Assembly: GCA_963771705.1 (NCBI GenBank)
Contig: CAVYUP010000004.1
Coordinates: forward strand, 126,656-190,655
Direction of reading: 5' to 3'
Length of the DNA: 64,000 nt
Origin: an uncultured Bacteroidota bacterium
Lineage (GTDB): Bacteria; Bacteroidota; Ignavibacteria; Ignavibacteriales; Ignavibacteriaceae
Part shown: positions 1-64,000 of the stretch, piece by piece
Numbering within the stretch: position 1 is the stretch's first letter
Layout of the letters: the number at the start of each line of letters is the position of its first letter
Translations under genes and position numbers: made by a program
The notes under the pieces: generated by a model
The model's input: the letters and a program-made list of their open reading frames with translations, nothing else
Told to the model about the DNA's origin: nothing
The model's database searches: none

Positions 1-120
1 ACCGAATCTTTCAGTAAATAAACTCAATAAAATTTAATAAGTTCAAATAAAATATACCGAAATATTTAATCCTGTCAAATATTCATATTGTGAGCAGGTT
101 CTTTCTAAAGACGATATAAA

Positions 121-177
121 GGCGCCGGACCTTTCGCTTTGCAGGCTGCTCAACCGCAGATGGGGTGGCCCGGCACC
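121..177 (-). terminator. Possible extended hairpin / intrinsic terminator downstream of trpB2
   Basis: Arms 121-131 (ggcgccggacc) and 167-177 (ggcccggcacc) pair over 11 positions. On the minus-strand RNA the two non-Watson-Crick positions are G-U wobbles, whereas on the plus strand they would be C-A mismatches. On the minus strand the hairpin is followed by uuuauaucgucuuu. It lies about 40 nt past the trpB2 stop at 218. Confidence 0.35.
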
Positions 178-217
178 GAAGGAGGAGGTCGTTAATTATT
201 TACGGGGACTGATTCAT

Positions 218-1585
218 TTAAGCCGCATCGGGGGTATCAAGCTTTCTTAGATCTGAGTACAGTTCCTCATCAGTTAATTCATGGTCGACGAGCTTTCCGG
301 CGAAGAAGGCTTCATAGGCACTCATATCAAAGTATCCATGGCCGCACAAGTTGAACAATATTGTTTTCTTTGTTCCTTCCTCTTTTGCTTTAAGCGCTTC
401 CCTTATCACCTGGGCAATACCATGATTTGCCTCCGGCGCGGGAATAATACCTTCGGTCTGTGCGAACTTAATTCCCGCCTCAAAGCATTCGATCTGATGA
501 AGCGCTGAGGCCTCGATCAGTTTATCTTTAAGAAGCTGACTGATGATAGCGCCGGCGCCGTGATAGCGGAGTCCGCCCGCGTGGATAGGAGCGGGCACGA
601 AAGTATGGCCGAGCGTATACATAGGAATAAGGGGAGTAAGGCCCACAGTATCCCCGAAATCATACCTGAACTCTCCTTTAGTAAGTTTAGGGCAGCTGGC
701 AGGTTCAACGGCAATGCATCTGACATTTTTACCTTCCTTCAGATTATACCTGAGGAATGGGAAGGCGATACCGGCAAAGTTGGAACCTCCGCCGAAGGGA
801 GCGATGATTATATCGGGGAAGTCACCCGTCATCTCAAGCTGTTTAATGGCCTCCTGTCCTATCACCGTCTGATGCATGAGAACATGATTAAGTACACTTC
901 CGAGCGAGTACTTAGCTCCTTCAGTTGTGGCGGCGCGTTCAACCGCTTCTGAAATGGCTATACCAAGGCTACCGGGAGAGTCGGGATTTTCCGAGAGAAT
1001 CTTTTTACCTGAATTTGTTCTTTCGCTTGGAGAAGAATACACCTCTGCCCCGAAAGTATTCATCATTATTTTCCTGTAAGGCTTCTGATCATAGCTTATC
1101 CGCACCATATAGACCTCGCATCCCAGTCCGAACTGATTACACGCAAAACTGAGCGCGGTTCCCCACTGACCGGCGCCTGTTTCCGTTACAAGCTTTCTAA
1201 CCCCTTCCTCTTTATTGTAAAATGCCTGAGCAATTGCCGTATTCGGTTTATGAGAGCCTGCTGGACTTACGCCCTCGTACTTATAATAAATCCGGGCAGG
1301 GGTATCAAGAAGCTTTTCGAGTCCTGATGCCCTATAAAGAGGGGTTGGTCTGTACATCCTGTAGACCTTTCTCACCTCATCGGGAATTTCGATATAACGT
1401 TCCTTAGACACCTCCTGTTTAATAAGCTCCATCGGGAAGAGTGGAGCGAGGTCATCAGGGCCAACAGGTTTTTTTGTAATCGGATGAAGCGGGGGGAGAA
1501 GGGGATTAGGCATATCAGCCTGGATGTTGTAAAAACTTTCAGGCATTTCGGATTCATCGAGCAGAATCTTTTTGGGAGAACTCAT
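218..1585 (-). CDS. trpB: Tryptophan synthase beta chain-like PLP enzyme, TrpB2 type (stand-alone, no trpA nearby)
   Basis: 455-aa ORF with the PLP-lysine region [12 protein letters not shown] and the GGGSNFAG glycine loop. Its length and long N-terminal extension are typical of TrpB2 rather than TrpB1. Confidence 0.85.
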
Positions 1586-1966
1586 GATATTACTCCGTTA
1601 ATAAAGAATTAATAGAATTATAGGATTAAATAAGAATTATTTACGTACGAACGTATGTATGTGGAAATATATTAGAGGCGCCAGCGCCAGATTGGTAATT
1701 GGGTCGGGTTGAAGAAGTTATATTTAATAGTTGTGTTCAATTTGCCTGCTGAAAAAATCTGACCTCAATATATTCCTTAAAATTATATATGTCAACAGCT
1801 CAGAAGAATACTTTTACGTCGGGGCAATTATTCAGTACTGTTCCCCTGTTTAATCTGGCAGTGCTTATCCGCACTCATACATCTTTGAGCCTCATCAACA
1901 ATCAGGGATACACCCCGACATATATTTTAACTGTTAATAAAAATAATATTAGAAAGGTTAAAGATC

Positions 1967-2725
1967 ATGAACAGGTTTATGAAATATGCGGCCGGCCATT
2001 ATTACATGGCGGTTCTGCTGTTTCTTTTAATAGCATTCCATCCGTTATATGCATCCGGCGATAATGATGCACTAAAGGGAAAAATCGAAAACGCGATTAC
2101 CAGCAGATATGATCCTTCTGAAATTAAGGTTTCTGTAAACGACAACGGCGAAGTAACTCTTAAGGGTGAAGTGAATTCTCTTTACGACAAGTACCGTATT
2201 TATGAGATAGCCTCATATGTTCAGGGTGTTAAGCAGATAGAAAATGACATCAAGGTGAACACAGATTTACTTCCTGCAAAAATAATTCAGGCTAACGTAA
2301 GACAATTAATTGATAACAGCACTGCAATTAAAGAACCTCAGAAAATAAACGTGGAAGTAGACGGATCTGTTGTAAATCTTTCAGGCAATGTAAACTTTGA
2401 AAGGGAGAGAGTAATTGCTATGACCCTGACCTCGCAGGCGGACGGTGTAACGGACATCCAGGATAAGATGACTGTAACACCTATCGGGAAGGCTGTTGAT
2501 GATAATAATATCAAAGATTATCTGCACTCAATTCTTATTAATGAATTCCCGCTGACGAATCCAAAGGATGTCAGCATTTCAGTTGACAAGGGGTTTGTTA
2601 CAATTGAGGGTGCAGTAGCTAATCTCTGGACAAAAGAGAAGATTGAGAAGGAGTTCGCGAGTGTTGCGGGTGTAGTGAGAGTTATTAACAACCTGGATGT
2701 TAATCCAGATCTGACAGATTCCTAG
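1967..2725 (+). CDS. Secreted BON-domain protein (OsmY-like, about three BON repeats)
   Basis: N-terminal signal-like hydrophobic stretch. The motif pattern is repeated: 'V..G.VTL.G.V.s...k..i..ia..v.GV..I.N.i.V'. Confidence 0.75.
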   Translation: MNRFMKYAAGHYYMAVLLFLLIAFHPLYASGDNDALKGKIENAITSRYDPSEIKVSVNDNGEVTLKGEVNSLYDKYRIYEIASYVQGVKQIENDIKVNTDLLPAKIIQANVRQLIDNSTAIKEPQKINVEVDGSVVNLSGNVNFERERVIAMTLTSQADGVTDIQDKMTVTPIGKAVDDNNIKDYLHSILINEFPLTNPKDVSISVDKGFVTIEGAVANLWTKEKIEKEFASVAGVVRVINNLDVNPDLTDS

Positions 2726-2837
2726 GACAGTTCCGGAGCAGCGTATCTTATAGTGTAACTGCAAGGAAGCGTGATAACTGTACTTAGAAAACCTGTCAGC
2801 TGAAAAATTGTTATTAACCATTGATCTCCGTCATTAT

Positions 2838-2872
2838 GCCGGCATCTGATACAGCAGGCCGCCGGCTTTTTT
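2838..2872 (+). terminator. Putative rho-independent terminator after the BON gene
   Basis: gccggc (2838-2843) pairs with gccggc (2861-2866) and is followed by tttttt (2867-2872). Confidence 0.45.
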
Positions 2873-2966
2873 ATTAATGATTTATTTTTACATAATATTA
2901 TAGCTGCATTTTTTGTATTATAAATGACAGCTTAATAACTAATAACCCCGGAGTACATCTATTTTA

Positions 2967-4004
2967 ATGAATGCACCTGATTCTTTGACTAACCCCCGCG
3001 TCTGGAAAGGCCTAGTTTCCAGGTATCAGAAATCTCAAACACCAAAAAGCATATGGCAATTAGTCAACTCTTTTATACCGCTTGTATTAATATGGCTGAC
3101 AATGCTTTTCGCCCTCAATTACAGTTACTGGATTACCCTGCTACTGGCTTTTCCCGCTGCCGGATTCTCCATCAGGCTTTTTATAATACAGCATGACTGC
3201 GGGCATGGTTCTTTCTTTAAGACAAAAAAGGCCAATGACCGCTGCGGTATTTTCTGTAGTTTCTTCACTTTTACCCCTTATCATTACTGGCGCAAGAAAC
3301 ATGCTATTCATCATAAGAATGCGGGCAACCTTGAACATCGCGGAGTAGGTGACATTTATACGATGACGGTTAAAGAATATTTTAGTCTTAAACGCTGGGG
3401 AAAATTGAAATACCGTCTTTACAGGAATCCCCTCATACTTTTTATAGTTTTCCCGACGATTTTATTTCTGATCGTCTACAGATTTCCAGCCCCGGGTGAT
3501 AAATCCAAGTTGAGGAATTACCAATTCAGCGTTTATATGACCAGCTTTGTTATCGGTCTTATTATAGCGTCACTTATATGGCTTGTGGGGCTGCAGGCAT
3601 TTCTGCTTATACAGCTTCCGATATCGATAATAACCTCTTCAACAGGCGCCTGGCTCTTTTTTGTTCAGCATCAGTTCGAGAATACATACTGGGCGGATCA
3701 AGAGAAATGGGACTTTTCCGAAGCGGCTCTGCATGGCAGTTCCTACTATAAGCTGCCGAAAGTACTGCAATGGTTCACCGGGAATATCGGATTTCACCAT
3801 ATACATCATTTAAGTCCGAGAATTCCAAATTACCTGCTGGAAAAATGCCAGAAAGAGAATCCCGAACTCCAGAAAACCGCCACCGTTCTTACACTGCGCT
3901 CAAGTTTAAAGAGCGTTCTGCTGAGCCTTTGGGATGAGAAGCAGAAAAAACTTGTCAGTTTCAGGCAGTCGAGGAGGCTTCACCTGGAATCGATAAGCGA
4001 ATAA
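2967..4004 (+). CDS. Membrane fatty-acid desaturase (three histidine boxes)
   Basis: Histidine boxes HDCGH, HAIHH and HHIHH at the spacing typical of acyl-lipid/acyl-CoA desaturases, with several TM segments. Confidence 0.85.
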   Translation: MNAPDSLTNPRVWKGLVSRYQKSQTPKSIWQLVNSFIPLVLIWLTMLFALNYSYWITLLLAFPAAGFSIRLFIIQHDCGHGSFFKTKKANDRCGIFCSFFTFTPYHYWRKKHAIHHKNAGNLEHRGVGDIYTMTVKEYFSLKRWGKLKYRLYRNPLILFIVFPTILFLIVYRFPAPGDKSKLRNYQFSVYMTSFVIGLIIASLIWLVGLQAFLLIQLPISIITSSTGAWLFFVQHQFENTYWADQEKWDFSEAALHGSSYYKLPKVLQWFTGNIGFHHIHHLSPRIPNYLLEKCQKENPELQKTATVLTLRSSLKSVLLSLWDEKQKKLVSFRQSRRLHLESISE

Positions 4005-6175
4005 GGTTTTATATATTTTTCGTTTGATTTACTTTTCGGGGCAGTGAAAATAAACCTGGAACCCTTCCCGGGTTCACTTTCTATCCTGAACAGGCCACTA
4101 TTCAGCCTGATCATCTCTTTGCAGATCTCCAGTCCCAGTCCCGTTCCCTTTTCATTCGCAGTTCCGTCAGTAGAAGTATGACCGTTCCCCTCAAGTATTC
4201 GATTGATCTCCCCGGGGGTAAGACCTTTTCCTGTATCTTCGACCATAACTTCAACATCGTGCTCTTTTGAGACTGATTTAACAACCACCAAGCTCCCTTT
4301 TTGCGAGTACTTAACCGCGTTGGACAGCAAGTTCCGCAGAACAGAAGAGATCATATCCTCATCGGCGAAAACAGATGTTCCTTCGGGAATTTCTGTAACT
4401 ATAGTTATATGCTTTTTTACAGCATTATGCAGAAGCAGGGAAGAGGACTTTTCTACGATTTCCGCAAGCTCAAAGACTTCCGGTTTACTAATAATTTTAT
4501 CCATCTGGAGGCGAGCCCATTCCAGCAGGTTTTCAAAGAGTATGAAAGTCTGTCTTGTTGTAAAATGAAGGTTTTCGGAATAATCAGAGATTTCCTTTCT
4601 GGATAAATCCATAACATTTTGATTAAGTATTTCGGAATAACCCAGGAGAGCCTGGAACGGACTTCTGAGGTCGTGTGAAATAATAGAGAGAAGTTTATTC
4701 TTATTCTCATTCAGAACCTTCAACTCATTCTTCTGTCTGCCGATCTCCCTTATCTTTTCTTCAAGCAATCTGTTCGCATTCTTTTTTATTCTGTACCTGT
4801 TATAGATAAGGAACGCAATGATAATAAAGACGAGGAGGCCCGCGATCAGAAAGTTACGGAGCATTGTTTCGCGCTCAGTCTGAAGACTGCTGATCTTTTT
4901 CTCCCTGTACAGAAGAGCAATCTCTTTATCTTTCTTTTCCATTTTATATTTTGTCTGCAGTTCGGCCATCTTTTCTGAAGAGTTCTGGTTAAAGAGAGAG
5001 TCTTTCAGCAGAGTATAACCTTTATAGCTTTTATAAGCTTCACGGAAATTCCCCATTTTCTCATAGACAGTTGATTTACCCTTATAAGCGTCAAGAAGCA
5101 GTTTCATGCTGAAATTTTCCGCGAGGGAGGCGGCCTCATTAAAAGAGGCAAGAGCTTCATGGTATTTGCCCATATCATTATAAGCCCGGCCAATCTGGAC
5201 CAGCGAAATAATTACTCCTTCTTTATTTCCGATCTTACGCTGTATGTTAACGGAACGCTGAAGGTACTTTACGGCTGCAGGATATTCTCCCAGGCTCGCA
5301 TAAATCCTTCCAATGTCTCCCATAGACAATGCCGCACCGGATTTATCATCAATCTTTTCATTAAGGCGGAGCGAAGCGAGATGAAAATCGAGCGCCTTTT
5401 TAAGATCATCCTGCTGTGAGTATATGTTGGCCATGTTATTAAGTATATCGGCCCGTGAATTAAGATCACCCGTCTCTGATGTAATTTTGAGAGCTTTATC
5501 ATAATATTCGAGTGCCCGTGGATAGTCGTTCTGGTCATTATAGACCGCCCCGATATTGGTAAGCGCCCTCGACATACCTGTTTTATCGCCTAGCTTTTCG
5601 CTCAGTTTCAGCGATTCCAGATAATATTTAAGTGCTTTTTCATAATTACCCCGGTTATGATAAATTATTCCGATATTGCTCAGATACGAGTTAAGCTCGG
5701 GATTATCTCCCAATACTTTACCGCTTTTATAAGCCTCTTCATAATAATTAAGGGCCTTGCTGAGATCCCCCGTCAGGTAGTAATAATTTCCGAGACTATT
5801 ATACGCAGGAGGGAGCTGGTTCTTAAGATCATACCTTTCCGCGCAATCAAGACTTTCCCTAAAATATTTCTCAGCCTCCGGGTACTGACTAAGGAAACTA
5901 TATGCTATCCCTATATTTTTAAGCGAGATACATATCCATTCGGCATCATTTAGCTGCCGGGCCGATCCGAGGGCCTCATTCCCGTAATTCAGGCTCTTCC
6001 GGGGTGAACTTGTCCGGTATAACCCCGAGAGATTATTTAAGATCCGGATTCTCTCAATACCCTTTGAGAATGTCAGCCGGCTTTCAAGACTGTCTATAGC
6101 TCCCCCGGCAAATGTGAAATTATTAGAAATGAGCAACACTATGAGGGCGGCAGAAAACAACGCAGATTTCAACAA
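3980..6175 (-). CDS. TPR-repeat sensor histidine kinase (signal peptide, about 10 TPRs, TM, HisKA, HATPase)
   Basis: Repeated TPR signature (A..yy..AL.i....gd). One TM helix (FLIAGLLVFIIIAFLIY). H-box SIISHDLRSP. N/G boxes (LLSNAVKYS, DTGKGL, GTGLGL). Start codon is TTG. The 3' end overlaps the desaturase 3' end by 25 nt. Confidence 0.85.
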   Translation of the reverse strand: MLKSALFSAALIVLLISNNFTFAGGAIDSLESRLTFSKGIERIRILNNLSGLYRTSSPRKSLNYGNEALGSARQLNDAEWICISLKNIGIAYSFLSQYPEAEKYFRESLDCAERYDLKNQLPPAYNSLGNYYYLTGDLSKALNYYEEAYKSGKVLGDNPELNSYLSNIGIIYHNRGNYEKALKYYLESLKLSEKLGDKTGMSRALTNIGAVYNDQNDYPRALEYYDKALKITSETGDLNSRADILNNMANIYSQQDDLKKALDFHLASLRLNEKIDDKSGAALSMGDIGRIYASLGEYPAAVKYLQRSVNIQRKIGNKEGVIISLVQIGRAYNDMGKYHEALASFNEAASLAENFSMKLLLDAYKGKSTVYEKMGNFREAYKSYKGYTLLKDSLFNQNSSEKMAELQTKYKMEKKDKEIALLYREKKISSLQTERETMLRNFLIAGLLVFIIIAFLIYNRYRIKKNANRLLEEKIREIGRQKNELKVLNENKNKLLSIISHDLRSPFQALLGYSEILNQNVMDLSRKEISDYSENLHFTTRQTFILFENLLEWARLQMDKIISKPEVFELAEIVEKSSSLLLHNAVKKHITIVTEIPEGTSVFADEDMISSVLRNLLSNAVKYSQKGSLVVVKSVSKEHDVEVMVEDTGKGLTPGEINRILEGNGHTSTDGTANEKGTGLGLEICKEMIRLNSGLFRIESEPGKGSRFIFTAPKSKSNEKYIKPYSLIDSR

Positions 6176-6654
6176 ATAAGATTTCCTTAATTCAATCAGA
6201 TAAAAACGTCCGATTAGGACTCAATAAAATATCAATAATAATATCCAGAATAATGCCATTGCTTAAAAAAACAGAAGGGTCTTAAATTTACTCCCTTTAC
6301 TACCTATTTTCCAGGTACAAACAATTGTTACTACAAACATAATTAAAAGTATAAAATAATTACAGAGGTGAAGTAAAAAATTCTGCATCCAAGGAGGGGG
6401 GAGGGTGTTTTGCATGGGCACAAATAATTATGAAGGAAATGATAGAACATTTTTGTAATTTTACCGTGTATATTATAATCGATAGTATTTCTTTTCCGTT
6501 GCGGAAGAGAATTAAGCCAGCCTGAATCAAATTATATTCTTGCCTGAATTACTTCTCTGATAAATTTCCGGATACACAGAGTTCGTATCTAAGACTGATA
6601 AAAAGTTACTCTCAGCTATAGTAAAAAATATTTTAAAGAAACAGAAAGAAACAA

Positions 6655-8388
6655 ATGTTGACATTTAAAGAAGCCGGACTGGAAGAAGCGCTGATCCGTG
6701 CCGTTGAAGAACTGGGTTTTGAGACCATGATGCCTATCCAGGAAAAAGTAATCCCTGTGCTTATTAAGGAAGACTCTCCCGACATAATTGCGCTTGCACA
6801 GACGGGCACAGGAAAAACCGCAGCTTTCGGACTACCTCTTATTCAGAAAACCAATTTATCTCACAGGCACACACAGCACCTGATCCTTGCACCAACCAGG
6901 GAATTATGCCTGCAGATAGCGGATGACCTTATGGAATTCGCTAAATACACTCCCGGTCTGAAGATCGCGGCAGTATTCGGTGGTTCAAGTATGGAGAAAC
7001 AGATAAAGAAAATTAAGGACGGCGCACATATTATTTCTGCAACGCCCGGACGTTTACTGGATTTATTAAACAGAAAAGTAATTGATCTCAAAAAAATAAA
7101 GACCGTTGTTCTCGATGAAGCAGACGAGATGCTGAGTATGGGTTTCAGGGATGACCTGGAATCAATTCTTGCGGCTACACCCAAAGCAAAGAACACCCTT
7201 CTTTTTTCTGCCACGATGTCGGGCGACATTAAAAAAATTGCCGGAAGGTATATGAATCAGCCCGTTGAATTTTCGATCGGCAGAAGGAATTCAGGTTCTG
7301 ATGACGTTAATCATATCTGCTATATGGTCCATGCGCGAGACAGGTATCTTGCACTGAAACGAATCGTAGACTTCAATCCCGATATTTACGGAATAGTTTT
7401 CTGCAGAACACGCAGGGAAACGCAGGAAGTTGCCGACCATCTTGTTAAAGACGGCTACAATGCGGAAGCCCTCCATGGAGATCTTTCACAGCCCCAGCGC
7501 ACCGTAGTAATGAATAAGTTCCGGAATAAAAATATAACCCTGCTTGTGGCAACTGATGTTGCCGCGAGGGGACTGGATGTTGATAATCTTACTCATATCA
7601 TCAACTACAATCTGCCTGATGATTCAGAGCTCTACACACACCGTAGCGGCCGCACGGGGCGTGCCGGAAGGAAGGGAACATCGATAGTAATCTCGAATCT
7701 CAAGGAAAACATACGGCTTTCGATTATCGAAGATCAGTTAGGGAAAGAATTTAAGCATCTGCCTGTTCCCGGAGGCAAGGAAATCTGTGAAAAGCAGCTG
7801 TTTCATATGATCGACCGTATGGAAAAAGTTGAAGTTAACAACACACAGATCACCTCCTTCCTGCCCGATATTTACAAAAAACTTGAATGGCTAGACCGTG
7901 AAGAATTAATAAAGAAATTTGTTTCGCTCGAGTTTAACCGTTTCCTCGATTATTATAAAAATACGCCTGACCTTAACCCAGCTTCTGGAAAAGAAAGAGG
8001 CGGTAAAGCGAGAGCCGGAAACGAAAGAGGCAGGAATAACAGACCTGACTACACACGCTTTTTTATTAACCTCGGCGATACTGACAATCTGCAGCCGCAG
8101 AAGTTAATAGGACTGATAAATGAATATACAGGCGTAAATAATATTGACGTTGGTGATATTGAAATCCTTAAGAACTTTTCTTTTTTTGAAACAGACAAAG
8201 ATTATACGGACACAATTCTTGATGCTTTCTCAGGGAAATCGCATAAAGGCAGAGAAATAAGTGTTGAGATCGCAACCAAAAAAGGAAGCGGAAACAAATC
8301 GCAAAAAAGGGGAAACCGGGAAAGCAATAAATTTTCCGGCAGACAGAAAAAAAACAAAAGAAAAAGTTATAAAGGGCAGAGGAAATAA
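6655..8388 (+). CDS. deaD: DEAD-box ATP-dependent RNA helicase with DbpA/DeaD-type C-terminal RNA-binding domain and basic tail
   Basis: Q-motif region, AQTGTGKT (motif I), DEAD (VLDEADEML), SAT, HRSGRTGRAG (motif VI). C-terminal DbpA-like segment and K/R-rich tail. Confidence 0.9.
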   Translation: MLTFKEAGLEEALIRAVEELGFETMMPIQEKVIPVLIKEDSPDIIALAQTGTGKTAAFGLPLIQKTNLSHRHTQHLILAPTRELCLQIADDLMEFAKYTPGLKIAAVFGGSSMEKQIKKIKDGAHIISATPGRLLDLLNRKVIDLKKIKTVVLDEADEMLSMGFRDDLESILAATPKAKNTLLFSATMSGDIKKIAGRYMNQPVEFSIGRRNSGSDDVNHICYMVHARDRYLALKRIVDFNPDIYGIVFCRTRRETQEVADHLVKDGYNAEALHGDLSQPQRTVVMNKFRNKNITLLVATDVAARGLDVDNLTHIINYNLPDDSELYTHRSGRTGRAGRKGTSIVISNLKENIRLSIIEDQLGKEFKHLPVPGGKEICEKQLFHMIDRMEKVEVNNTQITSFLPDIYKKLEWLDREELIKKFVSLEFNRFLDYYKNTPDLNPASGKERGGKARAGNERGRNNRPDYTRFFINLGDTDNLQPQKLIGLINEYTGVNNIDVGDIEILKNFSFFETDKDYTDTILDAFSGKSHKGREISVEIATKKGSGNKSQKRGNRESNKFSGRQKKNKRKSYKGQRK

Positions 8389-8480
8389 GCAGAAATCTAT
8401 TTTAAATATTTAGGATGGGATGTACTTTGAAGAAAGACATCCCCGCCTGAAACATAGATGCTGTAGATGCCGCCAAATCC

Positions 8481-8840
8481 TTAATTCCGGGTCATTTTCT
8501 TTATCAGTTCATTTCCCCTGTCCCAGACACGCAGATCTATACGTCCGCATTCATGCAAGTTCAGAGCCATTTCAAAATTATACTTAAAGGCCAGGGCGCG
8601 GCAGTCGGCTGCTCTGCATAACGAGGGGGCACGATCATGAATGCTGCAGCCTTCTTCCCCGAGGTAAAAACAATCGCCGTTAGGTTTATGCGCAATCATC
8701 AAAGCTCCCGGAATGAAGGAATGAGGTTCAGTAACGTAAAAGGCGGGATCATCTTCTTCAAGAAGCCTGACTGCATCCCCCTGGCAGCAGAGGGTGCAGC
8801 CGTCACAGGGTACTTTTACATATTTTCTTTTAGGCTGCAT
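8481..8840 (-). CDS. YkgJ-family (UPF0153) cysteine-cluster protein
   Basis: CDGCTLCCQG ... CFYL ... GCSIHDRAPSLCR pattern. I prefer the ATG at 8840 (gaagga RBS upstream) over the GTG at 8864 in the ORF track. Confidence 0.65.
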   Translation of the reverse strand: MQPKRKYVKVPCDGCTLCCQGDAVRLLEEDDPAFYVTEPHSFIPGALMIAHKPNGDCFYLGEEGCSIHDRAPSLCRAADCRALAFKYNFEMALNLHECGRIDLRVWDRGNELIKKMTRN

Positions 8841-8899
8841 TGGTATCCTTCTTTTGTCAAACACCTTTGTAAACCCGAAACAGAAGCTATCTGGTAATC

Positions 8900-9874
8900 T
8901 TATACTTTCTTTAATACAGCGACCGTTACATCATCCAGGGGTTTAGCCGATTTCATGAAAGCACCATAATCGCTGAACAATCTATCCAGTATGAGATCGG
9001 GAGTATCATTACCAGCTTTCAGGTAACTATCGATCAGCCGGTTTTCTCCGTACTCATCTCCGCCCGAGAAAGACTCTGTAAGACCGTCGGTATAAATAAG
9101 GACAGTATTTCCCGGCTCCATTGAATACCGGCTCACTTCGTATTCAGATCCGCAGAATAAGCCTACGGGAATGCCTGTAGCCTTTATTTTTGTGAAATTA
9201 TTTTCTTTTAAGAGGAGAGGGGGATTGTGGCCCGCTATGCAGAATTCAATGACACCATCGGGCGAACCTTTACCGAAAACCATTGTGGCGTAATTATTAG
9301 AAAGAATACTTTCACAGAAGAGTCTGTTAGTTCTTCTTACGATTTCCTGAAGCGGGAGTCCGAATGTAAGAAAGCTCCGGATAAGAGCGTGAAGCTGCGA
9401 CATCATCAACGAAGCGGAAATTCCCTTACCCGAGACATCGCCGAGAATCAGGAAGAACGAGTTGTCATCCCGCTGTATAAAATCGCAGAAGTCGCCGCTT
9501 ACTATGCCCGCGGGATGATAACGGTAGCTGAACTGCCAGCCGTCGATACTAACATTATTATTCGGAAGGAGACCGCGCTGTACCTTGCCCGCAAGTTCAA
9601 GGTCCTGCTCTAAGGCCCGCTGCTGTTCGACGTTGAGGTGATCGAGGCATACAGAAATCATCGGATCGAATGAGAGACGTTCCGGTTCGATGGGGTCGTG
9701 GCAGACTTCACAAATCCCGAAAAAACCCTTATCAATTCTTTCAATGGTTCTATCGATCTGCTGGAGAAGTTTATAAATTTTAACCGGTTCAGAGAGATTA
9801 TCAGCGCTATCTTCCAGCCTCTGCCGTCTTTCTGTCAGTTGTTTCCGGAGGAAGGGGAGGTTCAAGTTTTCCAT
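8900..9874 (-). CDS. PP2C/SpoIIE-family phosphatase with an N-terminal DksA/TraR-type zinc-finger module
   Basis: The C-terminal 240 aa carry SpoIIE/PPM motifs (SGDFCDF, LGDVSGKGISASLMM, YTDGLTE, DDVTV). Residues 55-79, CEVCHDPIEPERLSFDPMISVCLDH, match the DksA finger CxxC-x17-CxxC position by position, with the last Cys replaced by His. Confidence 0.8.
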   Translation of the reverse strand: MENLNLPFLRKQLTERRQRLEDSADNLSEPVKIYKLLQQIDRTIERIDKGFFGICEVCHDPIEPERLSFDPMISVCLDHLNVEQQRALEQDLELAGKVQRGLLPNNNVSIDGWQFSYRYHPAGIVSGDFCDFIQRDDNSFFLILGDVSGKGISASLMMSQLHALIRSFLTFGLPLQEIVRRTNRLFCESILSNNYATMVFGKGSPDGVIEFCIAGHNPPLLLKENNFTKIKATGIPVGLFCGSEYEVSRYSMEPGNTVLIYTDGLTESFSGGDEYGENRLIDSYLKAGNDTPDLILDRLFSDYGAFMKSAKPLDDVTVAVLKKV

Positions 9875-10019
9875 TCTTTAACCTCGTATTTGAAAAATTA
9901 TACAGTAATATAATCTTATTTTAGGGTGAACACAATCCACCCAGGGAAGATAGAATTGCTGATATTGCCAAATAATAAAAGGAAAGCTATTTTTACACTA
10001 TCAGATAAAGGAGGAGATC

Positions 10020-11033
10020 ATGGATGAGGGAAAAATGTTAGATTCCGCACTTCGTGCTTTACGGGAAGTTCTTCATTTATCACCCGAAGATAAAGTGCTT
10101 ACTCTTTACGACGTACATTCGCAAAATATAGCCGATGCTTTTATAAAAGCAGCTGAATCCGAAAACTGTGAAACAGATTCATACCTGATTGATGAAGAAA
10201 ATCGTCCCCTGCAGGAAATTCCACCTGAACTTGCTGTATTGTTACCCGGAAAGACCATAGTGCTGAACATTCTGAGAGCATTTCCTGATGAAATAAATTT
10301 CAGGATCAGCTGGTTACTCAGGGTGGAGGAGAATAAAAATATAAAATGTGCCCATATGCCCGGTATTACAGAAGAAATGATGACAGAGGGAGCGATGGAT
10401 GTTGATTATTCAGAGATGCTGGAAAAAGCAGTAGTCCTAATAGATGCATTGAAAGAAGCTGTATCACTTCACATCACTACTGAAAATGGTACAGACCTGA
10501 CCCTGGGTATTAAAAACAGAGTATTCTCACATGATGTTTTTGTTAATCCCGGCGCAAATTGCAATCTGCCCTGTGGAGAAATTTACTGCGCTCCCGAGGA
10601 AACAAAAGCTGATGGAGTGGTTACTTTTGATGCCAGCATAGGAGATATAGGAACCCTCGATTATCCTCTTAAAGCACATCTTGAGAATGGAAAGGTTACT
10701 TCGTTTGAAAGTGAAGATTCCGACCTAGTAAGCCGGATTGAAATGCTTTCCTCTGTTGATGAGGAGGCGAGGATAATCGGAGAACTCGGTATAGGTATCA
10801 ACCCGGGGGCAAGGATAACAGGCAATATGCTTGAAGACGAAAAGGCATTGCATACGGCACATATTGCATTCGGCAACAATGCTGACTTTCCCGGAGGCGG
10901 TGAGAATCATTCAGCAATTCACAGGGATTATCTCTTTTACAGACCGACTATAGATGCATTATTTGAGGATGGCTCGAGACGCCTCATTATGGATAGCGGG
11001 GAATTAATTTCGGGCTACGAAAAAGCCAGGTAA
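10020..11033 (+). CDS. M29-family aminopeptidase (aminopeptidase T/AmpS-like), short form
   Basis: The pattern NLPCGEIYCAPEE ... HIAFGNN ... HRDY is characteristic of thermophilic metalloprotease M29. Strong aaggagga RBS. Confidence 0.75.
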   Translation: MDEGKMLDSALRALREVLHLSPEDKVLTLYDVHSQNIADAFIKAAESENCETDSYLIDEENRPLQEIPPELAVLLPGKTIVLNILRAFPDEINFRISWLLRVEENKNIKCAHMPGITEEMMTEGAMDVDYSEMLEKAVVLIDALKEAVSLHITTENGTDLTLGIKNRVFSHDVFVNPGANCNLPCGEIYCAPEETKADGVVTFDASIGDIGTLDYPLKAHLENGKVTSFESEDSDLVSRIEMLSSVDEEARIIGELGIGINPGARITGNMLEDEKALHTAHIAFGNNADFPGGGENHSAIHRDYLFYRPTIDALFEDGSRRLIMDSGELISGYEKAR

Positions 11034-11156
11034 ATAAATCAGGTGTTCAGATATTTCGGGGAACCGGAAGCATTTCCAGCCGATTCGCCTTTATCAATAT
11101 TTATGTAACCGCTCTGTATTATATTAGGCACCGAAATTATAACAGACAGTTAGTGA

Positions 11157-12482
11157 ATGAATTCCCCGAAGAGTCAACTTAAACTGGCATTCCGCGCATT
11201 AAGCCACAAAAACTTCAGGCTGTTTGTATCAGGACAAAGTCTGTCGCTGATAGGAACATGGATTCAGCAGGTAGCGGTAACCTGGCTTGTATACCGTCTA
11301 ACCAATTCCGCGCTGATGCTGGGAATCGTAGGATTCTCAGGACAGCTGCCTTTGTTTGTGATTGCTCCTTTTGCCGGTGTACTGGCTGACAAATCGAACA
11401 GGCATAAACTGCTTCTTTATACCCAGGCACTTGCTCTTCTGCAGGCTCTTATTTTATCTTTTCTTGTCTTCACCGAAGCAATTCAGATATGGCAGCTTAT
11501 AGTTCTCAGTGTAATCCTGGGAATTATAAATGCGTTTGATATGCCGGTGCGGCAGGCGTTTGTTGTAGAGATGATAGACAACAAGAAGGAAGACCTGGGG
11601 AATGCTATTGCTTTTAATTCATCGATGGTAAATGCGGCAAGACTTGTTGGTCCCTCCATCGCGGGAATACTGATTGCCACGGTAGGGGAAGGATGGTGTT
11701 TCCTGATCAACGCTATAAGCTTCCTCGCGGTTGTTATATCATTACTGAAAATGAAAGTTGAACCTCTGGTTTTTAAGCCGCACCAGGCTAAAGTTTTCAA
11801 TCAGTTATCTGAGGGATTCAAATACACATTCGGCTTTGCGCCAATCCGGTACCTGATTACACTGCTTAGTATAGTAAGCCTGATGAGCACTTCCATAACC
11901 CTGCTGGCCCCTGTTATCGCAAAAGACTATCTGGGCGGAGGCGCGGATACATTCGGTTTCCTGATGAGCGCGTACGGTTCGGGAGCTTTGCTCGGAGCGT
12001 TTTACCTGCTCAATAAAAAGACAGTGCTGGGTCTCGGCAAGCTTATCGGTATAGCCGTTTCACTCTTCGGGATAAGTCTTATTGCATTCTCATTTTCACG
12101 GGCCTTTGTTATTTCAGCAGTTATAATGGCAGCGGCGGGACTCGGCATGATGCTGCACATTGCATCAACCAATACGCTTCTGCAAACATTATCGGAAGAA
12201 AGCAAAAGGGGGAGGGTGATGAGTTTTTTCTCTATGGCGTTCAGGGGTATGAGTCCTTTCGGAAGTATACTCGCAGGAGGACTGGGCAGCAGCATCGGAG
12301 CGCCGGGGGCAATTCTGGCCAGCGGTGCGGTATGTCTTACGAGTGCTGTGTTCTATCTTATTAAGCTGCCTCTGATAAGGGACATGGTAAGGCCCATATA
12401 CAGGAGTATGGGGATTCTGCCACAGATTGCCGAAGGGGTGGAACAGGCCACGAATCCCACCATTAAACCGGAAAATTACTGA
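11157..12482 (+). CDS. MFS transporter (EntS / transmembrane-secretion-effector-like)
   Basis: About 12 predicted TM helices. The N-terminal FRLFVSGQSLSLIGTWIQ and GVLADKSNRHKLL motifs are typical of MFS_3. Confidence 0.75.
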   Translation: MNSPKSQLKLAFRALSHKNFRLFVSGQSLSLIGTWIQQVAVTWLVYRLTNSALMLGIVGFSGQLPLFVIAPFAGVLADKSNRHKLLLYTQALALLQALILSFLVFTEAIQIWQLIVLSVILGIINAFDMPVRQAFVVEMIDNKKEDLGNAIAFNSSMVNAARLVGPSIAGILIATVGEGWCFLINAISFLAVVISLLKMKVEPLVFKPHQAKVFNQLSEGFKYTFGFAPIRYLITLLSIVSLMSTSITLLAPVIAKDYLGGGADTFGFLMSAYGSGALLGAFYLLNKKTVLGLGKLIGIAVSLFGISLIAFSFSRAFVISAVIMAAAGLGMMLHIASTNTLLQTLSEESKRGRVMSFFSMAFRGMSPFGSILAGGLGSSIGAPGAILASGAVCLTSAVFYLIKLPLIRDMVRPIYRSMGILPQIAEGVEQATNPTIKPENY

Positions 12483-12558
12483 GTTTATTCAATTCCAGAG
12501 CGGATCATTTAACGCTGCAAACCTGCATTATATACTAAACCTGACAAGGAAAGAGGGA

Positions 12559-13050
12559 CTAATCGGCGGCAGGGCTGATCATCTTTTCATAGCAGACGCT
12601 GTCAGGGTCATCTTTATGCTGCCCGTATGGTTTAATTTTAGTATAACCGAACTTTTCATAGAGATTCATTGCTTCAGGCTGCTTCAGACCTGTCTCAAGA
12701 ACTATTCTGCGGTAATTCATCTTTAAGGCAGTGTCCTCGAGATCTTTTAAGATCAGCTTTGATAATCCTCTCCCTCTAAACTCATCTTTTACAAACATCC
12801 TTTTTATCTCCGCGGTATGATCATCGAAATGTTTCAATGCACCGCAGGCTGCGGGAACTCCGTTTCCATCTACCGCGGCATAGAAAAGGAGCATATTTTT
12901 ATTTTCTCCGATAAATTCCTCTATGCTTCCCTTTCCATAGCGAAGCTCAAGGTCAGCGTGGAGAGAGGCTGACATTTCGGAAATTTCCCTGGAGTTATAC
13001 GGTATAGTTATAATACTATAGTTTAAGGTATTTATTTTTTCAGGTTTCAT
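12559..13050 (-). CDS. GNAT-family N-acetyltransferase
   Basis: Acetyl-CoA binding motif FVKDEFRGRGLSKLIL and a length of about 160 aa. Confidence 0.8.
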   Translation of the reverse strand: MKPEKINTLNYSIITIPYNSREISEMSASLHADLELRYGKGSIEEFIGENKNMLLFYAAVDGNGVPAACGALKHFDDHTAEIKRMFVKDEFRGRGLSKLILKDLEDTALKMNYRRIVLETGLKQPEAMNLYEKFGYTKIKPYGQHKDDPDSVCYEKMISPAAD

Positions 13051-13060
13051 CTTTTTATAC

Positions 13061-14395
13061 TCAGGTTAGTCCTTCCCGTGGAGTGCTGCGGTGGAGTATC
13101 CACCGGTAAAGCAGGAGCGCAACAGCGGCTGTTAATCCAATTACAGCGAAATAATACCAGATATAATGTGCATGATCATAAGCGTGAATCATTTGTTCGG
13201 GGGTAAGAAATTCAGGGTCAGGAGCATAAGCCGTAAGGAGATAGCCTGAGATTCCGAAGCCAAGAATTGACGAAAGAAAAGAATGAAGGTGACTGAAGCC
13301 AAGGTAGAGACCCTCCTCGCCCTTAGGCGCCTGAAGGGAGAAATACTCAAGATAGCGGGGAGAGATAAAACATTCCGCAAGTCCCTGCACCACTATCCCC
13401 GAAATCATCATCACCGTAACAGGATGGGCAGTAAACAGACCGAAAATAGAAACAGACTGACCCGTAAGAGATTCAAGCACGGGGCTTGAAGCCATCAGCA
13501 ATGCTGAAAGGGGCATGAGGAACATTCCCACCGTCATTGAGGAAACCGCTCTGACATTCTTCATAAGGTTAGTGATAAACACTACCGAAATCATAACGAC
13601 AAACGGGTTCACATTTGCAATCCACTCAGGTGAAGCATGTTCACCAACCGTTCGCAGCACATATTTCGGCATAGTCGCGTAAAGCTGATGCTGAATAATC
13701 CAGAAGCCGGTCACAATTAAAATTAATATAAGAAGCCGGACATTTGTTACAACACGAACAAAACCTCTCCATGCTTCACCGAAAGTTTTGCCTTCACCAT
13801 CCACATTAACATTTTTATAAAAGATATAAACAACTATCAGTGCAAGGACGGTCATTGAGGCAGCATAGAAATTTATTGATTCAACACCCCAGGTGAGGCG
13901 CAGAGGATAAGCAAAAGTTTTCCCGAGAAAAGCACCCACGTTAACCATTCCATAAAAAATTGAATAACCCCGCGCCCTGGTTTCCTCGTTAGTAGTTTTA
14001 GCAACTGTTCCAGTAATAATTGATTTAATAAACGAGCCGCCGAACATTAAAACGACAAGAGCGGGGAGAACCGCAACTTTATAGGGGAGTGCGCCGAGTG
14101 TAAAATAGCCGATAGTTAAAAGGCTGAAGGCAAGGAGGATAGCATTCCTAAAGCCTATTTTATCAGCGTATGCTCCGGTAAAAGGGGGAAGGAAGTACAA
14201 TCCCGCGGCAAAGATACCGCCGATCCAACCTGCTTCGATATCATCAAATCCCACAACCCTTGAAAGGTAGAGGGTGATAGCAATGAAGACGGCATAGTAA
14301 GCCGCGCGTTCAAACAGTTCTACAAGATTTGCTGTCCAGAAGGCACCCGGAAAGCTCCACGATGCTTTAGGTTTCTTAATATTTTTTTCGGTCAA
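13061..14395 (-). CDS. Proton-dependent oligopeptide transporter (POT/PTR2 family)
   Basis: ExxERxxYY motif (ELFERAAYYAV) and GAYADKIGFR motif in a multi-TM protein. Start codon is TTG. Confidence 0.75.
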   Translation of the reverse strand: MTEKNIKKPKASWSFPGAFWTANLVELFERAAYYAVFIAITLYLSRVVGFDDIEAGWIGGIFAAGLYFLPPFTGAYADKIGFRNAILLAFSLLTIGYFTLGALPYKVAVLPALVVLMFGGSFIKSIITGTVAKTTNEETRARGYSIFYGMVNVGAFLGKTFAYPLRLTWGVESINFYAASMTVLALIVVYIFYKNVNVDGEGKTFGEAWRGFVRVVTNVRLLILILIVTGFWIIQHQLYATMPKYVLRTVGEHASPEWIANVNPFVVMISVVFITNLMKNVRAVSSMTVGMFLMPLSALLMASSPVLESLTGQSVSIFGLFTAHPVTVMMISGIVVQGLAECFISPRYLEYFSLQAPKGEEGLYLGFSHLHSFLSSILGFGISGYLLTAYAPDPEFLTPEQMIHAYDHAHYIWYYFAVIGLTAAVALLLYRWILHRSTPREGLT

Positions 14396-14511
14396 ACTTT
14401 TATACCCGGTTAATTTGTGAAAAAAATTTCCACAAAATTAAGAAATATCGGGACAGTTAAAAGTTTAAACCGGCTATACGTCTATAATTCACTGATATCA
14501 GGAATAGATCT

Positions 14512-15396
14512 TCAGCGGGAATCGAAGAAACGGGAGTCATCATAATGCTTATGGCTATAATAATCAGCATCCTTTTCTCCCTGAACATTTCTTTTTAGGG
14601 AATTCTGCAGAGTGTTCTCGTAATTTCGGTCAATTTCTCCTCCAGGATAAACAGGATAAGTCTCCAGGTCTTTATCATTTATATTTACAAGCACCCTTTT
14701 CTGCTGAAAAGAGAGAGAAGCCAGGCCGATAGGCAGAAGGTAATTTCGTCCCGGTACATTTGTATCAATATCGAGGTATCTTATTTTATTTTTTCTTCTA
14801 TCGACAATAAGCTCATTAATCTTTCCGAGCTTTGTATTATCAGAAGTTATTACCTCCCATCCTCTTATGTCGGGATTTTGTCCCAGCACTTCCGACTTAT
14901 CAAGTTCCTCAAGTCTGAAGAGGTTCCGGTTCCTTGCTCTGTAGAATCTGCTGTCATCATAGAGGGGGTCATTATAAAAATCTTCTTTTGTTTCAGAGTC
15001 ATAATCAGGGTTGAGAGTTCTTCTAAGATCCCTTTCATAATCTCTGCTGATCGAACCTCCCTGATAGGCAGGCAGCTTCAGCAAAGTAACAGTCTCGATA
15101 TCCCCAACCCTCACGACATCATCCCTGCTTTCGAGTTCAGCAGCACCAATAGGTATCAGCAGGTGTCTTTCATCCGTTCCTACATCACTAATCTCATCAT
15201 TTATATTTACATCGAGATAACGGACTTTCATCGCGTCGAGATCAACGATCATTTCATTTACCTTGCCAATAATCTTCTTATCGGCGCTCACAACATTCCA
15301 GCCTCTCACATCGGGATCTCTGTCTGCAACCTCATAATCGGTAAGCTCAGACAACCTGTATAAACCGGGCTCCAATCGTTTTTCATCGGAACTCAT
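14512..15396 (-). CDS. Tandem PRC-barrel domain protein
   Basis: Two internally duplicated modules of about 140 aa: '..DpDvRGWnV.s.d...iGKvnEmIVD....KvRYLDv' ... 'LlPIG.a.l' ... 'YddSRF'. Confidence 0.7.
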   Translation of the reverse strand: MSSDEKRLEPGLYRLSELTDYEVADRDPDVRGWNVVSADKKIIGKVNEMIVDLDAMKVRYLDVNINDEISDVGTDERHLLIPIGAAELESRDDVVRVGDIETVTLLKLPAYQGGSISRDYERDLRRTLNPDYDSETKEDFYNDPLYDDSRFYRARNRNLFRLEELDKSEVLGQNPDIRGWEVITSDNTKLGKINELIVDRRKNKIRYLDIDTNVPGRNYLLPIGLASLSFQQKRVLVNINDKDLETYPVYPGGEIDRNYENTLQNSLKRNVQGEKDADYYSHKHYDDSRFFDSR

Positions 15397-15411
15397 TTTA
15401 ACCTCCTATTT

Positions 15412-16050
15412 TTAATAGCTTCTTTTATTCAGAGAATACTCACGGGACAATTTTATATGCTGAAGAGCGTTTCCTGCCTGAGCGAAAAATTCTTTTATTT
15501 TAGGCAGCTGACTTTCCAGTGTTTTATTCGTATCTATCTGCGACTCGATACGGCTTAATCCCGATGCTCCTATATTCTGTTGAGACACAGTGGAACCCGG
15601 AAATGATGCTATAGCATTAACAGCCACGGAAAACGCTGGTTTAACCTGGCCAAGGTAGTTCCGTGCAGCAGTATCGATTTTTACTATAGTTCTGTCGAGC
15701 GAATCAATGTTCTTACTTGCCTGATCTGTGACGGAATCTGTGCGGTCGGCTACATAGCTTAAGGCGGACTGCAGTTTAATAAGTCCTTCTTCCGTATAAC
15801 GTTTAGGGGTAAAACTCTGTGTTGTGTCCCTTGAATATTCTATAAACTCCTGAACTTCATTTGAAGTATCAACCGGAGTACGGTATCGTTCGCTGGTGTA
15901 TGTGCTGTCGCCAGGAAGCGCTCCATTTTCATTATTTCCAGGCATATAAACGTAAGTAAGCATAAACCATATGAATCCGGCGAGAATTATAATTCCTACT
16001 ATCCACGGCCAGGGAGAACGCTGTCTCCTCTGGATTTTAATTTCTGCCAT
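15412..16050 (-). CDS. Hypothetical single-pass membrane protein
   Basis: N-terminal TM (WPWIVGIIILAGFIWFMLTYVY) followed by a helical soluble part. It lies 15 nt upstream of the PRC-barrel gene on the same strand. I recognise no family. Confidence 0.5.
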   Translation of the reverse strand: MAEIKIQRRQRSPWPWIVGIIILAGFIWFMLTYVYMPGNNENGALPGDSTYTSERYRTPVDTSNEVQEFIEYSRDTTQSFTPKRYTEEGLIKLQSALSYVADRTDSVTDQASKNIDSLDRTIVKIDTAARNYLGQVKPAFSVAVNAIASFPGSTVSQQNIGASGLSRIESQIDTNKTLESQLPKIKEFFAQAGNALQHIKLSREYSLNKRSY

Positions 16051-16132
16051 AATTATCCTCTGATATTCAAGAGAAAGATGTCAATTTTATTAAAGATTAG
16101 GAATGATGATGAACACGGGGAGAGGGAAATTA

Positions 16133-16164
16133 CAAAAACGCAAAATTGCAAAAACGCAAAATTG
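16133..16164. repeat. Perfect 16-bp tandem direct repeat (caaaaacgcaaaattg x2) in the divergent promoter region upstream of hydF
   Basis: Read directly: positions 16133-16148 are identical to 16149-16164. Confidence 0.9.
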
Positions 16165-16355
16165 CAGAGGGGAGCGTGATACAATACATACCGGCTTTCT
16201 TATTTAAGAGAATTGGCTTTTCGAAAAGAGAAATTCACTATATAAAGATTCAACACTATTTTAAGCTCAATATTTAAGTTTTAGTGTAAAAATATGATTC
16301 TATTAATAGTTAATGGTGGAACGCTTTTTGACCTTTGTTAATTCAAGGAGAGATT

Positions 16356-17591
16356 ATGCGCGACGAAAAAGAGGAGAGACAAAAGAAAATAGTGTTTGCC
16401 GGCCGCCGGAACGTCGGGAAATCATCCCTTGTTAACGTTTTCCTGGGAAGGGATTTGAGTGTTGTAAGCGAAGCACCCGGGACAACAACCGACCCTGTGA
16501 AAAATACAATGGAACTTCTTCCATACGGATCTGTTCTTCTCATAGATACAGCGGGAATAGACGACGACGGAGAACTTGGAAGCAGAAGGATAAGCAGAAC
16601 CATCAAAGATATTTCAGGGGCGGATTTTGCAGTAGTAGTTATAGACGCAACGCGGACATTATCCACCGAAGAATATGAACTACTGAACTACCTTGATAAA
16701 ATATCGGTACCTTTCGTTATAGCTGCCAATAAAATCGAACTTGGAATTAATCCAGCCCTTCTTGAAGAAATAAAACAGCTTAGCGCCGTTCATTATGAAA
16801 TATCGTGTAAGCTGGGGGTAGGAATTGAATCGCTGAAGAGAAAAGTAATAAGGGCCCTTCCTCCGGATAATGACCCTGCTCTGATAGGTGACCTTATAAG
16901 CAAGGGGGATATGGTGGTGCTGGTTGTTCCGGACGACCTTGGAATTCCAAAGAACAGGCTGATGCTGCCTCATGTGCAGACAATAAGGGAAGCTCTCGAT
17001 AAAGATACTTTGGTGCTGACAGTAAAAGAAAAAGAACTAGCCGCAGCTTTAGTCTCCCTGAAATCCAAACCTGACCTAGTTATTTCCGACAGTCAGGCCA
17101 TAGTTCGTGCAGCTGAAAAAGTTTCGGCCGATACCAGGATTACCACATTTTCCATTCTAACGGCAAGATACAAGGGAGACCTTAAAGCGTTCATTAAAGG
17201 ATTAAAAAGAATCGATGAATTAAAAGACGGCGATAAAGTACTTATTGCCGAGGCTTGCTGTCATCATGACCCTGTGGATGATACAGCGAAGATTAAGATA
17301 CCGGAGTGGCTGTTAAATCACACGAAGAAAAAACTGGTAATCGATTTCTCACAGGGCTCGGAATTACCTGAAAATATCTCTCAATACAGACTTATCATTC
17401 ACTGTAATTCCTGTATGCTGTCGAGGAAGATGACACAGATTCGGCTAAATGAAGCAAGGCTAATGGATGTTCCTGTAGTTAATTACGGAGTAATTATGTC
17501 GTACATGTACGGGGCTGTTCCCAGAGCCCTCCGTCCTTTCAGTGAAGCAATCCGTGAATGGGAAAAAAATGTTCAAAAAACTTATGCATAG
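16356..17591 (+). CDS. hydF: [FeFe]-hydrogenase H-cluster maturation GTPase HydF
   Basis: P-loop GRRNVGKSSL, DTAG, NKIE GTPase motifs, plus C-terminal CCHHD ... HCNSC cluster-binding motifs. The ATG at 16356 is preceded by an aaggagag RBS; the ORF-track TTG at 16335 is unlikely. Confidence 0.85.
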   Translation: MRDEKEERQKKIVFAGRRNVGKSSLVNVFLGRDLSVVSEAPGTTTDPVKNTMELLPYGSVLLIDTAGIDDDGELGSRRISRTIKDISGADFAVVVIDATRTLSTEEYELLNYLDKISVPFVIAANKIELGINPALLEEIKQLSAVHYEISCKLGVGIESLKRKVIRALPPDNDPALIGDLISKGDMVVLVVPDDLGIPKNRLMLPHVQTIREALDKDTLVLTVKEKELAAALVSLKSKPDLVISDSQAIVRAAEKVSADTRITTFSILTARYKGDLKAFIKGLKRIDELKDGDKVLIAEACCHHDPVDDTAKIKIPEWLLNHTKKKLVIDFSQGSELPENISQYRLIIHCNSCMLSRKMTQIRLNEARLMDVPVVNYGVIMSYMYGAVPRALRPFSEAIREWEKNVQKTYA

Positions 17592-17602
17592 TCAAATTCA
17601 TT

Positions 17603-18091
17603 ATGGAAAATACAATTTTAGAAAAATATGTACCGGAAGACAAAAGCAGCCTTATACCAATTTTACAGGACATACAAGAGAAATATGGGTACCTTCCTGA
17701 ATATGAACTGCAGAAAGCTGCCGATTTTGTTGGTATACCTTTAAGTCGTGTTTACGGCGTAGCAACTTTTTATAATCAGTTCAGACTAATACCTCTCGGC
17801 GAGAATGTAATAAAAGTATGCCGGGGAACCGCCTGCCATGTAAAGAGTTCCGCGAACGTGCTTTATGCCATTGAATCCGCTCTGAAAATTAAAGCCGGAG
17901 AGACCACGAGGGATAAAAAATTCACCATTGAAGTTGTCAACTGCATCGGCGCCTGCAGCATTGCCCCTGTAATAACAATAAATAATGAATATTACGGAAG
18001 GCTTACAGTTAAAGATATTCCCGGTTTATTAAAGAAGTTCAACAAGCCGAAAGTAAAGAATGAGGAAGCTGTTCCGGAGGCGGCCTTATGA
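17603..18091 (+). CDS. NuoE/HydC-like [2Fe-2S] thioredoxin-fold subunit (hydrogenase set 1)
   Basis: Cys pattern CRGTAC ... CIGACSIAP. It lies 12 nt after hydF. The stop overlaps the next start (ATGA). Confidence 0.85.
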   Translation: MENTILEKYVPEDKSSLIPILQDIQEKYGYLPEYELQKAADFVGIPLSRVYGVATFYNQFRLIPLGENVIKVCRGTACHVKSSANVLYAIESALKIKAGETTRDKKFTIEVVNCIGACSIAPVITINNEYYGRLTVKDIPGLLKKFNKPKVKNEEAVPEAAL

Positions 18092-20074
18092 AAAACTTTA
18101 TGGAAAAATGCTGCGATAAATGCTGGCACACACCGGAAAAACCGTGCGATCTCTTTATAAACTGCTGTACGAAAGGTCCCCTCTGCCATGAATCTGACAG
18201 CTGCAATGAAAAGATAAAGGACCATAACGACGAATTATCGTTTAAGAAGCACGACGTTCCTTTAATATTTATTGGAATGGGGACGTGCGGTCTGGCCGCA
18301 GGAGCGAAGAAAAGTTGAGGAGGCAATTCAGAATGAATTGTCGAAATCAGGAATTAAAGCAAGGATAATTCCCACAGGATGCATCGGCTATTGCGCAAGG
18401 GAGGTCATTGTTGATATAAAACTTCCTGGCGAAGACAGGGTTTCATACTGCGAAATAACCACGAAGATCGTTCCGAAATTCATCCAGAGAACTATTGTGG
18501 AAAAAGGGGTATTCCATGAAAACCTGCTGGGAAAATTCGGAGAATCGGGAGGAGCAGCATCATCAATTAATGAAAATGATTTCTTTAAAAGGCAATTCAA
18601 GATTGTCCTTGAAAACTGCGGAATAATTGATCCTTCATCAATTGATTCATATATAAACGCGGGAGGATTCAGAGCGCTCGACAAGGTTCTCAGGTTAATG
18701 AAACCGGAGGAAGTTATCGATGAAGTTATACAAAGCGGACTAAGAGGAAGAGGGGGGGCAGGATTTTCGGCAGGGAAAAAATGGCAGCTGGCTCACAATC
18801 AGAAAGCCGATCAGAAATATATCATATGCAACGCGGATGAAGGGGATCCCGGCGCATTTATGGATCGTTCCGTTCTGGAAAGCGATCCTTTCAGAATAGT
18901 TGAAGGAATACTGATTGCCGCATACGCAATAGGAGCATCAAAAGGATATGTCTACTGCCGCGCCGAATATCCCCTGGCAATAGAGAGACTCGAAAACACG
19001 ATCTCCCGGTGCAGGGAGTATGGTCTGCTTGGCACAAATATTCTAAACAGCAGCTTTTCATTTGAACTTAAAATTAAAAAAGGGGCCGGCGCTTTTGTCT
19101 GCGGAGAAGAGACCGCCCTGATGGGATCCATCGAAGGAAAAAGAGGAATGCCGCGCCCCCGTCCCCCTTATCCTGCTGATGCGGGACTCTGGGGAAAACC
19201 AACTTCCATAAACAATGTTGAAACTTTCGCGAACGTTCCCGCAGTTATTTACCGAGGAGCTTCATGGTTTAATTCAATCGGTACCAAAACCAGCAAAGGA
19301 ACAAAAGTATTTGCGTTAAGCGGGAAAATAAAAAACACCGGACTGGTGGAAGTTCCTATGGGAATGACATTAAACGATGTTGTTTTCAAGATAGGCGGAG
19401 GGATTCCCGACAATAAAAAATTCAAAGCGATACAGATAGGAGGACCTTCCGGCGGCTGTCTTCCCGAGAGCGTGATAAACACTCCCGTTGATTATGAATC
19501 ATTGAAGCAGGTGGGTGCTATGATGGGATCGGGGGGATTCGTTGTTATGGACGAAGATACCTGTATGGTAGACGTAGCAAAATACTTCCTCACATTCATC
19601 CAAAATGAATCGTGCGGAAAATGCGTACCCTGCAGGGAAGGAACTAAAAGAATGCTGGAAATAATCGAACGCATTCCCACCAGCTACAAGAACACAAAAA
19701 ATAAATTAGATCAGCTTCAGCGCTTTAAAGGAATAGTTCACCTTCAGAGGCTTGCCGATGTAATCCGCGATACCTCTCTGTGCGGACTCGGGCAATCGGC
19801 GCCCAATCCTGTTCTGTCGGGCCTTCAGTATTTCAGGGAGGAATACGAAGAACATCTGTATGACAGAAAATGTTCAGCTGGAGTATGTAAAGAGCTACTT
19901 ACTTTCACGATTGACAATTCGATATGCAACGGATGCGGAGTATGCAGACTAAAATGTACGGTTGACGCCATAGCGGGAGAGAAGAACAAAGCTCATTACA
20001 TAGTTGAGGATAAATGTATTAAATGCGGAATGTGTTTTGAGGCCTGCAGGTTCAAGGCTATTTCGATTAACTGA
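18088..20074 (+). CDS. NuoF/HydB-like NADH/FMN subunit (hydrogenase set 1), with Cys-rich N-terminal extension, N-terminal [2Fe-2S] domain and C-terminal 2x[4Fe-4S] domain. The reading frame is interrupted by a +1 frameshift at the A4 run 18310-18313.
   Basis: ORF 18088-18318 ends ...IFIGMGTCGLAAGAKKS*. ORF 18272-20074 continues in the +1 frame with ..KVEEAIQNEL...TGCIGYCAREV. Together these form one thioredoxin-like [2Fe-2S] domain. Downstream motifs are GRGGAGF, ESCGKCVPCREG, and CNGCGVCRLKC / CIKCGMCFEAC. Automated pipelines would flag this as a pseudogene or frameshifted gene. Confidence 0.8.
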
Positions 20075-20094
20075 AAACTGAATTTGGAAAATGT

Positions 20095-21834
20095 ATGCTT
20101 TCTTTAACGATAAACAATATTAAAGTTAACGCAGAACCGGGAATGACAATACTTGATGCCGCCGATTCTGTAGGAATATCAATACCAACTTTATGTCATC
20201 TGAAAAATCTGATTCCTTCGGGCGCGTGCAGAATCTGTTCTGTTGAAGTAGAAGGACAGAGAGGCCTGGTTCCGGCATGTGCTTTCCCTATTTACGATGG
20301 AATGGTTGTTCAGTGTAATTCCCCAAGAGTAAGGCGCGCGAGGAAAACAATAGTTGAACTTCTCGTAGAAAATCATCCCGATGACTGTCTTATATGCGTA
20401 CGAAATAAAAACTGCGAACTGCAGGATCTTGCCGAACAATACGGATTGAGAGAACACCGTTATGCGGGAGAGAAGAAATGTCATGCTATCGATGTATCAA
20501 GTCCCTCAATTGAGAGAGATCCCGCGAAATGCATTCTATGCGGAAGATGCGTACGTGTATGTCATGAGGTCCAGAAAATAGGGGCGATTGACTTTACCAG
20601 TCGCGGATTTACCAGTATTGTTTCCACCCCCTTTAACAAAGGCCTGAACATAAGCGACTGTATTCTATGCGGTCAGTGCATCCTTGTTTGTCCCACCGCC
20701 GCTTTAAGAGAAAAAAGTTCGCTGAAAGAAGTTTCCAGCGCATTGCTGAATAAGAAGAAATATCCTGTAGTGCAGATAGCTCCGGCTGTACGTGCTACGC
20801 TTGGTGAATTATATAATTATCCTGCAGGAACCGATGTAACAGGACAGCTTGTTACAGCCTTAAGAAGGCTCGGATTCAAAAAAGTATTTGATACAAACTT
20901 TGCAGCCGATCTGACAATAATGGAGGAATCTGAAGAGCTTATAAACCGTATACAGAACAAAACGAAACCGCTGCCTATGTTTACAAGCTGCTGCCCGTCG
21001 TGGATTAAATACGCCGAGATGAACCACCCCGATTTACTTGATCACATATCAAGCTGCAAGTCGCCCCACGAGATGGAAGGAGCAGTAATTAAAACATATT
21101 ACGCTGAAAAAACAGGCATTGATCCGCAGGATATTTTTGTTGTTTCGATTATGCCGTGCACAGTTAAGAAATATGAGGCCAAACGCGCTGAACTTTCTGA
21201 AAATTCACTGCATGATGTAGACGCTGTTTTAACAACGCGTGAACTGGCAAGATTCTTTAAGATTGCGGGGATAAAGTTCGAAGACCTGCCGCAGGATAAC
21301 TTTGACAATCCCCTGGGAGAATCGACAGGCGCCGCGGCGATATTCGGAGCAAGCGGAGGCGTTATGGAAGCAGCGCTGCGAACCGCTTATTTCAAACTAA
21401 CCGGGAAAGAATCGGAGAAAATTAAATATAAGCCGGTAAAGGGTCAGGCCGGGATAAGAGAAGCTTCATTCTGCATTAACAGTATTACCCTCAACACGGC
21501 GGTAGTGAACGGGATTGGAAACATCGGACCCATACTGCAGGAAATAAGAGAAAACAGGAGCAAGTATCATTTCATTGAGGTGATGACTTGTCACGGCGGC
21601 TGTGTAAACGGAGGCGGTCAGCCGATAAACAATGAACCGGAAAAGATAATAAAGAGAATGAAAGCGCTTTATCGTCTTGATGAAAACGCAGCCCATCACT
21701 GCTCGCATGAAAATGAATTTGTTAAACAGCTCTATGAAGAATTTTTTAATGAACCTGACAACCATAAGGTCCATACCATTCTTCACACAAAATATTCAGG
21801 CAGGCAGGAAGTTCCTGCGGAAAATATAAAATGA
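20095..21834 (+). CDS. hydA: [FeFe]-hydrogenase catalytic subunit HydA (M3-type; canonical H-cluster motifs)
   Basis: N-terminal [2Fe-2S] (CHL..GACRIC..C), HxxxCxxC...C cluster, 2x CxxCxxCxxxCP. L1 is FTSCCPSW (20983-21003), L2 is MPCTVKKYEA, L3 is EVMTCHGGCVNGGGQP. Confidence 0.92.
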   Translation: MLSLTINNIKVNAEPGMTILDAADSVGISIPTLCHLKNLIPSGACRICSVEVEGQRGLVPACAFPIYDGMVVQCNSPRVRRARKTIVELLVENHPDDCLICVRNKNCELQDLAEQYGLREHRYAGEKKCHAIDVSSPSIERDPAKCILCGRCVRVCHEVQKIGAIDFTSRGFTSIVSTPFNKGLNISDCILCGQCILVCPTAALREKSSLKEVSSALLNKKKYPVVQIAPAVRATLGELYNYPAGTDVTGQLVTALRRLGFKKVFDTNFAADLTIMEESEELINRIQNKTKPLPMFTSCCPSWIKYAEMNHPDLLDHISSCKSPHEMEGAVIKTYYAEKTGIDPQDIFVVSIMPCTVKKYEAKRAELSENSLHDVDAVLTTRELARFFKIAGIKFEDLPQDNFDNPLGESTGAAAIFGASGGVMEAALRTAYFKLTGKESEKIKYKPVKGQAGIREASFCINSITLNTAVVNGIGNIGPILQEIRENRSKYHFIEVMTCHGGCVNGGGQPINNEPEKIIKRMKALYRLDENAAHHCSHENEFVKQLYEEFFNEPDNHKVHTILHTKYSGRQEVPAENIK

Positions 21835-23849
21835 ACAACGGAATTGTCAGCACAATATTAGATAAATGCAAGAGATGCTACTCGTGCATACGCGAATGCC
21901 CGGCAAAGGCTATAAGTGTTGTTAACGGCCAGGCAGCTGTAATGAGCGAACGATGCATTGCATGCGGTCATTGCGTAAAAGTATGCTCACAGAACGCAAA
22001 GAGGATTAAATCTGATATTGAACTGGTATTAAATACGTTGATACCCGCCGGAAATACAGCCGCTATCATAGCCCCCTCATTTGCCGCGTCGTTTCCTGAC
22101 AACTCTGAAAAAGTACCTTCAGCTTTGAGAAAGCTGGGTTTCTCGAAAGTAATAGAGACCGCCTTCGGGGCAGATCTTATAAGCGATTATTATTTCGAAG
22201 AATTCCAGAAAGAAGACAGCAGAACAGTAATAAGTTCCGCCTGTCCCGCCGTCATTAATTATATAGAAAAGTATCATGGAGAACTGGTGCCCAATCTTGC
22301 CAAAGTGGTTTCCCCTATGATAGCCGTTGGAAAATACTTACGGGCTTTCAGCGGAGCGGACCAGAAGATAGTATTTATTGGTCCCTGCGTAGCCAAGAAG
22401 CAGGAAGCGGAAGCCGACGAAGTTGCAGGAATAATTGATGCTGTACTAACGTTTACCGAGCTGAAAGAAATGCTGGATATAGCAGGAATAAAGGCGGATG
22501 ATCTTCCGGAATCTGAATTTGATCCACCCCATGCTTACCTGGGTAAATCTTTTCCATTAGCGGGAGGGCTGCTTAAGACGGCGAACATTTCGGGTGATAT
22601 TTTAGCCGAAAACATTATAACCGTTGAAGGTAAATCCAAACTCCTTGAGCTGATTGATGAGATATCGGGGAACCGGATCAACGCGAGATTTGCAGATGTA
22701 CTTTTCTGTGAAGGGTGTATAAGCGGACCGGCAATAGACAGCAATCTTAATTACTATTCCCGCAGGGAAAAAGTAATTAAATATATAGAAAAGAAAATCC
22801 ACACCGTAGACAAGCAGGAGTGGAAGAGCAACATCTACAACGCCAGGAATATCGATTTAAGCAGGACATTTTCCGTTAAAAACCAGAGAAGGCCTTATCC
22901 CACCGAAGAAAAGATAAAAGAAATACTTGCCGAGATAAATAAATACACGGTAAAAGATGAATTGAACTGCGGGGCCTGCGGATACAACAGCTGCAGGGAT
23001 TTTGCTGTTGCCATAGCGAAAGGATTAGCCGAAAAGGAAATGTGTCTTCCGCTTCTTATTGATCAGCTTGCCAAAGCTTACGATGATCTGCAGAGTACGC
23101 AGGATCAGCTTCGCACGGCCGAGAAGCTGGCATCAATAGGACAGCTTGCCGCCGGTGTTGCGCACGAGATAAATAATCCCCTTGGTACCATCATGATATA
23201 CGCTTCAATTTTGAAAAAAGAACTGAAAGTAAAAGCTGATGGGGCTCAGTCCTCTGAGGATCTTAATCTTATCATCGAAGAAGCAAACAGGTGCAAGAAC
23301 ATTGTAGGGAACCTGCTGAACTTTGCCCGTCAGGGGAAATTAAATCTCAGTGTAATAAACGTGAGAAGTTTCCTGAAGAACATTCTGAAAAACATAGGAA
23401 TAAATCCCCTTTACAAAGATTATGAAATAAACTGCGGTTTGGTCTCTGATTCATTAGAGATTGAAGGAGATGTTGATCAGCTAAAGCAGGTTTTCTTAAA
23501 TCTGCTCAACAACGCGCTGGAATCAATGGAAGAGAGCAGCAGGAAAATACTGACAATCGGCATTAAAGAAGACGAAGAATACCTGATAATAAAGATAGAA
23601 GACACCGGGTGCGGAATAAGAAAAGAGAATTTCGGAAAAATATTCACACCATTCTTCACTACGAAGAAAATGGGTCGTGGAACGGGTCTTGGACTTGCAA
23701 TAACCTACGGCATCGTGAAAATGCACAAAGGCTCCATTGAATTCCAGAGTGATGAAGGAGAGGGGACAGCATTTACGATAAAACTTCACAAAAAATTAAA
23801 AAAAGTAAGTACTGAAACTATTGAGGAAAATAATGAATACGTCTGTTAA
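21831..23849 (+). CDS. Sensory [FeFe]-hydrogenase-like (HydS/group C-type) domain fused to an Fe-S domain and a histidine kinase
   Basis: 2x[4Fe-4S] motifs (CKRCYSCIRECP, CIACGHCVKVC). H-domain with degenerate motifs SSACPAV (A137 at 22239-22241), GPCVAKKQE, FCEGCISGP. CGACGYNSC...C Fe-S domain. H-box AAGVAHEINNPL. HATPase N/G boxes (LLNNALES, DTGCGI, GTGLGL). The start overlaps the hydA stop (ATGA). Confidence 0.85.
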   Translation: MNNGIVSTILDKCKRCYSCIRECPAKAISVVNGQAAVMSERCIACGHCVKVCSQNAKRIKSDIELVLNTLIPAGNTAAIIAPSFAASFPDNSEKVPSALRKLGFSKVIETAFGADLISDYYFEEFQKEDSRTVISSACPAVINYIEKYHGELVPNLAKVVSPMIAVGKYLRAFSGADQKIVFIGPCVAKKQEAEADEVAGIIDAVLTFTELKEMLDIAGIKADDLPESEFDPPHAYLGKSFPLAGGLLKTANISGDILAENIITVEGKSKLLELIDEISGNRINARFADVLFCEGCISGPAIDSNLNYYSRREKVIKYIEKKIHTVDKQEWKSNIYNARNIDLSRTFSVKNQRRPYPTEEKIKEILAEINKYTVKDELNCGACGYNSCRDFAVAIAKGLAEKEMCLPLLIDQLAKAYDDLQSTQDQLRTAEKLASIGQLAAGVAHEINNPLGTIMIYASILKKELKVKADGAQSSEDLNLIIEEANRCKNIVGNLLNFARQGKLNLSVINVRSFLKNILKNIGINPLYKDYEINCGLVSDSLEIEGDVDQLKQVFLNLLNNALESMEESSRKILTIGIKEDEEYLIIKIEDTGCGIRKENFGKIFTPFFTTKKMGRGTGLGLAITYGIVKMHKGSIEFQSDEGEGTAFTIKLHKKLKKVSTETIEENNEYVC

Positions 23850-24243
23850 AAAAATATTGCTTGTAGACGACGATATCGACCTGCTAGAACAAAACAAACT
23901 GATGCTTGAATCGAAAGGTTATGAAGTTGTTACCGCAGAGAGCGGAAAAGAAGGATGGGAACTTTTCAAAAAAGTAAAACCGGATGGTGCTATAATCGAC
24001 TTAATAATGGAAGAACATGATTCGGGCTTTATTCTCAGCTACAGGATAAAAAAAGACAAGTACGGAAAGACAATTCCCGTATTTGTTCTTACATCCGCGA
24101 CGTACATAACTGGATTTAAATTCAGCGCGGCAACCGATGAGGAAAAAGAATGGATATGCTGCGACGAAATAATCAACAAGCCGGTAGTTATAGATGAACT
24201 TGCGCAGAAACTGGAAGAATATTTCAGTGTGAAAGTATCTTAA
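23833..24243 (+). CDS. Stand-alone response-regulator receiver (CheY-like, no output domain)
   Basis: LLVDDD, IIDLIM (phospho-Asp), LTSAT, NKPV. The ATG at 23833 overlaps the kinase 3' end by 17 nt. Confidence 0.85.
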   Translation: MNTSVKKILLVDDDIDLLEQNKLMLESKGYEVVTAESGKEGWELFKKVKPDGAIIDLIMEEHDSGFILSYRIKKDKYGKTIPVFVLTSATYITGFKFSAATDEEKEWICCDEIINKPVVIDELAQKLEEYFSVKVS

Positions 24244-25766
24244 TGGAAGAAAAAATTCAGCCGAAGGTTTTAGTAGTTGATGACGAAAAAGGACTGCGGC
24301 TCGGGACAAAAAGACTGCTCGAAGCCGAGGGCTACATTGTGAGCTCCGCGGAGAACGGTACTGAAGGGATAAGGCTGGGAACCTCGGAAGAATTTGATCT
24401 AGCGGTTATTGATATGCGGATGCCCGACAAGGACGGGATAAAAGTGCTGAAAGAAATATTGCAGGCATACCCGAATACTATTTGTTTTATCGCTACCGCA
24501 TATGCCAGTTACGAAACGGCAATTGAAGCGACAAAAACAGGAGCGTTTGGTTATATACTGAAACCATTCACTCCCGAAGAACTGCTTTCACGGCTCAAGG
24601 AAGGATATGCAAAGAGGCTCCTGCTGCTGGAAACAGAAAAATGGAAAAGCGAAAGAGAAGAAAGATTACTTGAGGTCGCGTTTGAAAAAACCAGACTAAA
24701 TACCATTGTAAATTCGATAAGCGACGGTGTCTTTGTAGTAAACAAGAAGGGTGAAACAGTTCTTTTCAATCCCGCTCTCACCAGGTACATCAACGTAAAT
24801 CAAATAGAAATCGAAAAGAATACGCTGGAAAAAATCCATCCGAAAATAAAAACTCTTATTAATAAAATCCTTCGTGCCGAAAACCCGGAAAACAAATCGT
24901 ATTCAGATCAGATTGAATTAAAAGAGAGAGGTGAATTATTTATTGAGGCAACATCTTCGGCCGTACCTCATCCTGACGGATCACTTGCCGGGGTAGTTGT
25001 TGTTATAAAAAACATCACCGAACTGAAGAGGATAGAACACCTGAAATCGCAGTTTGTATCGATGGTTTCGCATGAGCTGAAAGCCCCTCTGGCCGCCGTA
25101 TACGGTTATCTGAAACTGCTTACTGACGATGCTTTTGACACCAGCAGAGAGCAGAGGATATCATATATGAAACGTTCGATGGTGAGACTCGATTCATTAT
25201 TAAAAATGGTGAATGACCTCCTTGATATCAGCAGGATGGAATTAAAAACTGTTCAGAGAGAAATAAAACAGGTTGATATTTCTGAAGTTCTTGATTCAAT
25301 ATTGGATTTATTCAGCGCGGAAATACAAAAGAAGAACCTTTCGGTTAAAAAGGATTATGATATAAGCTGCGAGCATTTTTTTGCGGCTAAAGAAGAATTA
25401 GTAAGGCTATTCACAAACCTTATCAGCAACGCAGTAAAATATAACCGTGAACAAGGTTCCATTCATATTACGGCAGAAACAACGGAAAATCATCTGATAA
25501 TAGAAATCCATGACACAGGGATTGGGCTTAAAGAAAACGAGAAAGAAAAGCTCTTTCAGGAATTCTACCGCGCAAAAAATGAAAAAACAAAAGATATAAG
25601 CGGTACGGGGCTTGGTTTATCGATAGTAAAAAAGATCGTTGAATCTTACTCAGGTAAAATAGAAGTAGAATCTGAATTCGGTAAAGGAACCTCATTCAAA
25701 ATATCATTTCCTCTGACAGTGAAGAAAAAAGTTCTAAACGAAGAGAGTAATATACTCATTCAATAA
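24243..25766 (+). CDS. Hybrid REC-PAS-histidine kinase
   Basis: N-terminal receiver (VVDDEKG, VIDMRMPDKDG, KPF), a PAS-like segment (LNTIVNSISDGVFVVNKKGE), H-box MVSHELKAPL, and HATPase (LISNAVKYN, DTGIGL, GTGLGL). The start overlaps the previous stop by 1 nt. Confidence 0.88.
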   Translation: MEEKIQPKVLVVDDEKGLRLGTKRLLEAEGYIVSSAENGTEGIRLGTSEEFDLAVIDMRMPDKDGIKVLKEILQAYPNTICFIATAYASYETAIEATKTGAFGYILKPFTPEELLSRLKEGYAKRLLLLETEKWKSEREERLLEVAFEKTRLNTIVNSISDGVFVVNKKGETVLFNPALTRYINVNQIEIEKNTLEKIHPKIKTLINKILRAENPENKSYSDQIELKERGELFIEATSSAVPHPDGSLAGVVVVIKNITELKRIEHLKSQFVSMVSHELKAPLAAVYGYLKLLTDDAFDTSREQRISYMKRSMVRLDSLLKMVNDLLDISRMELKTVQREIKQVDISEVLDSILDLFSAEIQKKNLSVKKDYDISCEHFFAAKEELVRLFTNLISNAVKYNREQGSIHITAETTENHLIIEIHDTGIGLKENEKEKLFQEFYRAKNEKTKDISGTGLGLSIVKKIVESYSGKIEVESEFGKGTSFKISFPLTVKKKVLNEESNILIQ

Positions 25767-25788
25767 AATAAACTAACGGGACGAATAA

Positions 25789-26169
25789 ATGATTAAAATA
25801 GTAATAATAGACGATGACCCCGACATACTGGATGTAAGTAAAATAGTTCTGTCCTCTAAAGGGTACAGCGTATTTACGGCTCAGAATCCTGATGACGGCT
25901 ATAAATTAATAAAAGATCAGAAACCTGATCTTATTATTCTCGATGTAATGATGAATGAACCGGACGACGGATTTTTCCTTGCGCAGAAATTACGAAGGGA
26001 AAAAATCGACACTCCGATCATAATGTATACATCTGTTTCAAAGACCCTGGGGTTTGAATTCGGCAAGAGCGAAATGGTTCCTGTGGACGAATACGTAGAA
26101 AAACCGATATCACCCGATGAACTAATCGCAAAAGTTGAAAAACTTCTGCCCCAGAAAGTAAAGGAGTAG
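25789..26169 (+). CDS. Stand-alone response-regulator receiver (paralog of 23833-24243, no output domain)
   Basis: IIDDD, LIILDVMM, MYTSVS, EKPI. It shares the unusual TS..x..GF.F insertion with the first REC. Confidence 0.85.
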   Translation: MIKIVIIDDDPDILDVSKIVLSSKGYSVFTAQNPDDGYKLIKDQKPDLIILDVMMNEPDDGFFLAQKLRREKIDTPIIMYTSVSKTLGFEFGKSEMVPVDEYVEKPISPDELIAKVEKLLPQKVKE

Positions 26170-26172
26170 CAT

Positions 26173-26646
26173 ATGCTGGTTTACGAAAAAAACAAATTAT
26201 CGGAGGATGTAGAATCCTTTGTAGAAAAATACGGATCAGACCGATCCGCGCTACTGCCAATTCTGCAGGCGATCCAGAGAAAATATCATCATATATCGGG
26301 ATTCGCGCAGCAGGAGGTTGCAAGACTAATGAATATTCACCCTGTAGAAGTGAACAGTATAATATCCTTTTACTCCTTTCTGCATGAAGACCCCCAGGGG
26401 AGAAATATAGTAAGGTTATGTAAAACAATCTCCTGCGATATGGCGGGAAAGACAGAAGTTGAAAAAGCTGTTCAAAGAGAACTAGGCATTTCATTCGGCG
26501 AAACTACTAAAGATAACCGTATTACACTGGAACATACCAATTGTCTCGGTATGTGCGATGAAGGTCCTGCTATGCTGGTAAACGAGAAAGTTTACACTCA
26601 GCTTGATCCTGAAACTGCGGTAAAAATACTGAGTGAAATAAAGTAG
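26173..26646 (+). CDS. NuoE/HydC-like [2Fe-2S] subunit (hydrogenase set 2)
   Basis: Cys pattern CKTISC ... CLGMCDEGP. It starts 3 nt after the REC gene. Confidence 0.85.
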   Translation: MLVYEKNKLSEDVESFVEKYGSDRSALLPILQAIQRKYHHISGFAQQEVARLMNIHPVEVNSIISFYSFLHEDPQGRNIVRLCKTISCDMAGKTEVEKAVQRELGISFGETTKDNRITLEHTNCLGMCDEGPAMLVNEKVYTQLDPETAVKILSEIK

Positions 26647-26655
26647 GAGAATGAA

Positions 26656-27876
26656 ATGAACACATCATACGCAACAAAAAAGCGCACAGGTCCCGTACTT
26701 TTTTCCGAATACACAAAAGGGGAAGGAATAAGGCATCTGGCCGAAAAATCGCGCGAAGATATTCTATTTGAATTAAAAACCTCCGGACTGAAAGGAAGAG
26801 GCGGGGCAGGATTTCCGACCTCCACGAAGTGGATGCTGACAGCCGCGGCTATTTCCGAGAAGAAATATCTTGTATGCAATGCCGATGAAGGCGAACCGGG
26901 CACATTCAAAGACCGTGTTCTGCTGCTGGAGTACCCAGAGCTGGTATTTGACGGAATGGTTATAGGAGGATACACGACCGGTGCTCAGACAGGGATAGTA
27001 TACCTTCGGGGAGAGTATGAATATATGCTTGAACACCTTGAAGAGTACCTTATGAAGATGCGTGAGGATAATCTGCTCGGTAATAACATTATAGGTAAAA
27101 AAGATTTCAATTTTGATATTAGTATAAGACTTGGCTCAGGAGCATACGTCTGCGGTGAGGAAACCGCACTTATAGAATCCCTTCAGGGGAACAGAGGAGA
27201 GCCGCGCAACAGGCCACCTTACCCGGTGAATACCGGTTATATGGGATACCCCACATCAGTAAACAATGTTGAAACACTCGCCTCGGCCGCGCACATAGCG
27301 GTAAAAGGAGGGGAGTGGTTCAGGCATTTCGGCACCGACAAATCCACAGGATCCAAGTTATTTTCAGTTTCCGGGGACTGCGGCAGGCCGGGTGTTTACG
27401 AACTTCCCTGGGGAAGCTCAATTAAGCAGCTGCTTAAAATAGTTGAGGCCAAAGATACCAAAGCCGTGCAGGTAGGCGGCGCTTCGGGGATATGCATTCC
27501 GAAGACACAGTTCGATCGTATCCTAGCTTACGAGGATGCCGCAACAGGCGGATCTATCATCGTCTTTAATGAGACGCGTGATATGCTTAAGGTGCTAAAG
27601 AATTTCCTCGAATTCTTTGTGGAAGAATCGTGCGGACAATGTACACCCTGCAGGATAGGCAACGTTAAACTGCTTGAGGGTGTTAAGCAGATTGAAAAAG
27701 GAGAATTCACTTTTTCATATATCAACACATTGAAGGAACTCGGGAAGACAATGCAGGTCGCTTCAAAATGTGGACTTGGTCAGTCATCGCCGAATTCTTT
27801 TATTTCAATACTGGAAAACTTTAAGGATGAAATATTCCACACAAACGGAAAGGTGAGAAGAAATGGAAAAGAATAA
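26656..27876 (+). CDS. Minimal NuoF-like NADH/FMN subunit (hydrogenase set 2), lacking the N-terminal [2Fe-2S] and C-terminal ferredoxin-like domains of set 1
   Basis: GRGGAGFP, NADEGEPGTF, ESCGQCTPCRIG, KCGLGQS. The protein ends about 30 aa after the last motif, and no CxxCxxCxxxC motifs are present. Confidence 0.85.
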   Translation: MNTSYATKKRTGPVLFSEYTKGEGIRHLAEKSREDILFELKTSGLKGRGGAGFPTSTKWMLTAAAISEKKYLVCNADEGEPGTFKDRVLLLEYPELVFDGMVIGGYTTGAQTGIVYLRGEYEYMLEHLEEYLMKMREDNLLGNNIIGKKDFNFDISIRLGSGAYVCGEETALIESLQGNRGEPRNRPPYPVNTGYMGYPTSVNNVETLASAAHIAVKGGEWFRHFGTDKSTGSKLFSVSGDCGRPGVYELPWGSSIKQLLKIVEAKDTKAVQVGGASGICIPKTQFDRILAYEDAATGGSIIVFNETRDMLKVLKNFLEFFVEESCGQCTPCRIGNVKLLEGVKQIEKGEFTFSYINTLKELGKTMQVASKCGLGQSSPNSFISILENFKDEIFHTNGKVRRNGKE

Positions 27877-29743
27877 TAACAGCAGGTCGCCGGAAAGCCA
27901 GAGACCCTTTGTAGTTGAAAAAGCACCAGGCGAAAAAGAAATGATCGGTGGAATGGTTTCAGTTGAAATAAACGAGAAAAAGATCTCGATACCTCTCGGC
28001 ACAACCATACTTGAAGCATGCAGGATGAACCAGATCCACATTCCTTCCCTATGCTACCATGAAGACCTCTGCATAGCGGGAGTATGCCGTGTATGTGTAG
28101 TAGAGGTTGAGGGGATGAAGACATTACAGACAGCGTGTTCATTCCCGGTAACCACTCCTATAAAAATTCACACATCAACACCTCACGTAAGAAAAGCAAG
28201 GCGTCATATAATCGACCTTCTGCTAAGTGAGCATTACGGCGAGTGCTATACCTGTTCGAGGAACCAGAACTGCGAGCTTCAGGAACTGGCAAAGGAATAC
28301 GGAGTTGACGGATTCACTTTCGGGCACATTGAAGAACCAAAATATCCTGTAGACAGATCATCGTCATCTGTTATAAGAAATATGAACAAGTGTGTCCTTT
28401 GCAAGAGGTGTATAAGGACGTGTATCGACCTTCAGGAAGTAGGCGTGCTGGAAGCCCTTAACAGGGGGCACGAAACGAAAGTTGGTACTTTCCTGGACAA
28501 ACCGCTGGCAGATGTAATTTGCATAAACTGCGGTCAGTGCATTAACCGTTGTCCCACCGGCGCACTAAAGGCAAACGACCCATCTGATGAAATATGGAGA
28601 GCAATCGATGATCCTTCTAAACACGTAGTTATACAAACCGCGCCTTCTCCGCGGGCAGCAATAGGTGAGGAATTCGGTATAGAGCCGGGTCACTCTTTTA
28701 CCGGCGAGCTCAACACAGCATTAAGAAGGATCGGGTTTAACAGAGTTTTCGACACAAACTTTACCGCAGACCTTACCATTATGGAAGAAGGCACAGAGCT
28801 GCTCAACAGGCTTAAAAAAGCTCTTGTTAATAAAGACGAGTCGATTAAGCTGCCGCAGTTCACCTCCTGCTCGCCAGGCTGGGTAAAGTTCATAGAGCAC
28901 TTCTACCCTGAATACCTTGATTATCTTTCAACGGCAAAATCTCCCCAGCAGATGTTCGGGGCGCTCATAAAAACCTTTTACGCTAAGGAAGCAAAAGTAG
29001 ATCCCGCTGATATAGTTACCGTTGCGCTTATGCCCTGTTCGGCCAAAAAATTTGAATGCAACAGGCCGGAAATGAATGATTCAGGATTCAAAGACGTTGA
29101 TTATGGTTTAACCACCCGCGAAATGGCTCAGATGATTAAAGAAGCGGGAATTTATCTTCCGGAAATGCCGAAGTCGCATTTTGACGATCCCTTCGGGGAC
29201 GCATCGGGTGCGGGACTGATATTCGGAGCGACCGGAGGAGTAATGGAAGCCGCTTTAAGGACGGTATACGAGCTGGTTACGGGGAGACCTGTACCGTTTA
29301 AGAATCTTGATATCACTCCCTGCCGCGGTTTCGACGGTGTTAAGCAGGCATCCGTTAAACTTGAGAACTGTGTTAACGAGTATAAATTCCTTGAAGGAAT
29401 AGAATTAAAGTTCATCGTTGCACACGGAACAGCCAATGCAAAGAAGGTAATGGAAATGCTGCGGCGGGGTGAACTAAAGGACGTTCACTTTGTAGAGATA
29501 ATGGCTTGTCCCGGCGGATGCCTTGGAGGTGGAGGGCAGCCTATACCGACATCTTCCGAAATAAGGCAGAAGCGGGCGCAGGCAATTTATGAAGAAGACG
29601 CATCATTACCCGTCAGGAAATCCCATGAAAACGAGCATGTTCAGTACATTTATGAAAACTTCCTGACCGAGGGTCCCTGCAGCGAACTATCGCATAAACT
29701 GCTGCATACCCATTACACAAAAAGAGGCAAATTCATTTCATAA
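27863..29743 (+). CDS. hydA: [FeFe]-hydrogenase catalytic subunit paralog (HydA2) with a non-canonical L1 motif
   Basis: NuoG-like N-terminus ([2Fe-2S], HxxxCxxC..C, 2x4Fe-4S). L1 is FTSCSPGW (28859-28882), L2 is MPCSAKKFEC, L3 is EIMACPGGCLGGGGQP. An alternative start at M27 (27941) is possible. Confidence 0.88.
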   Translation: MEKNNNSRSPESQRPFVVEKAPGEKEMIGGMVSVEINEKKISIPLGTTILEACRMNQIHIPSLCYHEDLCIAGVCRVCVVEVEGMKTLQTACSFPVTTPIKIHTSTPHVRKARRHIIDLLLSEHYGECYTCSRNQNCELQELAKEYGVDGFTFGHIEEPKYPVDRSSSSVIRNMNKCVLCKRCIRTCIDLQEVGVLEALNRGHETKVGTFLDKPLADVICINCGQCINRCPTGALKANDPSDEIWRAIDDPSKHVVIQTAPSPRAAIGEEFGIEPGHSFTGELNTALRRIGFNRVFDTNFTADLTIMEEGTELLNRLKKALVNKDESIKLPQFTSCSPGWVKFIEHFYPEYLDYLSTAKSPQQMFGALIKTFYAKEAKVDPADIVTVALMPCSAKKFECNRPEMNDSGFKDVDYGLTTREMAQMIKEAGIYLPEMPKSHFDDPFGDASGAGLIFGATGGVMEAALRTVYELVTGRPVPFKNLDITPCRGFDGVKQASVKLENCVNEYKFLEGIELKFIVAHGTANAKKVMEMLRRGELKDVHFVEIMACPGGCLGGGGQPIPTSSEIRQKRAQAIYEEDASLPVRKSHENEHVQYIYENFLTEGPCSELSHKLLHTHYTKRGKFIS

Positions 29744-29753
29744 TTAGTAATTT

Positions 29754-29795
29754 GAGGCTGCCGCCAAAGTTAATTCCGCGGCGGCCTCATTTTAT
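29754..29795 (+). terminator. Rho-independent terminator after hydA2
   Basis: gaggctgccgcc (29754-29765) pairs with gcggcggcctc (29778-29788), giving 10 bp with one bulge, followed by atttta. Confidence 0.65.
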
Positions 29796-29805
29796 ATGGA
29801 GTAAA

Positions 29806-31194
29806 ATGATTTCCCTTATTCCTACATGGGCCCATCATTACGATGAATTCTGGAAAACCCTGAGGGGGAGGAATCTCTGGTTCATCAAGCTGAGATACGG
29901 AGCGGCCGCGGTACTGCTTCTGGTACTCTTCGGTTCAGATTTCGTTATCAGCATTAAATTTTCTCCTGTTCAGCATTATGCCATTCTGCTGGTTACCTTT
30001 ATTATTCTCGGCTATAACGTTATACTTCATTTTCTAAGAAGGTATGTAGTTCCCAGGCCTGACGGCTTCAATCCTATTCATCATTCACTCATCCAGATGC
30101 TGCTGGACATCACCGCTCTGTTCCTGCTGGTTTACTTCACAGGAAGCATTGAATCACCGCTGTTTCTCCTTTTTGTATTTCATATGATCATAGGGAGTCT
30201 CATTCTGCCGGGAGCAGTGATTTACGGAATCGCGTTCTGCATAGTAGCTGTATTTACGAGCATTGTTCTGCTTGAATATAAAGGCGTGCTATACCATCAT
30301 TCAGTAGCGGGATTTTTAAGTGTTCCTGTTTACCAGGAATTCAACTACATAATAACAGTAGCAGTACTTTTCGGTTTCCTGATATTTATAATTGTACTTC
30401 TAACGAACAGGATAGCAAGGCAGCTTTACACCAATGAGCAGCAGCTGGTTGAAACAATTCAGAAGCTCAACAAGGCGGAAGAAGAGAAACAGAAATATAT
30501 AATAGGCGTGGTGCATGAACTTAAGTCGCCCATAGCCGCGGTACAGTCGTATATAGAAATGATCCTGCAGAAATTCCTGGGGCCGCTGAACAAAGATGTA
30601 GAGCAAAGACTACGGTCGGCCAGGGAAAGAGCTGACGAAGCAATAGGGATGATAAATAACATACTTAAAATTTCACGGCTGAGACTGATGAGCGAGATAG
30701 CTGTGGAGAATATAGACATCAAGGAGATCTTCTGTTCTATTCTCGAAAAGCTTAAGGGAGGGATTGAAACAAAGAAAATTAATGTTAAGCTGACCGATGA
30801 CCGCCTTCTTAGGACCCCGGTGAGGGGGGATAAATTTTTAATAGAGATGGCCGTTTCAAATCTTTTATCCAATGCAGCAAAATATGTACCCCCCGAAGGA
30901 TCCATTGATATAATTATAACCGAAACCGAAAAGGGGATTGACATCGATGTGTCGGACAACGGGGTAGGCATTCCTATTAAAGACCAGGAGAATATATTCA
31001 AGGATTTCTACAGGGCCTCGAATATAAAGAACAAGGGATATGAAGGCGCGGGGCTGGGATTATCCATAGTTAAGCAGATAATTATGAGGCATGGGGGGAC
31101 GATATCAGTTGAAAGTCCCGGCAGAATTGCCGATAATGAAACTTCAGGAACGACGTTTAAGGTATTTATCCCATTCCAGTCGGGAGACAATTAA
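29806..31194 (+). CDS. Polytopic membrane sensor histidine kinase
   Basis: About 6 TM helices, H-box VVHELKSPIAAV, HATPase (LLSNAAKYV, DNGVGI, GAGLGL). I use the ATG at 29806 because the ORF-track start at 29752 lies inside the terminator hairpin. Confidence 0.85.
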   Translation: MISLIPTWAHHYDEFWKTLRGRNLWFIKLRYGAAAVLLLVLFGSDFVISIKFSPVQHYAILLVTFIILGYNVILHFLRRYVVPRPDGFNPIHHSLIQMLLDITALFLLVYFTGSIESPLFLLFVFHMIIGSLILPGAVIYGIAFCIVAVFTSIVLLEYKGVLYHHSVAGFLSVPVYQEFNYIITVAVLFGFLIFIIVLLTNRIARQLYTNEQQLVETIQKLNKAEEEKQKYIIGVVHELKSPIAAVQSYIEMILQKFLGPLNKDVEQRLRSARERADEAIGMINNILKISRLRLMSEIAVENIDIKEIFCSILEKLKGGIETKKINVKLTDDRLLRTPVRGDKFLIEMAVSNLLSNAAKYVPPEGSIDIIITETEKGIDIDVSDNGVGIPIKDQENIFKDFYRASNIKNKGYEGAGLGLSIVKQIIMRHGGTISVESPGRIADNETSGTTFKVFIPFQSGDN

Positions 31195-31205
31195 AGAAGG
31201 CATTT

Positions 31206-31397
31206 ATGGCGACATTTATCCTTTGGCTAATTCTTTTAATCGTATGCTGGCCGCTGGCGCTGGCCGCTTTGATCCTTTACCCCTTTCTCTGGCTGATACT
31301 ATTACCCTTCAGGCTTATAGGAATAAGCGTAGACGGCATTCTTAAACTCATCTCATCGCTGATAAAGCTGCCGGCAAGAGTGATGGCGAAGCGCTAA
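31206..31397 (+). CDS. Small (63 aa) two-TM hydrophobic protein, family not recognised
   Basis: aaagaagg RBS 6-8 nt upstream. Very hydrophobic (WLILLIVCWPLALAALILYPFLWLILLPF). Lies directly after the kinase gene. Confidence 0.45.
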   Translation: MATFILWLILLIVCWPLALAALILYPFLWLILLPFRLIGISVDGILKLISSLIKLPARVMAKR

Positions 31398-31864
31398 TCC
31401 TTCGGAGCCCAAACCCTCAGGAAGGACATGAATTTTTCAGGATTATAATCTTTCCCTTGTTCCAGTTTGCCGGTATCCTGTGAATGGAGAAAACTGCCGT
31501 CCTTACCAAGTACGAAGAAATGGGGGTAGCCAGATATCTTCGGGTAGCCCGACAGAAAATCTTCGTTTTTATTCTCCTGGCTGTAATTAACCTTCATTAC
31601 AATATAATTGCTGTGAAGGAAGGTGTTTATCTCTTCGTGGCCTTCGATAAAAGCATCGATCCTATGGCACCAGATGCACCATTCGCCGCCGACATCAAGA
31701 AGAATATTTTTCCCGGTTTTCTGAGCCTCAGCTATAGCGGTCTGCAGATCAGCCGAGGGGTTTCTGCCTGGATCAAACTTTGTTACAGGCTGGTAATCTG
31801 TTTGAGCAGAGACCTTAGCAGAAAGTAAAATTAAAACAGCAAAAAAGAATAATGGAATTTTCAT
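31394..31864 (-). CDS. Secreted thioredoxin-fold protein (DUF255/thioredoxin_7-like, CxxC)
   Basis: Signal peptide. GGEWCIWCHR active-site-like motif. Confidence 0.75.
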   Translation of the reverse strand: MKIPLFFFAVLILLSAKVSAQTDYQPVTKFDPGRNPSADLQTAIAEAQKTGKNILLDVGGEWCIWCHRIDAFIEGHEEINTFLHSNYIVMKVNYSQENKNEDFLSGYPKISGYPHFFVLGKDGSFLHSQDTGKLEQGKDYNPEKFMSFLRVWAPKD

Positions 31865-31961
31865 GGTTCAAGTAAAAAGTAAAAGTTAAAAGTAAGGAAG
31901 GAAGATAAGGGAAAATGGAAAAAGTAAAAAGGAAAAAGTAACGCAATACGCTAAGTACGTT

Positions 31962-31997
31962 AATTCGTACTATTCGTACGATCCGCACTATTCGTCA
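31962..31997. repeat. Degenerate 9-bp tandem repeat (consensus tattcgtac, 4 units)
   Basis: Read directly: aattcgtac|tattcgtac|gatccgcac|tattcgtca. Confidence 0.7.
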
Positions 31998-32016
31998 TCC
32001 GGCAAGTTTGCTCAAT

Positions 32017-32631
32017 TCAAACCAGGTATCTTATCACGAAGAATCCCCCGATAAGGAGCAGCGTAAACGCGATAGCCAGGGAATTAAAATATTTATCGAT
32101 GAAAGTTTTAATCCGGGGACCGAATTTCCATATTAATCCAGCCACCAGGAAGAACCGTGCGCCGCGGCTTATAAAGGACGCAATAACGAACATGGGGAAA
32201 AAGATATTAAAAGCTCCCGCTGAGATAGTAAAAACCTTATAAGGAAGCGGGGTAAATCCGGCAGTAAAGATGATCCAGAAATTATACTCATTATACAGGT
32301 GCTGTATCCTGTAAAAGACTTCTCTGGTGAACCCGGGTATATTCCTGAAAAAGAAATCGGCTACAGACGTGAACTCGCCGTTCGGGGTCCACCAGACATA
32401 ATGGCCGATAGCGTAACCGAACAAGCCTCCGACCAGGGAAGCGGCGGTACAAATAGCAGCGTATTTGAAAGCCTTTCTTCTGGCTCCAAGCACCAGGGCG
32501 ATAAGGAGGGCATCGGGAGGAATAGGGAAAAACGATGACTCAGCAAAAGCCAGAACGAAGAGGGCTATGCCTCCGTAGGGAGTTTCCGCCCAGCTGAGCA
32601 CCCAGTCATATAATCTTCTTAGAACCTTCAT
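32017..32631 (-). CDS. YqaA/DedA-type (VTT domain) membrane protein
   Basis: The N-terminal WAETPYG..ALFVLAFAESSFFPIPPD motif is characteristic of the YqaA family. 4-5 TM segments. Confidence 0.75.
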   Translation of the reverse strand: MKVLRRLYDWVLSWAETPYGGIALFVLAFAESSFFPIPPDALLIALVLGARRKAFKYAAICTAASLVGGLFGYAIGHYVWWTPNGEFTSVADFFFRNIPGFTREVFYRIQHLYNEYNFWIIFTAGFTPLPYKVFTISAGAFNIFFPMFVIASFISRGARFFLVAGLIWKFGPRIKTFIDKYFNSLAIAFTLLLIGGFFVIRYLV

Positions 32632-32834
32632 AAACCTTTTTTTTCAGGAAGTAAACATAAGGATTTTCAGGGAGTATTTAATATTATATCGGGCAAAAAA
32701 AAATCCCTTTTCAGCTAAAAACAGTTTACTTTGAGCATTAATGTTAATAATTTAGCACCGAATCAAAATTCAATATTTAAAAAGCGACCAAAGTAACTAT
32801 TCATTTATTCATAAAAACTTAGGAGAGTCAGAAT

Positions 32835-33404
32835 ATGAAAAAACTGTTATCACTAGCAGCCGTATTGGTTATGATTTGTGCTGTCAGCAACCAGGCTCAG
32901 GATAAATTTCATTTAGGTGTTGGACCTTTTATTGGTATTCCTATGGGAAGCTTTGGTGATGTCACCAGTATCGGTTTTGGCGGTCTTGCAGAGGGCGAAC
33001 TGGAATTCACACCTCAGGTAGTTGGTACTGCGGAAATTGGTTATATAGTATTCAGTGGTAAAAGCGTAACTGAAAGCGGTTATACTTTTGATTATGGTAA
33101 TTGGTCAGCTGTTCCAGTCCTTGTAGGTGCAAAGTATTATTTTAGTCCTATGTTTTATGGTCAGGCTCAGATAGGATTAAACTTCTTATCATATTCAACA
33201 ACAGTTCCTGATTATAATTTCTTCACCGGAACATACACAACCAGGGAAGTTACTGCCAGCGACACTAAATTCGGATATGGTTTTGGTGTCGGTTATGAAC
33301 TTCCTGTAGGAGCAAAAGGATCGCTTGATTTCTTCGCTAAATTCGGAAGTCTTGGTTCTGATGCTCAGTTCTTAGGCCTTACAGTTTTCTACAAATTTAT
33401 GTAA
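32835..33404 (+). CDS. Small outer-membrane beta-barrel protein
   Basis: Signal peptide (AVSNQAQD). Alternating aromatic/Gly beta-strand pattern. C-terminal ...TVFYKFM. Confidence 0.7.
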   Translation: MKKLLSLAAVLVMICAVSNQAQDKFHLGVGPFIGIPMGSFGDVTSIGFGGLAEGELEFTPQVVGTAEIGYIVFSGKSVTESGYTFDYGNWSAVPVLVGAKYYFSPMFYGQAQIGLNFLSYSTTVPDYNFFTGTYTTREVTASDTKFGYGFGVGYELPVGAKGSLDFFAKFGSLGSDAQFLGLTVFYKFM

Positions 33405-33422
33405 GAAGAGCGTACTTTTCTT

Positions 33423-33452
33423 AAGGCTGCTGCATGGCAGCCTTTTTTATTT
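33423..33452 (+). terminator. Rho-independent terminator after the OMP gene
   Basis: aaggctgc (33423-33430) pairs with gcagcctt (33437-33444) and is followed by ttttatttt. Confidence 0.75.
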
Positions 33453-33552
33453 TAAAATATTGATAATCTTCATAACTTATTATAATTAAATAAGTTAATA
33501 GATTTAAGATAACATCATAGTAACAAATAATTAGGAAATGCTTAAGGGGGAG

Positions 33553-36500
33553 TCAAATAGTTTTCTCAACATTTTCAAAATATTTATCTATTTCATTTTG
33601 TAAATCAATTGTTTTTGAAAGAGAAGTTACAATTTTGCAATAGGTTTTTATTTCCTCTGAAGTAAGAGTTCTGCCTTTTCGGTCTTTTAACCATTTTTCA
33701 CAAACCTGATAACCTCCAATTTGATATTGCCAAACTTCTTCTTTTATTCCATCAAAATATTGTCCTTTGTTTATCCAGACTTTCTCATTCTCATATTTTG
33801 GTTTTTCTACTTTGTTGTTTCCGTCTACCGGAAATTTCGAAAAAGTCTTATCCAATTCTTTTGATTTGAGCAAATGCAATTCTGCAAGTTGTTTACCAAG
33901 TTTACCAAGTTGAATAAAAAGTTTGTAATCCTTGGTGAAAGGAACACGCGGGAAATCTATCTTTAAGAATTCTGCATATTTTGAACGGTAGGAATTGCTA
34001 TAAAGCACGGCATAGATGTAATAAAATATTTCTTCCGGTGTTAATTCTTTTTTAAAATTCCTTTTAAGCTCTTCAAACAACTCTGATTTTATGTTTGGTT
34101 GTTTTGATTTGTAATTTGTTTCAGGTTCGAACATCATTATTTGAGAAAGTGGATTTTTCTTTTTTTCATTATTTATCGTTTTCGGATAGAGATAAAGTGG
34201 TAATAAATAATTTATTTCACGGGTCCTATTTGAAATAACACAAGCTTCTGAAATTCTATTTGTTACAAATGAATGATAAAAACCAAGTTTATTTTGCTGT
34301 CGACAAATTAATAATCCAACATTTTCTTCTAAAAAATGTTGCATAACTTCGCTTCGTGGCATACAATGGAATCCGCGTGATTTACCGGTATAGTAAGTAT
34401 AGCGAACATCAAAAGGACGATATAATATTTCAGTTAAATGATTTTTATCTAAACCACTTTCTTTCAAATCATTTTGTGCAAATTCAACTTTCCAATCTCT
34501 TGCATCCTGGCCAAGTTGATATGTTTGTCTTGCTAATTCGGATTCAAGTCTTGCAAAATTTTGTACCCGCTTCCAAATTTCATCTTCACTCCAACCGATA
34601 GTTAAAGCATCTCGGGCAGTTACTATGCCAACACTGTTCACCGGAAATATTTCTGTTATTTTCCAAAAAGACTGATAACTTTTATGCAAAGTTTGGTCTT
34701 GTGGAATAAAGAGATAAAACTCCTTATTGGGTTTCAGTCTTTTCCACTTAACATTCTTAATATTGTGTTTATTAAGCCAATCGTATTTGGTTTCTCTTAA
34801 TCCAAAAATCTCGTGATGAACAATTGATTTAGTTTTTGCTTTCTTATGTTTAATAAAAAACGCTATAGCAACGCCTTGCTGAATATCAAAAACATTTTCG
34901 TCTTTGCTTCCGTCGGAAGCTTTTTCTTTCCTCAGACTATTACCGTGTAAATCGAGGATATAAATATCATCAAAACTGTTCATTAGTGATTGGCGCATTC
35001 CTCTGAATGTAGGATTATCGAGATAGCTGTGGTTTGTAATAAAACCAAGTACACCTTCACCTGCCTCATCAATTTTCCACTGTGAAAAGCGGATAAATTT
35101 TACATAATCATCTTGCAGCCATTTGGGATTTTTTTCACCGAGTGGTTTTCCATCAACTTGATAGTATTCTTTAATAACATCAGAAATCCATTCGCCGGTA
35201 TTTGAAGAATGCCCAGAATAGGGTGGATTGCCGAGAACAACAAGAATCGGAACTTGCTTTTTAACTTTTCCGGCTTCGTGGCTTTCATGGGAGAGTGAGG
35301 ACATACCCGGAAATTTGGATTCATCAAGTTCTTTCATTTCGAGAGTGTTGGTTAAATAATATTTTACACGCTCATCATCTTCCATTCTATAGCCAAGTTC
35401 TTCCAAAAGGAAAGACATTTTCATATGCCCGATTGCATAAGGAGCCATCATCAATTCAAATGAATAATAGTTTTGAAGGATCTGATCTTTAAGAAATGTT
35501 TTAACCGCACCTTTGCCGTATTTGCTTTCAAATTCTTCGACCGCTGTTTCAATTGCTTTTGCCAAAAAGCTAAGAGTCCCACCGGCGGGATCGAGTAAAG
35601 TCACTTTCTTTGAAGCAAGTCCGTCAGAAATATTGAATTTATCTTTTAGAATCTGATGAAGCGAGCGGACTATGAAAGACACAACAGGTTCGGGTGTGTA
35701 ATAAACTCCCCTCTTTTCTCTTGTTTTTGGGTCATAAACCGAAAGGAATGTCTCGTAAAAATGTAATACCGGATCGCTTCCTTTGCCTTCGTGATAATAA
35801 TGATCGAGAATCTTCTTTGCATCTGCAACATTAAGAACTTCCGCAATATCATCAATAATAACTTCCATCTGCTGAGGTAAGTCTTCCAAAGAAATAAATT
35901 TGAAAACATCCCTTAAAATTCCAATAGATTTTGGGATGTATGAATAAGCAAGTTTTCTGTTAAAGTCTTTTTCAGCACGGAGACGGGCAGCGAACAAACC
36001 GTAAGTAATTGTCTGCGAATAAAGATCGGCAAATTCACTTTCATTTATTCCGGCGATTAAAAACTCTTTAAACGCATCATAAAAACCGTGTATTGATTTT
36101 GTGCCTAGCTTCAATTCCTCGCTTACAATTTCATCTTTAAGAAATTTGGTTCTTTTTGCAAGTTCAACCGCAAGAGTTTTTGCTGTGTAAGTTTTTGGAA
36201 GCGAAAAGTCTAAAAATCTTTCGAGCAGTTCAAATAATTTGTCTTCGTTTTCAAGAGGCGGAACCGTAGAAAGCTTTTTAATAACAAAAGGACGAGCAAT
36301 AGAAATTTGGTCAATCTTTTCACCGTTTCTATATAAACGAAATTCTGTAAAGTTTGTTAAAATAACATTTGGGAAAGTTGATAAATATCTTTCAAGTTGC
36401 TCACTGTCTTCAATCCTGTCAAGATCAACACCTAAATCCTTTGCCTCAATGTAACCGACTATTTTTTGTCTGCCATCCCAAACTCTAAAATCGGGGTTTC

Positions 36501-36663
36501 CGGCTTCTGTCTTTTTCGGCAGAATTGTTACATCAATTTTCTTTTTTCGTTCAGATTCAGAAAATACGGTAATAAAATCTGCAAGATGTTTATAATAAGA
36601 TTCTTCCCTTGCATCTCCCTTTTGATAAGCCTTAAATATATTCGATAAGTAATCTTTAGTCAT
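33553..36663 (-). CDS. Single-polypeptide restriction-modification enzyme (type IIG/IIL, MmeI-like): N-terminal PD-(D/E)xK nuclease + gamma-class N6-adenine methyltransferase + type-ISP-like C-terminal specificity domain
   Basis: D58...E73-A-K75 (NPDFRVWDG...GYIEAKD). FYETFL..YDP..R...GVYYTP. Motif I is LLDPAGGTLSF. Motif IV is NPPY (35218-35229). C-terminal YRPFDVRYTYY and QIGGYQVCEKWLKDRKGR motifs. No helicase motifs. The gene is much more AT-rich than its flanks. Confidence 0.8.
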   Translation of the reverse strand: MTKDYLSNIFKAYQKGDAREESYYKHLADFITVFSESERKKKIDVTILPKKTEAGNPDFRVWDGRQKIVGYIEAKDLGVDLDRIEDSEQLERYLSTFPNVILTNFTEFRLYRNGEKIDQISIARPFVIKKLSTVPPLENEDKLFELLERFLDFSLPKTYTAKTLAVELAKRTKFLKDEIVSEELKLGTKSIHGFYDAFKEFLIAGINESEFADLYSQTITYGLFAARLRAEKDFNRKLAYSYIPKSIGILRDVFKFISLEDLPQQMEVIIDDIAEVLNVADAKKILDHYYHEGKGSDPVLHFYETFLSVYDPKTREKRGVYYTPEPVVSFIVRSLHQILKDKFNISDGLASKKVTLLDPAGGTLSFLAKAIETAVEEFESKYGKGAVKTFLKDQILQNYYSFELMMAPYAIGHMKMSFLLEELGYRMEDDERVKYYLTNTLEMKELDESKFPGMSSLSHESHEAGKVKKQVPILVVLGNPPYSGHSSNTGEWISDVIKEYYQVDGKPLGEKNPKWLQDDYVKFIRFSQWKIDEAGEGVLGFITNHSYLDNPTFRGMRQSLMNSFDDIYILDLHGNSLRKEKASDGSKDENVFDIQQGVAIAFFIKHKKAKTKSIVHHEIFGLRETKYDWLNKHNIKNVKWKRLKPNKEFYLFIPQDQTLHKSYQSFWKITEIFPVNSVGIVTARDALTIGWSEDEIWKRVQNFARLESELARQTYQLGQDARDWKVEFAQNDLKESGLDKNHLTEILYRPFDVRYTYYTGKSRGFHCMPRSEVMQHFLEENVGLLICRQQNKLGFYHSFVTNRISEACVISNRTREINYLLPLYLYPKTINNEKKKNPLSQIMMFEPETNYKSKQPNIKSELFEELKRNFKKELTPEEIFYYIYAVLYSNSYRSKYAEFLKIDFPRVPFTKDYKLFIQLGKLGKQLAELHLLKSKELDKTFSKFPVDGNNKVEKPKYENEKVWINKGQYFDGIKEEVWQYQIGGYQVCEKWLKDRKGRTLTSEEIKTYCKIVTSLSKTIDLQNEIDKYFENVEKTI

Positions 36664-36952
36664 AATCTACAAAATGATGAAAAAACTCAGGGATAAGAGC
36701 ACCCTTAATATTTACTTACTATTAAAAATAACTATTTTTTGCTTTATTTCAGCTTTCCACTTTCTTTTTTGAAATGATCTTTCAATTTTCTGTAATTCCT
36801 TTTTCCAAGCATTTCAATTTCATATTCCGGTTTGCATTTTCAATGTCATTGAACTTCGTTTCTTTTAAGGCCTCTTTATTTTGGTAACGCTTTTTTTAAA
36901 GCGATGTATTTTATGGTTTTAGGGGAGGCTGCAAGGGTTTATATTTGGGCAA

Positions 36953-38176
36953 ATGAAAGATTCGGCTTTATATATACATATTCCGTTCTGTGATCATAAG
37001 TGCATTTACTGCGACTTCTATTCGATTATCACTTCGGATAATATTGATCCTTTTCTTGGCTCACTTAAGAAGGAAATCGATTATTATTCTGATATTTATT
37101 CGGAGGGAAGGGAGTTCTCATCGATATACTTCGGCGGGGGCACGCCTTCATTGATGACCCCATCCTACATAGCTGAAATAATCGATTACCTGAAACGGAG
37201 ATTTACGGTTGCCGCGGATGCCGAGGTAACGCTTGAAACCAATCCCGGTACGGTGGATAAAAACAAGCTGAACGATTTCCGCGATGCCGGCATCAACAGG
37301 CTGAGCGTGGGGATTCAGTCGTTTCATAATGACGAACTGAAGTTTCTTACGAGGATACATGACAGTAAGACAGCAATTGAAACGATCCTTAACGCGGAAA
37401 AAGCGGGGTTCAGGAATTTGAGTCTGGATCTTATTTTTAATCTGCCCGGGCAGACAAAGGAGAGATGGGCGGAAAACCTGCGGCAGGCGTTAAGCCTTCC
37501 GGTTACGCATTTGTCGGCTTACAGTCTTATTCTTGAACGGGGAACCATCCTTAACAAAATGGTGCTTGATAAAAAAGTTGTTCTTCAGGATGACGATTAC
37601 GATGCAGACCTTTACGAGTTTACGATAGACTTTATGACAGCGCATAATTTTATTCAATACGAGGTTTCCAATTTCTGTATTCCGGGTTACGAGTGCAGGC
37701 ATAATAATGCGTACTGGAGGTACAGGGATTATCTCAGTTTCGGAACATCAGCACATTCGTTTATGAACGGCAGACGATGGTGGAATTATTCGAGTCTGAA
37801 AAAATATGTATATGAAATAGAAACAAATCGAAAGGCCGAAGCGGGGTCAGAGATAGTTAACGGGAAGCAGCAGGTTGATGAATACATAATGCTTGCGCTG
37901 CGAAGTTCAGGACTGGATTTTAGGGAATTCACTGCTACCTTCAGCGGAAAGAATGACGCTGTTCCGGTCGAGGGAATTATTACAACCGGGGATGGGGAGG
38001 AACCGGCGGGAAGGGATTCAGGTGAATCTTTCTCTGCGGTAAATTGGATAAAAGAGAAAAATGATTATTTTATTCAGTTAAAGAATCAGAATCTTTTGGA
38101 AATTGATGATCATTCTATCCGGCTTACAAAAAAAGGTTACGCATTATGCGATGAAATTCTGGGGAACCTTCTCTAG
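36953..38176 (+). CDS. hemW: Radical-SAM HemW-type heme chaperone (HemN-like, oxygen-independent coproporphyrinogen oxidase family)
   Basis: YIHIPFCDHKCIYCDF (CxxxCxxC), GGGTPS, HemN_C-like C-terminus. There is an acidic/Gly-rich insertion near residues 330-365. Confidence 0.85.
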   Translation: MKDSALYIHIPFCDHKCIYCDFYSIITSDNIDPFLGSLKKEIDYYSDIYSEGREFSSIYFGGGTPSLMTPSYIAEIIDYLKRRFTVAADAEVTLETNPGTVDKNKLNDFRDAGINRLSVGIQSFHNDELKFLTRIHDSKTAIETILNAEKAGFRNLSLDLIFNLPGQTKERWAENLRQALSLPVTHLSAYSLILERGTILNKMVLDKKVVLQDDDYDADLYEFTIDFMTAHNFIQYEVSNFCIPGYECRHNNAYWRYRDYLSFGTSAHSFMNGRRWWNYSSLKKYVYEIETNRKAEAGSEIVNGKQQVDEYIMLALRSSGLDFREFTATFSGKNDAVPVEGIITTGDGEEPAGRDSGESFSAVNWIKEKNDYFIQLKNQNLLEIDDHSIRLTKKGYALCDEILGNLL

Positions 38177-38215
38177 TTTACTCTCTTTTTTTCTGAAAAC
38201 AATCACTCCGGTAAA

Positions 38216-39427
38216 ATGCTTAAAATAAAACTCCACTGGCAGATACTAATCGCGCTGGGACTTGCAGTAATTTATGCTCTGTTTTTAACTGAGTATGTTG
38301 AATATGTAACCTGGATGGGTGAGCTTTTTCTTCGCGCTTTGAAGATGATAATTATTCCGCTCATTCTTACTTCGATTGTTTCCGGTGTAACCAACATTGG
38401 TGATGCCCAGAATCTTGGTAAGCTGGGGTTTAAGACCATATTATATTATCTGACCACGAGTCTTTTCGCTATTCTGGTCGGGCTAACACTTGTGAACCTT
38501 TTTCAGCCAGGCGCAGGCGCCGATCTCGGATTAACCAAAGAAGTAGAAGGATTAAGCGCCGCGCAGGGGGGAGTAGGGAATATTCTTTTAAGGATGGTAC
38601 CGACAAATTTCTTCCAGGCTCTGGTTTCAGCCGATATGCTGGCGATAATCTTCTTTGCGATACTGGTCGGTTTTTTTATTACTAAAGTATCTGACGAATA
38701 CAAGAATCCCCTCATTAACCTTTTCAATGGCGGCTTTGAGGTAATGATGAAGATTACTTCGTTCGTCATAAAGTTTACTCCCCTTGGAATTTTCGGAATA
38801 GTTACAGGAGTAATAGCTGAGCAGAAAGACCTGCTTGAAATGGTTCAGAGGCTGGGGATCTATATGCTGGCGGTGCTACTGGGACTAGCAATACATGCAA
38901 CAATAACCCTTCCCCTGATACTAAGACTCTTCGGCAAGGCAAATCCCTGGGCGCATTTCAAGGCGATGACTACTCCGCTGCTTACTGCTTTTTCAACATC
39001 ATCATCTTCCGCCACATTACCGCTTACGCTTGAAGCTGTGGAACACAATGACGGCGTTTCAAACAAGATAACAAGCTTCGTCCTTCCTCTGGGGGCAACT
39101 GTTAATATGGACGGCACAGCTTTGTATGAATGTGTGGCTGCTATGTTCATTGCCCAGGCGTACGGTGTTGACCTCTCATTTATGCAGCAGGTAATAGTAG
39201 TATTTACCGCGCTGCTTGCGTCGATAGGCGCGGCTGGTATACCTATGGCGGGGCTGGTAATGATATCGGTTATACTCTCCGCTGTGGGACTTCCACTTGA
39301 AGGCGTAGGGCTTATACTGGCTGTAGACCGTATTCTTGATATGTGCAGGACTTCGGTTAACGTATGGAGCGACTCCTGCGGCGCGGTTATTATAGCTAAG
39401 ACCGAGGGTGAAATACTTAAAGTATGA
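38216..39427 (+). CDS. Dicarboxylate/amino acid:cation symporter (DAACS family)
   Basis: The motifs SSSATLP, PLGATVNMDGTA and AGIPMAGLV are typical of GltP/SstT-type carriers. Confidence 0.85.
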   Translation: MLKIKLHWQILIALGLAVIYALFLTEYVEYVTWMGELFLRALKMIIIPLILTSIVSGVTNIGDAQNLGKLGFKTILYYLTTSLFAILVGLTLVNLFQPGAGADLGLTKEVEGLSAAQGGVGNILLRMVPTNFFQALVSADMLAIIFFAILVGFFITKVSDEYKNPLINLFNGGFEVMMKITSFVIKFTPLGIFGIVTGVIAEQKDLLEMVQRLGIYMLAVLLGLAIHATITLPLILRLFGKANPWAHFKAMTTPLLTAFSTSSSSATLPLTLEAVEHNDGVSNKITSFVLPLGATVNMDGTALYECVAAMFIAQAYGVDLSFMQQVIVVFTALLASIGAAGIPMAGLVMISVILSAVGLPLEGVGLILAVDRILDMCRTSVNVWSDSCGAVIIAKTEGEILKV

Positions 39428-39565
39428 GCACTTACAACAAATATTTTCATATCAGGAAAAAAGAAATATATTTGTAGAGTCTTCAAATGTATGATATGGT
39501 GTTGAAAAAGTGTTAGTAAGAGGAGTGATTAAGTTCAGATTATTCTGCTATCTCCAACAGGTGCT

Positions 39566-39675
39566 TACATCCGGCCTACATCCGGCCTTCTCTCGGCCTG
39601 CAAATACTCTATTAATACCAGATAAACAGGGAGATATAACTTCTCTTCGGCCTTTGTTCGGCCTTTGTTCGGCCT
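39566..39675. repeat. Two clusters of 11-bp-period direct repeats sharing a CGGCC core
   Basis: Cluster 1 is tacatccggcc x2 plus ttctctcggcc (39566-39598). Cluster 2 is ttcggcctttg x2 plus ttcggcct (39646-39675). An AT-rich spacer of about 47 nt separates them. Confidence 0.8.
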
Positions 39676-39766
39676 CCTTCCCCAAGATAAATATAGGGTC
39701 ATTACCAAGATCAACCTGTCTCCGCAGCGTTAAGAGTTAATGCTGTAGCGGTACTATCGTACCTGG

Positions 39767-41389
39767 TTATTTACTGATCAAAGGGATGCCGATATTTCCT
39801 GTCGTTTCATCAATTCCCAGCAGATTGCAGACCGTTGGGGCTATATCCACAACATAAGCCGGAGTATTGATTTCTTTTGCCGGGACATTCCAGCCGTAAA
39901 AAAGGAGCGGGACGTGCGTATCGAAGGAAAACGCCGATCCGTGAGTAGTGCCGTATTTGCCATTTCCCCCCATATAGTTCGGCTTCAGATCAAACTCCAC
40001 GTTTCCCGACCGCATCGGGTTAAATCCATTCAGAATATAATCATACGGCATCCTTGAGGCGGAAAGATCATGCAGGTTATGCCGGCTGAAAACTTCATTT
40101 ATTTCGGGGAAATCATCCTGAAGATACTCCGCGAAAGTATCTTCAACATCCGAAGTCTTCAGATTATTTTCTTCCAGAACACTCTTATTAAAATATAGCT
40201 GGTTATTGGAAAAGTTTTCGATAAGCTTAGAGGTACCGAACTTTCTTTGGCTGAAAGCCTGAAGTGAATCTTTACAGGCTTTATAATCGAAGCCTCCGGC
40301 AGGAATATTCATACTCTGCAGGTAAGGAACAGATTCTGATACTGCATGGTCGGCTGTGAGAAACAGGATATAATTCCCCTTACCCACCTGTTTATCGAGC
40401 GTATTAAGGAATTCCGCGACCTGTCTATCCATTCTTATAAAAGCATCCTGAATCTCGACAGAGTTAGGGCCATAGGCGTGACCTATATAATCAGTAGACG
40501 AAAAACTTACCGACAGAAAGTCGGTATAGCGGCCGCTTCCGGGTTTTTCGTTTTCAAGCAGGGCCTCGGCAAACTTAAGAAGCAATTCATTTCCGAAAGG
40601 GGTAGAGCGTATAAGATCGTACTTCTTATTCATCACGCTGCTGAACGAATGGGGAAAGCCGGTTTTTCCTTCATCAAATACATCGCTTTCCCAGGGCGCC
40701 TGATCGGGGTAGCTTAAACGGTAATCTTCTTCAGGGAGCAGGAGGTTCCATCCTCCCTTAAACAACCGGCTTACATAATTCTCCTGGTTGAAATCGATTA
40801 CCCATTGAGGGAGCGCGTTTGTATAGTAGGAAGAAGTAATAAACTTTCCGTTTTTATCGCTGTACCAATAGACCTGATCGGGGGAATGTCCCCCTGGCAG
40901 AACGGCAGCGCGATCTTTAAGCGAGATGCTGTAAACTTTTGATTTACCATTTGTAACTATTTTTAACTGATCAGATATAGTTGTTGTTAAAAGTCTTTTA
41001 GGGGAAACATGTCCTTCAGTGCCGGTTTCACCGATAGTTCTGACGGTATCATCCTCAACGCAGTTAACGAACGATTTGCTTTTTTTGCTGAACCAGTCGT
41101 TGCTGATAATACCATGATAGTAGGGGGTAGTTCCCGTAAAAATTGATGCGTGTCCTGGTCCTGTATAAGTAGGCACATAATTATAATGAGCAAAAGTAAA
41201 ATTACTTCCATCTTTCATAAGGCGTTTGAAGCCGTTTTCGCTGTAGAACTTTTCATACTTCTGAAGATAGTCATACCGCATCTGATCGATTACGATACCC
41301 ACAACCAGGCGGGGGCGTGAGTTCTCCTGTGCAGGAGAGGACGCGACAAAAAGCATTATTATTACAAGGATATATTTAATTCTGTTCAT
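39767..41389 (-). CDS. Secreted alkaline phosphatase / phosphodiesterase of the PafA (nucleotide pyrophosphatase) family
   Basis: Signal peptide. The RLVVGIVIDQMRYDYL motif and the TADHA.. and ..GTTHGS.. metal-site motifs are present. The ATG at 41389 gives a normal signal peptide. Confidence 0.8.
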   Translation of the reverse strand: MNRIKYILVIIMLFVASSPAQENSRPRLVVGIVIDQMRYDYLQKYEKFYSENGFKRLMKDGSNFTFAHYNYVPTYTGPGHASIFTGTTPYYHGIISNDWFSKKSKSFVNCVEDDTVRTIGETGTEGHVSPKRLLTTTISDQLKIVTNGKSKVYSISLKDRAAVLPGGHSPDQVYWYSDKNGKFITSSYYTNALPQWVIDFNQENYVSRLFKGGWNLLLPEEDYRLSYPDQAPWESDVFDEGKTGFPHSFSSVMNKKYDLIRSTPFGNELLLKFAEALLENEKPGSGRYTDFLSVSFSSTDYIGHAYGPNSVEIQDAFIRMDRQVAEFLNTLDKQVGKGNYILFLTADHAVSESVPYLQSMNIPAGGFDYKACKDSLQAFSQRKFGTSKLIENFSNNQLYFNKSVLEENNLKTSDVEDTFAEYLQDDFPEINEVFSRHNLHDLSASRMPYDYILNGFNPMRSGNVEFDLKPNYMGGNGKYGTTHGSAFSFDTHVPLLFYGWNVPAKEINTPAYVVDIAPTVCNLLGIDETTGNIGIPLISK

Positions 41390-41623
41390 AGTAAGTTTCT
41401 CCGGATTCCTCTGAAATGCCCTCTTATAAAACATTAATTATTCACTATCTAAATTTATTAAGAAAAAAATCTTAATTTACAATTTGATAAAATTAATAAT
41501 GTTTTAATAATCAAACTATGACCGCGGGGTTAAAGCAGTTTTAACCGTGCAGGATTCCAGGGATAATCAGGATAAAAAGTTTGGCAGGATCGTCATTCTA
41601 GCAGCAGGAAACAGGCAGGATAT

Positions 41624-42466
41624 ATGAGCGATATAATTATCAATGTTCTGGAAGAGACCCTTCAGATAACGTTATTCATTATGATAATGATGATAACCGT
41701 TGATGCGGTTAATATATGGTCGAGAGGGAAAATAGCGGGACTGCTGAGGGGGAAAAGCAGGTCGCGCCAGTATGTTATTGCATCCTTTATCGGCACTATA
41801 CCGGGGTGTCTCGGCGGGTTTACCGACGTTACCTTATATATGCACGGACTGATAAGCTTCGGGGCTCTTGCCGGTTCAATGATAGCGTCGTCGGGAGACG
41901 AGGCCTTTGTAATGCTTGCTATGTTTCCGGGAACCGCGCTTATTTTATTCTTAATACTTTTTGTAGCGGGGATTGCGGGAGGAATAGCAACCGATTTCCT
42001 ATCAAAAAAGTTTAATATGAAAACCTGCGGCGATTGTCCCGAGCTGGTTGTACACGACACCGAGAGGAACCTTAAGCACTTTCTTACAGAGCATGTTTTC
42101 CATCATATAATTAAAAAGCATATATGGCGGATAGCGCTGTGGACATTCGGCGCGCTGCTTGTTGTGCAGGTAGGATTTCAATACCTTCATCTGGAAGAAA
42201 TAAGCACGGGGTATAAGCTGCTGCTGTTGTTACTGGGCGCGCTGATTGGCCTGATACCGGAAAGCGGTCCCCACCTGATATTCGTTACACTTTTCGCCCA
42301 GGGAGTAATCCCTTTTTCGGTACTGCTTACCAGCTCGATGGTACAGGACGGACACGGTATGCTTCCTTTGCTTTCATATTCGCTTAAAGATTCAATAAGA
42401 ATAAAAGCGTTTAATTTCGTGTATGGAATTACCCTGGGGCTGATACTATTTGCCGCGGGACTATAG
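41624..42466 (+). CDS. Polytopic membrane protein resembling the putative 10-TM heavy-metal/manganese exporter family (ArsP_2-like)
   Basis: Multi-TM protein with IGTIPGCLGGF, SSGDEAF and PESGPHLIF motifs. The family assignment is from memory only. Confidence 0.45.
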   Translation: MSDIIINVLEETLQITLFIMIMMITVDAVNIWSRGKIAGLLRGKSRSRQYVIASFIGTIPGCLGGFTDVTLYMHGLISFGALAGSMIASSGDEAFVMLAMFPGTALILFLILFVAGIAGGIATDFLSKKFNMKTCGDCPELVVHDTERNLKHFLTEHVFHHIIKKHIWRIALWTFGALLVVQVGFQYLHLEEISTGYKLLLLLLGALIGLIPESGPHLIFVTLFAQGVIPFSVLLTSSMVQDGHGMLPLLSYSLKDSIRIKAFNFVYGITLGLILFAAGL

Positions 42467-42503
42467 GATATTTTAATTCACAAATAAATAAAAAGGGAAT
42501 GAA

Positions 42504-42983
42504 GTGGAGAGGAAAGCCATACAGGATTATTATCCCGAGCAGCTAAGCTACTGCTTCGGTTGCGGGAGACTTAACGAGCATGGGCATCAGCTTAAAACCG
42601 TATGGGAGGGGGATGAAACAATTTCCCGGTTTACACCGCAGCCATACCATATGGCCATACCCGGTTATGTTTACGGAGGACTTATAGCCTCATTGATCGA
42701 CTGTCACGGTACAGGGACGGCCGCACTTGCAGCCTACAGGAATGAGGGGAGGGAGCCCGGAACAGAGCCGCCGTTCCGTTATGTAACCGCATCGCTGCAG
42801 GTTGACTACCTGGCGCCGACCCCGCTGGGTCCCGTGCTTGAGATAAGAGGAAAAGTAAGGGAGATAAAAGGGAGGAAGGTTATTTCTGAAATTACTCTTG
42901 CAGCGGACGGCAATGTTACAGCGAAAGGGAGAGTAGTGGCGGTTCAGATGCCCGAGAATATGGTAGAGCAGGGGGGAGCTTAG
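42504..42983 (+). CDS. PaaI-family hotdog-fold thioesterase
   Basis: N-terminal CFGCG zinc-ribbon-like motif followed by the hotdog core (GYVYGGLIASLIDCHG). Start codon is GTG. Confidence 0.65.
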   Translation: MERKAIQDYYPEQLSYCFGCGRLNEHGHQLKTVWEGDETISRFTPQPYHMAIPGYVYGGLIASLIDCHGTGTAALAAYRNEGREPGTEPPFRYVTASLQVDYLAPTPLGPVLEIRGKVREIKGRKVISEITLAADGNVTAKGRVVAVQMPENMVEQGGA

Positions 42984-43137
42984 GTTAGAGAGCCAGGCTG
43001 AGACAGCCGGCGATGGGTGAAGCAAGGGGGAGTCTCTGGGTGTATGCGATAATCTTTGGGATAAAGCCGGGGAAGTGTGATAAACAGAGGGGGAAAAGAA
43101 CCGGGATTGGGGAGGTAAGAACAGATTCCCGGGGCGA

Positions 43138-43797
43138 TTACTTATCTGACTGTTCCTGAATTATATTTATCAGTCCCTTTATATCATCGATCAAGAAGTC
43201 GGGTGAAGCTGATTTCAATTCCGCTCTGGTTCTGTACCCATAAGTTACGCCGCAGCTATATGTACCGGCATTCTTTCCGCAGTTTATATCAAGCTCAGAA
43301 TCGCCCACCATAAGAGTATTGCTTTGCTCCACACGGAGTTCACTGCAGATAAAATAAAGAGGTTCGGGTGAAGGTTTTATCGGCAGGTCATTCCTTCTTC
43401 CAGTAACAAGCGAGAAATATTCCCGCAGGTTAAAGTGATCTATAAGCTTATCGGCCTGATCCTGTCCTTTTGTAGTTAAAAGCGAAACCTTAATTTTCTT
43501 CCGGTGCAGATGCTTAAGCACGTCAATTACGTCCGGATAGATAACCGACTCGTCGATGAAATCGAAGTAATATCCTTTATAAATATCGATGAATTCCTCT
43601 ATATCAGAGACAGGGACATCGAGATCCTTAAAGATGTGAAGGAAATGGTGACCAATTCTTTTATGGAATTCCACCTCCGCCAGAGGTTCTTTTATTTTAA
43701 GATGCTGAAGAGTTCTTAAAGTAGTTTTGAAGATAGTCTGATAAGAATCAATCAGCGTTCCGTCAAGATCGAAACATATATGTTTTATTTTCTGCAT
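43138..43797 (-). CDS. HAD-superfamily hydrolase (phosphoglycolate phosphatase-like)
   Basis: Motif I FDLDGTLIDS, motif II LTTK, motif III/IV VGDSELDI. Confidence 0.8.
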   Translation of the reverse strand: MQKIKHICFDLDGTLIDSYQTIFKTTLRTLQHLKIKEPLAEVEFHKRIGHHFLHIFKDLDVPVSDIEEFIDIYKGYYFDFIDESVIYPDVIDVLKHLHRKKIKVSLLTTKGQDQADKLIDHFNLREYFSLVTGRRNDLPIKPSPEPLYFICSELRVEQSNTLMVGDSELDINCGKNAGTYSCGVTYGYRTRAELKSASPDFLIDDIKGLINIIQEQSDK

Positions 43798-43931
43798 TAA
43801 AACAAGTTTTTTATTTATAAAAAGTTAAACCGGCAGGAATAGTGCGCGATAAAAACCATGTGGCTCAGAGTAAATACAAGAGGGTGTTAATATCTTATAT
43901 TCCTAAAGTTACAGAACAAAAATAACAATTA

Positions 43932-44807
43932 ATGAAGCATCCCAAAATAATATGGCAGCTGACAAAACAAACCGGCAAGGAGTGGGGGAACCATAAACCC
44001 CTGTTTGTAGGCGCGGGAATTTCCTTTTACATAATTCTATCCCTTGGTCCTATTTTAACCCTTCTTGTACTTTTGGTAGGTTCCTTTATGGGAAAGGCCA
44101 ACACGATACAGCAGATAGTTTCGCAGATGCAGAATATGGTTGGCGATAAGCCCGCCCAGGTAATACAGCAGATAGTTGAGAAAGCCTCAAGTTCATCCAC
44201 TAACTTTATGACAATACTATCGAGCATTCCGCTTCTCTTTTTCGGTTCCACAATGATCTTCTACCAGATAAGGAACGCGTTAAATACTATCTGGGATATA
44301 GATGCTGAAAAGCAGAAAGGAATAATGAAGAAAGTTAAAAAATACGGATTTTCATTTATGATGCTTTCGGTTGTGGGACTTCTTTTTCTGGCGCTTGTGC
44401 TGAAGAATCCTATTATGCAGAACGCAGAGTCGCGCCTGAACGACATAGTACCGATTCCTCCTTTTCTGATATCTGTAGCCGACTATGTAATTTCATTTCT
44501 GCTGCTGACCGTACTGTTTGCTATGGTTTACAAGATACTTCCGGAGGTGGACATCAGCTGGTCTGACGTATGGGTAGGGGCCTTTGTAACAGCGTTTCTG
44601 TTTTTAATAGTGCAGGTTATAGTAGCCTTCAACGCAAAGAACTCGAATATCGAATCGGCGTTCGGATCAATTGGAATATTCACAATTTTATATTTATGGA
44701 TATTTTACTCATCACTTATATTTCTGTTCGGGGCGGAATTTACAAAGATCTACGCCAAGAGGTACGGAACATTTAAAGAGGAGGGAGAAGAAGGAAGCGA
44801 TAAGTAA
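43932..44807 (+). CDS. YihY/BrkB-family membrane protein
   Basis: Six TM helices. The GAGISFYIILSLGP and FGAEFTK motifs are typical of YihY. Confidence 0.75.
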   Translation: MKHPKIIWQLTKQTGKEWGNHKPLFVGAGISFYIILSLGPILTLLVLLVGSFMGKANTIQQIVSQMQNMVGDKPAQVIQQIVEKASSSSTNFMTILSSIPLLFFGSTMIFYQIRNALNTIWDIDAEKQKGIMKKVKKYGFSFMMLSVVGLLFLALVLKNPIMQNAESRLNDIVPIPPFLISVADYVISFLLLTVLFAMVYKILPEVDISWSDVWVGAFVTAFLFLIVQVIVAFNAKNSNIESAFGSIGIFTILYLWIFYSSLIFLFGAEFTKIYAKRYGTFKEEGEEGSDK

Positions 44808-44809
44808 GA

Positions 44810-46483
44810 TTACAATTTCTTTTCCCGGCCCTCATCATAACGCAGAATACTTATCATAATAGCGCAGCCGCAGACAGCCGCAAAAATAAATAATATCATT
44901 GCTATGCCGGGATAGCCGAATATTGTAAACTCCGTTTTTACACGCATCATAAGGGCGGCGGAGATGATGAAAGCGGCCACAATTGCACCGAGGGTAATCC
45001 TATTAGCGATTTTCTGAAGATCCCTTGTAAGTCTGAGTTCATCAATCGCATCAATTTTTATTCTCAGTTTATTATTTGAGATGAGGTAAAGCAGTTTATT
45101 TATTCTTGAAGGGAGCTTTTTAACAAGCTCATTCATTTCAAGAAGAGAAGAGAGGATACTGCCAGGGGATAAGTTCTTCAGCATATGCTTCTGCATTACA
45201 TAATCGGCATGCTGTTTAATCACCTCGTTAGGATTAAACCCAGGTTCAAGCAGCTTACCTATTTCATCGAGGTTAAGGAGAGTTTTACCGAGCATAGTAA
45301 GATCGGCAGAGGGCCGGAGTCCGTTTTTAGCCGAGATCTGTGCCAGCTCCGCAACCACCCTGCCTACCTGGATATCATCAAGGGAAGCATTATAGTAGCG
45401 GGTGACGTAGTAGCTGATATCCTTCCTCAGCTGTTCCTCGTTGAAGTTATCGAGCGGCTTACCGAGCTTAATGCTTATTTTTGCCGCCTCATCACCCTTA
45501 CCCTCACTAATTACGAGCAGGAGCTTAAGAAGCAGATCGCGCATAGCGGGAGTAACCCTGGCCGTCATACCAAGGTCGATGAGGGCGATCTTTTTATCGT
45601 GGGTAAGGAAAACGTTGCCGGGGTGAGGGTCGGCGTGGAAGAAGCCGTGGATAAGAACCTGATCGAGATACGCCTTCAAGAGGTCCGTTGACAACTTATG
45701 GCCGTCAGTATCGAGTCGCGCTATGGGACTAAAATCCGATATCTTAATGCCGTGGATGAGGTCCATCGTAAGCACCTTCGAAGATGTATAATCACTTACA
45801 GGCTGAGGTATAATTATATCATCATAACCTTTCACAATATCACTGAGTTTTACCAGGTTCTGAGCCTCTTTAAGATAGTCGAGTTCAAGAAGAATCGACC
45901 TTCGGAACTCTTCAAGAAGATCTTCAAAAAGATATTTCCTTCCGATTTCCGTATGCTTATCGACAGTTTCAGCGATATCCTTGAGGGCATTCAGATCCTG
46001 CAGAACAATATTCCTTATACCGGGCCTCTGAACCTTCACGGCAACCTCTTTGCCGTTTCTCAGAACCGCGCGGTGAACCTGACCCAGCGAGGCAGCGGCA
46101 ATCGGTTTCTGATCAAACTCTTTGAAAGCCTTTGACAACCTTACACCCAGCTCTTCAGTTACTATTTCCTCCACATCTTCAAAAGGGAAAGGAGCAACCT
46201 TATCCTGCAGTTTTGAGAGTGATTTAATGTAGGGCCGCGAGAGGAGGCCGGGGCGCGTAGACAGCAGCTGACCCAGCTTAATGAATGTGGGTCCCAATTC
46301 CTGGAGCTCCTCACAAAGTCTATCAGCGTCCTTTTTAATCTCCTGGCTTTCCTGATCCTCCTCCGGGATATTATTCTCATCAAATTCCGACGTCCTGAAA
46401 ATAGACTCGTTATTATGCCTTATGATAAGCATTGCGATATTCTTATATCGTTTCAGTTTTTCCGGATTTAATGTGATAAGCAT
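44810..46483 (-). CDS. ABC1/UbiB-family atypical kinase with C-terminal TM anchors
   Basis: GPTFIKLGQLLSTRPGLL, AAASLGQVH, VAVKVQRPG, HADPHPGN, IDLGM. I prefer the ATG at 46483 to the TTG at 46558. Confidence 0.8.
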   Translation of the reverse strand: MLITLNPEKLKRYKNIAMLIIRHNNESIFRTSEFDENNIPEEDQESQEIKKDADRLCEELQELGPTFIKLGQLLSTRPGLLSRPYIKSLSKLQDKVAPFPFEDVEEIVTEELGVRLSKAFKEFDQKPIAAASLGQVHRAVLRNGKEVAVKVQRPGIRNIVLQDLNALKDIAETVDKHTEIGRKYLFEDLLEEFRRSILLELDYLKEAQNLVKLSDIVKGYDDIIIPQPVSDYTSSKVLTMDLIHGIKISDFSPIARLDTDGHKLSTDLLKAYLDQVLIHGFFHADPHPGNVFLTHDKKIALIDLGMTARVTPAMRDLLLKLLLVISEGKGDEAAKISIKLGKPLDNFNEEQLRKDISYYVTRYYNASLDDIQVGRVVAELAQISAKNGLRPSADLTMLGKTLLNLDEIGKLLEPGFNPNEVIKQHADYVMQKHMLKNLSPGSILSSLLEMNELVKKLPSRINKLLYLISNNKLRIKIDAIDELRLTRDLQKIANRITLGAIVAAFIISAALMMRVKTEFTIFGYPGIAMILFIFAAVCGCAIMISILRYDEGREKKL

Positions 46484-46611
46484 ATTTCTTACAGTTTTAG
46501 CCTGATTTATGGAGTAAAAGAGCCTGTTTATTCTTAACTTTGCAGGAATATAAGGCAATTCCGGGCATTTGTCTGTGCTTTATTCTAAATCAATTTGAGG
46601 GAGGAAATCGT

Positions 46612-47715
46612 ATGAAAAAAATCTCCGTATTGGGGGCGGGTATGGTTGGAAGCGCCATAGCCATCGACCTTTCAAAAGACCACGAGGTAACCCTTTGCGA
46701 TATCAGTGAAGAGAGGCTAAGAAAGATATCCGAAGGGACAAACATTAAAACACGACAAACTGATCTATCCGATAAAAAGCAGCTGCGTGATGCTGTAGCC
46801 GGCGCGGATATAGCAGCGGGAGCGGTTCCAGGGTTTATGGGCTTTCAGACCTTAAAGACGATAATAGAAGAAGGTAAAAACGTAGTTGACATTTCTTTCT
46901 TCGATGAAGATCCCTTCAAGCTTGATGAACTTGCGAAGCAGAACGGGATTACTGCTGTAGTAGACTGCGGGGTAGCTCCCGGATTAAGCAACTTAATTCT
47001 CGGCTATCACAACGCAAAGATGAAGGTGGATTCCTTTGAATGTTATGTGGGGGGACTGCCGGTAGAGCGCAAGTGGCCCTTTGAATATAAAGCACCCTTT
47101 TCGCCGCCGGATGTAATAGAAGAGTACACTCGTCCCGCCAGGATAAAAGAAAACGGAAAAGTTATAACCAGGCCGGCATTATCGGACCCCGAGCTGATTG
47201 AAACAGAAGCAGGAACACTTGAAGCCTTTAATACGGACGGGTTACGGTCGCTGCTTACCACAATAAAAATTCCCGATATGAAAGAGAAGACCCTTCGGTA
47301 CCCAGGTCACATCGAACTGATGCGGGTTCTGAGAGAAACGGGATTCTTCAGCAAGGATGAAGTTGAAATAGGGGGGAAGATGATAAGACCCCTTGATCTA
47401 TCTTCAAAACTTCTTTTCCCTATATGGAAGCTTGAAGAAGGGGAAGAGGAATTCACATACCTCAAAGTTATAGTTAAAGGCGAAGGAAGAGAAATTGAGT
47501 ATTCGCTTTTAGACAAATATGATAAGGCAACGCACACAACATCAATGGCAAGGACCACTGGATACACCTGCACGGCGGCTGTGAACCTGGTATTAAACGG
47601 AAGCTATGAGCGTAAAGGTATCTCGCCGCCTGAGTATATAGGCAGCGAAGGGAACTGTTTTGATGAGATACTTAAATACCTTAGCGAAAGAAATATTAAA
47701 ATTATGGAGAAATAA
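46612..47715 (+). CDS. Saccharopine dehydrogenase-family NAD(P) oxidoreductase
   Basis: Rossmann motif VLGAGMVGSAIA preceded by a gagggagg RBS. The GVAPGLSN motif is present. The ORF-track start at 46540 is unlikely. Confidence 0.75.
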   Translation: MKKISVLGAGMVGSAIAIDLSKDHEVTLCDISEERLRKISEGTNIKTRQTDLSDKKQLRDAVAGADIAAGAVPGFMGFQTLKTIIEEGKNVVDISFFDEDPFKLDELAKQNGITAVVDCGVAPGLSNLILGYHNAKMKVDSFECYVGGLPVERKWPFEYKAPFSPPDVIEEYTRPARIKENGKVITRPALSDPELIETEAGTLEAFNTDGLRSLLTTIKIPDMKEKTLRYPGHIELMRVLRETGFFSKDEVEIGGKMIRPLDLSSKLLFPIWKLEEGEEEFTYLKVIVKGEGREIEYSLLDKYDKATHTTSMARTTGYTCTAAVNLVLNGSYERKGISPPEYIGSEGNCFDEILKYLSERNIKIMEK

Positions 47716-47757
47716 TATTATTTTTAATCTGTCATTTGCAACCTTGTAATATACACT

Positions 47758-49314
47758 ATGAAAAGTGAACCGGGACATTTTGCAATACCGCGCAGTACTC
47801 AGACCACATTACTTGTAATATCTCTTTTTACGCTAATCCTTCATTTAGCAACAAACCTGATTGCAAGCTACGGAATTTTCAGAGATGAATTTTATTACTT
47901 AGCGTGTACGAATCATTTGGCGGCGGGATATGTAGATCAGCCGCCCTTTTCCATTTATGTGCTGGCTGTAAGCAGACTTTTATTCGGTGATTCACTTTTT
48001 GCGATAAGGCTCTTTCCTGCCATAATAGCAGCATTCACCGTCTATTTTACCGGCTTAATCACTATAAGGTTAGGAGGAGGATTCACCGCTGTGCTGATTG
48101 CATGTATTACTCTTGCCTTCTCTCCAATTTTCCTGGGTATGAACACCATTTTTTCAATGAACTCTTTCGACCATTTCTTCTGGATTCTATCCGCATATCT
48201 GGTTGTAAGGATCATTCAGGAAGATAGATCTTCTTTATGGATTATTCTTGGCGTTGTAATTGGACTAGGGATGCTGAATAAGATAAGTATGGCCTGGTTC
48301 GGGGCGGGATTATTTACCGGCATCATCTTAACCCCATTGAGAGCAAAATTAAAGACGCCCTGGCCGTACCTTGCTGCCTTAACTGCCCTTATAATTTTCT
48401 CTCCTTTTATTATCTGGAATATTACGCACGATTTTGCCCACATTGAATTTATGAGGAACGCTTCTCAATACAAATATTCCACACTGACGCCGATAGATTT
48501 TATGAGCGGACAGCTGCTGCTGCCAGGACCGCTTGCTATATTCGTCTGGCTGCCGGGAATATTATATCTGCTGTTCGGCAGGCAATTGAAGGATTACAGA
48601 ATATTAGGAATCATTTTTCTTACGACATTTATTATCCTTGTGATCAACTGGCACAGTAAGGCAGAATACCTTACGGCAGCATATCCGCTGGTATATGCAG
48701 GTGGCGGCATATTCCTGGAAAGAGTAGTCTCAGGCCGTAATTATGGATGGCTGAAGTATGCTGTTCTAATTTCAATAATTATCACAGGTCTTATCAGTAT
48801 GCCTATGGCTCTGCCGATACTTCCCGTAGATACTTTTATCTCCTACTCAAAATTTTTAGGTATATCACAGCAGAACTCAGAGGATAAAGAACTTGCGGAT
48901 CTCCCCCAGTTTTACGCTGATATGTTCGGGTGGGAGGATTATGCTGCTGACGTCTCAAGGGTTTATCGGTCGCTTCCTGACACGGAGAAGCCTTTTACGG
49001 TGGTCTTTGCGCATAATTATGGTGAAGCAGGAGCCCTTGAATATTATTCTTCCCGGTATAAGCTGCCCGCTGTTATTTGTCCTCACAACTCATACTGGTA
49101 CTGGGCGAACCCCGATACAAGTAAAATAAAGACCGTAATCATAACGGGTGGGAATTTAGAAGATCACAGATCTGCCTGCAGGAATGTTAAGGAAGCGGCG
49201 ATTCATAAAGCAAAGTATTCTATGCCGTACGAAAACAATCTTCCGATTTATATCTGCCGGGATATTTACCGCTCGCTCAGGGAGATCTGGCTGCAGTCGA
49301 AAACATTCATCTGA
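47758..49314 (+). CDS. GT39/ArnT-like polytopic glycosyltransferase
   Basis: RDEFYYL...YVDQPPF loop motif near the N-terminus, about 11 TM helices, and a soluble C-terminal domain. Confidence 0.75.
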   Translation: MKSEPGHFAIPRSTQTTLLVISLFTLILHLATNLIASYGIFRDEFYYLACTNHLAAGYVDQPPFSIYVLAVSRLLFGDSLFAIRLFPAIIAAFTVYFTGLITIRLGGGFTAVLIACITLAFSPIFLGMNTIFSMNSFDHFFWILSAYLVVRIIQEDRSSLWIILGVVIGLGMLNKISMAWFGAGLFTGIILTPLRAKLKTPWPYLAALTALIIFSPFIIWNITHDFAHIEFMRNASQYKYSTLTPIDFMSGQLLLPGPLAIFVWLPGILYLLFGRQLKDYRILGIIFLTTFIILVINWHSKAEYLTAAYPLVYAGGGIFLERVVSGRNYGWLKYAVLISIIITGLISMPMALPILPVDTFISYSKFLGISQQNSEDKELADLPQFYADMFGWEDYAADVSRVYRSLPDTEKPFTVVFAHNYGEAGALEYYSSRYKLPAVICPHNSYWYWANPDTSKIKTVIITGGNLEDHRSACRNVKEAAIHKAKYSMPYENNLPIYICRDIYRSLREIWLQSKTFI

Positions 49315-49372
49315 TGTTTGATTAAAATTCCAACTTACGAGAGCTGTTTTAAGTTATCTTTTTGAAGGAGAG

Positions 49373-49431
49373 ATAACAGAGAAAGAGTTCACAGGTGATT
49401 ATCTTGCTGTAAAACCCTCTTTCTCTGTTAT
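49373..49431. repeat. Perfect 15-bp inverted repeat (ataacagagaaagag / ctctttctctgttat) with a 29-nt loop
   Basis: Read directly. The arms are 49373-49387 and 49417-49431, in the convergent intergenic region between GT39 and pepF. Confidence 0.85.
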
Positions 49432-49629
49432 TTGGGGGAAAGAGTTAAATATTAATAATCACTTAACCGATGATTAATTTCTGAAGCAAGATATGGCTTA
49501 AGATTTAATTATCCTGTGCTTTGACTACGGGATATAGAGGATTCTTGCCTGTAGTCACCCCTGATATTCAACCGGCCCGCTGTTAACGCAGGCCGGCTGA
49601 ATAAGCTTGTATGATATCACAAATTTTGT

Positions 49630-51507
49630 TTACTTCTTTGAAAGAATCTCTTCCATCTGATCCATCACATTATTCATTTTCTTCATTGTGAGTTCAAAAG
49701 GCTCGGCCGAAAGAGGGTCAATTCCTGCTTTTTTTATCAGCTCTATTGGATATTCAGAACTTCCACCCTTCAGGATATTATAGTACTTATCAACCGCGGG
49801 CTTTCCTTCATCCAATACTTTCTGAGCAAGAGCCGTTGAATAGATAATAGATGTTGAATACTGATATACATAGTAAGTATAGTTGACGAAATGAGGGATA
49901 TATTCCCATTCATATGCAACGTAAGGATCAACAATACAGATTCCCTTATCATTGCCGTAATATTCCTTTACAAGATCATAATATATCTTGCTGAGATTTT
50001 CGCCGGTAATCGGTTCCTGATTCTCAGCCATTTCGTGTGCTTTCAGTTCAAACTCAGCAAAGAGGGTCTGACGGAATATCGTAGTTCTGAGAAGATCGAG
50101 ATAACTTCCGAGCAGGTATAACTTCTCATCATCATTTTTTACATGATTAACCATGTAGTTATTCAGGAGGTTCTCATTGAAAGTTGAAGCAATTTCAGCA
50201 ACGAAAGTAGGGTAATCTGCCGTAGCGAAGGGCTGGTTCTTACTTGAGAAATAACTATGCATAGTATGACCAAGCTCGTGAGCCAGAGTAGAGACAGACT
50301 CATAATCATCATTCCAGTTCATAAGAATGTAGGGATGCACATCATAAGCGCTGCCTGAAGAATACGCACCGCTTCTTTTGCCGACGTTCGGGAGGAAGTC
50401 TATCCATCCGCTTCCGAAAGCTTTATTCAGGGTAGCTATGTAATCTTCGCCCATCGGCTGAAGAGCCTTCTTAATTACATCTTCACCCTGCTCAACCGTG
50501 AAATCCATTTCAACTTTTTTAACCAGGGGAGTATAAAGATCATAATAATGGAGAGTATCTACCCCAAGCATTTGCTTTTTAAGTTTAAGAAAACGCTGAA
50601 GAGTAGGGAGGCTGTTATGTATCTGTTTAACAAGGTTGGTGTACACGCTGACGGGGATATTAGGACCGTCGACAGAGGCAGCCAGCGAAGATTCATATTT
50701 TTTGTCCTTCGCATAAACCCAGTCGGTTTTAACTTTGCCTGCATAGTTCGCGCCGATTGTATTCTCGAATTCCCCATACTTATTAAAGAAGGCGTCAAAT
50801 ATCTTTGCTCTGTCTTCTCTAACGCCAGTTGACCTGTACTTTGTATAAGCAGAGTTTGTAAGAGTAACCTCTTCGCCTGTAGAAAGATTAACCTTAGCAT
50901 AAGGCATTTCGGCATTATTAAAAACATTATAAACCTCGGAAGGTGTTTCTGTGATAAGTCCGAAAGAAGCCAGTATTTTTTCCTGATCGGCAGAAAGAGT
51001 ATGCGCTCTCATCCTCTGGGTATCTTCAATATACATTTTATACTGATCGAGCTTTGGTTCTTTAGCAAAAAAATCTTTTACTTTTGCGGGATCCATCGCG
51101 AGAATTTCGGGACTGATCCATGAAGTAGCTTCAGAGAATTTAGTTCCCAAAGTAGAGGCTTCCTGCCTTAATGCCTGGTTGGAAGAAATAGAAAGATCCT
51201 CGTCGGCCAGGAGTCCTGAATAGGTAGAAAAGCGGAAGTATTCCTTTAGTGTATTGAAATAAAGATCCATCGCGTTAAGGAGTGTAGACGCGTCCTGATC
51301 GAGTTTACCTTTATAGGATTCAATTTTATCGATGTTGCTGCTGACTTCTGTTTTAGCACTCTTCCAGTCGGCGAGCGAAGCATAGAGGTCGGTTAAGCTC
51401 CATTTATATTTCTCCGGAATTTCTTTCCTTGTTTTGGTCTGAGGGAAAGAACTAACCACGAACGTTACTAATAGAATTATGATAAGGTAAGATTTAAGTC
51501 GTAACAT
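49630..51507 (-). CDS. pepF: Oligoendopeptidase F (M3B), with signal peptide
   Basis: HELGHTMH zinc motif. Length and overall M3B pattern fit. N-terminal hydrophobic leader. Confidence 0.85.
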   Translation of the reverse strand: MLRLKSYLIIILLVTFVVSSFPQTKTRKEIPEKYKWSLTDLYASLADWKSAKTEVSSNIDKIESYKGKLDQDASTLLNAMDLYFNTLKEYFRFSTYSGLLADEDLSISSNQALRQEASTLGTKFSEATSWISPEILAMDPAKVKDFFAKEPKLDQYKMYIEDTQRMRAHTLSADQEKILASFGLITETPSEVYNVFNNAEMPYAKVNLSTGEEVTLTNSAYTKYRSTGVREDRAKIFDAFFNKYGEFENTIGANYAGKVKTDWVYAKDKKYESSLAASVDGPNIPVSVYTNLVKQIHNSLPTLQRFLKLKKQMLGVDTLHYYDLYTPLVKKVEMDFTVEQGEDVIKKALQPMGEDYIATLNKAFGSGWIDFLPNVGKRSGAYSSGSAYDVHPYILMNWNDDYESVSTLAHELGHTMHSYFSSKNQPFATADYPTFVAEIASTFNENLLNNYMVNHVKNDDEKLYLLGSYLDLLRTTIFRQTLFAEFELKAHEMAENQEPITGENLSKIYYDLVKEYYGNDKGICIVDPYVAYEWEYIPHFVNYTYYVYQYSTSIIYSTALAQKVLDEGKPAVDKYYNILKGGSSEYPIELIKKAGIDPLSAEPFELTMKKMNNVMDQMEEILSKK

Positions 51508-51661
51508 AAAAGCTCCCTGAATAATATTAAAAAATTAACACCGTAAATTAAATAATTTAGCGGATGGATGGAAAAATAAGGTTTTATTATAACCCGGAAC
51601 AATAAATATGTTGGCCTAATTCGTTAAATTTAAAGACTTGTTCAATAAAATTAAGTAAAGT

Positions 51662-52651
51662 ATGAATCGTGATTTCGACGTAATTATAATAGGGGCAGGA
51701 CCAATAGGCATCACCTGCGGTATTGAGGCCGTAAAGAGAAAATACAGTCATTTAATAATCGAAAAAGGCTGTCTGGTTAATTCTCTCTTCCACTATCCAA
51801 CCAATATGGTATTCTTCTCTACTTCAGAGAGGCTGGAAATAGGCGAAGTTCCTTTTGTATCTCACGGCGATAAACCAACCAGACGCGAAGCTCTTGAATA
51901 TTTCAGGAGAGTTGTAAGCAGCTGGGGATTAAACATAAAAACTTATGAGAGAGTAACCGCGATTAATGAAGCGGGGGATTTATACCGGGTGATAACAGAT
52001 AAAGCGGAGTACACAGCGCGAAACATCATTATCTCTACAGGTTTTTACGATAAACCCAACCTGCTTAACATTCCCGGTGAAAACCTTCCAAAAGTAAAGC
52101 ATTACTTTGATGAGGCTCATCCATATGTTTATCTGAAGCTGATAGTAATAGGAGGAGGGAATTCGGCAGTTGACGTAGCGCTGGAAACATACCGACGCGG
52201 CTCAGAGGTAACGATGGTTATAAGGGAGGATTCACTTAAAGAAGGGGTTAAATACTGGGTACGGCCCGATATTAAAAACAGGATAAACGAAGGATCAATT
52301 AAAGCATACTTTAATTCGAAAGTAACAGAGATAAGGGAGGATGAGGCTGACATCGAAACGCCTGAGGGGATACTGACTGTTAAAAATGATTTTGTATTTG
52401 CAATGACGGGCTACCATCCCGACTTTGATTTCCTTAAAAAGGCGGGAATTGAAATATCGAAGGAATATTGTCCCATTTATAACGACGAAACCTATGAAAC
52501 TAACAGAGAAAGGATTTATCTTGCAGGTGTAGTTTGCGGCGGAATGGATACGAGCCGGTTCTTTATAGAGAATTCCCGTTCACACGCAGAGGCTGTTTTT
52601 AACTCAATTGACAGTAAAAGATCACAAATCCCGGCCGGGAAGACAAAATAA
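51662..52651 (+). CDS. FAD-dependent pyridine nucleotide-disulfide oxidoreductase, YpdA-like (putative bacillithiol-disulfide reductase family)
   Basis: DVIIIGAGPIG FAD motif and a second GGGNSAVD dinucleotide motif. No CxxC is present, and the length is about 330 aa. Confidence 0.6.
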   Translation: MNRDFDVIIIGAGPIGITCGIEAVKRKYSHLIIEKGCLVNSLFHYPTNMVFFSTSERLEIGEVPFVSHGDKPTRREALEYFRRVVSSWGLNIKTYERVTAINEAGDLYRVITDKAEYTARNIIISTGFYDKPNLLNIPGENLPKVKHYFDEAHPYVYLKLIVIGGGNSAVDVALETYRRGSEVTMVIREDSLKEGVKYWVRPDIKNRINEGSIKAYFNSKVTEIREDEADIETPEGILTVKNDFVFAMTGYHPDFDFLKKAGIEISKEYCPIYNDETYETNRERIYLAGVVCGGMDTSRFFIENSRSHAEAVFNSIDSKRSQIPAGKTK

Positions 52652-52728
52652 CTTCCTTAGGTTTGATGAGAAGAATAAATAACATTATCTTATAAAATAT
52701 ATGAAGAGAAAAATAAAGAGGAGAAATT

Positions 52729-53775
52729 ATGGCAGATAAAATAAAAGAATTACTCGGCAGTGATGCAGAATCACTTCTGAGCTATAAAGCGAAATTTCCC
52801 AAAGAGCAGCTGAACCTGCCGGGACCGGACTTTGTAGACAGGGTATTTGCGCAGACCGACAGAAATATAAATGTAATGAAAAATCTTCAATGGATATTCA
52901 GTACAGGCAGACTAGCGGGCACAGGCTACGTTTCGATTCTCCCTGTTGACCAGGGAATTGAACACAGCGCAGGAGCATCATTTGCTCCTAATCCCGAATA
53001 TTTCGATCCGCTGAACATAGTAAAACTTGCTGTTGAAGGAGGCTGCAACGCGGTTGCTTCGACCCTTGGAGTGCTGGGAATGTGCTCAAGGAAGTACGCA
53101 CATAAAATACCTTTCATTATGAAGATAAATCATAATGAACTGCTGACCTATCCGAACCACTATGATCAGATTATGTTTGCAGGGGTAGATCAGGCCTATG
53201 ATATGGGAGCCGCTGCAATAGGCGCTACAATATATTTTGGATCAGAAGAGAGCGACAGGCAGATTATAGAAGTAAGCGAAGCTTTCCAGTATGCGCACGA
53301 GCTGGGACTTGCCACAATTCTGTGGTGCTATCTTCGCAACAATGATTTCAAAAAAGATAAAGACTATCACGTTGCCGCTGATCTTACAGGTCAGGCAAAT
53401 CATCTCGGTGTAACAATTGAAGCCGATATAATTAAGCAAAAACTTCCCGAGAACAACGGAGGTTTTAACGCTATAAAGTTCGGTAAAACAAGCAAGAAGG
53501 TATACGAAGATCTTACGACTGACCACCCGATAGATCTTACACGCTACCAGGTTATAAATAATTATCTGGGAAGAGCGGGCTTGATTAACAGCGGCGGAGC
53601 CTCAGGTGAAAATGATTTTGCCGAAGCTACAAAAACCGCGGTTATAAATAAAAGAGCGGGCGGAATGGGTTTGATCTCAGGAAGAAAAGCTTTCCAGCGT
53701 CCGATGAAAGAAGGAATAAAACTTCTCAACACTATTCAGGATGTTTACCTTAGTAAAGAAGTAACCATCGCCTGA
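52729..53775 (+). CDS. fbaB: Class I fructose-bisphosphate aldolase (DhnA/FbaB type)
   Basis: Near-colinear with E. coli FbaB as I remember it: [70 protein letters not shown]. Confidence 0.9.
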
Positions 53776-53797
53776 TCATTTCAGCAAATCTTAAAGT

Positions 53798-53821
53798 TGG
53801 GACTGACCGCTGTCAGTCCCA
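53798..53821. terminator. Strong hairpin between convergent fbaB and the cytochrome c gene (possible bidirectional terminator)
   Basis: tgggactgac / gtcagtccca, a 10-bp stem with a 4-nt loop. There is no clear U-tract on either side. Confidence 0.5.
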
Positions 53822-53853
53822 CTTACTTCAGTTAATCTTTTTAATTCAGCCGG

Positions 53854-54279
53854 CTATTTCAGATTCAGAAGGTACTCTGAGATCTTCCCTAATTCCTGCA
53901 CATTTATATTAGTGAAAGAAGGCATAACCATGCCCGGATACTCCTTCTGATATGCCTTAAACCTTTCCCCGTCCATAAAAGAAGAAGGGTTTCTCAGGTA
54001 ATTTGTCAGCTGGTCCTTACTCCAATACTGGCTCAGGTTCTGTAAAGAGGGGGCCATCCTGCTTCCCTCGAGATCCTGTCCATGGCAGTTTCTGCAGCCC
54101 AGCTTGTTAATAAGTTCTACCGGGCTAAGGTCTTCGTTCGAAGCCATATTCTGCTGGGAAACAGGACTATTCATCGGACCGGTAGATTTGCTCCCCGGCT
54201 CATTAGTTACTCTCTGTAGAAGAAATAACAGTATAAAAAGAACCAGGAAAGCTGCTACCCATATTTGCGGTTTTGTCAT
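53854..54279 (-). CDS. Membrane-anchored mono-heme c-type cytochrome
   Basis: N-terminal TM, CRNCHG heme-binding motif, and a downstream PGMVMPSF candidate Met ligand. Confidence 0.8.
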   Translation of the reverse strand: MTKPQIWVAAFLVLFILLFLLQRVTNEPGSKSTGPMNSPVSQQNMASNEDLSPVELINKLGCRNCHGQDLEGSRMAPSLQNLSQYWSKDQLTNYLRNPSSFMDGERFKAYQKEYPGMVMPSFTNINVQELGKISEYLLNLK

Positions 54280-54306
54280 TAGTCAGTTCAGTTTTTTATC
54301 GGAAAA

Positions 54307-55038
54307 TTATTCTATTTCAAAAGAAGCGTTAACAACTGCTGTTATCTCTTTTTCTATAGAGCTTAAATCGTTAATACCATAATCAGATACCTGGTTAGAC
54401 AATCTGGGCGTAATTTGTATAACACCCATCCTTGCGTCGCGCATAGATCCCAGCGAACGCCCCGTTGCCTTCGCTATTTTCTTGGCACGCACCATCGCAT
54501 CTTTTGCGGCATCCGCCTGTATATCAATCTTAAGATCGGCAAGTTTAGTGTAGTGATACTCAGGCTGTTCCACATTAAAGTTAACGCCCTTTTCCACAAC
54601 AGAGGGAATATCGAGTGAAATCTCTTTTATTTTGTTTACGTCAGTCGATTGTATCTCCAATCGCTGACTGTAATTATATGCCCGTATTACACCCGTCTGG
54701 TAGCCATTTGCGCCAATTTCATATACGGGAAAACTGTTTATGGTATAAAACTCAATTTTGTCTTCAGGAAATCCTTTCGCTGAAAGATAAGAGATAAGCA
54801 CGGGCTTCATCTTCGCGAGTTCCCTGTAGGCTTCCTCCGCTGTAGGGGCTTGAGTACTAACCGTACCTCTTAGAACACCAAGGTCAGAGATGATATCCTT
54901 TTTCGCTGAACCCGTAACGTTGATCGTCTGGTTCGAGGTATAATTAGACTTCCAGGTTACGGCGAGTATGATTGCGCAGATAATGATTGCCGCAGAACCT
55001 AGTACTGCAGGTATTAAAAGATTGTCTTTGTTGTTCAT
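54307..55038 (-). CDS. SIMPL-domain (DUF541) protein, membrane anchored
   Basis: N-terminal TM. The size of about 240 aa and the motifs (I.V.G.a...v.pD, A...A...A..iA) are typical of SIMPL. Confidence 0.7.
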   Translation of the reverse strand: MNNKDNLLIPAVLGSAAIIICAIILAVTWKSNYTSNQTINVTGSAKKDIISDLGVLRGTVSTQAPTAEEAYRELAKMKPVLISYLSAKGFPEDKIEFYTINSFPVYEIGANGYQTGVIRAYNYSQRLEIQSTDVNKIKEISLDIPSVVEKGVNFNVEQPEYHYTKLADLKIDIQADAAKDAMVRAKKIAKATGRSLGSMRDARMGVIQITPRLSNQVSDYGINDLSSIEKEITAVVNASFEIE

Positions 55039-55305
55039 AAGGAAATATTAAAAAATGTTTGAGAAAATTATTAAAAATGTATCTTCTTAACAACTTATAA
55101 AGGAAGGCAGTTCCAATACTTAAGGAAATTACTCCCTTTACGGGATATATGCTTTGCGCATTAAAAAGAACAATACTACTAGGGCGCGTAATTATTACAA
55201 ATTATTTAATGCCGCTCACTTTTTTACCGGGGCGACGCCGTTTAATTGGGGTAAGTGATGTCAAATTGTTATCTTCATTTAAATAAAATTATAAGTGATG
55301 AATAG

Positions 55306-57366
55306 ATGAATCGGCTATCAGAAGAAAATAGTCCTTACCTGCTTCAGCATGCGGGTAATCCGGTTGACTGGTTTCCCTGGGGAAGCGAGGCATTTACAAA
55401 AGCGGCTGAAGAAGACAAACCGGTTTTCTTATCGATAGGATATTCAACCTGCCACTGGTGCCATGTAATGGAGAAAGAATCGTTTGAGGATGAAGAGACC
55501 GCCCGGAGGATGAACGAGGTTTTTGTATCGATAAAGGTTGACCGGGAGGAAAGACCCGATGTCGACGGGATATATATGCAGGTGTGCCAGATGCTTACGG
55601 GGAGCGGGGGATGGCCTCTTACAATTATAATGACACCGGATAAGAAACCGTTTTTTGCGGGGACATACTTTCCGAGGGAATCGAGGTTCGGCAGGCCGGG
55701 TATGAAGGAACTTATATCGCGGATAAAGAATATCTGGCTTACCAAGCGCGATGATATAAATAAATCGGCTTCAGAAATTACCGACGCTGTAAGAGATGAT
55801 TCTGCTATGGCATCAGGTGAATTAAACGAACATATTTTTGAAGAAGCATTTGACGGTTTCAAAGAAAGATTCGACAGCGAATACGGAGGCTTCGGGAGCG
55901 CTCCCAAGTTCCCCTCGCCTCACAATCTCAGTTTCCTGCTGCGGTATTATAAGAGCTTTAAGAATCAGGATGCCTTGAAAATGACAGAGAAAACTCTTGA
56001 TGAAATGAGACGCGGAGGCATTTACGATCATATCGGTTATGGATTCCACCGGTACTCAACCGACAGACAGTGGCTGGTTCCGCACTTCGAGAAAATGCTG
56101 TACGATCAGGCTCTGCTTACTACCGCTTATGTGGAACTGTACCAGGCAACAGGTAAAAAAAAATATAAAGAAACTGCGGAAGAAATTCTTGAATACGTAC
56201 TGCGCGATATGACCTCCCCTGAAGGAGGTTTTTACTCGGCTGAAGATGCCGACAGTGAAGGTGAGGAAGGGAAGTTTTACCTGTGGACACAAGAGGAATT
56301 TGAAAAGGTCACGGGAGAGAACGCCGGGTTACTATCGGAGATATTCAACCTGAAACCTGAAGGGAATTTTTCTGATCCATTAAATGAAAGCACTGAGCCT
56401 GGCAATATACTTCACCTTAAAAAGGCATTATCCGAATTGTCCCGGGAGGCGGATCTCTCCGAAGAAGCGCTTAAAGAAAAAATAGATGAGGTCAGGGAAA
56501 AATTATTTAAGGTAAGCGAGCATAGGGTGCATCCGTATAAGGATGATAAGATACTTACCGACTGGAACGGACTAATGATCTCTGCTTTTGCCAAAGCCGC
56601 CCGAGCATTCGGCAGCAGCTTATATGAAGATGCCGCCGTTAAAGCCATAAATTTTATAATGACTAACCTTAGAACGGAAGAAGGGAAACTGCTTCACCGG
56701 TTCAGGAATGAAGAAGCCGGGATCACCGGAAATATTGATGATTACGTGTTTATGGTTTCGGCACTGATCGATTTGTATGAAACTACGTTTGATATAAGTC
56801 TGCTTAAAACCGCGATAGAACTGAACGATCATCTATTTCAACATTTCTATGATGATAAAAATGGAGGGTTCTACTTTACTCCCGATTACGGTGAAGAACT
56901 TATCACCCGAAGAAAGGAAATATATGATGGAGCCATTCCGTCAGGGAATTCTGTAGCAATACATAATCTTCTGAAGCTGGGGAGAATTACCGCGAACACC
57001 GATTTAGAAGCTAAAGCCGATGAAACCGCCCGCTTCTTTTCCGGGCAGATCAAAAGGATGCCGTCTGCATTTGCAGGGTTTCTTTCGGGACTATTTACAG
57101 CTTACCGGGATTCACTTGAGATAGTTATTGCGGGGAGTAAAGATGATCAGTCGACAAAAGAAATTCTTGAATATTTCGGCAGGAATTTTATTCCTCACAA
57201 AATAATATTGCTGAAAGAACCGGGCGAAACAGAACTGGCCAAGCTTGCCCCTTTTACAGAACAAATGACTCAGCAGGGGAAGTCAGCCTCGGTATACATA
57301 TGCCGCCATTACGCCTGTGAAATGCCGGTAACTTCTGTTGATGAAATTAAAAGAATACTGGGGTAA
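55306..57366 (+). CDS. DUF255 thioredoxin-domain protein fused to a six-hairpin (N-acylglucosamine epimerase-like) domain (YyaL-like)
   Basis: N-terminal [23 protein letters not shown] and CHWCHVM motifs. Length about 690 aa. Confidence 0.85.
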
Positions 57367-57367
57367 A

Positions 57368-58789
57368 TTATTTCTTCCGCTTCGGCTTATACATATGAGT
57401 ACTCTGCCCGAAGAATGCTTCCGCTGCCTCCATTATAGTTTCAGATAATGTAGGATGAGGATGAATAGTCAGCTTCAGGTCGGTAACATTCGCGCCCATC
57501 TCAATGGCCAGCACACCTTCTGCAATAAGCTCTCCGGCGCCGGGACCGCAGATACCTACACCAAGTATCCTCTGCGATTCAGGATCAAGTATAAGCTTTG
57601 TTACACCATCACTCCTCCCGAGTGTAGTCGCTCTTCCTGATGCAGCCCAGGGAAACTTTGCGGTTTCATATTTTATGTTTTTCTCTTTGGCCTGATTTTC
57701 CGTTAAACCTGCCCATGCAATCTCAGGATCCGTAAAGACAACAGCAGGAATCGCAAGAGGTTCAAATGCAACTTTCTCACCCGCAATAGTATCAACAGCA
57801 ATTCTTGCTTCATGCGATGCCTTATGAGCAAGCATAGGCTCACCGGCTATATCTCCTATCGCGTAAATATTATCTCCCTCTGTCTTCATCTGCGCGTTTA
57901 CTTTTATCCAGCCTCTTTCGTTTGTGGTAACATGAGTATTTTCAAGTCCTAATCCCTTTGTAGAAGGCTTCCTGCCGATTGACATCAGCACATAATCATA
58001 TTCCAGATCCTCGGTACCCTTCTCAGTTTCAATTTTAACTTTAATACCCTTTTTAGTTTCCTTCATCTCAACAACTTTAGCATTAAGCATAATTCTTTCG
58101 AATTCATTGCCCAGCTTTTTTGCAAGATGAGAAACAAGGTCGCGGTCAGCCCCGGGGAGCAGACCCGGCATCATCTCAACAACCGACACTTTAGTTCCAA
58201 GTGCATGATATACTGACCCAAGTTCAAGACCTATATAACCTCCGCCGATCACCAGCAGAGATTCGGGAACCTCCGGAAGATCGAGCGCTGAAGTTGAGTT
58301 GAGCAGCCGCTTACTGTCGATGTTAAGCGAAGGAATTGTTGCTATGATCGAACCGGTTGCGATGATAACATTTTCGAATTTTTGGTTTTCTGTTGAACCA
58401 TCCTCTTTTTTAATTTCAAGTGTATTAGAATTTATAAAGCTTGCTGTTCCCCGGATGTAGTTAACCTTTCTCTGTCTGGAAACTGTTCCCAGTCCTCCCG
58501 TTAATTGTTTAACAACCTCATTCTTCCATTCACGCAGCCGGTTTATATCAATTTTAGGAGTACCAAATTCAATTCCCCAGTTTTTGGCTTCCTTAGCTTC
58601 ATTTATAACTTTTGCTGCGTGCAGGAGAGCCTTGGAGGGGATACATCCGCGGTAGAGGCATACTCCCCCCGGATTTATTTCTTTATCTATCAGGGTAACT
58701 TCCATTCCCAGATCGGCGGCATAAAAGGCGGCAGCATACCCGCCTGGTCCTGCTCCTATAACTGTTACACTTTTATTTTGTGATGTCAA
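57368..58789 (-). CDS. lpdA: Dihydrolipoyl dehydrogenase (E3)
   Basis: VIGAGPGGY, redox-active GGVCLYRGCIPSK, C-terminal HPHPTLSE. Confidence 0.92.
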   Translation of the reverse strand: MTSQNKSVTVIGAGPGGYAAAFYAADLGMEVTLIDKEINPGGVCLYRGCIPSKALLHAAKVINEAKEAKNWGIEFGTPKIDINRLREWKNEVVKQLTGGLGTVSRQRKVNYIRGTASFINSNTLEIKKEDGSTENQKFENVIIATGSIIATIPSLNIDSKRLLNSTSALDLPEVPESLLVIGGGYIGLELGSVYHALGTKVSVVEMMPGLLPGADRDLVSHLAKKLGNEFERIMLNAKVVEMKETKKGIKVKIETEKGTEDLEYDYVLMSIGRKPSTKGLGLENTHVTTNERGWIKVNAQMKTEGDNIYAIGDIAGEPMLAHKASHEARIAVDTIAGEKVAFEPLAIPAVVFTDPEIAWAGLTENQAKEKNIKYETAKFPWAASGRATTLGRSDGVTKLILDPESQRILGVGICGPGAGELIAEGVLAIEMGANVTDLKLTIHPHPTLSETIMEAAEAFFGQSTHMYKPKRKK

Positions 58790-58832
58790 TATTCACCTGA
58801 AGTATTAAAATTAGATTACTATCTTGTAAAAA

Positions 58833-60035
58833 TTATTTAGAATGCTCGGGTACAACCCAAATACTATTTTCAATTTCCAGTTTTACGTCATCGATAAAAA
58901 CTGCTCTGCCTGATCCTCCCGGGCGGAAATCAGTAACAACATCCACGTGCTGAGCTGATTCGTTATAAATCCCTTTTGATTTTAATTCGGAGATCAACTT
59001 ACGACCGGCATCAGAATTTCCATCACTCACATAAGCCTCTTCATAACTTTGCCCAATGGCTATATGTAGAGTTCCTCCTACTTTTTCAACAAACAATGGA
59101 TGCTTCAATACTTTATCCATTCCGTTGTTCATACCGAGAGCAACCTCTCCAAGCCGGTGTGAGCCCTGATCTGTTTCAATTATTTTCCTCAGAGCTTCAA
59201 ATCCTTTTTCTGCTGTGTATTCTTTAATAACTCCGCCCTCAAACCTCAGATAAATTCCCTGGATATCCATTCCGCCCTGAAAGACAGGGAGGTCTACAAA
59301 TATTTCTCCCTCAATAGAATTTGAATCTGGACTGGTAAAAACTTCGCCGTCAGGAAAATTTCTATCCCCGGTGCATTTGATAATGTTCCTTCCGGCTATA
59401 TTCAACTTAAGTTCAAGCTCCTTTTTGGTTTTGGGATGAACTGTCTGAACTCTTATCTCCGAGCTTTTTTTCATCAACTGATAAATGTCTTCTTCCACAT
59501 CATCAAGATACCTGGGATCAATAGTAGATGCCTTAACAATAAAATCGGAATACTCCTTCAGCGTCATTCCTTCTATATCGGCAAAACCCTGAGTAGGGAA
59601 GAGAGTTATTACCCATGGTTTTGAAAGTCTGATATCTTTTACTGGGGCATCAACTTTCATAACTTTCTGCTGAAGTTCTTCTTTAGCATCGTTGAACAGA
59701 TCCGGGTTCGACACTCCGAGGATCTCAATAAACTTTGTCATTGATTTATATCTGTCTACCTGCCATTGGGGGACTTTATTTATCTGTTCTTCACTACCGA
59801 ATTTTGCTATAGATGTGCCCCATACTTTTCCGCGGTCATTATCCGGTGCAACTATATTTATATCAGCAATTCCTCCGGCAGCGAAAATTTTATCCTGCAG
59901 AACACTTATTAAAGGCCAGCAGATATCTTCACCCTTTACCATTATCACATCATCTTTTGTAACACCGCCCAGACTGTAGTCCAATAAATAGTCTGCCCAT
60001 TTTTCCAGATCACTCTTTGCTATTGTATTCTGCAT
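58833..60035 (-). CDS. M29-family aminopeptidase (AmpS/PepS-like) embedded in the PDH operon
   Basis: Motifs NFPDGEVFTSP and HIAIGQSY. I prefer the ATG at 60035, because the longer ORF-track start would overlap aceF by 46 nt. Confidence 0.75.
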   Translation of the reverse strand: MQNTIAKSDLEKWADYLLDYSLGGVTKDDVIMVKGEDICWPLISVLQDKIFAAGGIADINIVAPDNDRGKVWGTSIAKFGSEEQINKVPQWQVDRYKSMTKFIEILGVSNPDLFNDAKEELQQKVMKVDAPVKDIRLSKPWVITLFPTQGFADIEGMTLKEYSDFIVKASTIDPRYLDDVEEDIYQLMKKSSEIRVQTVHPKTKKELELKLNIAGRNIIKCTGDRNFPDGEVFTSPDSNSIEGEIFVDLPVFQGGMDIQGIYLRFEGGVIKEYTAEKGFEALRKIIETDQGSHRLGEVALGMNNGMDKVLKHPLFVEKVGGTLHIAIGQSYEEAYVSDGNSDAGRKLISELKSKGIYNESAQHVDVVTDFRPGGSGRAVFIDDVKLEIENSIWVVPEHSK

Positions 60036-60058
60036 ATTAGTTAGAATATCCTTCCAGT

Positions 60059-61792
60059 TTATATCAATATCTTTAGGGGCTGTTCGAGAGCTTCGCAGAC
60101 CCATCTTAAAAATCTTGCAGCATCGGCTCCGTCGATTATTCTGTGATCGTATGATAATGATAACGGAAGCATAAGCCGGGGTACCAGCCTGTTGTCCTTA
60201 TAAACCGGCACCATCTCACCCCGTGAAACTCCCAGTATCGCTACTTCAGGAGAATTTACAATAGGTGTAAATGATGTCCCTCCTATTCCGCCCAGGTTGG
60301 TTATGGTTATAGAGGCGCCCTGCATTTCTTCGAGGGAGATCTTTCTGTTCCTTGCCTTCTCCGCGAGCTGACCCATTTCAGCCGATATCTCCTTCAGGCT
60401 CTTGCGGTCGGTATTTTTAAGAACAGGAACCAGTAGTCCGTTCTCCGTATCAACGGCAATACCGATATTAAAATATTTCTTATAAATTATTTCCTGCTTC
60501 TCCATATCAATGCTCGAGTTGAACTGAGGAAACTCCTTTATTGCCGCGGTAATTACTTTTACGAGAATTGAAGTTACGGTTAACTTTCCGCCGGCTTTTT
60601 CTACTTCGGGATTGAATTGTTTTCTAAGTTTCTCAAGTCCTGTTATATCAGCCTTATCAAACTGTGTAACGTGAGGGGTAACTGCCCAGGCATAGCTTAG
60701 ATGCTCCGCTGTTTTTGAGCGGATCTTGCTCATTGGTTTACGTTCAACTTCACCGTACTTTGTAAAGTCGGGCAGCTCTTCCTGTTTTACGCCTACACCT
60801 ATACCGCGTGATTCAATCTCCTCATTTATGTTCTTCACGAAAGCCTTAACGTCGTCCATAGAAATTCTGCCGTTAGGACCTGTGCCCTTAACTTTATTGA
60901 TATCCACACCAAGCTCACGGGCAATCCTTCTTACGGAAGGTGCCGCAGGCGCAGCGTTTGTCATTATCGGAGGCTGATCTTCAATCTCTCCGGGCCTGAA
61001 GTCAGCCCGCTTACCATCCGTAACCTTCTGTGGTTCCTCTTCTTTTCTTTCAGCTTCCTTTTCCTGTATCTCTACAGCTTCAGAAGCCTCCTCTTCAACT
61101 TTTTTCTCTTTTGCCTCTTCCTCTTTTTCTTCCTCCTCTTCTTCAGACACCTCGCCGCTAGTTTCCACTTTTATTATAGTCTGACCAACCTTGGCTTTAT
61201 CTCCCTCCTTTACCAGAACTTCGGTCACCTTTCCGGTTACATCAGAAGGGACTTCAATTGTTGCCTTGTCAGTCTCAATTTCCATTATTCCCTGGTCGTA
61301 TTCAATCGAATCACCCTTACTTACAAGCATACTTATAATATCGGCCGAATCAATATTTTCACCGAGCTCGGGAAGCTTAAACTCTACAACCTTATTACCG
61401 GCTGCTTTTTTTGTAACTCCCTTTTCAGGCTTTCCGGTAACCCGTGCCTTCACCTCCTCTGTCTCAGCAGGTTTTTCTTTCTCCTCCGGTTTCTCTTTCT
61501 TCTCCGGTTTTTCAGATTCGGTCTTTTCCTCTTTCCCCTTAGGGGACTGCTGCTTTCCATCCTCAACGGTGAAGATAACCTGTCCAACTTTAACCTTATC
61601 TCCCTCCTTAACCTTAACGTCCTTTATAGTTCCTTTAAGGGTGGAGGGTACTTCTATAGTAGCCTTATCGGTTTCTATTTCAATTACACCCTGGTCGATG
61701 TCAATATCATCACCCTGCTTTATCAGTACATTGATTATGTCAGCCGAATCGATGTTCTCCCCCAATTCGGGTAGTTTAAATTCTTTAGCCAT
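60059..61792 (-). CDS. aceF: Dihydrolipoamide acetyltransferase (E2) with two lipoyl domains
   Basis: Two copies of EFKLPELGENI...IETDKATIEVPS, an E/K-rich linker, a subunit-binding domain (PSVRRIARELGVD), and the catalytic DHRIIDGA motif. Confidence 0.9.
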   Translation of the reverse strand: MAKEFKLPELGENIDSADIINVLIKQGDDIDIDQGVIEIETDKATIEVPSTLKGTIKDVKVKEGDKVKVGQVIFTVEDGKQQSPKGKEEKTESEKPEKKEKPEEKEKPAETEEVKARVTGKPEKGVTKKAAGNKVVEFKLPELGENIDSADIISMLVSKGDSIEYDQGIMEIETDKATIEVPSDVTGKVTEVLVKEGDKAKVGQTIIKVETSGEVSEEEEEEKEEEAKEKKVEEEASEAVEIQEKEAERKEEEPQKVTDGKRADFRPGEIEDQPPIMTNAAPAAPSVRRIARELGVDINKVKGTGPNGRISMDDVKAFVKNINEEIESRGIGVGVKQEELPDFTKYGEVERKPMSKIRSKTAEHLSYAWAVTPHVTQFDKADITGLEKLRKQFNPEVEKAGGKLTVTSILVKVITAAIKEFPQFNSSIDMEKQEIIYKKYFNIGIAVDTENGLLVPVLKNTDRKSLKEISAEMGQLAEKARNRKISLEEMQGASITITNLGGIGGTSFTPIVNSPEVAILGVSRGEMVPVYKDNRLVPRLMLPLSLSYDHRIIDGADAARFLRWVCEALEQPLKILI

Positions 61793-61843
61793 TTGTAATT
61801 TCCTGATTAAGATATTTCATTCAGAATTAAGAAAAATTTGTAT

Positions 61844-64000
61844 TTAAGATACTACGGGATTTGGTCTCCCCGGATCTACATCAAGCTGCTTAATAGCTTT
61901 CTCCACTGTCTGCATCTTTATTTTATCCTCTTTAGCCAGTGCGTAGAGAGTTGCTACAACGATATGTTTCGCGTCCACCTCAAAGAAATCTCTGAGTTCT
62001 GCTCTTCCCTCGCTTCTGCCGAATCCGTCTGTTCCTAACGACATAAGAGTCCCCGGAACCCATTTAGCGATAGAATCAGGGAGTGCTTTTACATAATCGC
62101 TTGCCGCAACATAAACACCTTTTTCATTCTTAAGCTGCTGGGTAATGTAAGGAGTTCTCGCCTTCTCCGCGGGATGGAGCATATTCCATCTATCTACATC
62201 AAGGGCATCACGTCTTAGTTCCTTATAGCTTGTTACACTCCATACATCGGCGGCTACCTTATAATCCTCTTCAAGAATTTCGGCGGCTTTAAGAACTTCG
62301 TTCATTATGGTGCCGCTGCCGAAAAGCTGAGCCTTCAGTTTTGCCTGCTTTTTACCGGAAGATTTGAATTTATACATCCCTTTCACTATACCTTCCTTAG
62401 CTCCTTTCGGCATTTGGGGCATCGGGTAGTTTTCATTCATCACGGTCAGGTAGTAGAAGATCTTTTCCTGATCCTCGTACATCCTCTTTATTCCGTCGCG
62501 GACAATAACCGCAATTTCATATGCGAAGGCGGGATCATAAGTGATAAGGTTTGGTATTGTGTAGGCCAGTAGGTGGCTGTTGCCGTCCTGGTGCTGAAGT
62601 CCCTCACCGTTAAGTGTGGTCCTTCCCGCGGTTCCGCCTACCATAAATCCTTTAACCTGCATATCACCAGCTGCCCATACAAGATCGCCCATACGCTGGA
62701 ACCCGAACATCGAGTAATAGATGAAGAAAGGGATCATATTTATACCGTGGGTTGCATAAGCGGTACCGGCGGCTATAAATGACGACATTGAACCTGCTTC
62801 GGTAATGCCTTCCTCGAGTATCTGCCCGTTCTGAGCTTCCTTATAGTAAAGAAGACTTTCTCTATCTACCGGCTCGTATAACTGTCCCGCATGCGAGTAA
62901 ATTCCTATCTGCCTGAACAGGGCTTCCATTCCGAAAGTCCTTGCCTCATCCGGTACAATAGGAACGATAAGATTTCCGATTTCTTTATCCTTAAGAAGCT
63001 TTGCAAGTATCCTTACGAAAACCATAGTGGTGGAAACTTCGCGGCCTTCAGTGCCTTTGTAAAATTCCTCAAAAATATCTTCGGGAGGGGTCTTAATAGG
63101 ACGGATGTTAGCGTTTCGCTTAGGTAGAAATCCTCCCAGTTCCTCTCTTCTCTCTTTCATATATTTCATTTCGGGACTATCCTCTCCCGGTCTGTAAAAC
63201 GGAGCGTTCGGAATTTCTTCATCTGATATAGGAATACCGAAACGCGACCTGAATTCTTTCATCTCTTCTTCATTCAGCTTTTTCTGTTGGTGGGTAATGT
63301 TTTTCCCTTCACCACTTTCTCCCAGTCCGTATCCTTTAATTGTCTTTGCAAGAATTACGGTAGGAGAACCCTTATGTTCTACTGCTGCATTGAAAGCGGC
63401 ATAAACCTTCTCGGGATCGTGGCCGCCTCTTTTCATTTTCTTAAGCTGTTCATCCGAAAGGTTCTTAACCATATCAAGCACATCCTCATCCGCTCCGAAG
63501 AAATGCTCACGTATATACGCTCCCGATTCAACAGAATATTTCTGATACTGGCCGTCTACAACTTCGCCCATTCTTTTAACCAGCTTCCCTTCGGTATCTT
63601 TTTCAAGCAGGGGATCCCAGTCGCTTCCCCAGACAACCTTAATAACATTCCACCCCGCTCCGCGGAAAATAGCTTCAAGTTCCTGGATAATTTTACCATT
63701 TCCCCTTACAGGTCCATCCAGTCGCTGCAGGTTGCAGTTTATTACAAAAATCAGGTTGTCCAGCTTCTCGCGGGCGGCAAGACTAATTGCGCCCAGTGCT
63801 TCAGGTTCATCTGTTTCACCGTCACCAAGAAAAGCCCATACGTGCCCTTCTCTTTTTCTCTCAATTAAACCGCGGTCTTCCAGGTAGCGGTTAAAGCGGG
63901 CCTGATATATTGCCATTATGGGTCCCAATCCCATAGAAACCGTCGGGAATTCCCAGAAATCAGGCATAAGCCACGGGTGAGGGTAGGATGACAGACCGCC
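61844..64000 (-). CDS. aceE: Pyruvate dehydrogenase E1 component, homodimeric AceE type (5' end lies beyond the window)
   Basis: DFWEFPTVSMGLGP and GDGETDEPE (ThDP motif) with colinearity to AceE. The reading frame is still open at position 64000. Confidence 0.9.
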   Translation of the reverse strand, partial: GGLSSYPHPWLMPDFWEFPTVSMGLGPIMAIYQARFNRYLEDRGLIERKREGHVWAFLGDGETDEPEALGAISLAAREKLDNLIFVINCNLQRLDGPVRGNGKIIQELEAIFRGAGWNVIKVVWGSDWDPLLEKDTEGKLVKRMGEVVDGQYQKYSVESGAYIREHFFGADEDVLDMVKNLSDEQLKKMKRGGHDPEKVYAAFNAAVEHKGSPTVILAKTIKGYGLGESGEGKNITHQQKKLNEEEMKEFRSRFGIPISDEEIPNAPFYRPGEDSPEMKYMKERREELGGFLPKRNANIRPIKTPPEDIFEEFYKGTEGREVSTTMVFVRILAKLLKDKEIGNLIVPIVPDEARTFGMEALFRQIGIYSHAGQLYEPVDRESLLYYKEAQNGQILEEGITEAGSMSSFIAAGTAYATHGINMIPFFIYYSMFGFQRMGDLVWAAGDMQVKGFMVGGTAGRTTLNGEGLQHQDGNSHLLAYTIPNLITYDPAFAYEIAVIVRDGIKRMYEDQEKIFYYLTVMNENYPMPQMPKGAKEGIVKGMYKFKSSGKKQAKLKAQLFGSGTIMNEVLKAAEILEEDYKVAADVWSVTSYKELRRDALDVDRWNMLHPAEKARTPYITQQLKNEKGVYVAASDYVKALPDSIAKWVPGTLMSLGTDGFGRSEGRAELRDFFEVDAKHIVVATLYALAKEDKIKMQTVEKAIKQLDVDPGRPNPVVS

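What the first reader, a model, noticed from the sequence alone, without database searches (positions are those of the whole stretch)
16356..29795. One about 13.4-kb co-directional gene string: HydF, two different NuoE/NuoF/HydA [FeFe]-hydrogenases, and a four-gene sensor/phosphorelay module wedged between them
Seen in sequence: eleven ORFs lie on the + strand with gaps of 23 nt or less, or with overlaps. There are ATGA overlaps at 18088 and 21831, a 17-nt overlap at 23833, a 1-nt overlap at 24243 and a 14-nt overlap at 27863. The only convincing terminator I see follows hydA2 (29754-29795). Established: NuoE/NuoF/HydA trimers are the HydABC-type NAD(H)/ferredoxin-linked hydrogenases, and HydF is an H-cluster maturase. 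Inference: the signalling genes sit physically and probably transcriptionally between two paralogous hydrogenases. This suggests a built-in H2-responsive circuit that discriminates between the two enzymes, for example uptake versus evolution, or bifurcating versus non-bifurcating. I am not aware of any experimentally described circuit of this kind.
Basis: partly seen in the sequence, partly recalled or inferred. Interest (0 to 1): 0.8.

Follow-up and report, generated by a model that had tools for sequence, protein, structure and literature searches.

The report
Hydrogen-sensor kinase cluster between two hydrogenases
An Ignavibacteriota gene cluster places a hydrogenase-like sensor fused to a histidine kinase, plus four more signalling proteins, between a bifurcating-type and a non-bifurcating-type NADH-linked [FeFe]-hydrogenase; the layout is conserved in dozens of species and offers a testable system for how bacteria sense H2.

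Summary
HydF, two NuoE/NuoF/HydA sets and four signalling genes lie head to tail at 16356-29743, with exactly the reported overlaps, and a strong hairpin follows hydA2.

Two corrections:
- hydB1 carries a one-base insertion (about 18310-18313) that splits it in this assembly.
- A fifth signalling gene, a membrane kinase at 29806-31194, belongs to the cluster.

The first signalling gene is a HydS-type sensory [FeFe]-hydrogenase domain fused directly to a histidine kinase. It keeps all H-cluster cysteines, replaces the proton-relay Cys with Ala, and has the C-terminal Cx2Cx4Cx16C motif. HydB1 meets every published bifurcating criterion; HydB2 meets the non-bifurcating ones.

The arrangement recurs in 80 Ignavibacteriota species. 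It is modular: [hydC1B1A1][hydS-HK + REC1][REC-PAS-HK] and [REC2-hydC2B2A2][membrane HK].

No output domain, Hpt domain or DNA-binding regulator is encoded. Each unit in relatives, and hydF here, is preceded by a sigma-54-like -24/-12 motif and a TTCT-N8-AGAA palindrome. This points to an unidentified enhancer-binding activator.

H2-responsive control is well supported. Discrimination between the two enzymes is not. The parts are known; the combination is a new variant.

The parts
16197..16212 (.). Palindrome TTCTTATTTAAGAGAA (TTCT-N8-AGAA). Candidate upstream activator site, 120 nt before the -24 motif.
   Evidence: The exact pattern occurs at fixed distances upstream of 45 of 88 promoter-like sites in relatives. 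Background is 0.0135 per 140 bp.
16317..16331 (+). Sigma-54-like -24/-12 motif TGGAACGCTTTTTGA, 24 nt before the hydF ATG.
   Evidence: The TGGAAC-N5-TTTG motif lies upstream of hydF, or of the aspartase-like gene before it, in about 25 loci. The related TGGCAY-N5-WATGM lies upstream of hydC1 in 56 loci. In the window alone it is not significant.
16356..17591 (+). hydF, the H-cluster maturation GTPase.
   Evidence: Pfam HydF_dimer, HydF_tetramer and MMR_HSR1. TIGR03918 scores 458 bits against a cutoff of 326.
17603..18091 (+). hydC1, a NuoE-type [2Fe-2S] subunit of hydrogenase 1.
   Evidence: PF01257, E = 1.7e-49. Conserved upstream of hydB1 in 62 loci, with a median gap of -1 nt.
18088..20074 (+). 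hydB1, a long NuoF-type subunit of the bifurcating type. It has an 8-Cys N-terminal extension, an N-terminal [2Fe-2S] domain, the FMN/NADH core and a C-terminal 2x[4Fe-4S] domain. A 1-base insertion at 18310-18313 interrupts it.
   Evidence: Frameshift. Bifurcating markers PGAFMDR, GAGAFVCGEE and GGPSG are present here and in 62-64 of 64 orthologues.
20095..21834 (+). hydA1, catalytic subunit with canonical TSCCP / MPCTVKK / CHGGC motifs.
   Evidence: Pfam. NF040763 scores 833 bits against a cutoff of 765. Motifs.
21831..23849 (+). hydS-HK, a sensor-kinase fusion. Domain order: 2x[4Fe-4S], sensory-type H-domain (SSACP, GPCVAKK, FCEGC), Cx2Cx4Cx16C cluster (22968-23045), then a HisKA/HATPase kinase (His445 at 23163).
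   Evidence: The kinase core is closest to ZraS/AtoS. Thousands of homologues share the architecture.
23833..24243 (+). REC1, a stand-alone receiver translationally coupled to hydS-HK.
   Evidence: PF00072. DD, D, T and K residues are present. The gap to hydS-HK has a median of -12 nt and is at most 30 nt in 78 of 79 species.
24243..25766 (+). REC-PAS-HisKA-HATPase kinase (HK2), a receiver-controlled second kinase.
   Evidence: Pfam. Conserved after REC1 in 75 loci.
25789..26169 (+). REC2, a stand-alone receiver paralogous to REC1 and the first gene of the hydrogenase-2 unit.
   Evidence: Clusters with REC1. The gap to hydC2 has a median of 2 nt in 47 of 47 loci. REC2 heads the displaced modules in L034, L058, L063, L068 and L071.
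26173..26646 (+). hydC2, a NuoE-type subunit of hydrogenase 2.
   Evidence: PF01257, E = 8e-47.
26656..27876 (+). hydB2, a short NuoF-type subunit of the non-bifurcating type. It has no N-terminal [2Fe-2S] domain and no C-terminal ferredoxin domain.
   Evidence: Pfam finds only Complex1_51K and NADH_4Fe-4S. It carries PGTFKDR, GAYVCGEE and GGASG.
27863..29743 (+). hydA2, catalytic subunit with TSCSP (second Cys of the L1 motif replaced by Ser, 28862-28876).
   Evidence: Pfam. NF040763 scores 814 bits. FTSCSPG in 36 of 36 orthologues.
29754..29795 (+). Intrinsic-terminator-like hairpin followed by AUUUUAU.
   Evidence: -27.4 kcal/mol, z = -5.5. A hairpin with a T tail follows hydA2 in 17 of 34 species, against 0 of 43 at the HK2-REC2 junction.
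29806..31194 (+). Membrane histidine kinase (HK3) with a PilS-like 6-TM domain. It follows hydA2 across species.
   Evidence: Pfam 6TM_PilS, HisKA and HATPase_c. Present after hydA2 in about 36 loci with a median gap of 128 nt.

Best explanation
This is an H2-responsive regulon for two NADH-linked [FeFe]-hydrogenases of an Ignavibacteriota bacterium.

**Shown from sequence**
- Hydrogenase 1 (hydC1B1A1) has the subunit architecture and marker residues of electron-bifurcating HydABC.
- Hydrogenase 2 (hydC2B2A2) has those of the non-bifurcating NADH-only type.
- Between them, HydS-HK joins a sensory-type H-cluster domain and a C-terminal [4Fe-4S] motif directly to a complete histidine-kinase transmitter.

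**Inferred mechanism**
1. H2 binds and is oxidised at the slow, proton-relay-deficient H-cluster. This sets the redox state of the C-terminal cluster, 40 residues from the phospho-accepting His, and so changes autokinase or phosphatase activity.
2. The phosphoryl group goes to REC1, whose gene is translationally coupled to hydS-HK, and probably also to the receiver of the REC-PAS-kinase.
3. That second kinase integrates a second signal through its PAS domain. Its DHp helix resembles that of the membrane kinase after hydA2, so both may act on REC2.
4. The final output is not encoded here.

**Likely output.** hydF in this window, and hydF, hydC1, REC2 and hydS in relatives, are preceded by a sigma-54-like -24/-12 motif. 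A TTCT-N8-AGAA palindrome lies about 85-130 nt upstream of it. The most likely output is therefore an enhancer-binding activator encoded elsewhere that switches on the whole set.

**Physiological logic** (established thermodynamics; PMC7311640). A non-bifurcating enzyme can make H2 only below roughly 60 Pa, whereas a bifurcating one works to about 1000 Pa.
For: - Domains.
- All H-cluster ligands and Lys358 are kept. Cys299 becomes Ala/Ser and Met353 becomes Gly. Cx2Cx4Cx16C is present in 81 of 81 orthologues.
- Kinase H, N, G1, F and G2 boxes are invariant.
- HydB1 and HydB2 markers.
- Synteny in 80 species.
- Tight coupling of hydS-HK with REC1 and of REC2 with hydC2.
- Terminator after hydA2.
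- The promoter-like motif lies upstream of hydC1 in 56 of about 62 loci, and also upstream of hydF, REC2 and hydS. The operator-like palindrome sits at fixed spacing from it.
- Sigma-54 activators exist in the phylum.
- M. roseus proteins MROS_2480-2482, 2487 and 2488 were detected only under fermentation (PMC5492636).
- Literature on the sensory role: PMC8163306, PMC10055695, PMC10838669.
Against: - No group C [FeFe]-hydrogenase has been shown to signal.
- No DNA-binding or other output domain lies in the cluster, in the 64-kb window, or conserved nearby.
- The -12 element is atypical: ATGA or TTTG instead of TTGC.
- The motif is not significant in the window taken alone.
- Kinase-receiver pairings rest only on gene adjacency and helix similarity.
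- The AlphaFold model is too poor in the linker to support the coupling step.
- If the hydB1 frameshift is real, hydrogenase 1 is defective in this genome.
Confidence: 0.6

Rival explanations
1. HydS-HK senses the cellular redox state rather than H2. Its N-terminal 2x[4Fe-4S] domain and C-terminal cluster would read ferredoxin or NADH-derived electrons, and the H-domain would be a scaffold or an electron sink.
For: The protein carries three accessory clusters besides the H-cluster. Characterised HydS enzymes turn over slowly and their physiological role is described as unclear (PMC10055695). The second kinase has a PAS domain that could also read redox.
Against: Every residue that binds the H-cluster is conserved in 80 species, while only the proton-relay positions are changed. 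The maturase gene hydF lies in the same string. A pure redox sensor would not need a [2Fe] site.
Confidence: 0.15
2. Control is mainly post-translational. The stand-alone receivers REC1 and REC2 bind the hydrogenase complexes, with REC2 acting as a phosphorylation-controlled subunit of the non-bifurcating enzyme. They would switch activity or electron routing rather than transcription.
For: Neither receiver has an output domain. REC2 is translationally coupled to hydC2 in 47 of 47 species and travels with that operon. REC1 and REC2 share a conserved insertion before the KP motif, on the usual output face. Both enzyme units carry the same promoter type, so any discrimination would have to occur after transcription.
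Against: No receiver-regulated hydrogenase is known. Gene coupling also fits simple co-expression. The conserved promoter and operator pair shows that transcriptional control exists as well.
Confidence: 0.15
3. The signalling genes are neighbours by history only and control something else, for example motility through CheY-like receivers.
For: The receivers are CheY-like single domains. No regulator of hyd genes is encoded locally.
Against: The order is kept across 80 species of several families. The first kinase contains a hydrogenase domain. REC2 heads the hydrogenase-2 operon.
Confidence: 0.05

Closest known systems
[quoted passage not shown]
   Same: N-terminal 2x[4Fe-4S] domain. H-domain with all cluster ligands, Cys299 replaced and Met353 changed to Gly. 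C-terminal Cx2Cx4Cx16C cluster. Encoded beside a group A HydABC (PMC8163306, PMC10055695).
   Different: There is no PAS domain after the C-terminal cluster. A complete HisKA/HATPase transmitter follows directly, so the output chemistry is defined. Met497 is Leu, as in group D TamHydS, rather than Ser.
Kinase-domain-bearing group C1/C3 hydrogenases noted in genome surveys (Hydrogenedentota BfuT, Ca. Lernaella; HydDB C1 'histidine kinase-linked')
   Same: A hydrogenase-like sensor with a histidine-kinase domain, adjacent to group A3 genes (PMC11406978, PMC9324843, PMC5037454).
   Different: Those reports are one-line annotations. They describe no downstream receivers, second kinase, paired non-bifurcating enzyme or promoter architecture. 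I could not run HydDB, so the subgroup label here is not assigned.
Ruminococcus albus HydS / HydA2 / HydABC
   Same: A putative H2 sensor is encoded with one of two alternative [FeFe]-hydrogenases, and their use depends on H2 partial pressure (summary of Zheng 2014 in PMC10838669).
   Different: R. albus HydS has a PAS domain and no kinase. The alternative enzyme there is ferredoxin-only, not NADH-only. The R. albus evidence is transcript correlation.
[NiFe] regulatory hydrogenase systems (HoxBC-HoxJ-HoxA of Cupriavidus necator; HupUV-HupT-HupR). From my own knowledge plus PMC5665086 and PMC5037454.
   Same: An H2-sensing hydrogenase controls a histidine kinase, which controls hydrogenase genes. 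In C. necator the regulator is NtrC-type and the promoters are sigma-54-dependent (own knowledge).
   Different: The metal centre is unrelated. Sensor and kinase are separate proteins there and a single polypeptide here. The DNA-binding regulator is encoded in the cluster there and missing here.
Non-bifurcating NADH-dependent [FeFe]-hydrogenases (Syntrophomonas wolfei Hyd1ABC, Syntrophus aciditrophicus HydAB)
   Same: HydB2 lacks the extra Fe-S domains and has Thr/Lys, Tyr and non-GGPSG at the diagnostic positions. Ignavibacterium is listed among carriers in PMC7311640.
   Different: No enzyme from this phylum has been assayed. HydA2 carries TSCSP.
Two [FeFe]-hydrogenase clusters described in Ignavibacterium album (IALB_0255-0257, IALB_0529-0531) and Melioribacter roseus (Mros2480-2488)
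   Same: These are the same two enzymes, including the long and short HydB and the Cys-to-Ser change (PMC3362086, PMC3534657).
   Different: Those papers do not mention the sensor-kinase, the receivers or the kinases lying between and after the enzyme genes.

Membership tests
Sensory (group C, HydS-type) [FeFe]-hydrogenase | H-domain with the four H-cluster cysteines and Lys358 | tested here: met
   C138, C186, C293, C296 and K189 align to CpI C300, C355, C499, C503 and K358. They are invariant in 43 aligned homologues.
Sensory (group C, HydS-type) [FeFe]-hydrogenase | Proton-relay Cys299 replaced and Met353 replaced | tested here: met
   SSACP and GPCVAKK. The best CpI match in the PDB is the C299A variant 6gly.
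Sensory (group C, HydS-type) [FeFe]-hydrogenase | C-terminal Cx2Cx4Cx16C cluster motif | tested here: met
   Residues 380-405. Present in 81 of 81 orthologues. Pfam PF04060.
Sensory (group C, HydS-type) [FeFe]-hydrogenase | PAS domain after the C-terminal cluster (M2f definition) | tested here: not met
   There is no PAS hit. The HisKA H-box lies 40 residues after the last Cys.
Sensory (group C, HydS-type) [FeFe]-hydrogenase | H2 binding and H2-dependent signalling | not testable with these tools
   Needs biochemistry.
Electron-bifurcating HydABC (Bfu type): gene set 1 | HydB with an N-terminal [2Fe-2S] domain, a C-terminal 2x[4Fe-4S] domain, Ala232/Met234, Phe367 and GGPSG | tested here: met
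   Fer4 domains. The repaired N-terminus aligns to solved Bfu B subunits. PGAFMDR, GAGAFVCGEE and GGPSG are present. Intactness in this genome is uncertain because of the frameshift.
Electron-bifurcating HydABC (Bfu type): gene set 2 | The same HydB features | tested here: not met
   HydB2 is 406 aa, with no extra Fe-S domains, and carries PGTFKDR, GAYVCGEE and GGASG.
Non-bifurcating NADH-dependent [FeFe]-hydrogenase: gene set 2 | Thr/Ser232, Lys/Ser/Ala234, Tyr367, no GGPSG and no extra clusters in HydB (Losey 2020) | tested here: met
   Enzyme activity was not tested.
Two-component system | Kinase H, N, G1, F and G2 boxes; receiver acidic pocket, phospho-Asp, Thr/Ser and Lys | tested here: met
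Multistep His-Asp-His-Asp phosphorelay | An Hpt or Spo0B-like phosphotransfer protein and a terminal regulator with an output domain | tested here: not met
   No Hpt and no output domain was found in any of the five signalling proteins or their neighbours.
Sigma-54-dependent regulon | -24 GG and -12 GC elements one helical turn apart, an upstream activator site, and a cognate enhancer-binding protein | tested here: inconclusive
   TGGCAY/TGGAAC plus TG at the correct spacing is strongly position-conserved, and a palindrome lies 85-130 nt upstream. However, the -12 base is often not C. No activator is linked. The nearby NtrC-type regulator in a few genomes has its own kinase partner.

The most novel reading that the evidence does not exclude
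The H2-sensing kinase network acts on the enzymes themselves. Phosphorylated REC2 (and REC1) would dock on the non-bifurcating (and bifurcating) hydrogenase complexes as regulatory subunits. That would give a post-translational, H2-dependent switch between bifurcating and NADH-only H2 metabolism, alongside common sigma-54-type transcription of both.
Probability: 0.15. Interest if true: 0.8.

Novelty: new variant of a known kind. Interest (0 to 1): 0.55.

Why it matters
Whether group C/D [FeFe]-hydrogenases really sense H2, and how the signal leaves the protein, is an open question that the enzymology papers state outright (PMC8163306, PMC10055695).

This cluster makes the question testable for several reasons:
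- The sensor is fused to a standard kinase, so the read-out is simple: autophosphorylation and phosphotransfer.
- Candidate partners lie next to it.
- The controlled genes pair a bifurcating-type and a non-bifurcating-type enzyme, whose useful ranges of H2 pressure differ about 20-fold.
- The same cluster exists in cultured Ignavibacterium album and Melioribacter roseus.

The conserved promoter and palindrome give a handle for finding the missing regulator. Ignavibacteriota are common fermenters in sediments, soils and bioreactors, so the circuit bears on how H2 is released to, or withheld from, partner organisms.

Tried and rejected
- **Generic sigma-70 and terminator scan.** No enrichment (28 promoter-like sites against 32 expected), and it missed the real hairpin.
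- **Rfam.** Nothing found in 15000-32500.
- **Strict sigma-54 consensus** with obligatory GC. It found only a few hydF sites. The relaxed pattern was adopted only because of its positional conservation across species. In the window alone it is at chance level.
- **AlphaFold2 model of HydS-HK.** Mean pLDDT 66.5, and below 50 in the ferredoxin domain and in the linker/DHp region. I did not use it for the mechanism and ran no fold search.
- **Invariant 40-residue spacing from the last Cys to the His.** I considered this as evidence for rigid coupling. I downgraded it because the whole sensor half is free of indels in this family.
- **Classical phosphorelay.** Rejected: no Hpt domain.
- **Nearby NtrC-type regulator as the missing output.** It lies within 3 kb in four loci. 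In a complete genome it is 13-15 kb away and paired with its own PAS kinase, so it remains only a weak candidate.
- **Source record of the window.** The exact protein is not locatable and carries no name.
- **Reported HydC2-HydB2 fusion in M. roseus.** Not seen in the M. roseus MAG locus L069.
- **Kinase-receiver pairing from specificity residues.** Suggestive only.

Full report
**What is in the sequence**

On the + strand, 16356-29743 holds, in order:

| Gene | Coordinates |
|---|---|
| hydF | 16356-17591 |
| hydC1 (NuoE-type) | 17603-18091 |
| hydB1 (NuoF-type) | 18088-20074 |
| hydA1 | 20095-21834 |
| H-domain/kinase fusion (hydS-HK) | 21831-23849 |
| REC1, stand-alone receiver | 23833-24243 |
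| REC-PAS-kinase | 24243-25766 |
| REC2, second stand-alone receiver | 25789-26169 |
| hydC2 | 26173-26646 |
| hydB2 | 26656-27876 |
| hydA2 | 27863-29743 |

The hairpin at 29754-29795 folds at -27.4 kcal/mol with z = -5.5 and is followed by AUUUUAU.

Two things were missed.

- hydB1 is broken in this sequence. A 76-codon ORF ending in ...GMGTCGLAAGAKKS* is followed, in another frame, by the rest of the gene. Alignment with three relatives shows one extra base in GAAGAAAAG at 18310-18313. Removing it gives a 661-aa protein, which is the median length of 64 orthologues. That protein aligns without interruption across the site to the N-terminal [2Fe-2S] domain of solved Bfu-type B subunits. An independent annotation of a complete relative genome also calls one 661-aa gene. 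A homopolymer error is the simplest reading, but a real mutation cannot be excluded.
- After the terminator comes a fifth signalling gene, a 6-TM PilS-like histidine kinase (29806-31194).

**Organism and conservation**

The fusion protein has thousands of homologues with the same architecture. The named ones come from Ignavibacteria, Ignavibacteriales and Ignavibacteriaceae.

A scan of one genome per species returned 80 loci, including Ignavibacterium album, Melioribacter roseus and Stygiobacter. tblastn and ORF clustering give two modules.

- Module 1 is hydC1-hydB1-hydA1-hydS-HK-REC1-REC-PAS-kinase. It is present in essentially every locus with enough flank.
- Module 2 is REC2-hydC2-hydB2-hydA2-membrane kinase. 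It is directly adjacent in about half of the loci and displaced by 1-7 kb in L034, L058, L063 and L068. It is absent within 10 kb in many Ignavibacterium species, which fits I. album carrying IALB_0255-0257 far from IALB_0529-0531 (PMC3362086).

Junction statistics across species:

| Junction | Median gap (nt) | Note |
|---|---|---|
| hydS-HK to REC1 | -12 | at most 30 nt in 78 of 79 |
| REC2 to hydC2 | 2 | at most 30 nt in 47 of 47 |
| hydA2 to membrane kinase | 128 | never at most 30 nt |
| hydF to hydC1 | 210 | |
| hydA1 to hydS-HK | 67 | |

Terminator-like hairpins with a T tail follow hydA2 in 17 of 34 species. They occur at 0 of 43 junctions between the REC-PAS-kinase and REC2.

The compact, gap-free form seen in the window is shared with its closest relatives L001 and L032. 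It is one variant of a modular cluster.

**The sensor**

Residues 1-60 hold two [4Fe-4S] motifs and residues 76-300 are an [FeFe]-hydrogenase H-domain.

Aligned to Clostridium pasteurianum CpI, the four H-cluster cysteines and Lys358 are present. TSCCP has become SSACP (Cys299 to Ala), MPC has become GPC (Met353 to Gly) and Met497 is Leu. The best CpI hit in the PDB is the engineered C299A variant. These changes are conserved in 80 species. They are the hallmarks of the putative sensory enzymes (PMC8163306).

The C-terminal Cx2Cx4Cx16C motif is exact in 81 of 81 orthologues. Where T. maritima HydS has a PAS domain, this protein continues 40 residues later into the H-box (HEINNP). All kinase boxes are invariant. 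The transmitter is closest to ZraS, AtoS and LvrB.

No NCBIfam model reaches its cutoff for this protein.

**The two enzymes**

Both HydA proteins pass the NCBIfam model for NADH-dependent group A6 [FeFe]-hydrogenases. HydA1 has canonical motifs. HydA2 has TSCSP in all 36 orthologues, as already noted for I. album (PMC3362086).

The published criteria separating bifurcating from non-bifurcating B subunits (PMC7311640) give a clean split:

| Feature | HydB1 | HydB2 |
|---|---|---|
| Length | 661 aa | 406 aa |
| Extra Fe-S domains | yes | none |
| NADH-site marker | PGAFMDR | PGTFKDR |
| FMN-site marker | GAGAFVCGEE | GAYVCGEE |
| SLBB marker | GGPSG | GGASG |
| Assignment | bifurcating | non-bifurcating |

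**The signalling network**

REC1 and REC2 are paralogues. Both have intact phospho-acceptor residues and share an insertion before the KP motif. Neither has an output domain.

The second kinase has an N-terminal receiver and a PAS domain. Its DHp helix (HELKxPxAAV) resembles that of the membrane kinase and differs from HydS-HK (HEINNPLG).

There is no Hpt domain. No DNA-binding regulator lies in the cluster, elsewhere in the 64-kb window, or conserved in the 80 loci. This is therefore a multi-kinase, multi-receiver network, not a classical phosphorelay.

**Promoters**

Comparison of upstream regions uncovered a motif with -24/-12 geometry.

- TGGCAY-N5-WATGM lies 27-40 nt before the hydC1 start in 56 of about 62 loci.
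- The same motif lies before REC2 wherever module 2 is displaced, and before hydS-HK in two species that lack hydrogenase 1 at this site.
- TGGAAC-N5-TTTG lies before hydF, or before the aspartase-like gene that precedes hydF.
- Of about 103 non-coding hits in 1.4 Mb, 83 are at these positions.
- A palindrome, TTCT-N8-AGAA, lies at fixed distance upstream: -84 to -88 for hydC1, REC2 and hydS, and -97 to -131 for hydF. The exact pattern is present at 45 of 88 sites, against a background of 0.0135 per 140 bp.

In the window the pair is at 16197-16212 and 16317-16331, ahead of hydF. No second copy precedes hydC1 or REC2.

This layout is typical of sigma-54 promoters with an enhancer-binding activator. 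Such activators exist in the phylum. The -12 element is atypical, and the activator is not identified. An NtrC-type regulator lies within 3 kb in four loci, but in a complete genome it is 13-15 kb away and coupled to its own PAS kinase.

**Interpretation**

The evidence supports an H2-responsive (or at least H-cluster-dependent) kinase that heads a network controlling the hydrogenase regulon.

The physiological rationale is sound. Non-bifurcating enzymes can evolve H2 only below about 60 Pa and bifurcating ones up to about 1000 Pa (PMC7311640).

The evidence does not show that the circuit chooses between the two enzymes. Both units carry the same promoter and operator type. Both enzymes were detected, under fermentation only, in M. 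roseus (PMC5492636). Any discrimination would have to come from REC2 or the membrane kinase, possibly after translation. I rate that as a minority but interesting possibility.

**Relation to what is known**

- Sensory [FeFe]-hydrogenases beside group A enzymes are known as a class (PMC5037454, PMC8163306).
- Kinase-domain versions have been noted in Hydrogenedentota and Ca. Lernaella (PMC11406978, PMC9324843).
- The two Ignavibacterium and Melioribacter enzymes were described in 2012-2013 without the signalling genes (PMC3362086, PMC3534657).
- R. albus offers a transcript-level analogue (PMC10838669).
- The [NiFe] HoxBC-HoxJ-HoxA system is the functional analogue with separate proteins.

I found no description of the following in the searchable literature: the conserved combination of a fused sensor-kinase, two orphan receivers, a receiver-controlled kinase and a membrane kinase; its placement around a bifurcating and non-bifurcating enzyme pair; and the shared promoter and palindrome.

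I file it as a new variant of a known kind, of moderate to good interest because it is directly testable in cultured strains.

Noticed in passing
window 18300-18320 (hydB1): A one-base insertion in GAAGAAAAG, relative to three relatives, splits hydB1 into 76-aa and 600-aa ORFs. It is probably a homopolymer sequencing error, but it could be a real inactivating mutation of the bifurcating enzyme.
   Followed up: yes
window 18088-18252 (first about 55 codons of hydB1): An N-terminal extension with eight cysteines (CCx2Cx8Cx5CCx5Cx5C) is conserved in Ignavibacteriota HydB1. It has no counterpart in solved Bfu-type B subunits and no Pfam hit. It may be an extra metal site.
   Followed up: partly
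window 28862-28876 (hydA2): The L1 motif is TSCSP instead of TSCCP, so the Cys that ligates the [4Fe-4S] part of the H-cluster is Ser. This holds in 36 of 36 orthologues and was previously remarked for I. album IALB_0257.
   Followed up: partly
loci L002, L003, L017, L019, L021, L027, L030, L034, L037, L048 and others, upstream of hydF: An aspartate ammonia-lyase/fumarase-like gene sits directly before hydF, with hydG and hydE divergent beside it. It carries the same TGGAAC-N5-TTTG motif. This suggests a role in H-cluster maturation.
   Followed up: no
intergenic gaps of many loci (for example hydA1/hydS-HK and REC1/REC-PAS-kinase in L033-L060): Short repeated palindromic elements (GGAATGACA...TGTCATTCC, GAAGCAATC) fill the variable gaps. 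They look like genome-wide miniature repeats rather than regulators.
   Followed up: no
L034, L039, L043, L044, L047, L050, L051, L057, L058, L061, L064, L068, L082: A 1200-aa peptidase C25 (gingipain-like) gene with a type IX secretion tail is inserted right after the REC-PAS-kinase. In several loci it lies between the two hydrogenase modules.
   Followed up: no
L023, L030, L045, L071 (downstream of the membrane kinase); L081 in CP065001.1: An NtrC-family response regulator (REC + sigma-54 activation domain + HTH_8) lies near the cluster in a few species. In a complete genome it is 13-15 kb away and overlaps its own PAS kinase gene.
   Followed up: partly
window 33553-36663 (- strand) and 34000-36000: A 1036-aa Type ISP restriction-modification enzyme lies in the lowest-GC stretch of the window (0.35 against about 0.42). 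It may be an acquired island.
   Followed up: no
window 3980-6175 (-) and 8900-9874 (-): A TPR-repeat histidine kinase and a SpoIIE-type phosphatase lie upstream of the cluster. They are not conserved with it in relatives.
   Followed up: no
window 23678-23691: A second match to the relaxed -24/-12 pattern (TGGAACGGGTCTTG) lies inside the 3' part of hydS-HK, 155 nt before REC1. It has no palindrome upstream and no conservation, so it is probably chance.
   Followed up: partly

What the first reader, a model, noticed from the sequence alone, without database searches (positions are those of the whole stretch)
21831..23849. Hydrogenase-like sensory domain fused to a histidine kinase and translationally coupled to hydA1
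Seen: the N-terminal 310 aa have the [FeFe]-hydrogenase H-domain layout, with two ferredoxin-type clusters. All four H-cluster cysteines are retained (C138, C186, C293, C296), as is the L2 lysine. The proton-relay cysteine is replaced, giving SSACP (A137, 22239-22241) instead of TSCCP. L3 reads FCEGCISGP instead of ExMxCxxGCxxGGGQP. Next come a CGACGYNSC...C Fe-S domain and a complete HisKA/HATPase module (H445). The start codon overlaps the hydA1 stop. Established: this substitution pattern is what defines the putative sensory (group C, HydS-type) [FeFe]-hydrogenases. To my knowledge those have been studied spectroscopically but never shown to drive a kinase. Inference: this protein is a direct H2-to-phosphorylation transducer.
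Basis: partly seen in the sequence, partly recalled or inferred. Interest (0 to 1): 0.75.

Follow-up and report, generated by a model that had tools for sequence, protein, structure and literature searches.

The report
Hydrogenase-like sensor fused to histidine kinase
This gene encodes a soluble histidine kinase whose input domain is a degenerate [FeFe]-hydrogenase; it belongs to a widespread family, already catalogued but never tested biochemically, that probably tells the cell how much hydrogen or reducing power is present so it can regulate its hydrogenases.

Summary
ORF 21831-23849 (+, 672 aa) carries two ferredoxin-type [4Fe-4S] motifs, a full-length [FeFe]-hydrogenase H-domain, a Cx2Cx4Cx16C Fe-S domain and a complete HisKA/HATPase kinase.

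The four Cys align with the H-cluster ligands of the two canonical HydA proteins in the window. The proton-relay Cys is Ala. Two details were missed: the last two ligands are spaced Cx2C rather than Cx3C, and about 32 residues are deleted before L3.

The fusion is not an artefact and not rare. At least 80 species genomes from more than 12 phyla encode it full-length, usually directly downstream of hydC-hydB-hydA and followed by a stand-alone receiver and a second kinase.

It is also not new. HydDB (2016) lists a putative histidine-kinase-linked [FeFe] group C. A 2024 paper describes kinase-bearing group C proteins downstream of the hydrogenase gene bfuA (hydA here). No biochemistry on any of them was found.

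The best reading is an H2/redox-gated, NtrB-like kinase feeding a phosphorelay. In Ignavibacteria the relay probably acts on a sigma54-type promoter upstream of the hyd operon. Whether the Cx2C site holds a [2Fe] subcluster is the main unknown.

Verdict: new member of a known, uncharacterised kind. Interest is moderate.

The parts
21831..23849 (+). hydS-HK: 672-aa soluble sensor histidine kinase with a hydrogenase-like input module
   Evidence: ORF; Pfam architecture; 120 same-length homologues
21855..21998 (+). N-terminal 2x[4Fe-4S] ferredoxin domain (C13,16,19,23 and C42,45,48,52)
   Evidence: Pfam Fer4_10/Fer4; all 8 Cys invariant in 120 homologues
22056..22730 (+). H-domain (Fe_hyd_lg_C), residues 76-300. 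L1 is SSACP (22233-22247), L2 is GPCVAKK (22380-22400), L3 is FCEGCISGP (22704-22730).
   Evidence: Pfam E 1e-51 over the full profile; alignment to HydA1/HydA2; AF2 pLDDT about 85-95; Foldseek matches to TmHydA, CpI and CbA5H at probability 1.0
22962..23051 (+). C-terminal Fe-S domain PF04060 with Cx2Cx4Cx16C (C380, C383, C388, C405)
   Evidence: Pfam; Cys invariant; the same motif is described for TmHydS and TamHydS (PMC8163306)
23046..23162 (+). Predicted continuous helix that starts right after Fe-S ligand C405 and runs into the phospho-acceptor region. This is the inferred signalling helix.
   Evidence: AF2 DSSP gives helix 406-467. The function is inferred.
23139..23792 (+). HisKA (H445 at 23163-23165, HExxN motif) plus HATPase_c with N, G1, F and G2 boxes
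   Evidence: Pfam; best PDB hit ZraS, E 5e-35; nearest NCBIfam families AtoS/ZraS, below cutoff; box residues invariant
23821..24243 (+). RR1: stand-alone receiver (about 136 aa, Asp60 in IIDLIM). It is the conserved immediate downstream partner.
   Evidence: Pfam; a REC directly downstream in 47 of 68 loci
24243..25766 (+). REC-PAS-HisKA-HATPase hybrid kinase (Asp57, His277). It is the conserved third member of the signalling triad.
   Evidence: Pfam; REC followed by a second HK in 45 of 68 loci; seen
25789..26169 (+). RR3: second stand-alone receiver, 37% identical to RR1, heading the hydC2-hydB2-hydA2 block
   Evidence: Pfam; BLASTP; conserved in Ignavibacteria loci
17558..21834 (+). hydC1 (NuoE-like), hydB1 (NuoF-like with Fer4 domains, apparent frameshift near 18300) and hydA1 (canonical TSCCP/MPC/ExMxCxxGC)
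26173..29743 (+). hydC2, short hydB2 (no Fer4 domains) and hydA2 (L1 is TSCSP)
16335..17591 (+). hydF maturase GTPase, first gene of the packed 12-gene array (likely ATG at 16356)
   Evidence: Pfam HydF_dimer/HydF_tetramer; gene spacing
16317..16331 (+). Candidate sigma54-type -24/-12 promoter TGGAACGCTTTTTGA, 39 nt before the hydF ATG
   Evidence: TGG..A and TG are invariant in 17 aligned Ignavibacteria upstream regions. This is an inference, not a demonstrated promoter.
16196..16248 (+). Conserved upstream block with palindromes (TTTCTTA-TT-TAAGAGAA; CTTTTC|GAAAAG; TTCAC..AAAGA) about 70-120 nt upstream of the -24 element. Candidate activator binding site.
   Evidence: Alignment A6; coordinates. 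Inference only.

Best explanation
HydS-HK is a cytoplasmic, dimeric, NtrB-like sensor kinase. Its input is the redox state of a hydrogenase-derived metallo-module.

Proposed mechanism, all inferred:
1. A slow, relay-less H-cluster-type site (C138, C186, C293, C296; K189; Ala at the proton-relay position) equilibrates with H2.
2. It passes electrons to the accessory [4Fe-4S] clusters.
3. The C-terminal Cx2Cx4Cx16C cluster has its last ligand, C405, at the start of a long helix that runs into His445.
4. Reduction or oxidation of this cluster shifts the kinase/phosphatase balance.
5. Phosphoryl groups go to the conserved partners: the stand-alone receiver RR1 and/or the receiver of the REC-PAS-HK hybrid.
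6. The signal finally reaches an NtrC-type sigma54 activator encoded elsewhere in the genome.
7. That activator drives the sigma54-type promoter upstream of hydF-hydC1B1A1-hydS-HK. This sets expression of two alternative NADH-linked hydrogenases according to H2 pressure or redox state.

Shown here: the domain architecture, motif mapping, conservation, synteny, and promoter-like elements.

Inferred: [2Fe] binding, H2 dependence, direction of regulation, phosphotransfer partners, and sigma54 dependence.
For: Input module:
- The four Cys map onto the H-cluster ligands. K189, APS 81-83, P162 and F241 are kept.
- The fold matches solved [FeFe]-hydrogenases.
- 138 of 142 representative clusters of 450 aa or more keep all four Cys.
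- The module matches the one in TmHydS and TamHydS: loss of the C299-equivalent, M353 to G, and Cx2Cx4Cx16C. Both of those proteins bind [2Fe]adt and turn over H2 slowly (PMC8163306).
- The same module is fused to HK in 37 of 71 Cx2C-type clusters, to a sigma54 AAA+ activator in 15 of 71, and to PAS in 9 of 71. Cx3C-type clusters are mostly PAS. This is the behaviour of a portable input domain.

Kinase:
- It is complete, and the H, N, G1, F and G2 boxes are invariant.

Synteny in 80 species genomes from more than 12 phyla:
- HydA lies within 6 kb in 67 of 80.
- HydA is directly upstream in 46 of 68.
- A REC is directly downstream in 47 of 68, followed by a second HK in 45 of 68.
- hydF is in the same operon in this window.

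Sigma54 link:
- The kinase core is closest to AtoS/ZraS, and the RR1 receiver is closest to the GlrR receiver.
- A TGGCA[CT]-N5-[AT]TG element lies 32-76 nt before the first gene in 19 of 23 Ignavibacteria-type loci. In six genomes it lies directly before a sensor-kinase gene that is the first gene of its run.
- Perfect consensus sites occur in L020 and in L043, and L043 has a divergent REC-EBP.
Against: - L3 is Cx2C, not Cx3C. No member of this subtype has been characterised, and the studied HydS is a PAS-bearing protein, the architecture that goes with the Cx3C subtype here.
- M353, M497 and Q325 are also changed.
- PMC11406978 could hardly find canonical H-cluster motifs in the group C1 proteins of Hydrogenedentota, some of which carry HATPase_c, and doubts that they sense H2.
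- No DNA-binding regulator lies in the cluster or anywhere in the 64-kb window. An EBP is nearby in only 5 of 80 loci.
- The window's own -24/-12 element is weak (TGGAAC/TTGA), and a canonical pattern search gave no more hits than chance.
- The promoter motif was defined after the first examples had been seen.
Confidence: 0.55

Rival explanations
1. Fe-S redox (or O2/NO) sensor without a [2Fe] subcluster. The H-domain keeps only the [4Fe-4S] cubane, as in eukaryotic Nar1/NARFL. The kinase then reports the reduction state of the ferredoxin/NADH pool, or of the neighbouring hydrogenase, rather than H2 itself.
For: - L3 spacing is shortened to Cx2C in the whole subfamily.
- C299, M353, M497 and Q325 are all replaced.
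- Four conserved Cys do not distinguish an H-cluster from a plain cubane (own knowledge of Nar1).
- PMC11406978 doubts the H-cluster motifs.
- Some loci have no hydrogenase genes within 6-10 kb (L002/L003, L053, L068, L076).
Against: - The Lys that hydrogen-bonds a CN ligand (K189) is invariant in the 120 closest homologues, as are P82-S83 and P162 (A81 in 119 of 120).
- hydF is co-operonic here and recurs next to the module in other phyla.
- The nearest characterised relatives do bind [2Fe].
Confidence: 0.25
2. Accessory 'T' subunit of the HydABC complex. The protein docks on the hydrogenase, exchanges electrons with it, and reports the enzyme's turnover or redox state. It is not a free-standing H2 sensor.
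For: - The start codon overlaps the hydA1 stop.
- The gene is directly downstream of hydA in 46 of 68 loci.
- PMC11406978 names such proteins BfuT, that is, a subunit of sub-types IV and V.
Against: - The overlap is not conserved; gaps are 11-146 nt in relatives.
- The sensor-HK/REC/HK triad occurs alone in several genomes with its own promoter-like element.
- No complex containing such a subunit has been solved; the PDB HydABC entries have none.
Confidence: 0.12
3. A low-activity catalytic hydrogenase whose kinase domain is vestigial.
For: TmHydS and TamHydS show measurable H2 turnover.
Against: - All kinase catalytic boxes and His445 are invariant.
- The partner receiver and the second kinase are conserved.
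- The proton relay is absent.
Confidence: 0.03

Closest known systems
TmHydS (Thermotoga maritima), a putative sensory [FeFe]-hydrogenase of group C, subclass M2f
   Same: N-terminal 2x[4Fe-4S], an H-domain lacking the C299 relay, M353 replaced by Gly, a C-terminal Cx2Cx4Cx16C cluster, and an operon shared with a group A hydrogenase (PMC8163306 and PMC10055695).
   Different: TmHydS ends in a PAS domain and has no kinase. In my survey PAS-type relatives have Cx3C in L3, whereas this protein has Cx2C. M497 is Ser in TmHydS and Leu here.
TamHydS (Thermoanaerobacter mathranii), group D, subclass M2e
   Same: No PAS domain, M497 replaced by Leu, the C-terminal 4-Cys cluster, a position upstream of a bifurcating hydrogenase, and a flanking kinase-like ATPase.
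   Different: The kinase is a separate gene there. M353 is Ser/Thr in M2e but an invariant Gly here.
HydDB [FeFe] group C1 'histidine kinase-linked (putative)', and the kinase-bearing group C proteins (BfuT, sub-type V) of Hydrogenedentota, Calditrichota and Bacteroidota
   Same: A hydrogenase-like sensor carrying HATPase_c or a histidine kinase domain, located directly downstream of bfuA/hydA. Bacteroidota have a second sensor upstream of bfuC (PMC5037454; PMC11406978). My loci L041, L056, L060, L062 and L080-L086 show this arrangement at 41-44% identity over the full length.
   Different: This is an Ignavibacteria member placed between two hydrogenase operons. The HydDB subgroup (C1 or C3) could not be assigned here. 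The published work is genomic only.
[NiFe] regulatory hydrogenase systems: HoxBC-HoxJ-HoxA (Cupriavidus necator) and HupUV-HupT-HupR (Rhodobacter capsulatus)
   Same: The logic is the same: a crippled hydrogenase signals through a histidine kinase to an NtrC-family regulator that controls hydrogenase genes (own knowledge; HydDB group 2b).
   Different: The metal site and fold are unrelated. In those systems sensor and kinase are separate proteins linked by a PAS-like domain. Here they form one polypeptide with an Fe-S domain at the junction.
ZraS/AtoS-type (NtrB-like) histidine kinases
   Same: The DHp and CA core. ZraS is the best PDB hit (E 5e-35) and AtoS the best NCBIfam kinase family at 200 bits, below its cutoff.
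   Different: This protein has no transmembrane or periplasmic sensor, and the partner next door is a receiver-only protein rather than a REC-AAA+-HTH activator.
Nar1/NARFL/IOP1, eukaryotic hydrogenase-like proteins
   Same: An H-domain fold with conserved cubane cysteines and no hydrogenase proton relay (own knowledge).
   Different: Those act in cytosolic Fe-S assembly and have no kinase. Here the CN-binding Lys and co-operonic hydF point to a real H-cluster, but this is untested.

Membership tests
[FeFe]-hydrogenase H-domain (Pfam PF02906) | Profile match above the curated cutoff over the whole domain | tested here: met
   176 bits against a cutoff of 22.1; profile positions 3-245 of 245; fold matches to CpI, TmHydA and CbA5H
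[FeFe]-hydrogenase H-domain (Pfam PF02906) | Four H-cluster cysteine ligands (CpI C300, C355, C499, C503) | tested here: met
   C138, C186, C293 and C296 align to the ligand Cys of the in-window HydA1. They are invariant in 120 homologues. The spacing of the last two is Cx2C, not Cx3C.
Catalytic (group A) [FeFe]-hydrogenase | Canonical L1 TSCCPxW, L2 MPCxxKxxE and L3 ExMxCxxGCxxGGGQP, including the proton-relay Cys | tested here: not met
   SSACPAV, GPCVAKKQE and DVLFCEGCISGPAI. Position 137 is Ala (70), Ser (49) or Tyr (1), never Cys.
Catalytic (group A) [FeFe]-hydrogenase | C-terminal small-subunit-like domain (PF02256) | tested here: not met
   Absent here; present in HydA1 and HydA2
Putative sensory [FeFe]-hydrogenase (group C, HydS type) | N-terminal 2x[4Fe-4S] plus an H-domain lacking C299, plus a C-terminal Cx2Cx4Cx16C cluster | tested here: met
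   the definition is from PMC8163306
Putative sensory [FeFe]-hydrogenase (group C, HydS type) | PAS domain after the Fe-S domain (M2f) | tested here: not met
   No PAS match. HisKA follows the Fe-S domain directly.
Putative sensory [FeFe]-hydrogenase (group C, HydS type) | Genomic linkage to a group A3-type HydABC | tested here: met
   Here it lies between two hydCBA sets. HydA is within 6 kb in 67 of 80 related genomes.
Putative sensory [FeFe]-hydrogenase (group C, HydS type) | Binds an H-cluster and reacts with H2 | not testable with these tools
   Needs maturation and spectroscopy. Only PAS-type or M2e relatives have been characterised.
HydDB [FeFe] group C1 / C3 subgroup | Assignment by the HydDB k-NN classifier or by phylogeny | not testable with these tools
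   The classifier is not available here. By architecture and synteny it equals the kinase-bearing group C proteins of PMC11406978.
HisKA-type sensor histidine kinase | H-box His, plus N, G1, F and G2 boxes | tested here: met
   H445 (HEINNPL), N561, D591xGxG595, F605xPFF, G617TGLGL. All are invariant.
HisKA-type sensor histidine kinase | Adjacent cognate receiver | tested here: met
   RR1 overlaps the 3' end here. A REC is directly downstream in 47 of 68 loci. Phosphotransfer itself was not tested.
NtrB/NtrC-type sigma54 two-component system | REC-AAA+-HTH activator partner and a -24/-12 promoter | tested here: inconclusive
   Promoter-like elements are conserved in Ignavibacteria. There is no EBP in the window. 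An EBP is adjacent in 5 of 80 loci, and the sensor is fused to an EBP in 15 of 71 clusters.

The most novel reading that the evidence does not exclude
The Cx2C-type sensor kinase is a genuine H2-gated kinase built on a variant H-cluster site. Together with its two conserved partners (a receiver-only protein and a REC-PAS kinase), it forms a phosphorelay. That relay acts through a sigma54 promoter and a conserved palindromic upstream site. It switches the cell between a full-length, bifurcating-type HydABC and a second HydABC with a truncated HydB and a Ser in place of one H-cluster Cys ligand. This would be the first [FeFe]-based H2-to-phosphorylation pathway with a defined output.
Probability: 0.3. 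Interest if true: 0.65.

Novelty: new member of a known kind. Interest (0 to 1): 0.38.

Why it matters
Whether group C [FeFe]-hydrogenases really sense H2 is still open. The assignment is called putative in reviews (PMC8924675), and the enzymes studied so far end in a PAS domain or have no output domain.

A sensor fused to a complete kinase gives a one-protein assay: autophosphorylation with and without H2. That assay could settle the question.

The family is large, with at least 547 species genomes hit, and sits next to bifurcating-type hydrogenases in many anaerobic phyla. The answer would therefore bear on how fermenters and syntrophs tune H2 production.

The Cx2C L3 signature defined here also explains why motif-based screens failed to recognise H-cluster sites in these proteins.

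Tried and rejected
- **Contig look-up.** The exact-protein look-up for the window's own protein found nothing, and the cluster look-up gave no names or accessions. The organism is therefore inferred only from homologue names (Ignavibacteriales/Ignavibacteriaceae).
- **Canonical sigma54 search.** TGGCACN5TTGCW with up to 2 mismatches gave 9 hits against 21.8 expected, none relevant. The hydF-proximal site emerged only from a relaxed pattern derived from related loci, so it is partly post hoc.
- **k-mer enrichment.** The search for an upstream activator site returned only A/T-rich words. The palindromic block rests on the alignment alone.
- **Sigma70 and terminator scans.** Neither exceeded the shuffle expectation.
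- **Pfam on all representatives.** The run exceeded the size limit, so it was split by L3 type.
- **Literature.** The Greening 2016 and Zheng 2014 papers are not held. Searching 'TSCSP' returned no hydrogenase paper.
- **Missing genes.** Looked for HydE, HydG and a sigma54 activator in the window and found none. The radical-SAM ORF 36953-38176 is HemW-like.
- **Assembly chimera.** Rejected because more than 120 homologues have the same length.
- **Geometry of the four Cys.** The structure tool does not return model coordinates, so distances could not be measured.

Full report
**What is there.** The window carries a tightly packed array of 12 genes on the + strand, from 16335 to 31194. The order is:
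- hydF
- hydC1 (NuoE-like), hydB1 (NuoF-like), hydA1
- the gene in question (21831-23849)
- a stand-alone receiver (RR1)
- a REC-PAS-HisKA-HATPase hybrid kinase
- a second stand-alone receiver (RR3)
- hydC2, a short hydB2, hydA2
- a membrane kinase with a PilS-like 6TM domain

All listed gaps are 22 nt or less. The one exception is an apparent 180-nt gap that is really a frameshift in hydB1. The start codon of the 672-aa ORF overlaps the hydA1 stop as ATGA.

**Checking the observation.** Pfam finds the following:
- a 2x[4Fe-4S] ferredoxin domain (residues 9-56)
- Fe_hyd_lg_C over its whole profile (residues 76-300, E 1e-51)
- the PF04060 Fe-S domain (378-407)
- HisKA (437-501)
- HATPase_c (546-654)

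There is no PAS domain and no small-subunit-like domain. MAFFT alignments with the two canonical HydA proteins of the same window place SSACP under TSCCP, GPCVAKK under MPCTVKK and FCE-GCISGP under TCHGGCVNGGG. The same columns hold in a 153-sequence alignment.

C138, C186, C293 and C296 therefore map onto the H-cluster ligands. K189 maps onto the L2 lysine and A137 onto the proton-relay Cys. The CpI numbering here comes from my knowledge of the L1-L3 signatures.

The last two ligands are spaced Cx2C rather than Cx3C. About 32 residues present in HydA1 and HydA2 are deleted just before L3.

An AlphaFold2 model built on 120 homologues gives the H-domain a pLDDT of about 85-95. Foldseek matches it to T. 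maritima HydA, CpI and CbA5H at probability 1.0, and matches the C-terminal half to ZraS.

**Conservation.** The 120 closest homologues are 64-77% identical and mostly named Ignavibacteriales or Ignavibacteriaceae. All have the same length and architecture.
- All 16 Fe-S and H-cluster cysteines, K189, P82-S83, P162 and H445 are invariant; A81 is kept in 119 of 120.
- The relay position is Ala (70), Ser (49) or Tyr (1), never Cys.
- The N, G1, F and G2 boxes of the kinase are invariant.

The fusion is therefore real and under purifying selection.

**The wider family.** A search of 1.84 billion cluster representatives with the sensor module alone (residues 1-420) found 1070 clusters below E 1e-30. 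All of the best 150 match the query's Fer4-H-domain-FeS module, nearly all over most of its length. They divide by L3 type.
- **Cx2C type, which includes this protein.** Median length is 677 aa. Of 71 clusters, 37 are fused to HATPase_c/HisKA, 15 to a sigma54 AAA+ activator (10 of them with a Fis-type HTH), and about 9 to PAS.
- **Cx3C type.** Median length is 575 aa and the fusion partner is almost always PAS, the classical HydS architecture.

All have Gly in place of M353. One input module joined to alternative signalling outputs is how sensor domains typically behave. This is the strongest in-silico argument that the module is a sensor rather than an enzyme.

**Synteny.** A scan of one genome per species found at least 547 genomes with relatives. 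The best 80 all match over almost the full length, kinase included, at 40-68% identity. They come from Ignavibacteria, Bacteroidales, Planctomycetota, Myxococcota, Hydrogenedentota, Spirochaetota, Verrucomicrobiota, Acidobacteriota, Calditrichota, KSB1, Desulfobacterota, Melainabacteria, Clostridia and Actinomycetota.

I classified six-frame ORFs of these loci with phmmer.
- A group A HydA lies within 6 kb in 67 of 80 loci.
- HydA is directly upstream on the same strand in 46 of the 68 loci with enough flank. Another 7 have the order HydA-REC-sensor.
- A receiver of about 135 aa is directly downstream in 47 of 68, followed by a second kinase in 45 of 68.

In Ignavibacteria the whole two-hydrogenase supercluster is conserved. 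In some genomes, however, the sensor-HK/REC/HK triad stands alone with no hydrogenase gene within 10 kb.

The ATGA overlap with hydA1 is not conserved. The gap is 11-146 nt in relatives.

**How it probably works.** The kinase core is NtrB-like.
- ZraS is the best PDB hit.
- AtoS and ZraS are the nearest NCBIfam kinases, below their cutoffs.
- JGI names the homologues 'NtrC family sensor kinase'.
- It carries the HExxN motif that, to my knowledge, goes with phosphatase activity.

The fourth ligand of the C-terminal cluster, C405, is immediately followed by a helix predicted to run unbroken from 406 to 467 through His445. I infer that the redox state of this cluster is transmitted along this helix to the DHp domain. 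The cluster's redox state would itself be set by H2 at the relay-less H-site through the Fe-S chain.

No DNA-binding regulator lies in the cluster or in the 64-kb window. Three observations nevertheless link the family to sigma54.
1. The sensor is fused directly to an EBP in other lineages.
2. An EBP is adjacent in 5 of 80 loci, including a divergent REC-EBP in L043.
3. A -24/-12-type element, TGGCA[CT]-N5-[AT]TG, lies 32-76 nt before the first gene of the operon in 19 of 23 Ignavibacteria-type loci. This includes loci where the sensor-kinase gene itself comes first. L020 and L043 have perfect consensus sites.

A score of at least 8 of 10 consensus positions occurs in 19 of 70 target regions, against 9.5% of random windows.

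In this window the element is TGGAACGCTTTTTGA at 16317-16331, 39 nt before the likely hydF ATG. An alignment of 17 upstream regions keeps TGG.A and TG invariant. It also shows a conserved palindromic block (TTCTTA...TAAGAA type) roughly 70-120 nt further upstream, which is a candidate activator site.

This promoter inference is partly post hoc. A strict consensus search in the window was not above chance.

**Main uncertainty.** It is unknown whether the Cx2C site holds a [2Fe] subcluster. Arguments for:
- The CN-binding Lys and the APS, P162 and F241 pocket residues are kept.
- hydF is co-operonic.
- TmHydS and TamHydS, which share this module, bind [2Fe]adt (PMC8163306).

Arguments against:
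- The changed Cys spacing.
- Replacement of M353, M497 and Q325.
- No member of this subtype has been characterised.
- PMC11406978 explicitly doubts that the HATPase_c-bearing group C1 proteins of Hydrogenedentota have H-cluster motifs.

I put the H2/redox-gated sensor-kinase model at 0.55, a cubane-only redox sensor at 0.25, a docked regulatory subunit of HydABC at 0.12 and a catalytic role at 0.03.

**Comparison with what is known.** The module equals that of the putative sensory hydrogenases.
- HydDB has listed '[FeFe] group C1, histidine kinase-linked (putative)' since 2016.
- A Bacteroidota genome paper reports such a protein next to Hnd.
- PMC11406978 (2024) describes group C proteins with HATPase_c or a histidine kinase domain directly downstream of bfuA in Hydrogenedentota, Calditrichota (Caldithrix abyssi) and Bacteroidota, with a second sensor upstream of bfuC in Bacteroidota. 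This is exactly the arrangement my loci L041, L056, L060, L062 and L080-L086 show.
- I found no paper reporting kinase biochemistry, and the sensory role is still called putative.

The functional analogue is the [NiFe] regulatory hydrogenase with HoxJ/HoxA or HupT/HupR (own knowledge). That system is unrelated in fold.

The finding is a new Ignavibacteria member of a known but uncharacterised kind. This analysis adds:
- the Cx2C L3 signature
- the phylum-spanning sensor-HK/REC/HK triad
- the alternative fusion to sigma54 activators
- a candidate sigma54 promoter and upstream site

Interest is moderate at 0.38, mainly because the fused kinase offers a direct assay for a long-standing question.

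Noticed in passing
window 28859-28882 (HydA2 residues 333-340); HydA2 orthologues in L001, L005, L006: The second hydrogenase HydA2 has L1 as FTSCSPGW. The Cys equivalent to CpI C300, a ligand of the H-cluster cubane, is Ser, while the proton-relay Cys is kept. L2 and L3 are canonical. The motif is identical in three other Ignavibacteria genomes, so it is conserved and not an error. The protein still passes NCBIfam 'NADH-dependent [FeFe] hydrogenase, group A6'. No paper mentioning this motif in hydrogenases was found.
   Followed up: partly
window 26656-27876 (hydB2) versus 18272-20074 (hydB1): HydB2 is a 406-aa NuoF core without the ferredoxin-like domains that HydB1 carries at its C-terminus. 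The two HydABC sets are therefore likely to differ in electron-bifurcation capacity. The pairing of a long and a short HydB is conserved in Ignavibacteria.
   Followed up: partly
window ~18090-18320: hydB1 has an apparent frameshift. The N-terminal ...IFIGMGTCGLAAGAKK is in a different frame from the rest of the ORF, near an A-rich run. Orthologues are intact at 661 aa. This is either an assembly error or a pseudogene.
   Followed up: partly
window 16134-16165: A perfect tandem duplication of AAAAACGCAAAATTGC, each copy holding the palindrome GCAAnnTTGC, lies about 150-180 nt upstream of the -24-like element before hydF. It is absent from the six related loci held at that point (L001-L006), including the closest relative L004.
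   Followed up: partly
P0154, P0155, P0163, P0165, P0167, P0174, P0179, P0180, P0188, P0192, P0206, P0208, P0211, P0257, P0261: In other lineages the same hydrogenase-like sensor module is fused directly to a sigma54 AAA+ activator (GAFTGA motif), often with a Fis-type HTH. These would be one-component regulators of the same putative signal.
   Followed up: partly
window 23821-24243 and 25789-26169: RR1 and RR3 are 37% identical paralogous receiver-only proteins. Both have extra residues between the conserved Thr/Ser and Lys positions. Neither has an output domain, so the final output of the pathway is not encoded locally.
   Followed up: partly
window 23292-23294 (Cys488): A Cys in the second DHp helix of the kinase (EEANRCKNIV) is invariant in all 120 close homologues, unlike the other non-ligand Cys residues. 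It could be a redox-active or structural residue.
   Followed up: no
window 29752-31194: A membrane histidine kinase with a PilS-like 6TM domain follows hydA2 directly. It is conserved at that position in Ignavibacteria loci.
   Followed up: no
L063, L072, L080, L081, L083, L085, L086: Bacteroidales loci carry a second, divergently oriented sensor module without a kinase upstream of hydC, in addition to the sensor-kinase downstream of hydA. This matches the two-bfuT arrangement reported in PMC11406978.
   Followed up: partly
window 33553-36663 (- strand): A 1036-aa Type ISP restriction-modification enzyme sits in the lowest-GC stretch of the window (0.35 at 34-36 kb against about 0.42-0.44 elsewhere). 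This suggests a horizontally acquired island.
   Followed up: no
L007: The best species-level match (68% identity, same hydCBA-sensor-REC-HK order) is labelled 'uncultured Chloroflexia bacterium', while all other close relatives are Ignavibacteria. This is probably a mis-binned contig.
   Followed up: no

What the first reader, a model, noticed from the sequence alone, without database searches (positions are those of the whole stretch)
23833..31194. Three kinases and three receiver domains but no recognisable output domain
Seen: there are two paralogous single-domain REC proteins (23833-24243 and 25789-26169). They share an unusual 'TS..x..GF.F' insert after beta-4. There is also a REC-PAS-kinase hybrid (24243-25766), the HydS-kinase upstream, and a polytopic membrane kinase after the terminator (29806-31194). 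None has a DNA-binding, AAA+, GGDEF or other effector domain. All REC domains keep the DD/D/T-S/K catalytic residues. Inference: this is either a multi-step or branched phosphorelay whose terminal regulator is encoded elsewhere, or the CheY-like proteins act post-translationally, for example by binding hydrogenase subunits. Either possibility would be new for hydrogenase control.
Basis: partly seen in the sequence, partly recalled or inferred. Interest (0 to 1): 0.6.

Follow-up and report, generated by a model that had tools for sequence, protein, structure and literature searches.

The report
Hydrogen-sensing kinase relay without output
Three signalling kinases and three receiver modules sit between two hydrogenase operons of an Ignavibacteria genome with no DNA-binding part of their own, and because the operons carry sigma-54 promoters, the final gene switch must be encoded elsewhere.

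Summary
Window 21831-31194 encodes:
- HydS-HK, an [FeFe] H-domain fused to HisKA/HATPase
- REC1, a 136-aa receiver
- a REC-PAS-kinase
- REC3, a 126-aa receiver
- a 6-TM kinase, after a strong hairpin

Pfam and NCBIfam find no output domain, and all three receivers keep the catalytic residues. Gene order is conserved in 80 Ignavibacteria loci. Published M. roseus proteomics detects all five regulators only during fermentation.

REC1 and REC3 are sister paralogues in a clade of output-less receivers. In both, helix alpha-4 is replaced by a conserved segment that is poorly modelled.

Family-level matching and regulator-only clusters in other families suggest this wiring: HydS-HK -> NtrC-type receiver of the REC-PAS-kinase -> stand-alone receivers, with the 6-TM kinase paired to REC3.

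New here: hydC1, hydF and detached rec3 operons carry a conserved sigma-54 -24/-12 promoter with a fixed upstream inverted repeat. A DNA-binding enhancer-binding protein is absent from nearly all clusters, including this one, so the terminal transcription regulator should be encoded elsewhere. Five candidate EBPs were profiled and none co-varies with the cluster. Direct action of the receivers on hydrogenase is neither supported nor excluded.

This is a new variant of known H2-sensing two-component control (HydDB group C1; HoxJ/HoxA logic).

The parts
16196..16233 (+). Two inverted-repeat sites, TTTCTTATTTAAGAGAA and (C)TTTTCGAAAAGAGAAA, 21 bp apart. Candidate upstream activator sequence (UAS) for an enhancer-binding protein.
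   Evidence: Both score 9/10 against the TTYYC-N7-RRGAA repeat, which sits at -83..-89 (often also at -105..-109) from the -24 element in about 47 of 53 relatives. The region is conserved with locus L001. In the window the sites lie at -121 and -100.
16317..16332 (+). Sigma-54-type -24/-12 element, TGGAACGCTTTTTGAC, 24 nt before the hydF ATG.
   Evidence: The same element, TGGAAC-N5-TTTG[ACT][AC], lies upstream of hydF in 15 of 30 relatives. The TTGA -12 variant is the commoner intergenic form in this genome. rpoN is present. This is a weaker match than the hydC1 promoters of relatives.
16356..17591 (+). hydF, the [FeFe] maturase GTPase.
   Evidence: Pfam HydF_dimer, HydF_tetramer, MMR_HSR1.
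17558..21834 (+). hydC1-hydB1-hydA1, an electron-bifurcating-type HydABC. hydB1 is frameshifted near 18310 in this assembly.
   Evidence: Pfam. HydB1 is 661 aa in relatives against a 600-aa ORF here. The frameshift is shown.
21831..23849 (+). HydS-HK: a sensory [FeFe] H-domain plus C-terminal FeS motif, fused to an NtrB/AtoS-type HisKA-HATPase.
   Evidence: Pfam. NCBIfam AtoS and ZraS similarity in the kinase half. Conserved motifs in 80 orthologues: SSACP / GPC / FCEGC, CGACGY..C and HEINNPL. Its closest kinase paralogues all pair with NtrC-type regulators.
23833..24243 (+). REC1, a stand-alone receiver with an altered beta4-beta5 segment.
   Evidence: Pfam. Alignment A1. The gap to HydS-HK is never more than 35 nt in 79 loci. 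Sister of REC3. The AF2 model is poor, pLDDT 67.
24243..25766 (+). REC2-PAS-HisKA-HATPase, a second kinase with an NtrC-type N-terminal receiver.
   Evidence: Pfam. REC2 nests among NtrC-type receivers. The H-box is HELKAPL, and the kinase core is the closest paralogue of the 6-TM kinase core. Present in 70 of 72 loci that extend far enough.
25789..26169 (+). REC3, a stand-alone receiver and first gene of the second hydrogenase module.
   Evidence: Pfam. Alignment A2, 54 invariant columns. The gap to hydC2 has a median of 2 nt. The AF2 model lacks helix alpha-4. Overlaps the 6-TM kinase gene by 4 nt in L093.
26173..29743 (+). hydC2-hydB2-hydA2, an NADH-dependent (non-bifurcating type) hydrogenase with a short HydB.
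   Evidence: Pfam. HydA2 scores 814 bits against NCBIfam NF040763, 'NADH-dependent [FeFe] hydrogenase, group A6' (cut-off 765). Literature on short HydB: PMC7311640.
29753..29789 (+). Terminator-like hairpin followed by ATTTTAT.
   Evidence: dG -30.1 kcal/mol, z -5.4. The simple scan missed it.
29806..31194 (+). 6-TM membrane histidine kinase, the likely partner of REC3.
   Evidence: Pfam HisKA and HATPase_c; 6TM_PilS just below its cut-off. Flanks the hyd2 module in 33 loci. Adjacent to REC3 in L093 and L094.

Best explanation
The region is the signalling part of a hydrogenase regulon shared across the Ignavibacteria.

Shown:
- Five proteins (three kinases and three receiver domains) have no output domain.
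- Their arrangement is conserved.
- In M. roseus they are made together with the hydrogenases, and only during fermentation.
- The hydrogenase operons have sigma-54 promoters with a conserved upstream inverted repeat.
- No sigma-54 activator lies in the cluster.

Inferred wiring:
- HydS-HK senses H2 at its catalytically crippled H-cluster and, being an NtrB-type kinase, phosphorylates the NtrC-type receiver at the N-terminus of the REC-PAS-kinase.
- That second kinase and its paralogue, the 6-TM membrane kinase, phosphorylate the sister stand-alone receivers REC1 and REC3.
- H2 and a membrane-derived signal therefore converge on these two receivers.

Inferred output:
- Transcription of hydF, hydABC1 and rec3-hydABC2 is finally set by a DNA-binding sigma-54 enhancer-binding protein encoded elsewhere.
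- That protein either receives phosphate from HydS-HK as a second branch or is modulated by REC1~P/REC3~P.
- The stand-alone receivers, whose alpha4-beta5-alpha5 face is remodelled but strongly conserved, act as partner-binding modulators or phosphate sinks, not as DNA binders.

Likely physiological purpose: to balance the bifurcating and the NADH-dependent hydrogenase against the H2 partial pressure.
For: No output domain:
- Pfam and NCBIfam find none.

Conservation:
- Gene order is the same in 80 loci.
- REC-PAS-HK follows REC1 in 70 of 72 loci.
- The triad is also present in another class of the phylum (L081).

HydS-HK -> REC2:
- The HEINNPL kinase core is closest to kinases paired with NtrC-type regulators.
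- REC2 nests among NtrC-type receivers.
- HydS-HK is directly followed by REC-PAS-HK, with no REC1 between them, in L090 and L093.
- The same order, sensor-HK -> REC-HK -> stand-alone REC, occurs with a Cache sensor in L097.

REC-PAS-HK / 6-TM-HK -> REC1 / REC3:
- The two kinase cores are close paralogues: REC-PAS-HK is the 6-TM core's best hit and the 6-TM core is REC-PAS-HK's fourth, and their DHp specificity positions are near-identical.
- REC1 and REC3 are sisters.
- rec3 overlaps the 6-TM kinase gene by 4 nt in L093.

Sigma-54 control:
- The strict -24/-12 pattern hits 16 times in 1.39 Mb, and 15 of those hits are upstream of hydC1.
- With a position weight matrix (PWM), 44 of 59 loci score above the 99% background.
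- The inverted repeat is at a fixed distance in about 47 of 53 loci.
- hydF and detached rec3 have their own copies.
- rpoN and 21 EBPs exist in the genome, none in the window.

Expression:
- MROS_2483, 2485, 2486 and 2489 were detected in 3/3 fermentative replicates and MROS_2484 in 1/3, and all in 0/3 aerobic replicates (PMC5492636 Table S2).

The beta4-beta5 segment is at least as conserved as the rest of each protein.
Against: - No phosphotransfer has been measured. Partner assignment rests on family-level similarity and adjacency.
- The tightest junction in this order is HydS-HK/REC1 (never more than 35 nt). In L092 and L094 HydS-HK has only a REC3-type receiver beside it. Direct HydS-HK -> stand-alone receiver transfer is therefore equally possible.
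- DHp and receiver specificity positions are nearly invariant, so covariation could not decide.
- The terminal EBP is not identified. None of five profiled EBPs co-varies with the cluster.
- The window's own promoter, TGGAAC..TTGAC, is a weaker sigma-54 match than those of relatives. No transcription start is mapped.
- The sigma-54 regulator could respond to oxygen or redox independently of this relay.
Confidence: 0.5

Rival explanations
1. The stand-alone receivers are post-translational effectors. Phosphorylated REC3 (and REC1) bind the hydrogenase itself, for example the NuoE-like HydC subunit, and gate electron flow. H2 and membrane signals would then tune enzyme activity directly, while sigma-54 control only switches the cluster on under anoxia.
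For: - rec3 is coupled to hydC2 by a median of 2 nt in 47 loci.
- It stays attached to the hyd2 module when that module is moved 0.9-6.5 kb away.
- Rare REC3::HydC2 fusion proteins exist.
- REC3 emPAI (0.33-0.43) is close to that of the hydrogenase subunits in M. roseus.
- The closest relatives of REC1/REC3 in the genome are three stand-alone receivers embedded in a dsr-like redox-enzyme cluster.
- The remodelled alpha-4 face is strongly conserved.
Against: - REC3-type receivers sit in regulator-only clusters with no hydrogenase genes within 19 kb in other families (L092-L094).
- Fused forms occur in only 2 clusters out of more than 2000 hits, and unfused forms occur in the same 90% cluster.
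- Similar abundance follows simply from co-transcription.
- I know of no precedent for a receiver domain regulating a hydrogenase.
Confidence: 0.15
2. The sigma-54 activator and the in-cluster relay are separate layers. An oxygen- or redox-responsive EBP turns the whole cluster on in fermentation. The relay's stand-alone receivers serve mainly as phosphate sinks or kinase inhibitors (as FixT does for FixL) or feed some other process, and do not control hyd transcription.
For: - The regulators are themselves products of the regulated operon and are absent in aerobic cells, so they cannot initiate induction.
- None of the profiled EBPs tracks the cluster, and two are universal in the order.
- Stand-alone receivers are abundant here: 34 of the 104 receiver domains lie in proteins under 180 aa.
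- A stand-alone receiver that inhibits its kinase is documented (PMC7078487; title and abstract seen).
Against: - HydS-HK is invariably embedded in, or next to, hydrogenase or REC3 genes.
- Its NtrB-type core fits an NtrC-type EBP partner.
- Sinks alone do not explain why two kinases and two receivers are kept at 60-90% identity across a class.
Confidence: 0.2
3. The three kinases belong to unrelated two-component systems that merely happen to be co-located. There is no common network, and their true partners are scattered in the genome.
For: - The genome holds many orphan kinases and regulators.
- The 6-TM kinase lies behind a terminator-like hairpin.
Against: - The same five genes travel together in 33 of 48 loci with enough sequence.
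- They re-assemble as a regulator-only quartet in another family (L093).
- Kinase and receiver paralogy is pairwise congruent.
- All five are co-expressed.
Confidence: 0.05

Closest known systems
[FeFe] hydrogenase group C1, 'histidine kinase-linked (putative)' of HydDB (PMC5037454)
   Same: A hydrogenase H-domain with accessory FeS clusters is linked to a histidine kinase, lies next to a group A3 bifurcating hydrogenase, and has a proposed H2-sensing role.
   Different: HydDB gives no downstream pathway and lists the role as undetermined. Here the kinase is fused in one polypeptide and is followed by a conserved stand-alone receiver and a receiver-kinase. I did not run the HydDB classifier itself.
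H2-sensing [NiFe] systems: HoxBC-HoxJ-HoxA of Ralstonia eutropha and HupUV-HupT-HupR of Rhodobacter capsulatus (HydDB group 2b; details from my own knowledge)
   Same: A catalytically weak hydrogenase reports H2 to a histidine kinase, and an NtrC-family regulator controls hydrogenase operons. The NtrB-type kinase core and sigma-54 promoters found here fit that logic.
   Different: - The sensor here is [FeFe] and is fused to the kinase.
- The NtrC-type receiver carries a second kinase instead of AAA+/HTH domains.
- Two stand-alone receivers and a membrane kinase are added.
- The DNA-binding regulator is not linked.
HydS of Thermotoga maritima and Thermoanaerobacter mathranii (groups C/D; PMC8163306, PMC13104023)
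   Same: The same domain core (2x[4Fe-4S], H-domain, C-terminal Cys4 FeS motif). The proton-relay Cys and the Met residues flanking the H-cluster are replaced (SSACP, GPC; comparison with PMC8163306).
   Different: Those proteins end in a PAS domain or in nothing, and are linked to PP2C phosphatases or AraC-type regulators. PAS/SpoIIE-linked and MCP-fused versions also exist in this phylum. Signalling remains unresolved for all of them.
Multi-kinase networks that converge on a stand-alone receiver: KinA-E -> Spo0F -> Spo0B -> Spo0A; MrrA hub of Caulobacter; RedCDEF of Myxococcus (my own knowledge)
   Same: Several kinases and receiver-only proteins form a branched relay, and a stand-alone receiver integrates the inputs.
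   Different: No Hpt or Spo0B-like transferase lies in the cluster, and the genome's five Hpt domains are elsewhere. The second kinase has an N-terminal NtrC-type receiver. The final acceptor is unknown.
Stand-alone receivers with a degenerate helix alpha-4 (Sma0114, SdrG 'FATGUY' family; my own knowledge) and the kinase-inhibiting receiver FixT (PMC7078487)
   Same: Single-domain receivers that act by protein-protein contact, with an unusual region after beta-4.
   Different: The PFxFATG[G/Y] motif is absent (PVFVLTSA / PIIMYTSV). They are not associated with HWE/HisKA2 kinases. They have no 4-Cys FeS site.

Membership tests
Response regulator receiver domain (Pfam PF00072) | Profile match over the gathering score, plus the acidic pair, phospho-acceptor Asp, Thr/Ser and Lys | tested here: met
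   REC1 53.6 bits, REC2 96.9 bits and REC3 79.2 bits against a cut-off of 30.2. D13/D14, D56, T87 and K116 are invariant in REC1; D9/D10, D52 and K105 are invariant and T81 at least 90% conserved in REC3; the DD pair, T and K are present in REC2 and its K is invariant in 71 orthologues.
Stand-alone (CheY-like) response regulator | No domain other than the receiver | tested here: met
   At 136 and 126 aa, the receiver fold fills the whole chain. No NCBIfam family reaches its cut-off.
[FeFe] hydrogenase group C1 (histidine kinase-linked sensory) | H-domain with H-cluster cysteines linked to a histidine kinase; genomic link to a group A hydrogenase | tested here: met
   Fe_hyd_lg_C, HisKA and HATPase_c lie in one protein that overlaps hydA1 by 4 nt. 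The cysteines of the L1-L3 motifs are conserved in 80 orthologues. The HydDB k-NN classifier itself was not run.
Classical His-Asp-His-Asp phosphorelay | An Hpt domain or Spo0B-like transferase between two receivers | tested here: not met
   PF01627 gives five matches in the genome, none in the window or on a neighbouring gene. A transferase role for the REC-PAS-kinase DHp is possible but untested.
NtrC-family sigma-54 enhancer-binding response regulator | Receiver plus Sigma54_activat AAA+ plus HTH_8 | tested here: not met
   No PF00158 match lies in the window. The 21 genomic matches are all elsewhere. REC2 has the NtrC-type receiver only.
FATGUY receivers (PFxFATG[G/Y]) | PFxFATG[G/Y] motif at beta-4/alpha-4; association with HWE/HisKA2 kinases | tested here: not met
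   The sequences read PVFVLTSA and PIIMYTSV. The adjacent kinases are HisKA (PF00512) types.
DVU0259/DivK-type receiver (NCBIfam NF045717) | Score over 160 bits | tested here: not met
   45.8 bits (REC1) and 56.6 bits (REC3).
PilS-type kinase | 6TM_PilS membrane domain over the cut-off; PilR partner | tested here: inconclusive
   PF25323 scores 25.9 bits against a cut-off of 27. No PilR-type regulator is adjacent.
NADH-dependent [FeFe] hydrogenase group A6 (context: HydA2) | NCBIfam NF040763 over 765 bits; short HydB lacking the extra FeS domains | tested here: met
   814.2 bits. HydB2 is 406 aa with only Complex1_51K and NADH_4Fe-4S. Activity was not tested.
Sigma-54-dependent promoter (cis element of the regulon) | GG-N10-GC (-24/-12) at a fixed distance from the gene; rpoN present; upstream activator site | tested here: inconclusive
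   Relatives meet it clearly. The window's own site, TGGAACGCTTTTTGAC, has GA at -12 and A at position 4. rpoN is present. No transcript start data exist.

The most novel reading that the evidence does not exclude
REC1 and REC3 are the real effectors of an H2-sensing pathway. They would be alpha-4-less receivers that, once phosphorylated, dock on a non-two-component target. One candidate target is a receiver-less sigma-54 activator; the sensorless EBP at G000:C8:17251-18351 is universal in the order, and this would amount to a 'split NtrC'. The other candidate is the HydABC complexes themselves, which would be the first post-translational, phosphorylation-dependent control of an [FeFe] hydrogenase. 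The same receiver clade embedded in a dsr-like cluster would then point to a general way of wiring redox enzymes to kinases in this lineage.
Probability: 0.2. Interest if true: 0.8.

Novelty: new variant of a known kind. Interest (0 to 1): 0.5.

Why it matters
How sensory [FeFe] hydrogenases pass on the H2 signal is still open; papers up to 2026 discuss only the sensor protein itself.

This cluster has several practical advantages:
- The H-domain is fused directly to a histidine kinase, so H2-dependent autophosphorylation can be measured in a tube.
- The likely next steps (one receiver-kinase, two stand-alone receivers, one membrane kinase) are encoded right beside it.
- The whole set is conserved in cultured organisms (Melioribacter roseus MROS_2480-2489), where all the proteins are already known to be made during fermentation.
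- The sigma-54 promoter with its conserved inverted repeat gives a concrete bait for fishing out the missing DNA-binding regulator.

Physiologically, the network sits between a bifurcating and an NADH-dependent hydrogenase. It may therefore decide how a fermenter disposes of reducing equivalents as H2 builds up or is consumed by partners. That is relevant to syntrophy and to H2 budgets in sediments and aquifers.

Tried and rejected
1. Cryptic output domain. Pfam and NCBIfam on all five proteins found none. The structure search of the REC3 model returned only ordinary receiver domains such as VicR, MicA, PhoP and RR468.
2. Hpt or Spo0B-like transferase near the cluster: none.
3. Conserved transcription factor next to the cluster. 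Genes after REC-PAS-HK in short-form loci, inserts between modules, and genes upstream of hydC1 and downstream of the 6-TM kinase were clustered and scanned. They were only T9SS cargo/C25 peptidases, HydG, fumarase-like and other unrelated genes. An EBP lies within 3 kb in only 4 of the 33 loci that include the 6-TM kinase.
4. Covariation to assign kinase-receiver partners. This was not informative, because the specificity positions are nearly invariant in 34-80 orthologues.
5. Rosetta-stone search with a REC3+HydC2 concatenate. Only two fused clusters were found, and fused and unfused forms occur among near-identical sequences. This is weak.
6. The perfect 16-bp tandem repeat at 16133-16164 as an operator. 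Its core 12-mer (ACGCAAAATTGC) is found in none of 80 relatives and the repeat is absent from the nearest one, L001. It is not part of the conserved architecture.
7. Genome-wide search for other promoters with the same repeat plus -24/-12. It gave 16 hits, about what chance predicts, so no regulon could be defined.
8. Phylogenetic profiling over 33 genomes of the order (about 22 with full-length HydS-HK). Five sigma-54 activators were profiled: three orphan NtrC-type, one sensorless and one with a degenerate receiver. Two are universal and three are uncorrelated.
9. The closest paralogue of REC2, the NtrC-type regulator at C14:145382, turned out to have its own kinase two genes away.
11. The AF2 model of REC1 is too poor (pLDDT 67) to interpret beyond the disordered 89-99 segment.

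Full report
**What is there.** On the + strand the window carries one co-directional string.
- hydF: ATG 16356 to 17591.
- hydC1-hydB1-hydA1: 17558-21834, a NuoE/NuoF/HydA trimer of the bifurcating type.
- HydS-HK: 21831-23849.
- REC1: 23833-24243.
- REC-PAS-HisKA-HATPase: 24243-25766.
- REC3: 25789-26169.
- hydC2-hydB2-hydA2: 26173-29743.
- A membrane kinase: ORF from 29752, likely start 29806, to 31194.

HydS-HK overlaps hydA1 by 4 nt, REC1 overlaps HydS-HK, and the REC-PAS-kinase overlaps REC1 by 1 nt. After the hydA2 stop there is a 12-bp GC-rich hairpin followed by ATTTTAT (dG -30.1 kcal/mol, z -5.4).

Pfam and NCBIfam find only Response_reg, PAS, HisKA, HATPase_c, the hydrogenase/FeS domains and a sub-threshold PilS-like 6-TM domain. 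There is no DNA-binding, AAA+, GGDEF or other effector domain. HydA2 passes the NCBIfam model for NADH-dependent group A6 hydrogenases (814 against 765 bits), and HydB2 lacks the extra FeS domains. The two enzymes are thus of different kinds, as discussed for such pairs in PMC7311640.

- All three receivers keep the acidic pair, the acceptor Asp, Thr and Lys, and these are conserved, mostly invariant, in orthologues.
- In a maximum-likelihood tree of all 104 receiver domains of the genome, REC1 and REC3 are sisters (100/98).
- They lie in a 21-member clade made only of stand-alone and hybrid-kinase receivers, none with an output domain.
- The 'TS....GF.F' string is found only in these two proteins in the genome. 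Its T, S and G are conserved in both families; the aromatic positions are fixed in REC1 and variable in REC3.
- The string marks a segment that replaces helix alpha-4. In the REC3 model (pLDDT 80) residues 82-100 have no helix and a pLDDT below 50.
- That segment is nevertheless as conserved as the rest of the protein: majority frequency 0.83 against 0.74 overall in REC1, and 0.78 against 0.82 in REC3.
- The REC1 model is poor.

**It is a conserved system.** HydS-HK has thousands of relatives, the closest all from Ignavibacteria.
- In 80 loci from named genome assemblies the gene order is the same.
- The HydS-HK to REC1 gap has a median of 10 nt and is never more than 35 nt (n=79). The REC3 to hydC2 gap has a median of 2 nt (n=47).
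- REC-PAS-HK follows REC1 in 70 of 72 loci with enough sequence.
- The REC3-hydC2B2A2-6TM-kinase module follows in 33 of 48. It is absent in Ignavibacterium-like genomes. In four genomes it is displaced by T9SS cargo genes and stays intact.
- A genome of another class of the phylum keeps HydS-HK, a REC1-like receiver and a REC-HisKA-HATPase without PAS (L081).
- The M. roseus genome paper lists the hydrogenases Mros2480-2482 and 2487-2488 but says nothing about the four genes between them (PMC3534657).
- That species' label-free proteomics detects MROS_2483, 2485, 2486 and 2489 in 3/3 fermentative and 0/3 aerobic replicates, and MROS_2484 in 1/3. The emPAI values are similar to those of the hydrogenase subunits (PMC5492636 Table S2).

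**Likely wiring (inferred).**
- The HydS-HK kinase core (H-box HEINNPL) is closest to genomic kinases that sit next to NtrC-type regulators.
- The receiver of the REC-PAS-kinase nests among NtrC-type receivers.
- The kinase cores of the REC-PAS-kinase and the 6-TM kinase (HELKxPL) are close paralogues: REC-PAS-HK is the 6-TM core's best hit, and the 6-TM core ranks fourth for REC-PAS-HK. They share the DHp helix-1 positions A-A..G/S-Y..L, just as REC1 and REC3 are sisters.
- Other families of the class give independent support.
  - L093 has 6-TM-kinase <- REC3 (4-nt overlap), divergent from HydS-HK -> REC-PAS-kinase (7-nt gap), with no hydrogenase genes in 19 kb.
  - L090 has hydB2 <- hydC2 <- REC3 | HydS-HK -> REC-PAS-kinase.
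  - L097 has the same three-step order behind a Cache-HAMP sensor, while its paralogous Cache kinase pairs with a full NtrC-type regulator.
- The receivers in those families are of the REC3 type, and REC1 is a derived sister clade.
- I therefore read the network as HydS-HK -> REC2 (activating or inhibiting the second kinase) -> REC1/REC3, with the 6-TM kinase as a second input to REC3.

The caveat is serious. A REC1/REC3-type receiver is the only partner that is always beside HydS-HK (L092 and L094 have nothing else). Direct HydS-HK -> stand-alone receiver transfer cannot be excluded, and invariance of the specificity residues defeated a covariation test.

**Where the output is.** No neighbour on either side is a conserved transcription factor. 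But the cis elements are informative.
- The strict sigma-54 pattern TGGCA[CT]-N5-[AT]TGC[AT] occurs 16 times on the + strand of 1.39 Mb of related loci, and 15 of these lie just upstream of hydC1.
- A matrix built from them scores above the 99th background percentile in 44 of 59 loci. Most of the rest read TGGCAY-N5-ATGAA.
- In this genome the TTGA form of the -12 element is the commoner intergenic one. Several instances lie next to EBP genes.
- rpoN is present.
- An inverted repeat, TTYYC-N7-RRGAA, sits at -83..-89 from the -24 element in about 47 of 53 loci. A second copy about 22 bp further up is frequent.
- hydF has its own TGGAAC-N5-TTTGNN element in 15 of 30 loci.
- rec3 has TGGCAT-N5-ATGTT when it is detached.
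- In the window hydF abuts hydC1. The hydF-type element (16317-16332) and two repeat copies (16196-16233) are present and conserved with L001.

Sigma-54 promoters cannot fire without an enhancer-binding ATPase (established knowledge). The genome has 21 of these, and none is in the window. The terminal transcriptional regulator is therefore encoded elsewhere.

I profiled five candidates across 33 genomes of the order, about two-thirds of which carry full-length HydS-HK:
- the orphan NtrC-type regulator C3:210255 and the sensorless EBP C8:17251 are universal;
- C3:3937, C7:17746 and C5:375145 are uncorrelated.

None is pinned down, and 16 remain untested.

**Comparison and verdict.** The sensor half is a member of HydDB's putative group C1. 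PAS/PP2C-linked and MCP-fused sensory hydrogenases also occur in this phylum. The overall logic resembles the [NiFe] HoxJ/HoxA and HupT/HupR systems. The branched, receiver-only middle resembles Spo0F-, MrrA- or RedF-type networks, but without an Hpt/Spo0B step.

I found no paper that describes the pathway downstream of a kinase-fused HydS. Recent work still treats HydS signalling as open.

The finding is real, conserved and expressed. Its 'no output domain' puzzle is best explained by an unlinked sigma-54 activator plus partner-binding stand-alone receivers. A direct effect on the enzymes remains a minority possibility.

I rate it a new variant of a known kind, of moderate interest.

Noticed in passing
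window 18088-18330: hydB1 is split by a frameshift. Frame 1 reads ...MGTCGLAAGAKKS*, and the next frame continues ...KVEEAIQNELSK. Relatives have one 661-aa protein with the same Cys/His-rich N-terminus. This is either an assembly error at an A-run or a real lesion.
   Followed up: partly
window 28859-28882 (HydA2): HydA2 reads FTSCSPGW instead of the canonical TSCCP. This is fixed in 34 of 34 orthologues, while HydA1 orthologues read FTSCCPGW (62 of 63). It is a family trait of this A6-type enzyme and not an error.
   Followed up: partly
window 16133-16164: A perfect 16-bp tandem repeat (AAAAACGCAAAATTGC x2) lies 150-185 bp upstream of the sigma-54-like element. Its core 12-mer is absent from all 80 related loci, including the nearest, so it is lineage-specific at best.
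   Followed up: yes
G000:C6:378710-392115 (outside the window): The three closest relatives of REC1/REC3 in the genome are stand-alone receivers (130, 171 and 128 aa), also with irregular beta4-beta5 segments. With a PAS-kinase, they are interleaved among DsrA-like sulfite reductase, DsrMK-like and NrfD/4Fe4S genes. This is a second redox-enzyme cluster with output-less receivers.
   Followed up: partly
G000 genome-wide; e.g. C14:543710 upstream of a nuoA-like gene, C10:109521, C5:675024: Sigma-54 -24/-12 elements in this genome mostly read TGGCAY-N5-TTGAA rather than TTGCA (14 of 20 are intergenic). One precedes the nuo (complex I) operon.
   Followed up: partly
L082, L084, L085, L086 (same phylum): Other sensory [FeFe] hydrogenase formats coexist in the phylum: HydS-PAS followed by a SpoIIE/PP2C phosphatase, and HydS fused to an MCP signalling domain (770 aa). 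In L083 a 633-aa sigma-54 activator sits directly upstream of a HydS-like gene.
   Followed up: partly
PMC5492636 Table S2 (M. roseus MROS_2483): In that table the HydS-HK orthologue is annotated 'sigma-54 dependent transcription regulator'. The window protein and its orthologues have no sigma-54 interaction domain, so the name is misleading.
   Followed up: partly
L034, L039, L043, L047, L058, L067, L089: Genes for about 1030-1200-aa C25-peptidase T9SS cargo proteins recur immediately after the REC-PAS-kinase, or are inserted between the two hydrogenase modules.
   Followed up: partly
P0121, P0122, P0243 (metagenomic proteins): Rare read-through fusions of REC3 with HydC2 (264-285 aa) exist alongside unfused near-identical HydC2 sequences.
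   Followed up: yes
window 33553-36663 (- strand): A solitary 1036-aa Type ISP restriction-modification fusion (Type_ISP_C, N6_Mtase, Eco57I) lies in a stretch of 35-38% G+C, against 41-46% in most of the flanks.
   Followed up: no
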